A stretch of DNA of 32,000 bases from Planctopirus limnophila DSM 3776 (GCF_000092105.1 NC_014148.1:4800001-4832000); one strand, 5' to 3'. Shown: positions 1-32,000, numbered from the stretch's first letter. A program made the numbers and translations. Notes: generated by a model from the letters alone, not told the origin.

Positions 1-2
1 CT

Positions 3-662
3 GCCGATGAAGTTCTCGCAGGGCTTGTTTCGCAGAATCCCTCACGTTCGTCCGGCGAGGTCATCGCACTCGGCTTTCATGTCGATTACTGGGATCGCCT
101 CGGCTGGAAAGATCCATTTTCGAGTGCGGCAGCCACCCGCCGCCAGCATGCTTACGCTTCTCAGTTTGGCAATGACCAGGTCTACACCCCGCAATTGGTG
201 GTCAACGGTGCGATTGGCTTCGTGGGCTCGAAGAAAACTCTGGCTGAAAAAGCTGTCGAAAGAGCTCTCACGTTATCACCACAAGTTCACCTGGCCATCG
301 AGCGGGCACCCTCGACTTCATCCTCAGTAAAATCATTGAACGTCACGACGAAATTGTCCAAGGCGCCTGGCGAGGCCATGGCTGAGAAGTATCAGGTTCT
401 GCTGGCTTTGGTCCAGAAATCAGCGACAACCAACGTCAAGCACGGCGAAAACAGCGGTCTTCAACTCCGGCACGTCAACGTCGTCCGGGACTTTGACGTT
501 CAGGAGGCGAAGCAATCCTCCGTCTCGAACCAGTCGATACAGAATTCATGGCAGTTTCGGCTTCCTGTGGGCGTTTCGGTTCAGGATCTGGAATTGGTCG
601 CAGTCGCTTATGACGCAGAGAGCCATCAGGCCGTCGGGGCGACACGTCTGGCTGTTCAGTGA
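3..662 (+). CDS. DUF1223 (thioredoxin-fold) family protein, 5' end outside the window
   Basis: Frame 3 is open from the window edge to TGA at 660-662. Translation from nt 3 reads ADEVLAGLVSQNPSRSSGEVIALGFHVDYWDRLGWKDPFSSAAATRRQHAYASQFGNDQVYTPQLVVNG... This carries the HVDYWD..GW.DPF and VYTPQ.VVNG signatures I associate with DUF1223. The track ORF 195..662 is only the 3' part. Confidence 0.7.
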   Translation, partial: ADEVLAGLVSQNPSRSSGEVIALGFHVDYWDRLGWKDPFSSAAATRRQHAYASQFGNDQVYTPQLVVNGAIGFVGSKKTLAEKAVERALTLSPQVHLAIERAPSTSSSVKSLNVTTKLSKAPGEAMAEKYQVLLALVQKSATTNVKHGENSGLQLRHVNVVRDFDVQEAKQSSVSNQSIQNSWQFRLPVGVSVQDLELVAVAYDAESHQAVGATRLAVQ

Positions 663-860
663 AGGCTTTCGGGGGAACTCTCTTCAGTCGCTGCTCACAG
701 CCAGCTTTTCATCAACCGCACCCAGCCTGCTCTTCCACCAGCTTTCCCCCTTTCTCCCTTCCCGCCTTCTTCCCTTCCAAAACAACCTCTCTTGACAGTT
801 TGGCCGCTTTTCCTTGGACTTCACACTCATGGATCGAGTTGACGAAGTTCGGAGAACAGC

Positions 861-1874
861 ATGAAGTATCTCGTGACCGGGGCCGCTGGCTTTATTGGCT
901 TTCATACCACCAAGAAACTCATCGCCCGGGGCGATACCGTCGTCGGGCTCGACAACCTCAACGATTACTATCAGGTCAGCCTCAAGCACGACCGGCTGGC
1001 CCAGCTCAAAAATCTGCCGGACTTCGCATTCGAGCAGATTGAACTGGCCGATCGACCAGCCATGAAATCACTCTTCGAACGCCATCAGTTCGATGTGGTC
1101 ATTCACCTGGCGGCTCAAGCCGGTGTTCGCTATTCGCTCACCAATCCACAGGCCTACATCGACAGCAATCTCGTCGGCTTCTGCGAGATTCTCGAAGGCT
1201 GTCGGCATTCCGGTGTGAAACATCTCGCCTATGCGTCGTCATCCTCGGTTTATGGCGGCAACACCAAAATGCCCTTCTCGATTCACGACAACGTCGATCA
1301 TCCCGTCAGCCTCTACGCCGCCACCAAAAAAGCCAACGAGCTGATGGCCCACACTTACAGCCACCTCTTCCGGCTCCCCACCACCGGCCTCCGATTCTTC
1401 ACCGTCTACGGCCCCTGGGGAAGACCTGATATGGCTATGTGGATCTTCACCAAAGCCATTCTCGAAGGCCGCCCCATCGATGTCTTCAACGAAGGGAAAA
1501 TGCGGCGAGACTTCACCTTCATTGACGATATCGTCGAAGGGGTCGTCCGTGTCGCCGACAACATTCCGGTTCCAAACACTAGTTGGCAGAGCGATCATCC
1601 CGATCCCGCCACCAGTTCCGCCCCCTATCGCGTTTACAATATTGGCAACAATCGCCCTGAAGATCTGATGGAAATGATTGGGATTCTCGAATCCTGCCTC
1701 GGGAAAAAAGCCGAAAAACGACTCCTACCCATGCAGCCGGGCGATGTTCCCGCCACCTATGCCGATGTCGATGATCTCGTCAAAGATGTCGGTTTTAAAC
1801 CCGCAACTCCACTCGCCACAGGGATCCAGCGATTCGTCGACTGGTACCGCTCCTACCATAAAATTCCTGCGTAG
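861..1874 (+). CDS. NAD-dependent epimerase/dehydratase, UDP-glucuronate 4-epimerase type
   Basis: 337 aa. N-terminal Rossmann motif [12 protein letters not shown] catalytic region YASSSSVYG ... [18 protein letters not shown] (YxxxK). Overall similarity to CapI/LpsL-type UDP-GlcA 4-epimerases. GGAGAA lies 5 nt upstream of the ATG. It sits directly upstream of ugd. Confidence 0.85.
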
Positions 1875-1976
1875 AACCATTTCCACTCTGGCGTTGCCTT
1901 CGAAAGACAGGATACTTCGAACGGGCAATAGGGTTCTTCGACGATTTCTGCAGAGCGAATTGAGAAAGTCAGTCCC

Positions 1977-3287
1977 ATGAAACTGGTGGTTGTAGGCACA
2001 GGGTACGTCGGTCTGGTGACGGGCACCTGCTTCGCCGAAAGTGGTAACGAAGTCACCTGTGTCGACATCGACTCCGGCAAAATCGAGCGGCTCAAGCAGG
2101 GGATCATTCCCATCTACGAGCCTGGCTTGACCGAACTCGTCTTGAGAAACTCACAAGCCGGTCGCTTGAAGTTCACCACCGATCTTGTCTCTGTCGCTCC
2201 TGAAGCCAAATGCCTCTTTATTGCCGTCGGAACTCCCCAGGGAGACGATGGTTCGGCCAATCTGACGGCTCTCTGGAAAGTGGTCGATCAAATTGCGCCG
2301 CATGTCGCCCGCGATGCCGTCGTGGTGATTAAAAGTACTGTCCCCGTCGGCACCAATCGCCAGACCTGGGAACGGTTGAAAGAAAAAGCCGGTCGCGAGA
2401 TCGATGTCTGCTCGAACCCGGAGTTTCTGAAAGAAGGCTGTGCGATCGACGACTTTACCCGGCCAGATCGTGTCGTTGTGGGCGTCACCAGACCACCCGT
2501 CGCCGATGTGCTGCACGAGCTGTATCAGCCGTTCCTGCGAACGGAAAATCCGTTTCTGGTCATGGGGCTGGAAAGTGCAGAAATGACGAAGTACGTCGCC
2601 AACTGCATGCTCGCCACCAAGATCAGCTTTATCAATGAGATGGCCAATCTCTGTGAAGCCGTCAATGCGAACGTCAACGATGTTCGCCGGGGAATTGGCC
2701 ACGATCAGCGGATCGGTTTTCAGTTCCTCTTCCCGGGCGTCGGCTACGGCGGTTCCTGCTTCCCGAAAGATGTGCGCGCCCTCATTGCTGTGGCCAGTCG
2801 ATTTGGGCTTCCCTCAAAAATGCTGCATGCTGTGGATGAAGTGAACAACCTCCAGAAGGAAGTTCTCTTCTCCAAAATCCATCAGCGATTTGGTGGTGAT
2901 CTGGCCGGTAAAACCATCGCGATCTGGGGGCTGTCGTTCAAACCCCGCACTGATGATATCCGCGAAGCACCGGCACTGGTCTTGATCGATCAACTGCTCG
3001 CCCATGGAGCCACGATCAAGGTGCACGACCCCGTCGCCCATGAAAACGTCGAAGCCATCTACAAAGACCGGCTCACCTACTGCAAACATCACTACGATAC
3101 TCTTGAAAACGCCGATGCTCTGGCGATTGTGACGGAATGGCAGCAGTTCCGAAATCCCGATTTTGACTACATCAAGCATAAACTCAGACAGCCCATCATT
3201 TTCGATGGCCGCAATCTGTACGATCCCAAACTGATGGCCGAACGAGGCTTCGAATACTCGGGCATCGGCTTAAAAGCCGCCCAATAA
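1977..3287 (+). CDS. ugd: UDP-glucose 6-dehydrogenase
   Basis: 436 aa. N-terminal [22 protein letters not shown]-binding motif. Catalytic-Cys motif [18 protein letters not shown] motif. Length is typical of the UDP-glucose/GDP-mannose dehydrogenase family. Confidence 0.93.
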
Positions 3288-3331
3288 CCCGCCTCGCCTG
3301 GTTGGATGGTCATGATGTAGGCGTCACGTAG

Positions 3332-3359
3332 GGTGCATGCAGTTCCGACGGAATGCACC
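3332..3359. repeat. 28-nt conserved hairpin element, copy A (possible bidirectional terminator or REP-like element)
   Basis: GGTGCAT-gcAGTTCCGACGGA-ATGCACC: 7-bp perfect stem and 14-nt loop. It lies between the convergent ugd (+) and htrA (-) genes. A near-identical copy is at 26498-26525. Confidence 0.6.
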
Positions 3360-3366
3360 ATCAGGA

Positions 3367-4566
3367 CTAAGGAGTTCGCTCACCCAGGGGATCAGTCGTC
3401 GTGAGTGTCAGTGGCACCTCGATTTCCTGACCATCGCGAACGATCGTCAAACGAACGACATCGCCCGGCTTTTTATCTTCGACATAACCAAGAAAATCAT
3501 CAGCCGTCGAAATCTTGCGACCATCAACCGCCATAATTCGGTCGGCAGCCGCACGATCGACAGATTCACTGATGAATGGCCCACGCCGGGCGCGAACGAC
3601 TTTCGGGCCTCGTAACCCGGCACGTTCTGCTGGCCCGCCGGGCTTCATTTGAGCAATCAGCAGGCCTTTCTCCGTCTCAAAGACTTTGGTAATCCCCACT
3701 TCAGGGCGCACCACTTTCCCATAAGCGAGCAATTGCGGCACCACCCGCGTGACCAGATTCACAGGAATCGCAAACCCAACACCGGCACTTTGACCCGATG
3801 TCGTGGCAATGGCGGTGTTAATACCGATCAGCTTGCCGTGGGCATCGAGCAGAGGCCCGCCGCTGTTTCCGGGATTGATGGCGGCATCGATCTGAATGAT
3901 CGAGCGGATCGTGCGATTGCCATGAATCTGCAACGATCGATTGAGATTCGATATAATCCCTGTGGTTAAGGTGCGTTCGAGACCAAACGGGTTTCCCAGT
4001 GCAAAGACCCGCATCCCGGCTCGAAGTTTTCGCGAATCGCCGAATTCCACGGGATAGAGCTGATCTTCTGGAGCTTCGAGCTTCAGGATGGCAATATCGT
4101 TGACAGGATCAGCTCCCACGATGGTGGCATCGAATGATTCGCCCGAATAGAGCGTTACACTGATCTGTGTGGCCCCTTCGACAACGTGATTATTGGTCAG
4201 CACATGACCAGCTTTATCAATGATCGAACCCGAACCACTTCCTTCGGATTGCAGTTCGAGCAGCGAGAACCGGCCCGATTGCACCGCTTTTGTCGTAATG
4301 TTCACCACACTGCGGTTCGCGGCCTGATAGACCGCAATATTCACTGCTTCTTCGGGCGTCAGACCATCCGCCATATAGATGGGCTTGACCTTCGGTTGAT
4401 TGGCTTCATCTTCTTCGCTGTAAGGGGTCGATTTGAATCGGGCACCGCGGTCCTGGGCCACAGCCAGACCGTGGGCCTCGAAAGTGGATGGTTGCAGCCA
4501 CCAGGCTGTGAGCACACTGGCGGCCAGGGCCGAAATGAAACTGGCAAATATCACTCTGGTCATCAT
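3367..4566 (-). CDS. HtrA/DegP-family periplasmic serine protease with a C-terminal PDZ domain
   Basis: Catalytic triad contexts TNNHVVEGA (His), NDIAILKL (Asp) and GNSGGPLLD (Ser). C-terminal PDZ-like segment GLLIAQMKPGGPAERAGL...GDVVRLTIVRDGQ. I place the start at the ATG at 4566 (MMTRVIFASFISALAASVL, a signal/anchor) because GGAG lies 5 nt upstream. The track ORF extends to 4749. Confidence 0.9.
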   Translation of the reverse strand: MMTRVIFASFISALAASVLTAWWLQPSTFEAHGLAVAQDRGARFKSTPYSEEDEANQPKVKPIYMADGLTPEEAVNIAVYQAANRSVVNITTKAVQSGRFSLLELQSEGSGSGSIIDKAGHVLTNNHVVEGATQISVTLYSGESFDATIVGADPVNDIAILKLEAPEDQLYPVEFGDSRKLRAGMRVFALGNPFGLERTLTTGIISNLNRSLQIHGNRTIRSIIQIDAAINPGNSGGPLLDAHGKLIGINTAIATTSGQSAGVGFAIPVNLVTRVVPQLLAYGKVVRPEVGITKVFETEKGLLIAQMKPGGPAERAGLRGPKVVRARRGPFISESVDRAAADRIMAVDGRKISTADDFLGYVEDKKPGDVVRLTIVRDGQEIEVPLTLTTTDPLGERTP

Positions 4567-4733
4567 GAAGTCTCCCAACCGAATACGAACCTTCCTTCTA
4601 TAAGAGATTTCGACCGGACCAACAAGACGGGTCGGGAGCAGCCTATCGGCCGGAGCGAAGTGGCCAGATCGATTTTCGGCAATCTCTCCTTCAGAATTCG
4701 AGTCCCGAATGGACTGGGAAAATGGTCTGCTTG

Positions 4734-4773
4734 TGGCGAGAATAACCAAGTGGCGACAATAACCAAGTGACGA
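4734..4773. promoter_or_regulatory. Tandem 17-bp direct repeats in the divergent htrA / GTPase promoter region (candidate operator)
   Basis: TGGCGAGAATAACCAAG (4734-4750) is followed directly by TGGCGACAATAACCAAG (4751-4767), 16/17 identical. A degenerate partial third copy TGACGA.. follows. The repeats lie about 100-140 bp upstream of the 4872 start. Confidence 0.3.
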
Positions 4774-4871
4774 TTGTCAAGTTCTGCAAAATTGTCCATC
4801 AGGGCATTGGGCCAAACGATTGGCCAGAAATGGGCCTTTGAAATCGAATTACCCTCGCTAGGACGAAGTCA

Positions 4872-6731
4872 TTGATGCCGACTGATCAGACACTCCGGCC
4901 TGTTGTCAGGCAGTCGCAGATCGAGAGCCTGCTGGCCGATTTGAGCCGCTGGGCCCAGGCCAGCGCAACTTCGAGCGTGGTTCGCGAACAGCAAAGGCTT
5001 TTGGGCAGCCTGCTGGTCGCTGCTCCCGAACTGGTCGCACGAATTCAGTCACCTCTTTTGATTGCCACCTTTGGCGGTACTGGTGTGGGCAAGAGTACTC
5101 TTGTCAATGCGCTGGTCGGTGCAGAAATCACGCGGGCAGGTGTTACCCGGCCCACGACATGTGTCCCGACACTGGTGATCCATCAGGAAACTTCGCTGTC
5201 ATCCTTAGGGTTTTCAACACCCAGGTCTTCCGCCGCTCTTCGAGAGACATCCTCACCCGAGTTCCACGTTCAACAACTCGATCTGCCGATTCTCAAACAG
5301 TTTGCTCTCCTTGATTTTCCCGATGTCGATGTGGATGAAATTGCCATTGAAGGGAGCAATCTCGCCAGAGTCCGCGAACTCCTCCCGTTATGCGATGTTC
5401 TCCTCGTCGTCAGTACGCAGGAGAAGTATCGCCAGGCCAGATTGCAGACCGAATTGCGCGCTGCCGCCTCACATGCGCGAGTTCTCTTCGTGCAGACATT
5501 TGCCGATCGCGATGAAGATATCCGCGAAGACTGGCGCAAGGATCTTGTTCGCGATTTTGAACGGGTCGAGATCTTCTTTGTTGATTCGAAAAAGGGACTC
5601 GAAGAGAGCCGACGCGGCATGCGACCAGCCGGCGAGTTTGGTCAATTGATGGCCACACTCGAGCAGGAATCGATCGATGGCCTGCGTCCACTCTTAAGGC
5701 ATAACAACCTCATTGACCTCATCGAAAACACGCTCTCACAGGCCAGAAGCGCATTGGAAGCCCATCGTCCACTCGTGCAGCGCGTTTCTGACCGTCTGGA
5801 GGCTGAAGATCGAAAACTGACAGCGAATCTTTCCGAGCGGCTCAAAACCGAACTCGAGAGTGAACAGCAGCCGTGGGAAGAACGCCTGATCTCTGCTGTG
5901 GCCGAAGCGTGGACCATCAGTCCACTCAGTGCTCTTTTACGATTTCGAGCCCGCTGGAGCACTTTTTTAGGTTCGTATGCCCTGTTGAGATCGCGCACTG
6001 TTGTGCAGGCGACGATTGCGGGGAGCCTGCAGGCGGTCGACTGGCTGCAAAGATCGCAGCGGGATAGTCAGGCCCGGGCGGCTCTGGATCAACTGGGAAC
6101 ATCGGCATTGACGGAAGCCGACTTGAGAAACCTGGCCTCGATCGTGCAGGGAGATGCCTCACAGGCCGGGTTTGATCCGATTGACTGGTCGACCGACCAG
6201 CGGCGGCAGGAAGCTGGTCAGTTGCAGCTCACCATGTGCCTGAAGGCGCGGGAACTGGTCGATCAACTCGTGCAGAAACTGGTCAAATCCAATGCCAGCC
6301 CGGTTGTCCGCTGGGGCTACGAGATTCTGTTGTGCCTCTTCCCCGCCTGGCTGTTGTGGCGCATCTGCTACAACTTTTTTTACGAGGCCTTCTGGCTGGG
6401 CAAGCCTCATCTCGAGACGAGCTTTTATTTCCCCGCAGCACTTCTTCTTGCTGGTTGGTGCGCGCTGTGGGTCTGGCTGATCACCCGTCGGCTGAAGCGG
6501 GGCCTACAGCACGAAATTCGAGCTTTAGCCAGCGATCTGGCCAGGCAGCAGATTCCGGGCGGCCTATTTATCCAGCTGCGAGAACGGGTCGATCAGTTCG
6601 AGCAGTTCGAACGAGAAGTGCAGAACCTGCACGAACGTGCCCGCGTGATTCAGAAAGATCTCCGCAACAGACCAACCCACCTCGGCTTCTCCCGGCATCA
6701 AAGGCTTCTCGAAACCTCGAAGACCCCATAA
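4872..6731 (+). CDS. Membrane-anchored P-loop GTPase (dynamin-like / MMR_HSR1-type G domain), function unknown
   Basis: 619 aa. Walker A/G1 is GGTGVGKS at aa 68-75. The candidate G3 is LLDFPD and the candidate G4 is TFAD. A long helical middle region follows. Two adjacent hydrophobic segments lie at about aa 482-505 and 518-540, followed by a charged helical tail of about 80 aa. The start is TTG at 4872 or the ATG at 4875. Confidence 0.7.
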   Translation: MMPTDQTLRPVVRQSQIESLLADLSRWAQASATSSVVREQQRLLGSLLVAAPELVARIQSPLLIATFGGTGVGKSTLVNALVGAEITRAGVTRPTTCVPTLVIHQETSLSSLGFSTPRSSAALRETSSPEFHVQQLDLPILKQFALLDFPDVDVDEIAIEGSNLARVRELLPLCDVLLVVSTQEKYRQARLQTELRAAASHARVLFVQTFADRDEDIREDWRKDLVRDFERVEIFFVDSKKGLEESRRGMRPAGEFGQLMATLEQESIDGLRPLLRHNNLIDLIENTLSQARSALEAHRPLVQRVSDRLEAEDRKLTANLSERLKTELESEQQPWEERLISAVAEAWTISPLSALLRFRARWSTFLGSYALLRSRTVVQATIAGSLQAVDWLQRSQRDSQARAALDQLGTSALTEADLRNLASIVQGDASQAGFDPIDWSTDQRRQEAGQLQLTMCLKARELVDQLVQKLVKSNASPVVRWGYEILLCLFPAWLLWRICYNFFYEAFWLGKPHLETSFYFPAALLLAGWCALWVWLITRRLKRGLQHEIRALASDLARQQIPGGLFIQLRERVDQFEQFEREVQNLHERARVIQKDLRNRPTHLGFSRHQRLLETSKTP

Positions 6732-6806
6732 TGCAGCCGCTTTTTGCCCCCACATTGTCAACTGTGCATATCGCCCGGAAGCGGTATGCCTCATCATGCG
6801 ATGCTT

Positions 6807-9758
6807 CTAACCACTTCCACCGGCGGACGTAGCCTGGTTGACATCCAGCTTGCCTGTGGTGGGGTTAAACTCGATGCGTTTGGCTGTTTGAGGTACGCCG
6901 CCTCCCGGGCCTTCGCGCCAGATCGTGGCTTCACGATTGCCAATGGCTTTAAGAATGAACAGTCCCTTCGACTGATCGTAGCTCACCTGATCGGCCCGGG
7001 CATGAAAGCCGTTGCCTTCAAGGATCGTGTTGCCATTGGCGAACAGTTCCATCCATGGTTTCTGGCCGGAATTCGCCGCACTCTCCAGCGGCTGACGCTG
7101 GATAAGTTCCAGACTGTCGCAACGCATCGAGCCGGCATTTTTGGTCAATTGATCGGGATGAATCGTCGCGACAGAGGTATCGACGGGCCCGTGAACCACT
7201 TGAACTCGATCATGGAAGGTCGTGCCGCGTGATTCGATGTTTCCGATCATTTTGCCATTAAAATCGACACTGGTGTAATCCCACGGGCTCTGGTCCGCTG
7301 TGAGTGGCCGGTTGGCGCGGGCGGATGAGGCAGAAGCTTGCTGGATCGTCGATTCCGGCTCGCGGCGCCAGATCTGTAATTTCCCTTTGCCAATCGCACT
7401 GGCGGCACCAGTCGCCGGTTCCAGCCTCAACTGCCAGACATTGGCCCGGCGAATCTGCGTGAGCAGGCCCTGCTTACGTTCGTAACTTTCCAGACGCACA
7501 CCATCCTTACACAGAATCACCGCCAGATCGGTTTTTGGTTGCTGGCCTTGCTGCTGCGCGAACAGGATGCGCTGCGTCAGTTCGACTTCCATCTGCTGAC
7601 AATTCATCCGGTGGTTATTGATCGCCTCGGGAGTGTGGCTCGCAAAACTGGCGAAGATGTTTCCATCGAAGGAGGCTTTACGGCCATCGAAGATCATTTT
7701 TTCCTGCCACGAGATATCCAGAATTTCGGGCTGCGCCATCAATTGACCCGAAGTATCTTTTTCGATGGGTAACTGAATATTTCCTGCCCCATCGACCCAG
7801 GCCAGATTCTCAGTGCGATCGAGGTGCACGGCTGGCCCGCGAATGAGCATACCACTATCACGAATCTCTGCGGGAGAGCCGTAAACGTGCACGACTTGCC
7901 GGGCTTCGCCTTCGTTTTTGAGATGAAGCTTCTGTCCGCGCAGATCGAGAGGTGGCTTGTTATCAATGCGTGCCTGGCTGAGCTGAAAATCTTTCTCCGT
8001 CCAGACATCGCTCACCATGGGCTCGCCCGTTTTCAGATCGGGCTTCATGAGCACCTTCAAATGTCCGGCTTTCATGCGAAATGGCTTCGAGTTGGCACCA
8101 GATGATGGAGTGCCTGACGCGGGAAGCATCCCTTCCGAACTGTTACCAGCAGACTTTTGGCTTTCTGGTTTCTTTTCACCTGGCTGACGATTGAAGTCGC
8201 CCTCGAAATCGACCAGTAACGTCTCGGCTTCGGCTTCGAGTTGAGGCGAAAGCATGGCGACGTTCTTTTCCGCGAGGAGACGACGGGGCTGAATATTCAA
8301 AGCGTCCGGCTGTAAATTGCCACTCTGTTGGCTCGCCACTGAAGGCGCGGGCCTGCCGGGAGCCAGGCTGAGAGGTGTGACCCAGACACGGATCTGGTCG
8401 GCACCCAGAGCGGTTTTCTGGCCTGGCTGTCGGAAGGACGCCTGATTATTCAGTTCGATGACATCGAGCCGGGTTTCGGGATCGGCAAATTTTCTGAGGT
8501 GAGTTTTCCAGCCGGCGGCGTATTGAATGAGTTGTGTCGCTGGGTCGCGAGTTTCGAGTACGCCTGGCCCTGCGCAGAGAATGTCGCCAATAGTGTCTGC
8601 CTCGCCAATGGCGATCTGCACGCCGGGCGACTGCAATCGATTTTCGCCATGCCAGAGCTGCACCCCTTTGGGATCACTCATCACAAGAATGCGATCGACG
8701 GCGTTGTAAACGAGAGAAGTCATCTCGCCTTTGAAGTTCTGCTGAGTCGAAACGGTGCGGACCAGTCGTCCTTCGGCCTTGAGTGATGCAAATCTCAGAT
8801 CGGTGCGGATCCTGCGGAACTCGGCCTCTTCGGGCTTCGCTGTGGGGGGAGCAGGGACTTGCGACACGTCCTCTGGCTTTCGGGGAACAAAGCCGAGAGT
8901 GAGCCGTTCGCAGCGCAGCCAGTCTGTCTGTCCGGCCACGGGTTCGCGATAAACAAGCACGTCGTCTTTCTGCGCACGCTCGGCTTCGAAGATGGCCACT
9001 TCATCTTCGACCAGATACTCGAAGCTGCCTGCGGTTTTGATGTGCAGAGGAAGTGGTTCCTGCTTGTTCTTGAGCACCACTTCCATTTTGACATTCCGCC
9101 GGAGCCTGACACTTTTGAGACCGATAATGGCGGGTCGATCAGAGTGCATGGTGTATTCAGCGGGGATCAGCTCGGCCTGCAACTGACCGGCAGTCCCACG
9201 ATGAGGCCCCAGGGCAAACGAAACCGGGTGATCGCTGTACATGCGAGCTGCCGATTCCGACAGATAAAAGTTGCGCCCCTTGATCATCAGCCCTTCCGGG
9301 CCAGCTACAGAGACCTCGCCTTCCAGCGCACCGGCGATAATACGCCCCGGGTTTGGTGAGCGGACATCGAATTGCGAGGCAAACTTAAGCAGTGCCGATT
9401 CTGCGACCAGTGTAGTGATCTGCGTTTTCCCTTTACGCTCATTGACCATCACCATGGCGAGTGGACGAAAGCGAATTTCGCCTCGATTTCCTTCCGGCAT
9501 CCACTCGTTGGCATACAGGTAGGTATGATCCGAGCGAATCTGATACTGAGAATCGATCGCCCAGGGGACATGCGGCAGATGTTCGCGGGCAATGCGTACG
9601 TTCTCGGCACTGCTGGAGAGACGTTCGTGGGGTTCCGCGACCGCTATGGTGACCTGTCTCTCGGGACGGGCCAGGAGCCAGCCACTCGCCACGCGATAGG
9701 CCATAAAGAGGCCCAACAGGCCCGATACGACAGTCCCTGTCAGCATCAGTCGCTTCAT
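6807..9758 (-). CDS. Large N-terminally anchored periplasmic protein, possibly a multi-module OstA/LptC-LptA-like protein
   Basis: 983 aa. N-terminal TM helix LTGTVVSGLLGLFMAY. The start ATG overlaps the kdsD stop (ATGA at 9755-9758). The C-terminal segment NGNTILEGNGFHARADQVSYDQSKGLFILKAIGNREATIW resembles the GNV..L.....A..I.YD motif of OstA/LptA modules. The domain call is by eye only. Confidence 0.45.
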   Translation of the reverse strand: MKRLMLTGTVVSGLLGLFMAYRVASGWLLARPERQVTIAVAEPHERLSSSAENVRIAREHLPHVPWAIDSQYQIRSDHTYLYANEWMPEGNRGEIRFRPLAMVMVNERKGKTQITTLVAESALLKFASQFDVRSPNPGRIIAGALEGEVSVAGPEGLMIKGRNFYLSESAARMYSDHPVSFALGPHRGTAGQLQAELIPAEYTMHSDRPAIIGLKSVRLRRNVKMEVVLKNKQEPLPLHIKTAGSFEYLVEDEVAIFEAERAQKDDVLVYREPVAGQTDWLRCERLTLGFVPRKPEDVSQVPAPPTAKPEEAEFRRIRTDLRFASLKAEGRLVRTVSTQQNFKGEMTSLVYNAVDRILVMSDPKGVQLWHGENRLQSPGVQIAIGEADTIGDILCAGPGVLETRDPATQLIQYAAGWKTHLRKFADPETRLDVIELNNQASFRQPGQKTALGADQIRVWVTPLSLAPGRPAPSVASQQSGNLQPDALNIQPRRLLAEKNVAMLSPQLEAEAETLLVDFEGDFNRQPGEKKPESQKSAGNSSEGMLPASGTPSSGANSKPFRMKAGHLKVLMKPDLKTGEPMVSDVWTEKDFQLSQARIDNKPPLDLRGQKLHLKNEGEARQVVHVYGSPAEIRDSGMLIRGPAVHLDRTENLAWVDGAGNIQLPIEKDTSGQLMAQPEILDISWQEKMIFDGRKASFDGNIFASFASHTPEAINNHRMNCQQMEVELTQRILFAQQQGQQPKTDLAVILCKDGVRLESYERKQGLLTQIRRANVWQLRLEPATGAASAIGKGKLQIWRREPESTIQQASASSARANRPLTADQSPWDYTSVDFNGKMIGNIESRGTTFHDRVQVVHGPVDTSVATIHPDQLTKNAGSMRCDSLELIQRQPLESAANSGQKPWMELFANGNTILEGNGFHARADQVSYDQSKGLFILKAIGNREATIWREGPGGGVPQTAKRIEFNPTTGKLDVNQATSAGGSG

Positions 9759-10930
9759 GCGGAGGGCTTTGTATCCGGGGAATGTCCCGCAGTCCTGGCG
9801 GGAAAGGTGATGGTATGAGGCGATGCGGAATCTCTGGGTGAATGCTCTCGCCCCGCCCCTGAAGGATCGACAGGAGCTGCCGTTTCGAGAGGCGTCAGGC
9901 CAATCATGTCGGTGATATCAACCAGTCCGACAGGATGTCCTGATTCATCGACAACAGGGAACTCACTCAGGCGGCGTTCGGCAAACAGCTGCAGCACTTC
10001 TTCCAGCAGCATGGTGGGTGAAATTGTGGTCGGGCGGCTGGTCATCACGTTACGAATGGGGGCATCGAGTTGCTCGTCACGTTTCTGTTCGAGCAATCGG
10101 GCAAGATCGCTATCAGTAAAAATACCTGTCAGCAGGCCCTCTTCATCGACGAGCATGACGGCCCCAGTCCGTCGCCCGGGTCTGGATTGCCCGATAAAGA
10201 CATTCCTCACAGAGGTTGTTTCGAGAGCAATACGGACATCCTGTGCTTTTCGCATCACTTCACTGACGACCGTCAAGCGGCGGCCCAAGGTCCCGGCAGG
10301 GTGCAATCGGGCAAAATCGCGAGCAGAGAAAGATCGACGTTTACAAGTGACAAACGCCAGTGCATCGCCAATCGCCAGCATGGCGGTTGTCGAGGTCGAA
10401 GGGGCGAGTCCCTGGACACCACACTCATGCAGGCGACCCATGGTGACAACCACTTGCGAGGCCCGGCCCAGAGTACTGACGGGCGAGGCGGTGACACTGA
10501 CCACGGGAATGCCCCGTGCTTCAAAAATCGGCAGCAAGGCGAGCAGTTCTGCGGTCTCGCCACTGTTGGAAAAGGCCAGGATCACATCGTCTGGCCCCAC
10601 ACAGCCCAGGTCGCCGTGCAAGGCTTCTGTGGGATGGAGAAAATAAGCGCGCGAGCCCGTCGAGCACAACGTGGCGGTGATCTTCTGGCCAATGAGGCCC
10701 GCTTTACCAATCCCGGTGACAATCACGGCCCCGCGAGTATTCGAAAGGTATTCGACAGCCGCACAGAACGAAGCATCGAGCCGACGGGAAAGATCGAGCA
10801 GCGCCTGTCCTTCGGTGCGGAGAATCTCACGGCCTTCACGCAGCTCGTCGAGTGGAGTGATCATGGCTGCTTCGTCAGCATGGCGCGCGGGCTCGAAAGC
10901 CGACGCGGCGGCAGCAGGTCGCGCACTCAT
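9755..10930 (-). CDS. kdsD: KpsF/GutQ-family arabinose-5-phosphate isomerase (SIS domain plus CBS pair)
   Basis: SIS motifs VIVTGIGKAGLIGQKITATLCSTG and ILAFSNSGETAEL, followed by a tandem CBS region (VMLVDEEGLLTGIFTDSDL, EFPVVDESGHPVGLVDITD). I place the start at the ATG at 10930 because GGAGGA lies 6 nt upstream. The track ORF starts at 10972. Confidence 0.88.
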   Translation of the reverse strand: MSARPAAAASAFEPARHADEAAMITPLDELREGREILRTEGQALLDLSRRLDASFCAAVEYLSNTRGAVIVTGIGKAGLIGQKITATLCSTGSRAYFLHPTEALHGDLGCVGPDDVILAFSNSGETAELLALLPIFEARGIPVVSVTASPVSTLGRASQVVVTMGRLHECGVQGLAPSTSTTAMLAIGDALAFVTCKRRSFSARDFARLHPAGTLGRRLTVVSEVMRKAQDVRIALETTSVRNVFIGQSRPGRRTGAVMLVDEEGLLTGIFTDSDLARLLEQKRDEQLDAPIRNVMTSRPTTISPTMLLEEVLQLFAERRLSEFPVVDESGHPVGLVDITDMIGLTPLETAAPVDPSGAGREHSPRDSASPHTITFPARTAGHSPDTKPSA

Positions 10931-11208
10931 GACTGATCCTCCATGAACAGACCAGAACTCTCTTCCCGACATGCGTTCAATCCCTGAGCAGCGGGATAGG
11001 AAAGATAGACTGCAATCGATTTTCGGTCAATCCGCATCGGGCAGAACTGCAGCGGCTCATAAATGCACATAAGTTGAACAGACAAAAGATGTTGTGTTGA
11101 TTTAAGCAAATTGTCCAGATCGCATCAGTTTCACAGGGTTGCTGAACGACGTGAGCAAATTCGCAGTTCACTCGCCCTTCATCTTTTCAGCTTCTGGTGC
11201 GCGAGAAA

Positions 11209-12465
11209 TTAGCGCTGCAGGCTCTGGCCAATCAATGAAAGTGCTCGAATATGGCGTGCCGCTTCGCGATGGCCCAGCCGGGGTGTCATCGCAGCGATCT
11301 CGGCCTGATGGATCGCTTCCAGTGCCTGATCGACCTGTTGAGCATCATTCTGTAAGCGACTCGACAGGCGGCGTTTGCGACCGGAAGCTTCCTGCAGTCG
11401 ATATTCCGTCAGCCAGTACCTTAAATACTGAAATAGCACGAACTGGCAATCCGCTGATCGCCAGAGAATTCGCCCCAGAGCACTGGTGTGTTCGACGATT
11501 TCCCGCTGAGACGTTTCTTCGAGAACAACCGTGGGCCCGAACCGGCAACTGTTCCACCAGCCATAGAGCATGAACAGCAGCAGAATCTGCACGGAAATCG
11601 AACGCAGTGGCGGCTGAAACAAGACACCCATCATCTGGGGTGTCGCCCGGGTATTGAGAGATTCATCAAAAGCGATGACGACATCGTCCAGGCTTTGCCC
11701 CGGCCCGGCAGCTTCGCGAATCAGTTCAAAAGCCAGAGCACTGTTATCGCCATAGGTCAGAAGCTGGTTGGAAAAGATCCACGGGCTGGCAACAAAAAGA
11801 GCCGACCCTCGCCCCGCATTCACCATGACAGCCTGAGGCGAGCCATCCTGAGAAACAAGCACCTTTCCGCCGGGAGTCGATGTCACTTCCCCTTCCGGCC
11901 ACCACAGAAACCGGCCTCCTAAGGGGAGGTTCAACTGCGGTGGAATGCGGTCGTCAGCCGGGCCTTGTTCGGGCGTGATTTCGCCATCGAATGGGCCCAA
12001 AGAGTCGACTTCACCCGGAGGAGGCGCATAGACCAGGCGACCACCCATGTTGACCCACGAATAGAGGCTGTTCCACTCGGCTTCATTCGGAATTCGCGGC
12101 GGGTTCAAAATCAACAAGAGTGTGCCATCGGGGTCAACCAGTTCCATCAGTCGATCCAGTGGTGCATCGTTGCGATAGACAAAAGCATCCTGTTCGAGAA
12201 TCTCGTACAACGCCTTAAAACCATCGGCAGAAGCACTGTAACTCGTCGCAGTTCGAGGAGCAGGAATCGGGGGGAAGTAAAAGTGCATACCCAGCACAAC
12301 GGCTGCCAACGAACCCCAGATCAGACTGGGTATCAACCACTGCTGCTGCTTCCACGCGGGTTTTCGAGTCCCCTTTGTCAGAAGGGGAGCAGTTGCCGAC
12401 CGGTTCTGAGGGTTCATTGTCCCAGGGGGAGCGCCTGCCGATCGATCCGCAGGAAATCGACTCAT
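11209..12465 (-). CDS. DUF4350 domain protein
   Basis: 418 aa. N-terminal TM helix. The segment FKALYEILEQDAFVYRNDAPLDRLMELVDPDGTLLLILNPP...EWNSLYSWVNMGGRLVY matches the DUF4350 pattern as I recall it. The ATG overlaps the upstream stop (ATGA at 12462-12465). Confidence 0.6.
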   Translation of the reverse strand: MSRFPADRSAGAPPGTMNPQNRSATAPLLTKGTRKPAWKQQQWLIPSLIWGSLAAVVLGMHFYFPPIPAPRTATSYSASADGFKALYEILEQDAFVYRNDAPLDRLMELVDPDGTLLLILNPPRIPNEAEWNSLYSWVNMGGRLVYAPPPGEVDSLGPFDGEITPEQGPADDRIPPQLNLPLGGRFLWWPEGEVTSTPGGKVLVSQDGSPQAVMVNAGRGSALFVASPWIFSNQLLTYGDNSALAFELIREAAGPGQSLDDVVIAFDESLNTRATPQMMGVLFQPPLRSISVQILLLFMLYGWWNSCRFGPTVVLEETSQREIVEHTSALGRILWRSADCQFVLFQYLRYWLTEYRLQEASGRKRRLSSRLQNDAQQVDQALEAIHQAEIAAMTPRLGHREAARHIRALSLIGQSLQR

Positions 12466-14378
12466 AAGCCTTCTCCTGTGCGGAGAGCTGCTGGGAGGGA
12501 TTCGTTGCGAATCAGCGGTTCAAAAGTGCTGGCATAAGCAGTGCGGGCGGCCAGCCAGGCCTCGGCTGTGTGAGGTTGCCTGCCGAACTCGAGTGGTTCA
12601 AAAACTCGCACAATGGCTGAGAATCCGTGCGAAAGATCGGTTTCAAATCCCATGGCCCGCTGATAGTCGCGGAGAGTCAAACCCCGTCGATAACGCACCA
12701 GGCCCGATCGTTCGGCGAAACTCATCCCGCTGAGAAGTAATTGGGCAATCGCATCGCGATAACGACCCAGCCCTGCCAGTTCGTCAGCCCGGGCCAGGTA
12801 GATATCAGCCGGGATGAGGCCAGGCTCAGAAAGAATTTCACCTTCTTCAAGGGCTGTCGTATTTGCGTCGGTGAACTCCAGTTCTCGGGAACGTAGAGAG
12901 GCCATAATCGACATGACAATTGCGATAATAATGGCCGCGACGACGACCGCCACGATGAGATAGGCCAGAAAAGTTCCGACGGCCCCCAGCCCGAGTAGAG
13001 AACTCAGATCCAGAGAGGGTGCGTTCATCCCGGAGGAAGGTGTGGCGGGTTCCGAAGGAGAAGAGCTTTTGGATGACGAAGGTTGACTCTGCGAACTGGA
13101 GGATTCACTCCCCTTGGAACTGGCACGTGATTTCGATCGCTGGACCTTTTTTTCTGTGCCATCGCCAGAACCCTTCTTTGAAGAACGCATGGAACCTGGC
13201 AAGGTGCGGGAACTGCTGGTATCGCTGTTAGACGAGCGGGATCTGGGAGGTAATAACGATTCCCGAGACTGTTCAACGCCTTCAACATCGTCGGCATTGA
13301 AGTGCTCGAAGTAACGGTACTCCGGTTGTTCGAGTGTTTTCCGCGCCTGAGGAACAACGGGGTGACTGGGAACTTGAACTGCATCGGCAGCGCGGGCCGA
13401 TAGCGGTGCATTTCCCAGTATCAGCGAAAGTAATCCCAATGTCGCCAGAGCCAACAGGCCCACGCGTAAAGGCCTGGGCGTCGATTTCCGGCGAATGTCG
13501 TGAGCCGCCTGGTTCATCGCCAGTTCGAGATCCCAGCAGTCTTCGCGGACACGTAGATTGATATATTCACCCACCCAGGCGAGACGACCCAGCGAAAAAG
13601 CCGCCAGTACGCACAACGTAGCTGCAAAGAGCAGTCGAGGATCGGTCGTGAGAAACAACGTCGAGATCTCCCAATACTCTTCGGGGACAGCATCGATGGC
13701 TGCTAATCCCTGATTCATTTTCAGCAGTGGCCCCAGGCAGAACGAAGCACCAAACCAGACTTCCGCCAGAACATCTGCAGAGATCAGGAGCACGATCGAC
13801 AGGCAGAAGATCCAGATCCCCAGACCAAAGGCATTGACCACGAGATCGGAATGATGCGAGCTGATCAGCTTCTTCAGATGGTGTTCGTGTCCACTTTTCC
13901 GCCGCGACCGCAACGCATGATTTTCGGGTTGAAAAGTGAAATGGACAGCAGCCACCAGGCTGCCAATACCACACATCAAAAGACCCGCCAGTGCAGCCAT
14001 CCGGCGGAGAATTGACATCACAATGAGCTTGGAACGGACTTGTCGTAACGCCTCTCGATAGGTGGTGGCATTTCCCATTAGTAAAGCCGTCATGGTGGTG
14101 GCAATGACGGCACCCAATGGGCCCGAAACCAGCACCCAGAGAACCGGGGCGCACCACGCCAGGCGATAATCAATCATCGACAACCCGGCAATCGCACATG
14201 CCGTGGGCAAGGCCATGGCCAGGTAGGTCAGAATCAAACCTTTCCACTGCCAGCGGAGAGCATGGAAGGCCAGATCGATCGAGTTCAGCAGCGAGAGGCC
14301 ACGCAGATCGACCTGAGGGACTGCGGCTGGCTCTCGTCGATCCGAAGAAGCGGCATCAAGGGTTGGCTTCTGGTTCAT
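12462..14378 (-). CDS. Polytopic membrane protein with a C-terminal DUF4129 domain
   Basis: Multiple N-terminal hydrophobic segments. Central Ser/Lys-rich low-complexity linker (SSNSDTSSS...SESSSSQSQPSSSKSSSPS). One further TM helix. C-terminal DUF4129-like region ADIYLARADELAGLGRYRDAIAQLLLSGM...LTLRDYQRAM...FEPLEFGRQP. I prefer the start at the ATG at 14378, which gives an ATGA overlap with the upstream stop. The track ORF starts at 14426. Confidence 0.6.
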   Translation of the reverse strand: MNQKPTLDAASSDRREPAAVPQVDLRGLSLLNSIDLAFHALRWQWKGLILTYLAMALPTACAIAGLSMIDYRLAWCAPVLWVLVSGPLGAVIATTMTALLMGNATTYREALRQVRSKLIVMSILRRMAALAGLLMCGIGSLVAAVHFTFQPENHALRSRRKSGHEHHLKKLISSHHSDLVVNAFGLGIWIFCLSIVLLISADVLAEVWFGASFCLGPLLKMNQGLAAIDAVPEEYWEISTLFLTTDPRLLFAATLCVLAAFSLGRLAWVGEYINLRVREDCWDLELAMNQAAHDIRRKSTPRPLRVGLLALATLGLLSLILGNAPLSARAADAVQVPSHPVVPQARKTLEQPEYRYFEHFNADDVEGVEQSRESLLPPRSRSSNSDTSSSRTLPGSMRSSKKGSGDGTEKKVQRSKSRASSKGSESSSSQSQPSSSKSSSPSEPATPSSGMNAPSLDLSSLLGLGAVGTFLAYLIVAVVVAAIIIAIVMSIMASLRSRELEFTDANTTALEEGEILSEPGLIPADIYLARADELAGLGRYRDAIAQLLLSGMSFAERSGLVRYRRGLTLRDYQRAMGFETDLSHGFSAIVRVFEPLEFGRQPHTAEAWLAARTAYASTFEPLIRNESLPAALRTGEGL

Positions 14379-15373
14379 GTGCGCTCCCTGCCTGACCAGC
14401 CCAGGTACATGGCGACGCTGAACCACAGAAATCCACCCACCAGAAATTTGTATTCCGATGGAATCGGAGCAGGTGACCAGAACGCTTCAATGAGTGCCGC
14501 CACCACCAGCATGAAGGCTGCTCCTACGGCCATTTGCCCGGCATCTCTCCCTCGCAAACGCAGTGCCGACCAGCGTGACAACTGGCCCGGATGAAGTGCT
14601 GCATCTCCCACAAGCAGCCCGGCCCCACCAGCAATCGCAATCGCTGTTAATTCAAATGAGCCGTGAGAAACGACAAAGCCCAGAAAGCGATCGGCATGAC
14701 CGAGCGAAAGGACATAACCAGCCGTGGCTCCAATCGAAATGCCATTAAAAAGCAGCGTGTAGATCGTCCCAATGCCCAGGAGAATCCCGCGGGCAAAACA
14801 TTGCAGGGCAATCCCAACGTTATGCTGGACATAGAAGCCAGCCATCGAAGCCCGCTCGTTGCCGTAATCGTTCCACGAATCAAACGAGAAGGCCGTCTCG
14901 TCGAGAGAGGCTGAATCTTCGCTCGAGTACATCATGTCGTACTGATCGAGCGCTTCCTGCGACATGAAACGTGCTGCCAGTGGGGGCTCATTCTGAATCA
15001 GAATCCAACTGATGATCAGCGGCCCAAAGAACAGAAGAGCGGCCAGCAGTTGATAGCCCCACCAGGTGCGGAAGATGCGGGGAAACTCCATGAACAGAAA
15101 CTGACCGATGGTATGCCACGTTCCCGCGCGAGGGGCGTGGAAATAATCATGCCCCCTAGCCAACAGCCGGTTCAGATATTCTTCGAGATCAAGGCCCCAG
15201 TCGCGTGTCCGTACCAGTTCGAGATCGTGGGCGACTTCGCGCAGTTGACGCGAAAAGGCCAGCACTTCCTCAGACGAGAGCCGCCGCTGGTTGACGGTTT
15301 CGACACGTCTGAGCGATTTTTCGAAGTTTTGCCAGGCCGGTTTTCGCTGGGCCAGAAAAGTGGCTCGCTTCAC
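14375..15373 (-). CDS. Stage II sporulation protein M-like (SpoIIM/DUF95) integral membrane protein
   Basis: 332 aa. A soluble helical N-terminus (RKPAWQNFEKSLRRVE...) is followed by about 5-6 hydrophobic segments, the usual layout for this family in RDD/DUF4129/DUF4350 clusters. The GTG start overlaps the RDD gene stop (GTGA at 15370-15373). Confidence 0.55.
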   Translation of the reverse strand: MKRATFLAQRKPAWQNFEKSLRRVETVNQRRLSSEEVLAFSRQLREVAHDLELVRTRDWGLDLEEYLNRLLARGHDYFHAPRAGTWHTIGQFLFMEFPRIFRTWWGYQLLAALLFFGPLIISWILIQNEPPLAARFMSQEALDQYDMMYSSEDSASLDETAFSFDSWNDYGNERASMAGFYVQHNVGIALQCFARGILLGIGTIYTLLFNGISIGATAGYVLSLGHADRFLGFVVSHGSFELTAIAIAGGAGLLVGDAALHPGQLSRWSALRLRGRDAGQMAVGAAFMLVVAALIEAFWSPAPIPSEYKFLVGGFLWFSVAMYLGWSGRERT

Positions 15374-16230
15374 ATGAGCCTCGCTTTCGCAGGCGTGATG
15401 ACGGCCGCTTTCTCATCTCGTGCGGTTTGAAATGTAGCACAGACCCGGGCGAGAAAGGCCATCGGGAACTTGCGCACCTGTTCGCGGTCACCGGTGAATT
15501 CCATCCGCTCTGCCAGAGTATCCGCCAGTTCGGAAGCCAGCTGATGCCCCCGCTGATAAGTCAGTTTGGAACGTCGCCCGAGAAACTCGGCAATCGTCGA
15601 CAATTGCGCCTGAGTGGGGGTAAAGCCATTCGATTCGTACCGGGTGATCGGGGCAATATGGTCGAGGATCATCGGTTGTTTCGGCAGGACAATCGGGTGA
15701 ACCTGCACGACCATTGTTCCCGCAGCGAGATCGCCCAGCCTTTGGAACTTTTGGGTCATCGACATGGCCAGAAGCCCCGGGCCATAGAAAGGGAGAATTC
15801 CGAGCCAGGCCACATCCTCAAACACCATGGCAATAGGCAGCATGTCGGCCACACGTAAAAGATTCCGCAGAACAGCCCCCCAGAAGGTGAGTGGTGCTCC
15901 CGAGGTATGAATCACCCGGATCCCTACCAGCCATTTGCCCATCGAATAGCCATTCCAGAAGCCTTCCTGAACGATGTAGTACAGCCACTCGATAAAGAAG
16001 AGTGCCAGCAGGATGCCACCAATTGTGAACCCGGGCAGGATGGCAGCCATTAGACAGGCACCGATCAGAAGTGCTGTGATGAGCAACACGCGGAAGAGGC
16101 AGTCGATGGCGTAGGCCGCACTGCGCAGGGCTGGGCCTGCCAGTTGGTAGGCGAGCCGGACATTTTCCGGCGTCTCGATACGAACATTCAAACTGACTTC
16201 AGCAGCCACACAGATTCTCCCGGGAAACAT
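15370..16230 (-). CDS. RDD family membrane protein
   Basis: 286 aa. The pattern R..AYAIDCLF ... GYSMGKWLVGIRV ... RLGDLAAGTMVV fits the R-D-D signature, with three hydrophobic segments. Confidence 0.65.
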   Translation of the reverse strand: MFPGRICVAAEVSLNVRIETPENVRLAYQLAGPALRSAAYAIDCLFRVLLITALLIGACLMAAILPGFTIGGILLALFFIEWLYYIVQEGFWNGYSMGKWLVGIRVIHTSGAPLTFWGAVLRNLLRVADMLPIAMVFEDVAWLGILPFYGPGLLAMSMTQKFQRLGDLAAGTMVVQVHPIVLPKQPMILDHIAPITRYESNGFTPTQAQLSTIAEFLGRRSKLTYQRGHQLASELADTLAERMEFTGDREQVRKFPMAFLARVCATFQTARDEKAAVITPAKARLM

Positions 16231-16345
16231 GACCGCAGATGAATCGTATCAGGGAGATCTGGTCAGAAGATAGCGGCGGGCTGAGCTTCACAGCACATTT
16301 GTGAGCGAACGACGAAAAGCTCAATTTTGAACACATCAAAACGCC

Positions 16346-16387
16346 GAAGCGTCGTCCCCCGCCTGCGAACTCGGGGGACGACGCTTC
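16346..16387 (-). terminator. Probable intrinsic terminator of the Pro-rich protein gene
   Basis: Perfect 16-bp GC-rich inverted repeat GAAGCGTCGTCCCCCG (16346-16361) / CGGGGGACGACGCTTC (16372-16387) with a 10-nt loop. It lies 36 nt downstream of the minus-strand stop. On the minus strand it is followed by GGCGTTTTG, a short T tract. Confidence 0.55.
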
Positions 16388-16422
16388 TCTCACAGGAACA
16401 GGCACTTGATTCGACAAGAAAA

Positions 16423-17232
16423 TCAACGGGGTGTTGACGCTGGTTTTTCATTCGAGATTCGAGCGGGAATCGACTCCCAATCGTCTCGTACGGCAGTTCG
16501 TGGTGCGGGGACAGTGATTGTTGGTAGTTCCGTGATCTGAGAATCAGCCTTCGACGGCTGAACTGTAATCGGGCCGGTTTTTTCAGGAAGGATGTTCATG
16601 ACCGGGAGATCGAGAACAGCCGACGAGCGAACAGGTGTAGTAGGAATGGGGCCCGACTTGGGATTGCGGACAATCCGTGGTTCGGGCGGCAGCACAGGCT
16701 GCCATGGGGGTGGTGGATCGAATGATGATGTCGATGGTACGGATGTGCCCACGGGCCGCGTCGTGATTTTCGCAGCCGGTGAGGGAGGAATCAGTGTGAG
16801 ATCAACAGGTAACGGAGCAATCGCAGCCGGATCAACAGGCTGTGCCTGAGGAAGTGGTGACTGAGGAATCAGATCGGTCGATTGCGAACGAACATCGGGC
16901 AGCCTCGACTGGTAGTACTCCGGGGGGAGAACTCCTGGCGAGGATTGATATTGAGGCGTGAATTGTTCCGCCGATGGCCACTCACCCACGGACTGGCAAT
17001 CGCAGCCGGGTGCTTGAGCCTCGGTTGTGGGAATCATGGAAGACGAATGAAAGTAGGCAGGAGTCTGTGAATGCTTATGAGATGAGGCGAGCGAACAGGA
17101 AGGGCAGGCCATTTGAGAACGTGTCCACCAGTTCCGCGTAAGCTGAGCCTGGGCCGACTCGGGCAGGCCACACACCACACTGCAAGCTGCAAGAGCCAGC
17201 AGGCTGAATGCGCGATAACCCGAGCGGGACAT
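16423..17232 (-). CDS. Secreted proline-rich hypothetical protein
   Basis: I prefer the start at the ATG at 17232, which gives MSRSGYRAFSLLALAACSVVCGLPESAQAQ, a signal-peptide-like N-terminus. The rest is Pro/Ser/Gln-rich and I recognise no family. The track ORF extends to 17625. Confidence 0.5.
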   Translation of the reverse strand: MSRSGYRAFSLLALAACSVVCGLPESAQAQLTRNWWTRSQMACPSCSLASSHKHSQTPAYFHSSSMIPTTEAQAPGCDCQSVGEWPSAEQFTPQYQSSPGVLPPEYYQSRLPDVRSQSTDLIPQSPLPQAQPVDPAAIAPLPVDLTLIPPSPAAKITTRPVGTSVPSTSSFDPPPPWQPVLPPEPRIVRNPKSGPIPTTPVRSSAVLDLPVMNILPEKTGPITVQPSKADSQITELPTITVPAPRTAVRDDWESIPARISNEKPASTPR

Positions 17233-17745
17233 GATCTGTTCCAAAATGGATTTTCTCAGGAAGACTTTCCCACCAACGCGAGCAATTCTTCCACTGCAAG
17301 ATGGAATCGACGGTTTTGGAACGAAACTTGAGAAAAACTTGAATATTTTTCTGAAGGGCCTCAAATCCGCCCAAATCACTACCAGTGCATGATTTACGCG
17401 TCGAGTTTCAGACAGTTCGAAAAGACGCGTGAGGGTGCCTGGGGTCAAACGTCCTCGTTTGCCCCCAGGTTGTTCGGCGCTGGTTGTTCTCTCGATTTTG
17501 ACGGGAAGGAACTTCACAGATGCATTGGTGCTGGTGAACTCGAATGGCCAGGGGGCGAATGAAGACATTCGACCCCTGCCACCCGGCCTGTTATCAAAGG
17601 TGGCGTCAAGACGCCAAGACCACACCCTTACGCACGGTTTTGATTTTTGGGCCTACAGGGTCGTGCCACCCAGGGCCGGGTGAAAAGATTATGTCGATTG
17701 CAGGGGTAATCCAGAGGGTTTTACTGTCGGAAAATTCTGTGCGAC

Positions 17746-17774
17746 TTGACCTTTCGCATGGTGACCCCCATAAT
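17746..17774 (+). promoter_or_regulatory. Candidate sigma70-type promoter upstream of speH
   Basis: TTGACC (17746-17751), a 17-nt spacer, then CATAAT (17769-17774). This would give a 5' leader of about 225 nt before the speH ATG at 18007. The promoter consensus for this lineage is assumed, not known. Confidence 0.3.
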
Positions 17775-18006
17775 TTTAACCCCCCGCACCTGGGCAGGGC
17801 TTTACGCCCCCCAATTCTCTGAGAATCTGCATGTTCCCGCGGAAGCCTCGCTCTGGCACTGGTCATCGAGATGGGAGCCATCATGACGGCTGGAGCCGCA
17901 AGTTTCTGACGGGTGGGTTGTCCGTGTCCGAGTCAGTTTGAGGTTTTATGTCCTAGCGACGCCACATGGTGGGCATCGGCCAACAGATGCCAAAAGGAGG
18001 GTTTTG

Positions 18007-18435
18007 ATGGAACACTTGGGTCAGCACGTGATTATCGAATTGTGGGGCTGCAACAGCGGGATCGACGACGCCGATCTGATGAAGCAAGCCATGTTGGACG
18101 CCGTCAAAGCTGCTCGAGCCACGATCTTGTATATTGACGTTCACAAGTTCGACCCCCAGGGAGTGACGGGAGTTGCTGTTCTGACGGAATCCCACCTTTC
18201 GGTTCATAGCTGGCCTGAGCATGGCTACCTGGCTGCCGACGTCTTTACCTGCGGCCAGACCACGCGGCCTGTCGCTGCCGCCGAAGTTCTCTGTGAGTAC
18301 TTCCAACCCAGCCAGGTCGATGTTCAGGAAGTCATCCGCGGAGTGCGTCCCGAAACCGGAGCCAAGCCATCGCTCCGACGTCGCAAACTCAACTATCAAC
18401 CCGAACACAATTCTCTGACAGCCACCATCAATTAA
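18007..18435 (+). CDS. speH: S-adenosylmethionine decarboxylase proenzyme (small bacterial class 1 type)
   Basis: 142 aa from the ATG at 18007, with AGGAGG 6 nt upstream. It contains the self-processing motif ESHLSVHSWPE (cleavage before Ser gives the pyruvoyl group) and DVFTCG. The track ORF starts at an upstream TTG at 17938. Confidence 0.88.
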   Translation: MEHLGQHVIIELWGCNSGIDDADLMKQAMLDAVKAARATILYIDVHKFDPQGVTGVAVLTESHLSVHSWPEHGYLAADVFTCGQTTRPVAAAEVLCEYFQPSQVDVQEVIRGVRPETGAKPSLRRRKLNYQPEHNSLTATIN

Positions 18436-18481
18436 TCCCTTTGACCTCTCGAAGATACCAGAAACTCGAATTTCCAATCGG

Positions 18482-18512
18482 CCCGGGACCATCAAGGTTC
18501 CGGGTCCTTTTA
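18482..18512 (+). terminator. Intrinsic terminator after speH
   Basis: CCCGGGACC (18482-18490) pairs with GGTTCCGGG (18496-18504). This is a 9-bp stem including one G-U wobble, with a 5-nt loop, followed by TCCTTTTAC. Confidence 0.55.
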
Positions 18513-18678
18513 CTGACGCGAACATGGTTTCTTGAGTGGCTGGTTTTCCTCGAAAGACGGGTTTCGCTACGGTATGAAGATGTTGCAGCCACTGTCCGCT
18601 GCTATTCATCGTCAGACCAGGTGCGTCTGCCGTCAGTCCAGTGATCGTGGCGATCACATTTCAGGGAGTTAGACCCAG

Positions 18679-19179
18679 ATGAAAAGTTCTCTGCTGAGAT
18701 TTGCCTTTCAGGAAATTGCCTTCCGGGCCATGGCTGTCGTTTTGACAATGAGCATTACAGGAGTCGCTATGAGTGCTGAAACCGAAGTTCCACTTCCCAA
18801 GCTGCCAGCCGGTGCCGGGGCCGTCGATGCCAATGCCCCCAAGACCTTTACCACCACCAAATCAGGTCTGAAGTACCGCGTTCTCCGCGAAGGCAAAGGG
18901 GCCAAGCCCAAAGCCACCAACGCCGTCGAAGTTCACTATCACGGCTGGCTCGATAATGGCAAAGTCTTCGACAGCAGCTACGACCGCAAGGAATCGATCT
19001 CCTTCGGACTCAACCAGGTCATCCCCGGCTGGACCGAAGGGATGCAACTCGTCGGCGAAGGTGGCATGATCGAACTCGAAATCCCCTCCGAACTCGGCTA
19101 CGGCGCTCGCGGTGCCGGTGGCGTCATCCCCCCCAACGCCAAACTCCACTTCCTCGTCGAAACTCTCAAAGTCAAGTAG
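18679..19179 (+). CDS. FKBP-type peptidyl-prolyl cis-trans isomerase, secreted
   Basis: 166 aa. Hydrophobic N-terminal signal. Canonical FKBP core GLKYRVLREGKG...VEVHYHGWLDNGKVFDSSY...FGLNQVIPGWTEGMQLVGEGG...IPSELGYGARGAGGVIPPNAKLHFLVE. Confidence 0.92.
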   Translation: MKSSLLRFAFQEIAFRAMAVVLTMSITGVAMSAETEVPLPKLPAGAGAVDANAPKTFTTTKSGLKYRVLREGKGAKPKATNAVEVHYHGWLDNGKVFDSSYDRKESISFGLNQVIPGWTEGMQLVGEGGMIELEIPSELGYGARGAGGVIPPNAKLHFLVETLKVK

Positions 19180-19189
19180 CCCCCCTGAC

Positions 19190-19553
19190 GGGGTTTGGGG
19201 CAGCGGATGTGGGCCCAGCGTTCATCGACGTTTGGGTCTTCCGCTGCCAGAGAGTCCACAAGATTTCGATGGGGATGATTCGCGGGGTTTGGGGCAGCGG
19301 ATGTGGGCCCAGCGTTCATCGACGTTTGGGTCTTCCGCCGCCAGTGAGCCGACAAGACTTTCGATGAGGATGATTCGCGGGGTTTGGGGCAGCGGATGAA
19401 GGCCCAACGTTCATTCACGTTTGGGTCTTCCGCTGCCAGTGAGCCGACAAGACATTCGATGGGGATGTGTTGCGGGGTTTGCGGCAGCGGATGTGGGCCC
19501 AACGTTTGTTCGCGATGGGGCTTTCCGCTGCCAGAGAGCCCATTAGACTTTCG
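19190..19553 (+). repeat. Four tandem copies of a 94-95 nt unit, each containing a long imperfect hairpin
   Basis: Units start with GGGGTTTG(G/C)GGCAGCGGA at 19190, 19284, 19379 and 19474. Each has GGCAGCGGA ... TCCGCTGCC (9-bp stem), an inner GGGCCCA/TGGGTCT helix with G-U pairs on the + strand, and CGT/ACG closing a 6-nt loop. Copy 4 is degenerate. The period is not a multiple of 3. Confidence 0.9.
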
Positions 19554-20162
19554 TTTGACCCCAACCACATCATCTCCAGCCACCCATTCTTCAGCAATGT
19601 GCCATGCTTGCAGCCCGTCTTGAACTAATACCGGGCAAGCCTGTCTTCCCAACCCACAGAGCGTTGTCCTATCCTGGGAACCGTACAATCTCTCGGCATT
19701 TTGACTCACAATTCAGCTTGTTCTGAACCCGAGGTGTCGTCATTCTGCCGCTCAACTCAGCAGGCACTCCTGCTGGAAAAGCTGTCATTACAGCTCATTC
19801 GATCGGCAAACACGACATTTTCTTAGGTCGTTGATCACGAACATCTGGCAAAACGACAAGCTTTTCCTGAAAGTTCTGTCAGGCTTCGTATCCGACAATC
19901 GCCCCCAGCCAAATGCATGTCAAACTCTTGGAAATCGTTTTCTGGCGAGCCGTCTCATTGGGAATGCCAACTCTTCTCCACGAATTCAGCGATCAAGCCG
20001 ACGGATTGGCGTGGCAGTTGCAATTGCAGAATTTTGGGGATAATCGAGACAGGAATGCGTCCGGTTGCGGGCTTTGCCAGTGGAAGGTGACCAGAACGAT
20101 GGGTTTGACCTTGAAAGTCATCAGAGAAATTGACCTGACAACCGCTTGAGTGTGTCGCGAAC

Positions 20163-21968
20163 ATGCAGATGGAAACGCCGAGTACTTTGGAAAATTCCCA
20201 GGTCTTGAATCCTTCAGGGCGAAAGTCGCCTCATTCCACGTCAATCATAGCGGGGATGACTGCTGATCTCGTCTCGGGATTTCTCGTCTTTCTCATTGCC
20301 TTGCCATTGTGTCTGGCCATCTCCAAGGCCAGCAATTTCCCGCCGATTGCCGGTATCTGGACAGCCGTTATTGGTGGAATTGTCTGTACCTTCATAAGCA
20401 ATTCTCAGTTGACTATCAAAGGGCCTGCTGCCGGTCTGATTGTGATTGTCGCTGGTGCTGTTATGGAACTGAGCGCTGCTTTTGGTGGAGACACAACGAC
20501 AGCCGAAGGGATGCTGCTGGGTTATCGCCTGACTTTGGGAATCGGATTCGCTGCCGGCCTCCTCCAGGTGCTGATTGGTCTCCTGAAACTCGGGAAAATC
20601 TCCGATTTATTCCCCTCCACCCCAGTGCATGGCATGCTGGTGTCAATTGGTTTGATTGTCATTGCCAAACAGGCTTATGGTCTCCTGGGAACTGATGCAC
20701 CCCTGGGCCATGGGCACGAGCCAGCTTCTCCCTTGGTATTGCTCGCCAGCCTCCCCGCAGCCATTCTGCAATCCAATCCGGAAATCTTTCTGATTGGCGC
20801 TGTCAGCCTGCTGATCATGTTCACCCTGCCCATCATCGGACATTATTGGAAGCTCTTCCGCCTGGTCCCTGCACAACTGGTTGTGATTGTGGTCTCAATT
20901 GGTATGGGTCTGTGGTTCGATCTCGAACACGAGCACAAATATCTGTTTCCCATTGGTGCCTTCTCCTCAGAAACAGCCATCGAGTACGTCGTCGGCCCCA
21001 AGTTTCTCGTAACGATTCCGGATGTGCTGAGCGATCCACTCGCAGCGATTACCTTCCCCGATTTTCGCAGTCTTTCAAGCTGGGTTGGTCTGAAGTATCT
21101 GTTGCTCTTCACGCTGATTGGCAGCCTTGAATCGATCCTGAGTGCCAAAGCCGTCGACCTGCTCGATCCCGAAAAACGCAAAACGAATTACGACCGCGAT
21201 CTGCTGGCCGTGGGAGTGGCGAACTCCATCGCTGCTGCGATCGGCGGACTCCCCATGATTTCCGAAATCGTGCGGTCATCGGCCAATATCGCGAGTGGTG
21301 CCAAAAGCCGGTTCGCAAATCTCTGGCACGGATTGTTCTTATTCGCATTCGTGCTCCTTTTTCCGGGTCTGATTCACAGTATTCCACTGGCAGCACTGGC
21401 AGCCATGCTGGTTTACACCGGTTTTCGCCTCGCTTCGCCAGCCACATTTGTGCGTACTTATCGCGTGGGGAGTGAGCAACTGGCCATCTTCATGGTCACG
21501 ATTGTCACGACGCTGGCCACTGACCTCTTGATTGGCATTGTGACCGGTGTGGGCTGCAAGCTGATGATCAATCTCTGGCACAGCCGGTCACCCCGCAGCA
21601 TGCTGACACCACAGCTTTCGATCGAAGCTGAGACGGAATCTGCGGTCACACTCGAAATGAGTGGGGCTGTCGTCTTCAGCAACTGGCCCCGGCTCCAGAA
21701 GACCATCGAAGAGCAGCTTACCCTGCGAGAGCGAGTCATCCTCGATCTCACAGAAACGACTTTTGTCGATCATACCGTCATGGAAAAACTCCACGAACTC
21801 GAAACCCACTGCCGGAGCAGCAATCGCACCTTCGAGGTGGTCGGCCTCGATGACCATACACCGTTTTCCCTGCATCCGCTGGCCGGCCGAAAAAAACCCG
21901 CTTCCACCTCCAAAGCATCCCTTCCGCAGGAAACCGCACCGTCAGTCGTTCCTTCCGACTCGGTTTAA
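20163..21968 (+). CDS. SulP-family anion transporter with a C-terminal STAS domain
   Basis: 601 aa. Typical N-terminal SulP region DLVSGFLVFLIALPLCLAISKASNFPPIAGIWTAVIGGIV. About 10-12 hydrophobic segments. C-terminal STAS-like segment VTLEMSGAVVFSNWPRL...VILDLTETTFVDHTVMEKLHEL...FEVVGL. The start codon is uncertain (20163 or 20256). Confidence 0.85.
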   Translation: MQMETPSTLENSQVLNPSGRKSPHSTSIIAGMTADLVSGFLVFLIALPLCLAISKASNFPPIAGIWTAVIGGIVCTFISNSQLTIKGPAAGLIVIVAGAVMELSAAFGGDTTTAEGMLLGYRLTLGIGFAAGLLQVLIGLLKLGKISDLFPSTPVHGMLVSIGLIVIAKQAYGLLGTDAPLGHGHEPASPLVLLASLPAAILQSNPEIFLIGAVSLLIMFTLPIIGHYWKLFRLVPAQLVVIVVSIGMGLWFDLEHEHKYLFPIGAFSSETAIEYVVGPKFLVTIPDVLSDPLAAITFPDFRSLSSWVGLKYLLLFTLIGSLESILSAKAVDLLDPEKRKTNYDRDLLAVGVANSIAAAIGGLPMISEIVRSSANIASGAKSRFANLWHGLFLFAFVLLFPGLIHSIPLAALAAMLVYTGFRLASPATFVRTYRVGSEQLAIFMVTIVTTLATDLLIGIVTGVGCKLMINLWHSRSPRSMLTPQLSIEAETESAVTLEMSGAVVFSNWPRLQKTIEEQLTLRERVILDLTETTFVDHTVMEKLHELETHCRSSNRTFEVVGLDDHTPFSLHPLAGRKKPASTSKASLPQETAPSVVPSDSV

Positions 21969-22145
21969 CCCGGAGTCGACCTGCTGAAAAATTCCCAAGG
22001 GCAAATCGCTGTTCTGCCTGTTTCTCCGGATCTCCAAGGCAGAAAATTGTGTACATAAAGCCACTTCTGATGTGCCTCCGCAATGGCTTCTGGTCAGCGA
22101 AAACTCCCATTTCATGAAGTTTCCACGAATCTTAAGCCTCCTCAA

Positions 22146-22185
22146 CCCGCGAAATCCCCCGCGAATTCGTATTCTCCCGCGAATT
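22146..22185. promoter_or_regulatory. Three direct repeats of CCCGCGAA(A/T)T upstream of the ABC operon (candidate operator)
   Basis: CCCGCGAAAT at 22146-22155, CCCGCGAATT at 22158-22167 and CCCGCGAATT at 22176-22185. A related CCACGAATC lies at 22123-22131. Copy 2 embeds the 8-bp palindrome CGAATTCG. The repeats lie about 215-250 bp upstream of the ATG at 22398. Confidence 0.3.
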
Positions 22186-22397
22186 CTCGATGAGCCTCGT
22201 ATATCCAGTGCCTCCACCGGTTGCGGAGAGTGGCTGGTGAAGACATGATCGATTGACACTTGCGAAATCTGGAATCAGCCCTTCAATATTAATTCCAGAG
22301 TTTGCCACCGATGATCGAGATTGATCCGTCTTTATACTGGTGATTTGTTCATTTTACCCGCTGGCCAAGCCAGCACATTCTGAGAGTTGAGTCACTG

Positions 22398-23330
<933 letters not shown>

Positions 23331-23467
23331 GCAACCCCGGCTACAAAGCCTGTGGCCACTGGCCTGTCTTCTTTGAAAATCATCGAGGGCAGGCATTCAG
23401 GGATGGCCCGTGAATGCGTTTGGGATTTTCTCTTTATCATCATCAGTTTTCTACGGCGTAATCGAAT

Positions 23468-25111
23468 ATGGACTTCCTTCCGGATCCCTTTCCGCTGCTC
23501 TCGGCCTTCTTGCAATGGCTGGCTGTGATCGCGGTCATTTTTTCGAGCGTCCTGCTCATCACCTTCACCTCGAATCTGGTTTCAAACGGTGCCGCAGGTG
23601 CTGCCCTGTATGGCCAATCGTTGGGCCAAAGCCTTGTCGAGATTTTTTCGACCTCTGTTTCTCGCTGCTACGCTCTGGCCAAACTGACATTTACCGAGGC
23701 CATTCGCCGCAAAGCACTCTTCGTTTTTGTGGTCTTTGCTGTCCTGTTCATGTTTGCCGGATGGTTCCTTTCGGATCCCGATCAATCCGCCAAATACGCC
23801 AAAGATGCAGTCAAAATCCACGTGACCTTTATTCTCAACGTCCTCACGTGGCTGACGATGATTGTCATGCTGCTGCTGGCCTGCATCGGCATTCCCGAAG
23901 ATATCCGGCTGCGATCCATTCACACCGTCGTGACCAAACCCGCCCGGCGATTCGAAATTGTTCTCTCGCGTATCCTGGGTTACGTCGGCGTCGGGACAGT
24001 GCTGCTGGGAATCATGTCCGCCACGTCACTGGTCTGGATTTATCGCCAGGTACCGGTATCGGCCCGTTCAGAACTCACTGCCAGACAGCCCATCTGGGGT
24101 CAGTTGAGTTTTCTTGATCGCATGGGTAACGAGACCACAGCTGGAATTAATGTGGGCGATATCTGGGACTACCGCAGCTATATCGAAGGGGCCACCAAAA
24201 GTCGGGCCATCTGGCGCTTCGAAAACGTCACTCCCGCCATGCTGACAACCATGACGGACGAAGATGGCAAAACCTACGAAGCTCTCCGGCTCGAATCCCG
24301 TATCGAAGCGTTCCGTTCTCATAAAGGGAATATGGATCGCACCACCCGCTTTCAGTACATCATCCTGAATCCCGAGCGAAATCTGGAGGTGACTGCCGCC
24401 ACTCTCGAAATTGGTGATGAATTCAGCGGCCGAACCGATGGCATTCGCCGCACGCTGATTGCCGAAACGAAAGACAATGAGTCCAAGACGGTCGACTTAA
24501 TCAACGATCTCGTCGCCAAAGATGGCAGCCTCACCATTGCCGTCGCCTGTACCGATCCCGGCCAATACCTGGGGATGGCCAGGTCAGATCTCTTCATTCG
24601 CCTTCCTGATGCACCCTTTGCAGTCACATTCTTCAAAGCCATTCTGGGGATCTGGTTATTCATGGTGCTGACTGTCACCTTAGGTGTCACAGCCAGTACG
24701 TTCGTGAAGGGCCCGTTTGCCATTATGACGATCTTCACGTTCCTGACGGTCAGCATCACTGGCCGTGAATTCATCAGGAAGCTGCTTTCTGACGAATGGA
24801 AAGGTGGTGGGGCCTTCGAATCGGCTTACCGCATCCCGACCTACATGAACGATACGACCGATCTGCCCAGCAATCCGGGCACTCAACTCATCAAGTGGGT
24901 CGACTGGATCATGAATGGGTTCTTATGGCTCATCCAGCAGATTCTCCCGAATGTCAGTTATTTCAATATGACTGGCTACGTTGCCAACGGTTTCGACGTA
25001 GATAACTGGAACACACTGCTTCCCGCAGTGCTGGTCACGATTGGCTACTTCATTCCCTGTGTACTTATCGGCTACTACTGTCTGCGTTCGCGTGAACTGG
25101 AGGCAAAATGA
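23468..25111 (+). CDS. ABC-2-type transporter permease with a large extracytoplasmic insert
   Basis: 547 aa. At least 7 hydrophobic segments. LTFTEAIRRKALF motif near the first helices, as in ABC-2/NosY/GldF-like permeases. A soluble loop of about 190 aa lies between the N- and C-terminal helix bundles. It sits directly downstream of the ATPase gene. Confidence 0.65.
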   Translation: MDFLPDPFPLLSAFLQWLAVIAVIFSSVLLITFTSNLVSNGAAGAALYGQSLGQSLVEIFSTSVSRCYALAKLTFTEAIRRKALFVFVVFAVLFMFAGWFLSDPDQSAKYAKDAVKIHVTFILNVLTWLTMIVMLLLACIGIPEDIRLRSIHTVVTKPARRFEIVLSRILGYVGVGTVLLGIMSATSLVWIYRQVPVSARSELTARQPIWGQLSFLDRMGNETTAGINVGDIWDYRSYIEGATKSRAIWRFENVTPAMLTTMTDEDGKTYEALRLESRIEAFRSHKGNMDRTTRFQYIILNPERNLEVTAATLEIGDEFSGRTDGIRRTLIAETKDNESKTVDLINDLVAKDGSLTIAVACTDPGQYLGMARSDLFIRLPDAPFAVTFFKAILGIWLFMVLTVTLGVTASTFVKGPFAIMTIFTFLTVSITGREFIRKLLSDEWKGGGAFESAYRIPTYMNDTTDLPSNPGTQLIKWVDWIMNGFLWLIQQILPNVSYFNMTGYVANGFDVDNWNTLLPAVLVTIGYFIPCVLIGYYCLRSRELEAK

Positions 25112-26463
25112 ACCAGTCCGAATCACGTAATCGAAAACTGGCCTATCTCGGCTTTATCGTCCTGCTCCTCGTTCCCATCGTTCTCCTGGGGATGCCAGGT
25201 GGTGGAAGTTCCACCCCTCCGGGTCTGCTCTCTTCGATGAGATCCAAGTTCGAACTGGGTGAATCCGATATCGGCAAGATCGATCCCACCAGTGCCGCCA
25301 TGAATATGGTGCTGCTCGGGTTTCGAGGGATTGCCGTGAACACCCTGTGGTCCAATATGGATCATTACAAGAACACGAAGAACTGGGCTCAAATGAAGTC
25401 CACGTCGGATGCCATCATCCGCTTGCAGCCGCACTTCATCTCAGTCTGGCGATTCACCAGCTGGAACCTCGCCTTCAATGTGAGTGCCGAATGGGACAGC
25501 GTCAAAGATCGCTTCCACTGGGTGAAGGAAGGGGCCAAATTTCTGCAGAACGGGATTGATATCAACGCCAAGAATCCCGATCTCGCCTGGGAAGAAGGCC
25601 GGATCATCGGCTTCAAAATTGGTATGTCCGACGAAGCCCGCTACTTCCGCAAGTTCTTCAAGAACGATCCGGACACCGAACTTTACAAAGGCGGGCCCGA
25701 TCCGAAACTCAACGAACAGGGGCTCGATAACTATCTCGTCGCCCGTGACTGGTATCTGAAGGCCAACGATCGCGAACTCAATCAGCGCCAGCGCATTCTT
25801 GACCGGACTCTCTTCCGGTCTTATCCCGCACGCTCGTACTTCGACTATGCCGCCGCTCTGCAAAAAGACGGCGTCTTCGGCGAGCAGACACGCGTGGCCT
25901 GGGATGATGCCTATCGCGACTGGACAACGAAGTTCGGCCGGGAAGTCTTCTACGTTCCCGAAGTCCCCGAAGTCGGCATGTCGATGGAAATGACTGAGGA
26001 CGATATCAGCCGACAGGCCAAGACGGGCGACGAAGAACGCCGGCTTCGTAAAGCCGTCGATGACTATCAGAAAATCTGCAACTATCGCTACTGGCGAGAA
26101 CGTGCCCGTTGTGAACGTGAACCGCAGATGGCTGATGCTCACCGGGAAATCTACGAAGCACAGGTTGCTTACAGCGAACAGCGTTTGACGGAAGCGAAAG
26201 CCCTCGTGGAATCGGGCATGAAGAATTTCGCGGCCATGCTCAAGAAGTATCCCGACCTGCTGCAATACGATGACCTGCTGCTCGAAGACGCACTGACTGC
26301 AGTGCTCATGTGGCAGTACATTCTCAAACTCAGTGGCGAAACTCCCACCGACGACTATCCACTGAAAGTCATCTGGGATAGCCAGCAGGGACGCATTCCG
26401 GATGTTCAGGCCCGCCTCGATCGCTGGCTGCTCGAACAGTCTCGCAACATCGACAAAAAATAA
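25108..26463 (+). CDS. Membrane-anchored hypothetical protein, translationally coupled to the ABC permease
   Basis: 451 aa. One N-terminal TM helix (LAYLGFIVLLLVPIVLLGM). The remainder is rich in W/Y/K/E/D and looks helical, and I recognise no family. The ATG overlaps the permease stop (ATGA at 25108-25111) and GGAGG lies 4 nt upstream. Confidence 0.6.
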   Translation: MNQSESRNRKLAYLGFIVLLLVPIVLLGMPGGGSSTPPGLLSSMRSKFELGESDIGKIDPTSAAMNMVLLGFRGIAVNTLWSNMDHYKNTKNWAQMKSTSDAIIRLQPHFISVWRFTSWNLAFNVSAEWDSVKDRFHWVKEGAKFLQNGIDINAKNPDLAWEEGRIIGFKIGMSDEARYFRKFFKNDPDTELYKGGPDPKLNEQGLDNYLVARDWYLKANDRELNQRQRILDRTLFRSYPARSYFDYAAALQKDGVFGEQTRVAWDDAYRDWTTKFGREVFYVPEVPEVGMSMEMTEDDISRQAKTGDEERRLRKAVDDYQKICNYRYWRERARCEREPQMADAHREIYEAQVAYSEQRLTEAKALVESGMKNFAAMLKKYPDLLQYDDLLLEDALTAVLMWQYILKLSGETPTDDYPLKVIWDSQQGRIPDVQARLDRWLLEQSRNIDKK

Positions 26464-26497
26464 CCCGGGTTGCTTTCAGGCTTTGTGATAGTGGCAT

Positions 26498-26525
26498 GGT
26501 GCAAGAAGTTCCGACGGATTGCACC
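26498..26525. repeat. 28-nt conserved hairpin element, copy B
   Basis: GGTGCAA-gaAGTTCCGACGGA-TTGCACC. It lies between the convergent 25108..26463 (+) and 26587..27708 (-) genes. It matches copy A at 25/28 positions, and two of the three differences form a compensatory T-A to A-T swap at the innermost stem pair. Confidence 0.6.
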
Positions 26526-26586
26526 CTCTTCACTTCGTCATGCTGAGCTATCTTCACTGATTCTCATCGCTGCATCCCGCGATGAA

Positions 26587-27708
26587 TCAGGCGGCTGGCT
26601 TTTGGATCGCCAATTCTTCCAAGGCGGCATGAATCAGGCAGCCACGAGCCACACCAAAGGGCGAAAGCTCGGCTGATCGATATGACTCAATCGCAATCGG
26701 CCAGTCGATCTGCCGCATGGCATTTTTCAACATGGTCGGGAATCCCGTGGCGCGGCTGAGACCCCCCGCGTAGGCCAGTACCGTCGGTTGCGGGAAGTTC
26801 GCGAGTGCCACCACCTGATGCAGCCTTCGACCAGCTTCCGAAAGAACCGCCATCAGAAACTGTCGATACAGATCGGCATAACGCCCCTCGACCATCATGG
26901 AAGCATGTGCTTCATTCGATGGTGCCCGTGAGGCCTGCTCCCGATCATGTCGCGCCTTCTGAATACTCAGCAGATGACGGACATCCGCATCAATTCGATC
27001 TGTCTCCGGATTTCGCTCGTGTGGATTCATTTTCGAGCTCGACATCGTCGTGAGTTGCTCATCAATCCAGTCCCCACCACGGGGAATCACCACTCGGGCG
27101 ATTTCTCGCCCTTGATGGGCCACCGCAAATTCGGTTACAGACGCACCAAAGACAGCCGTGACTCCGCAGAAACTCTCACCCACAAGTTCTGCCAGAGTGA
27201 CCGCCAAGGCCTGACCAACAGCGACTGGCTGGTAGCCGCGCAGCTTCACCAGTTGGCAACTGTAATCGAGTTCGGGCCAGTCGAATGTGGAACTCTGGTC
27301 GTCCAGCAAGTCACCGCTCAGTGCGATCTGCGTCTCTGCCATACGCGTCGATGGCACCGTCAGACAGCAGATCTCTCCCGGCGTTTTCGCTTCAGGAAGT
27401 ACAGCATCCACCATCGCAGCCATAATCTGCCGCGAAAGTGCATCTCGCATATCGAGCTTACCGCCAGGCAACAGCGGATAAAGTGGCAGCGATCGGCTGC
27501 GTGCCAATTCCAGAGCGGCATCTCCCAGAACCACCAGATGCTCACCACAGGGGACAAACAGTCCTTCGGATCGCTCCAGTTTCTGGCGATTGGCCGGTTG
27601 ATCAGGAATCATGGCATAACTGGCGGGAAATCTCCGGGCTCGAAGCTCACGCCCATGCGCACGGACAGATCGAAAGACCGAGGTTCCAAGATCAAGACCC
27701 ATACTCAT
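26587..27708 (-). CDS. Divergent actin-fold (ASKHA superfamily; MreB/ParM/PilM/FtsA-like) protein
   Basis: 373 aa. Phosphate-1-like motif MGLDLGTSVFR at the N-terminus. IPRGGDWIDEQL compares with the MreB/FtsA ..GG(D/N).. segment. Adenosine-like motif LAYAGGLSRATGFPTMLKNAM. C-terminal PFGVARGCL. The phosphate-2 position reads AVFGASVTEFAV rather than D.G.G.TE. The ATG overlaps the upstream stop (ATGA at 27705-27708). Confidence 0.6.
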   Translation of the reverse strand: MSMGLDLGTSVFRSVRAHGRELRARRFPASYAMIPDQPANRQKLERSEGLFVPCGEHLVVLGDAALELARSRSLPLYPLLPGGKLDMRDALSRQIMAAMVDAVLPEAKTPGEICCLTVPSTRMAETQIALSGDLLDDQSSTFDWPELDYSCQLVKLRGYQPVAVGQALAVTLAELVGESFCGVTAVFGASVTEFAVAHQGREIARVVIPRGGDWIDEQLTTMSSSKMNPHERNPETDRIDADVRHLLSIQKARHDREQASRAPSNEAHASMMVEGRYADLYRQFLMAVLSEAGRRLHQVVALANFPQPTVLAYAGGLSRATGFPTMLKNAMRQIDWPIAIESYRSAELSPFGVARGCLIHAALEELAIQKPAA

Positions 27709-30035
27709 GACTTTTTTGTCCCTCGTAATTGCACAAGAGCCTGTTCAAAGGGAGCCGTCGCTCCTTTGCTGGCAGCACTCCCGGGAGGTGTTGTTCGATC
27801 TCGTGAGAGGGCATCCTGCGCCGTATCGACTCGCCGATAAACTGCCGAACTCGAATGGGAACTGCGGTTCTGGTTCGCACCCAGACTGCTTCGACGCGGC
27901 AGTTCTTCATGAGTCTCGCGATGAATCGGTCGATCTCCCATGCTGGGCTCGCGGAGCGTCCGCGAACTCTGGCTCAAGAGGAAGTGTGGCGTTTGGCCAG
28001 ATTCTTGAGAAAGAGGTGCTTCAGCCGGATCAAACCTGGCAAAGCGACGATCAGCAGGCAATTCCTGGAATCGCAACTGGCGGTTAATCCAGGCGGGTTC
28101 TTCATGCAGCTCCAGCCGGTTGTGCAACAGATCTTCAATCATCTGCTGAATCGATGCCGTCTCACTGGTCGGTAGAGTTGGCTGTTCAGGCAAAGTCCGC
28201 TCAGCGGGCAAACTTTCGCTCTCCATCGAAGCTCGTGCCATCCCTGTTCGATTGGCAGCCGGCTTCAGAATGCTTCGATAGGATTGATCTTCATCATCAA
28301 TGAGTCGTTTCTCTTCCTGCACAGAAGAATCTGCGGGTTTGAGAATCGACTGACCAACGAGTGGAGCTGGCATCTCAGCCTGCAATCTGGCCAGACTGAA
28401 ATCCTGTGCCATCTCGTGCTCTTCGCGGGCATGATTCTCTTTCACAGATTGACCATGCAGCGGGTCCAGAAATCGACCGGCCGCAAAAGCTGCTCCCATC
28501 AATCCGATCACGGTCCCCAGAATCAAAGCCATCGTGGTCAGATAGCTTCCCAATCCCTGGCTGGCAGCACTTTCGTTTTCCATGTCGGCAACCTCCGGCG
28601 GAAGTGGCGCGACCGGGATCGACGAATTGCCTGACAACGCGTTGTTTTGCGAGTAAGCAGGGATCTCTACACGGGTCGGTCCAGTGTATGAAGAACCTGC
28701 GTACGAAGACCCCGTGTACGAAGCTTCTGGCGCTGGCAGGGAAATCGGTGCAGAGGAGACCGCACTGGTCCCTGATGGTGAAGCTCCCGATTGAGAGGCC
28801 ATCGCTGCTTCGGTTCGGCCAGCCGTACCTGCAGAAATCGCCGGGAGCAGCGGAAGACTCATCCCCGATGCCGAATACCTCTCACCCGGATTTGATCCTC
28901 CGGGAAGCTGTGTCGTCTGTACCGGAATGGTCTCTCTGGGGTAGGCAGGATTCTGACTGGCCGATCGCTGAAGATCAGCCGTCAATGCATGGCCATCCAT
29001 TCCCGGGGGAGGTGGGACATCTTCGACCTGACTGCGATTTGTGCGGGGTTGTGGATAAGCCGGGTTCGCAGCCTGTCTTGGCCATGGAGCAGAAGGATTC
29101 GATGCCACCTCTCGCGGTTGACTTCCGGGAACATAGGGTTCACCCAGTGGCTCTGTTCGACCAACACCAATCTCAGCCTGCTGGAGCAGAGCCAGATTGG
29201 CTTCTTCAGTGGTCTGGTTCGATGAGGGAGTGCGCAACATGGCAGTCGGAGTGATCTGAGGATCCCGTTGAGGCCCAGCGACATTGGTTGTGGTGGTTCC
29301 TGCGTTCGCCACCCACTCGCGAACTGGTGGAAACTCAGGCAATTGAGCAGGATTGATCGAGCCCGGTGCAAAGATCAGCAAAGCGGTCTGCGGGATCGTC
29401 TGATCGACGTGTTCAATCCTCGCTGGAGAAAGGACTTTGACATTTCGTGATAACTCAGGAGGTTGCCCCAGCATTGCACAAATACTGCTGACACTGGCCT
29501 GCTGAGTTTTGACGCGCACGACAATCGGTCTGGGAAGTACACCCAGAAGAACCAGTTGCACTCCATTTTGCTCGATTCTGGCTGCATCGGGTGGTGCGTA
29601 GTCTGGCAGGTTTTCCGCGATGATCACATCACCAGCCTCTAATGACGTCGCCCCTGCGGGATGGTAGTACACCCGTTGATCGGGCCTCGATTTTCGAATC
29701 ACGCGCAAACTGGGCGATGCTGTCGGGTTCAGGCCACCTGCCTGTGCCACCAACTGTTCGATGGTCGCGACTCGATTCTGTGAATCCGCACCGGCGGGGA
29801 GGCGGTAAACACCAGGTTGTGAGACTTCGCCAACCACAGCCACGAACATCTCTTCGCGAACGGTTGTCTGGAAGTTGATGATACGAGGCGACGATGGACG
29901 AGACTGGGCCAAAGCCATTTCTCCCACCCAGAACAACCCCAGTACCAAGGTCGCCACTTTTGGCCACCACATAATGCTCACTCCCGCTGCAATCGTTAGT
30001 GGGCGCACAGCCGCCTTGTTTGTCATCATCGGCAC
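27705..30035 (-). CDS. Bitopic envelope protein: signal/anchor, SLBB-type beta-grasp domain(s), long Pro/Ser/Gln-rich linker, TM helix, cytoplasmic tail of about 255 aa
   Basis: 776 aa. Hydrophobic N-terminus at aa 26-43. SLBB-like motif at aa 62-142: FVAVVGEVSQPGVYRLP...TIEQLVAQAGGLNPTA...LRVIR...LEAGDVIIAENL. A second beta-grasp-like stretch at aa 158-225. Low-complexity region at aa 240-490. TM helix at aa 497-520 (nt 28476-28547), acidic before and basic after. The start is GTG at 30035 or an ATG at 30029 or 30026. Confidence 0.55.
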   Translation of the reverse strand: MPMMTNKAAVRPLTIAAGVSIMWWPKVATLVLGLFWVGEMALAQSRPSSPRIINFQTTVREEMFVAVVGEVSQPGVYRLPAGADSQNRVATIEQLVAQAGGLNPTASPSLRVIRKSRPDQRVYYHPAGATSLEAGDVIIAENLPDYAPPDAARIEQNGVQLVLLGVLPRPIVVRVKTQQASVSSICAMLGQPPELSRNVKVLSPARIEHVDQTIPQTALLIFAPGSINPAQLPEFPPVREWVANAGTTTTNVAGPQRDPQITPTAMLRTPSSNQTTEEANLALLQQAEIGVGRTEPLGEPYVPGSQPREVASNPSAPWPRQAANPAYPQPRTNRSQVEDVPPPPGMDGHALTADLQRSASQNPAYPRETIPVQTTQLPGGSNPGERYSASGMSLPLLPAISAGTAGRTEAAMASQSGASPSGTSAVSSAPISLPAPEASYTGSSYAGSSYTGPTRVEIPAYSQNNALSGNSSIPVAPLPPEVADMENESAASQGLGSYLTTMALILGTVIGLMGAAFAAGRFLDPLHGQSVKENHAREEHEMAQDFSLARLQAEMPAPLVGQSILKPADSSVQEEKRLIDDEDQSYRSILKPAANRTGMARASMESESLPAERTLPEQPTLPTSETASIQQMIEDLLHNRLELHEEPAWINRQLRFQELPADRRFARFDPAEAPLSQESGQTPHFLLSQSSRTLREPSMGDRPIHRETHEELPRRSSLGANQNRSSHSSSAVYRRVDTAQDALSRDRTTPPGSAASKGATAPFEQALVQLRGTKKS

Positions 30036-30248
30036 GACCGCGAACAGCCATCAGCGAAATGGATTCTGCAGCAGAAAATTGAACATAAGCACAGGTATTC
30101 TTCGTTCGAGTTCTTCCCAGCATCGTTTCCTCAGCAGCAGTTTCTGCCGGTTCAATCAATCAACTTTTCTCTCGTGAGATGGATATATTCACAGTTCCAA
30201 TCCATCACCGGCATTGATTCGCACTGCAGAAGGCGGTCAGGAGATCTC

Positions 30249-31115
30249 ATGAAACGCATACTGATTCAGCTCGATACCGATCCTCTGGCCAGCGTGTTTG
30301 ACCGGGTTGTCGCCGTCGATGCCGGCGTCGATGAGCTCTTCAGCTACGGAAGCGTTTCACCCGAAGCTGCCGTGGGCCTGACGCATGGGGCGATCTTTAC
30401 CCGCAAAGTGGCTGACCTGAAATCCACCGCGATCTTTGTCGGTGGCAGCGATGTTCAAGCCGGAGAAGCGGTCTACGCCAAAGTTCTGCATTCGTTCTTC
30501 GGGCCCATGCGTGTCAGTGTCATGCTCGATTCGAATGGTTCCAACACCACAGCCGCTGCAGCTGTCGCCTCTGCCGGCAAACATCTTGCACTGAAAGAGA
30601 CACAAGCGGTCATTCTGGGTGGCACCGGCCCCGTGGGATTTCGAGCAGCACAACTCCTGGCTTCTCAAGGTGCGCGTGTCAAACTGGTCTCACGTCATGC
30701 CGCCAAAGCCAGTGAAGCCTGCGTCCAACTGAAGCTGCTGGAACTTCCGGGAACCGTTTCGCCGCATGTCTCGACCAGTTTTGAGGAGACGATCGCTCTG
30801 TGTGCGGGAGCGGATCTGTTAATCGCAGCCGGTGCAGCTGGGATCGAAGTGGCAGCACTCGAAGATTTGAAAGCAACCGGAATCCGGGTGGTGGTCGATG
30901 TGAATGCCGTTCCGCCCTTGGGAGTTCGAGGCGTTGAATCCACCGATAAAGCCAAAGAGCGGGAAGGGATGATCTGTTACGGCGCACTGGGTGTCGGGAA
31001 CCTCAAGATCAAGGTTCATAGAGCAGCGATCGAAAAGCTGTTTACTTCAAATGACCTGAAGCTCGATACCCAGGCCATGCTGGAAATTGCTCGCGAATTG
31101 ACAGCATTGGCCTAG
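30249..31115 (+). CDS. NAD(P)-dependent methylene-tetrahydromethanopterin dehydrogenase (MtdA/MtdC family)
   Basis: 288 aa from the ATG at 30249, with AGGAGA 4 nt upstream. Strong resemblance to MtdA as I recall it: LIQLDTDPLASVFDRVVAVDAG, STAIFVGGSD, FFGPMRVSVMLDSNGSNTTAAAAVA, GTGPVGFRAAQLLA, DVNAVPPLG, ALGVGNLKIKVHRAAIEKLF. The track ORF starts at 30174. Confidence 0.85.
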   Translation: MKRILIQLDTDPLASVFDRVVAVDAGVDELFSYGSVSPEAAVGLTHGAIFTRKVADLKSTAIFVGGSDVQAGEAVYAKVLHSFFGPMRVSVMLDSNGSNTTAAAAVASAGKHLALKETQAVILGGTGPVGFRAAQLLASQGARVKLVSRHAAKASEACVQLKLLELPGTVSPHVSTSFEETIALCAGADLLIAAGAAGIEVAALEDLKATGIRVVVDVNAVPPLGVRGVESTDKAKEREGMICYGALGVGNLKIKVHRAAIEKLFTSNDLKLDTQAMLEIARELTALA

Positions 31116-31119
31116 CGAT

Positions 31120-32000
31120 TCAACTCGGCTCCAGAGACGTCCACTGCTCTCGAAGCTCTTTGGCACGCTGTGCGATTTCTTGAAGTTCCAGTTCGGTCTT
31201 CCGATCCACGTTCTTCAGCTGCATCGCCATCCGCTGATTCCCGCGCAATTGTTCCCGATGACGCGAAAGAAAATCCCAGTAAAAGGTGGTGATCGGGCAA
31301 GCGTCTTTCCCTGTCGATTTCTTGGGATCGAACTGGCAGCTCTGACAGAAGTTACTCATCCGGCTGATGTAAGCACCCGTGGCACAATAAGGCTTGGTAC
31401 CGACAATTCCACCATCACCAAACTGACTCATCCCGAGTGTGTTCGGCAACGACACCCAGTCAATGGCATCCAGGTACATCGCCATATGCCACTGATGAAA
31501 CTGATAAGGATGAGCACCAAAGGTCTGAGAAAGATTGCCCAGCACCATCAGCCGATGGATATGATGGGCATACCCATGCTTGAGCACATGGCTCATCGAT
31601 TCACGCACACAGACCATCTCCGTCTGGCCATCCCAGAAGAACGAGGGCAACGGTTGCTGATGTTCAAAGAAGTTCAGTTCCGCATATCGGGGCATATGGC
31701 TCCAGTAAATGCCGCGAATGAACTCACGCCAGCCAAGAATTTGCCGCACAAATCCCTCAGTACTCGCCAGATCGACATGGCCCGCCTGATAAGCCTCCAC
31801 GGCCACCTGCACACATTCCCGCGGATTGAGCAGTTTGACATTGAGATAAACCGATAGCCGGGAGTGATGCAGAGTGGCCTCTCCCGTCCACATCGCATCT
31901 TCATATCGACCAAATCGCGGGAGATGGTGCCTGACAAAATGCTTGAGGAGTTTCAGTGCATCGACCCGTGTCACCGCTAACGTTTCATCAAACACCTCCC
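31120..32000 (-). CDS. Cryptochrome/photolyase-family protein of the FeS-BCP / (6-4) photolyase (PhrB/CryB, COG3046) type; N-terminus outside the window
   Basis: The frame is open to the window edge. The C-terminal 290+ aa contain [22 protein letters not shown] and WFMAMYLDA-like ([13 protein letters not shown]) motifs. A Cys pattern (VCV ... NFCQSC-x12-C) is consistent with the four [4Fe-4S] ligands of PhrB-type enzymes. Confidence 0.8.

Follow-up and report, generated by a model that had tools for sequence, protein, structure and literature searches.

Introduction

The pairs MreB–RodZ, PilM–PilN and FtsA–FtsN each combine an actin-fold protein with a membrane protein that spans the bilayer once and carries a periplasmic domain, and binding is mediated by short cytoplasmic elements. 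SLBB domains are found in Wza/OPX and ComEA proteins, where they form rings or oligomers. We know of no SLBB partner reported for the actin-like proteins MamK and BeeR. In Haloferax volcanii, volactin (VolA, HVO_2015) forms dynamic filaments, the tips of which touch the membrane, and influences cell shape; binding factors have been postulated for it (PMC10869688). BeeR comes, like the organism considered here, from the PVC superphylum and is without an assigned function (PMC11929497).

The window analysed here is a stretch of 32,000 nucleotides of DNA from Planctopirus limnophila DSM 3776. The first-pass annotation, made from the sequence alone, had considered a planctomycete host, which is what P. 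limnophila is, and had drawn attention to two overlapping genes on the minus strand, where all features described below are located. Both ORFs are present: Plim_3752 (26587..27708), which encodes a 373-aa actin-like protein of the Volactin family (ORF, Pfam, AlphaFold and Foldseek evidence), and upstream of it Plim_3753 (27705..30035), which encodes an SLBB-domain bitopic partner and whose longest ORF, starting at a GTG, has 776 codons. The genes share an ATGA start/stop overlap (27705..27708), a geometry of translational coupling. The Plim pair resembles MreB–RodZ, PilM–PilN and FtsA–FtsN in that a cytoplasmic actin-fold protein is encoded with a single-pass partner. Our search of the literature found no publication and no experimental data on Plim_3752 or Plim_3753.

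Family and fold of the actin-like protein

Plim_3752 matches the Pfam family Volactin (PF25216) with 166.2 bits (cutoff 35) and E 1.7e-48 over profile positions 1-321 of 321, and shares with VolA both this full-length family match and the actin/ASKHA fold. No other family was retrieved by the Pfam search at E<=1 (no PilM_2, FtsA or MreB, PF06723), and PF25216 is the sole precomputed Pfam annotation in all 23 homologues. The AlphaFold model (pLDDT 85.7, pTM 0.85) agrees with the full-length match, and the actin-fold landmarks read from the sequence are thereby borne out. The description of the protein as an uncharacterised orphan has to be given up, as it belongs to a named family and its RefSeq entry (WP_041402282.1) is called ‘disk-shape morphogenesis protein volactin’. 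Automatic UniProt names among the orthologues include ‘PilM-like’ and ‘Competence protein A’; the three names conflict, two or more of them probably being misleading. Within the family, Plim_3752 represents a divergent bacterial branch (166 bits versus 250-282 for other members), and its subfamily comprises 370 clusters at E<=1e-30.

Foldseek assigned a probability of 1.0 to the matches of Plim_3752 with MamK, MreB, actin and the Hsp70 nucleotide-binding domain, the target-normalised TM-scores being 0.69 for MamK, 0.66 for MreB, 0.65 for BeeR and 0.63 for actin. The closest solved relatives by profile and fold are MamK and BeeR (PDB profile E-values of 1e-7 and 4e-8, respectively), but they are only 12-17% identical to Plim_3752, the BeeR match lies in the C-terminal half and no magnetosome genes accompany the Plim pair. 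PilM is structurally poorer (TM 0.44-0.49) and a weak profile match (E 0.04). As the earlier reading implied, the protein is not a bona fide PilM, FtsA or MreB, none of which matched it over its full length by Pfam (E<=1), and it falls outside these sequence families. An MreB/RodZ elongasome was rejected (no PF06723, no HTH in the partner, no mreCD genes).

The lowest Foldseek E-values were those of Hsp70 nucleotide-binding domains. They would suit an Hsp70-like regulatory ATPase, a nucleotide-switch or chaperone-like protein that binds the disordered tail of the partner and regulates a periplasmic sensing or adhesion protein instead of building a cytoskeleton; a long disordered tail with short conserved motifs, as found in Plim_3753, is typical of client or regulator peptides. 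However, MamK, MreB and BeeR exceed Hsp70 in target-normalised TM-score, the sequence belongs to Volactin, a family with a characterised member that assembles into filaments, and there is neither a substrate-binding domain nor a J-domain or NEF neighbour. We therefore regard this explanation as improbable.

Nucleotide-binding site

Residue conservation in the Plim_3752 subfamily was counted over 154 representatives. The phosphate-1 motif GLDLGTS (aa 4-10; 27679..27699) retains D6 in 147/154 and G8 in 143/154; this Asp is residue 6 in 122 of 150 homologues, evidence that Plim_3752 starts at M1. In the adenosine-binding motif AYAGGLSRATGF (aa 312-323; 26740..26775), G315 is conserved in 153/154 and G316 in 136/154, and the motif RGGDWID (aa 210-216; 27061..27081) is kept in the subfamily as well as in distant Volactin members. 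The phosphate-2 region GVTAVFGASVTE (aa 182-193; 27130..27165) is without the canonical Asp, which is replaced by V186; G188 and A189 are found in 149 and 128 of the 154 representatives. This region had been annotated as lacking the usual Asp/Gly pattern. Since its ‘FGAS’ aligns with ‘DIGAG’ of MamK (DIGAGTTD), the Gly-Ala is normal and the Asp alone is missing.

The position aligned to the catalytic Glu of MamK is Q166 in Plim_3752 and Ala, Pro or Ser in 124/154 representatives; distant Volactin members have Glu there. This substitution, together with the absence of the phosphate-2 Asp, suggests that the subfamily may serve as a static platform that binds nucleotide, and not as a dynamic filament. 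A filament is at most putative for Plim_3752, because Ala, Pro or Ser replaces the catalytic Glu/Gln equivalent in most of the subfamily; filaments and a cell-shape role are known for H. volcanii VolA alone. The protein ends in Ala-Ala (26590..26595), a conserved feature of the subfamily: the last residue is Ala in 146/150 C-termini and the last two are AA in 111/150, compared with ~1.3% expected. This ending is missing from distant Volactin members. The subfamily thus differs from the rest of the family by FGAS in place of the phosphate-2 GGG, by a variable catalytic position and by the C-terminal -AA.

The SLBB-domain partner

From its sequence, Plim_3753 is a type I bitopic inner-membrane protein. 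The ORF of 776 codons stands, but the GTG at 30035 is not the likelier start: translation probably begins at the ATG at 29972 (M22) and yields a product of 755 aa. This start is preferred because it equals that of the 755-aa Plim_3753 of NCBI and yields a canonical signal peptide. The probable Sec signal peptide MWWPKVATLVLGLFWVGEMALA (aa 22-44 of the longest ORF; 29904..29972) reads MWWPK...ALA-QS, and the sequence, the NCBI start and the N-termini of orthologues point to it.

The first-pass annotation had proposed one or two SLBB domains. One is confirmed, a periplasmic beta-grasp domain at aa ~62-143 (29607..29852) supported by Pfam, PDB profiles, AlphaFold and Foldseek. PF10531 matches aa 65-122 with E 5.6e-8 and 32.9 bits (cutoff 27) and also matches the orthologues; the profile matches in the PDB are OPX/Wza, ComEA and NuoF, those of Foldseek are Wza, ComEA and GfcC, and the model has a pLDDT of about 70-82 in this domain. 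The likeness to the SLBB domains of Wza/OPX and ComEA therefore holds for sequence and fold. A second periplasmic domain (aa ~152-238; 29322..29582), conserved in six orthologues, gave no Pfam or PDB sequence match and is modelled with marginal confidence (pLDDT 54-71). It is possibly a degenerate beta-grasp, but a second SLBB domain is not demonstrated, as hhalign relates it only weakly to the first (probability 11.8%).

The predicted Pro/Ser/Gln-rich spacer of ~250 aa is indeed present: aa 241-496 (28548..29315), about 255 aa, form a low-complexity A/P/S/G/T/Q-rich periplasmic segment that is predicted to be disordered (pLDDT <50) and that, between orthologues, cannot be aligned and varies in length. 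It is followed by the expected transmembrane helix, the single internal one, at about aa 498-520 (28476..28544; KD 1.99; AlphaFold helix 496-518), which is preceded by acidic residues and, in the orthologues, followed by basic ones. The cytoplasmic tail, estimated earlier at ~255 aa, has 256 aa. The model of the whole partner has a pLDDT of 40.6 and is of low confidence outside the SLBB domain.

The architecture bears on a reading of the pair as a PilM/PilN-like or OPX-associated platform for the transport of polysaccharide, pilus or DNA, in which a non-polymerising cytoplasmic actin-fold protein would be bound to a bitopic partner that reaches an outer-membrane channel with its SLBB domain. 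OPX/Wza exporters and ComEA typically contain SLBB domains, the unconserved catalytic position would suit a static platform, and PilM appears both in the automatic names and among the weak profile matches. Against this, PilM_2, FtsA and MreB are absent from the Pfam matches at E<=1 and PilM scores below MamK, MreB and BeeR in structure. The type I topology with a C-terminal cytoplasmic tail is also the opposite of PilN with its N-terminal peptide; the signal peptide, topology and tail set Plim_3753 apart from RodZ and FtsN as well, and its periplasmic domain is SLBB instead of the RodZ, PilN or SPOR type. Neither Plim_3753 nor its orthologues have a Poly_export/PES domain (PF02563) by Pfam, whereas the Wza-like matches (P0028-P0042) all do; unlike Wza/OPX proteins, Plim_3753 is also without an outer-membrane anchor and has a transmembrane helix and a long cytoplasmic tail, and unlike ComEA it has no HhH DNA-binding domain. 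The window contains no pil, tad, mreCD or fts genes, in line with the earlier remark that pilN/O/P/Q, tad, mreCD and fts are missing from it; genes of elongasome, pilus and divisome systems are thus absent beside the pair, and neither in the window nor at any of the other loci is the pair flanked by pil, gsp, wza, wzc or com genes. We consider such a platform unlikely. A type IV pilus platform of the PilM/PilN type was rejected (no PilM_2, PilM TM 0.44-0.49, wrong partner topology, no pilOPQ), as was the identification of Plim_3753 as an OPX/Wza export protein (no PF02563). The partner is accordingly not of the PilN or RodZ type, and both the helix and the SLBB fold on which the original proposal depended are there.

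Conserved elements of the cytoplasmic tail

Most of the tail of Plim_3753 is predicted to be disordered, with the exception of short conserved elements. The first is a module of ~40 residues (aa 629-669; 28029..28151) composed of motif A followed at a fixed spacing by RFD, with the consensus LLxNxLPIxEE and then RxD 20 residues on. In Plim_3753, motif A reads LLHNRLELHEE (636-646), RFD stands at 667-669 and AlphaFold predicts a helix at 629-638. Motif A was detected in 14/15 partners, compared with 13/7500 shuffles, and RxD lies exactly at +20 from it in 14/14. Every partner having motif A also has P[HQK]x, which corresponds to PHF in Plim_3753 (aa 697-699; 27939..27947), where P697 does not vary in either of two alignments (A3, A4). 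The last element, FEQALVQL (aa 763-770; 27726..27749), lies in a predicted helix (763-769, AlphaFold) with the amphipathic consensus FERALxQL. It was found in 14/15 partners versus 10/7500 shuffles and stops 5-7 aa before the C-terminus in 13 partners.

Conservation of the gene pair

A sample of 15 divergent planctomycete lineages, with actin-like proteins 28-45% identical to Plim_3752, was used to check the suggestion that the pair is conserved across Planctomycetota. The SLBB partner is directly upstream of the actin-like gene in 15/15 lineages, with the 4-bp ATGA overlap in 13; in the remaining two the genes are separated by a 205-bp intergenic gap (L010) or joined in a single fused ORF (L013), which may stem from a 1-nt assembly error. 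At every locus examined the genes on either side are different and unrelated. Recurrence in 15 independent lineages makes this pattern far beyond chance. That two genes with independent functions are merely adjacent finds support in the gap at L010, but co-occurrence at such low identity with non-syntenic flanks, the 13 overlaps and the fused ORF make simple adjacency scarcely credible.

The dedicated SLBB bitopic partner is another feature that distinguishes the Plim_3752 subfamily, since distant Volactin members are without it and occur in phage-like contexts, as tandem paralogues or fused to a ParB-type HTH. These settings, and the comparison of volactin dynamics with ParM in the Haloferax study (PMC10869688), could speak for a ParMRC-type function in DNA segregation or mobile elements, in which the actin-like protein would push DNA and the upstream protein would be the adaptor. 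This idea is largely refuted and highly improbable: the partner is a secreted or membrane protein in which no DNA-binding domain and no HTH were found, there are no iterated centromere-like repeats near the operon (scattered short repeats in two or three copies at most), the loci lie on chromosomes next to housekeeping genes, and PHROG and PADLOC gave no matches.

Proposed role of the module

Our preferred interpretation, to which we give a probability of roughly 0.6, is that the genes form a translationally coupled two-gene module specific to Planctomycetota, the tail of the partner fastening an actin-like scaffold to the inner membrane and the SLBB end engaging the envelope. The architecture and the co-conservation support the view of the first-pass annotation that this is a self-contained, non-canonical trans-envelope module, the orphan status of its actin-fold protein apart. 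For Plim_3752 and Plim_3753 we infer docking, polymerisation and function alike, and physical coupling through the tail is suggested by the conserved motifs and the gene geometry. The conserved tail elements would be docking sites through which Plim_3752 is brought to the inner membrane and possibly nucleated there, in a manner comparable to RodZ, PilN, FtsN, MamJ and ParR and the actin-fold proteins that they recruit. In the periplasm, the SLBB end may oligomerise, as in Wza and ComEA, and/or bind a component of the wall or outer envelope, and the flexible spacer would allow the complex to span the periplasm of planctomycetes, which is wide and variable. Such a module would connect the envelope with a scaffold in the cytoplasm, mechanically or spatially, its likeliest role being in cell shape, membrane architecture or polar/budding organisation. 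A role in shape or as a scaffold fits archaeal volactin, whose filament tips touch the membrane and which influences cell shape (PMC10869688).

A bolder and rather doubtful version of this interpretation is a planctomycete-specific trans-envelope cytoskeleton, with volactin-type polymers nucleated or end-anchored on the clustered cytoplasmic tails of an SLBB protein that, by way of its long flexible spacer in the periplasm, oligomerises in or binds the wall or outer envelope. If true, it would couple cytoplasm and envelope mechanically, could give the invaginated cytoplasmic membrane its shape or organise the pole at which these FtsZ-less bacteria bud, and would offer a model for the membrane ‘tip anchor’ of archaeal volactin.

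Significance

To our knowledge, planctomycetes bud and divide without FtsZ. As the first-pass annotation had advised checking, P. limnophila has a separate mreB, and it can do without mreB, ftsI and ftsW (PMC6952346); little is therefore known of the proteins that organise shape, membranes and division in this genetically tractable organism. Plim_3752 is a second actin-fold protein in P. limnophila, from a family so far known only as an archaeal cell-shape factor. Membership in this family and the RefSeq name were already known; the co-inherited pair in 15/15 lineages and the conserved tail motifs are new. A volactin relative with an envelope-spanning partner, probably tying an internal scaffold to the envelope, is probably an arrangement not described previously. 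A large planctomycete subfamily is locked to this dedicated partner, which carries precisely defined candidate docking motifs, and the conserved partner suggests the type of membrane anchor to seek for archaeal volactin.

Gene organization and conservation of the pair

Two minus-strand genes of Planctopirus limnophila DSM 3776 share an ATGA start/stop tetranucleotide at 27705–27708; both ORFs and their overlap, proposed in the first-pass annotation, were confirmed. The downstream gene (26587–27708, a 373-aa ORF with an ATG start) is Plim_3752 and codes for an actin-like protein. The upstream gene (27705–30035), whose longest ORF of 776 aa begins with a GTG at 30035, codes for a membrane protein, hereafter the partner, that is 100% identical to Plim_3753. 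Kindred loci are found in Planctopirus hydrillae and in Planctomyces/Planctomycetota MAGs.

The NCBI start of Plim_3753 is M22 (29972, 755 aa), which gives the protein a canonical signal peptide (MWWPKVATLVLGLFWVGEMALA, followed by QS), and in the orthologue alignment the N-termini are equivalent to this shorter version. Translation is therefore more likely to begin at 29972 than at the GTG codon (30035). In RefSeq the actin-like protein begins at M3 (371 aa; region 27700–27708, minus strand). Since the N-terminus M-[STN]-[IVM]-G-L-D-L-G is conserved among homologues and the phosphate-1 Asp occupies position 6 in 122 of 150 of them, the protein likely starts at M1, and the ATGA overlap would consequently stand.

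The partner gene lies directly upstream of the actin-like gene, on the same strand, in 15 out of 15 distinct lineages. This count covers every retrievable homologous locus (the window, L003–L007, L009–L013 and L017–L020); a genome-locus search with a 12-sequence alignment, using a narrow N-terminal pattern, returned only five genome and three metagenome loci. The actin-like proteins of these loci share 28–45% identity with that of the window, with the exception of L003 (79%). On the question raised at first pass, whether the two genes always co-occur with overlapping stop and start, these loci show a partner beside every actin-like gene and the 4-bp ATGA overlap in 13 lineages, the other two having a 205-bp gap (L010) and a single 856-aa ORF (L013). 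The genes flanking the pair are unrelated from locus to locus, which makes the gene pair itself the unit.

The actin-like protein

The actin-like protein matches the Pfam family PF25216 ‘Volactin’ over its full length (E 1.7e-48, 166 bits, cutoff 35). No Pfam match to the PilM, MreB or FtsA families was obtained at E ≤ 1, so that the full-length match to one of these, which would have told against the first-pass view, is absent; NCBIfam gave no match. The Volactin assignment is already in the databases: RefSeq names WP_041402282.1 volactin. UniProt entries differ, reading PilM-like or Competence protein A. The AlphaFold model built with 22 homologues is confident (pLDDT 85.7, pTM 0.85), and a Foldseek search of the PDB with it retrieved MamK (TMt 0.69), MreB (0.66), BeeR (0.65), actin (0.63) and Hsp70 nucleotide-binding domains, with PilM weaker (0.44–0.49) and identity of at most 17% throughout. 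By sequence profile, the closest solved proteins are BeeR (4e-8) and MamK (1e-7). The Pfam match and the model together bear out the actin fold recognized earlier.

An exhaustive profile search returned 1011 clusters (50% identity) at E ≤ 1e-3, 370 of them at E ≤ 1e-30, indicating that the planctomycete Volactin subfamily is large. Other members of the family score 250–282 bits against the Pfam model, above the 166 bits of the window protein, which marks the planctomycete proteins as a divergent branch of the family. Volactin itself, HVO_2015, is the actin homologue of Haloferax volcanii, where it forms dynamic filaments across the cytoplasm that contact the membrane by their tips and promotes the change from rod to disk shape; the study postulates binding factors for it (PMC10869688).

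Conserved residues in 154 representatives of the subfamily are Asp and Gly of the phosphate-1 motif, Gly-Ala of phosphate-2 and Gly-Gly of the adenosine motif; the phosphate-2 Asp is missing. The phosphate-2 motif had been described as atypical in both its Asp and its Gly; this is correct for the Asp, the Gly-Ala being conserved. The site aligned with the catalytic Glu of MamK is Gln in the window protein; 124 of the 154 representatives have Ala, Pro or Ser there. As the glycine loops are kept and the phosphate-2 Asp and the catalytic residue are not, nucleotide binding by the subfamily is likely, and it is uncertain whether its members hydrolyse nucleotide robustly or show dynamic instability.

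The protein ends in Ala (26590–26595, minus strand), as do 146 of 150 subfamily members, 111 with ‘-AA’ (about 1.3% expected) and 25 with ‘-VA’; this ending was not found in the six distant Volactin members examined. The -AA ending resembles an ssrA-type ClpX degron or a C-terminal docking ligand.

Distant members of the family (21–24% identity) have no such partner at their loci. One of them (L008) lies in a phage-like context, and others occur as tandem paralogues (L014:4975–7932 and L015:185–2739). The longer L014 paralogue (P0201/P0023, about 640 aa) carries a ParB-type HTH at its N-terminus, suggesting a DNA-linked role for that branch, and in the protein P0183 the Volactin domain is tandemly duplicated.

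The membrane partner

Orthologue alignments give the order signal peptide, SLBB domain, a second conserved domain (domain 2, aa ∼152–238), spacer, transmembrane helix and tail. Pfam recognizes a single SLBB domain (aa 65–122, E 5.6e-8), orthologues also match SLBB/SLBB_2, and the profile of the periplasmic region matches SLBB domains of OPX/Wza, ComEA and NuoF in the PDB. Homology searches with the partner returned mostly close orthologues from Planctopirus and Wza-like SLBB proteins unrelated to it. The spacer (aa 241–496) is rich in A/P/S/G/T/Q, variable in length and unalignable between orthologues. It is followed by one transmembrane helix (aa 498–520, KD 1.99) and a tail, of 140–300 aa in orthologues. 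Acidic residues precede the helix and, in orthologues, basic residues follow it; these charges and the signal peptide indicate a periplasmic SLBB part and a cytoplasmic tail, a predicted topology that holds with or without N-terminal cleavage and agrees with the single helix and inside C-terminus proposed at first pass.

The full-length AlphaFold model, from a shallow alignment, is of low confidence (pLDDT 40.6 overall; SLBB about 70–82, domain 2 marginal at 54–71), with helices only in the transmembrane segment and at 629–638 and 763–769. Foldseek gave matches to Wza (173–184 columns across its tandem beta-grasp domains), ComEA and GfcC. Domain 2 has no sequence match in Pfam or the PDB, and its hhalign match to the SLBB profile, although co-linear, is weak (probability 11.8%). 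Of the one or two SLBB-like domains initially suggested, one is thus established, and domain 2 is a plausible candidate for a second beta-grasp domain.

The SLBB affinities of the partner, like the non-conserved catalytic position of the actin-like subfamily, would suit the main rival explanation, in which the two proteins form a static PilM-like or OPX-associated platform. However, the partner has the reverse topology and no PES domain, and the actin-like structure fits PilM worse than other actin-fold proteins. Moreover, no pil, gsp, wz or com neighbours are present in any locus.

Conserved elements of the cytoplasmic tail

The tails are otherwise unalignable but retain four conserved elements. 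Fourteen of the 15 partners carry motif A, [LI][LI]x[NHQD]x[LVHM]x[LIMV]xx[EQ], which turned up in 13 of 7500 shuffled tails; in all 14, L010 included, RxD follows it at exactly +20 residues. This fixed spacing indicates that motif A and RxD form one putative structured binding module rather than separate short motifs. Beyond RxD lies P[HQK]x (mostly PHF), and finally a C-terminal helix, [FVLI][EDTK][RQD][AIV]Lxx[LVAM] (14/15 partners; 10/7500 shuffles), which in 13 of the 14 partners bearing it ends 5–7 residues before the C-terminus.

Only the fused L013 protein (P0099, L013:3001–5571, 856 aa), a complete partner joined to a complete Volactin domain, lacks the C-terminal motif. Its partner half has the signal peptide, SLBB, domain 2, transmembrane helix, motif A, RxD and PHF, and the FERAL-type helix is degenerate. 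The partner and the actin-like ATG share one reading frame, and other frames give no normal C-terminus. The fusion may be genuine or reflect a 1-nt assembly error or indel at the ATGA junction, and was counted as weak support.

Genomic neighbourhood

A ParMRC-like role, in which the module would serve DNA segregation, is unlikely given the absence of a DNA-binding domain and of centromere-like repeats and the chromosomal housekeeping context. PADLOC and PHROG gave no match to defence or phage families, and Rfam gave none.

An ABC-type ATPase of 310 aa and 547-aa and 451-aa proteins without Pfam match (22398–26463, plus strand; the last two genes overlapping by 4 bp at 25108–25111) look like an uncharacterized transporter-like operon that converges on the actin-like gene; the 543/547-aa and 451-aa pair also adjoins the module in L003 and is not found in more distant loci. 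Divergent from the module is a methylene-tetrahydromethanopterin dehydrogenase gene (MtdA-like, Mpt_N domain; 30174–31115, plus strand), one of the H4MPT-linked C1 genes typical of planctomycetes. Elsewhere in the window, a 619-aa protein (4872–6731, plus strand) with weak Dynamin_N and GTPase matches (24.9 bits, cutoff 27) may be a bacterial dynamin-like protein; it adjoins a 983-aa ORF without Pfam match (6807–9758, minus strand). DUF4350, DUF4129, SpoIIM-like and RDD-family membrane proteins are encoded as a cluster in one orientation at 11209–16230 (minus strand).

In L020 an FtsK/SpoIIIE gene lies directly upstream of the module (L020:1–2789). DUF1501 and PSCyt/PSD1 genes occur close to it in L005, L006, L007 and L009, probably by coincidence, since these families are very abundant in planctomycete genomes.

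Possible function

Actin-fold proteins are recruited by short membrane or adaptor elements in MreB–RodZ, PilM–PilN, FtsA–FtsN, MamK–MamJ and ParM–ParR. An actin-like protein with a membrane adaptor is a known kind of system, but none of these examples agrees with the module in sequence, topology or gene context. We found no literature on Plim_3752, Plim_3753 or Plim_3754 and no publications on bacterial volactins or the SLBB partner; by title and abstract, none of the volactin papers found concerns planctomycetes or an SLBB partner, and the BeeR paper describes no partner. The two-gene module, the tail motifs and the restriction to planctomycetes thus appear undescribed so far.

We infer that the conserved tail elements would act as docking sites holding the actin-like protein at the membrane, with the SLBB end oligomerizing or binding an envelope component. 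The module would thereby tie a cytoplasmic scaffold to the envelope, in shape, membrane or polar organization. P. limnophila, a tractable organism without FtsZ, can do without its canonical genes for shape and division (PMC6952346).
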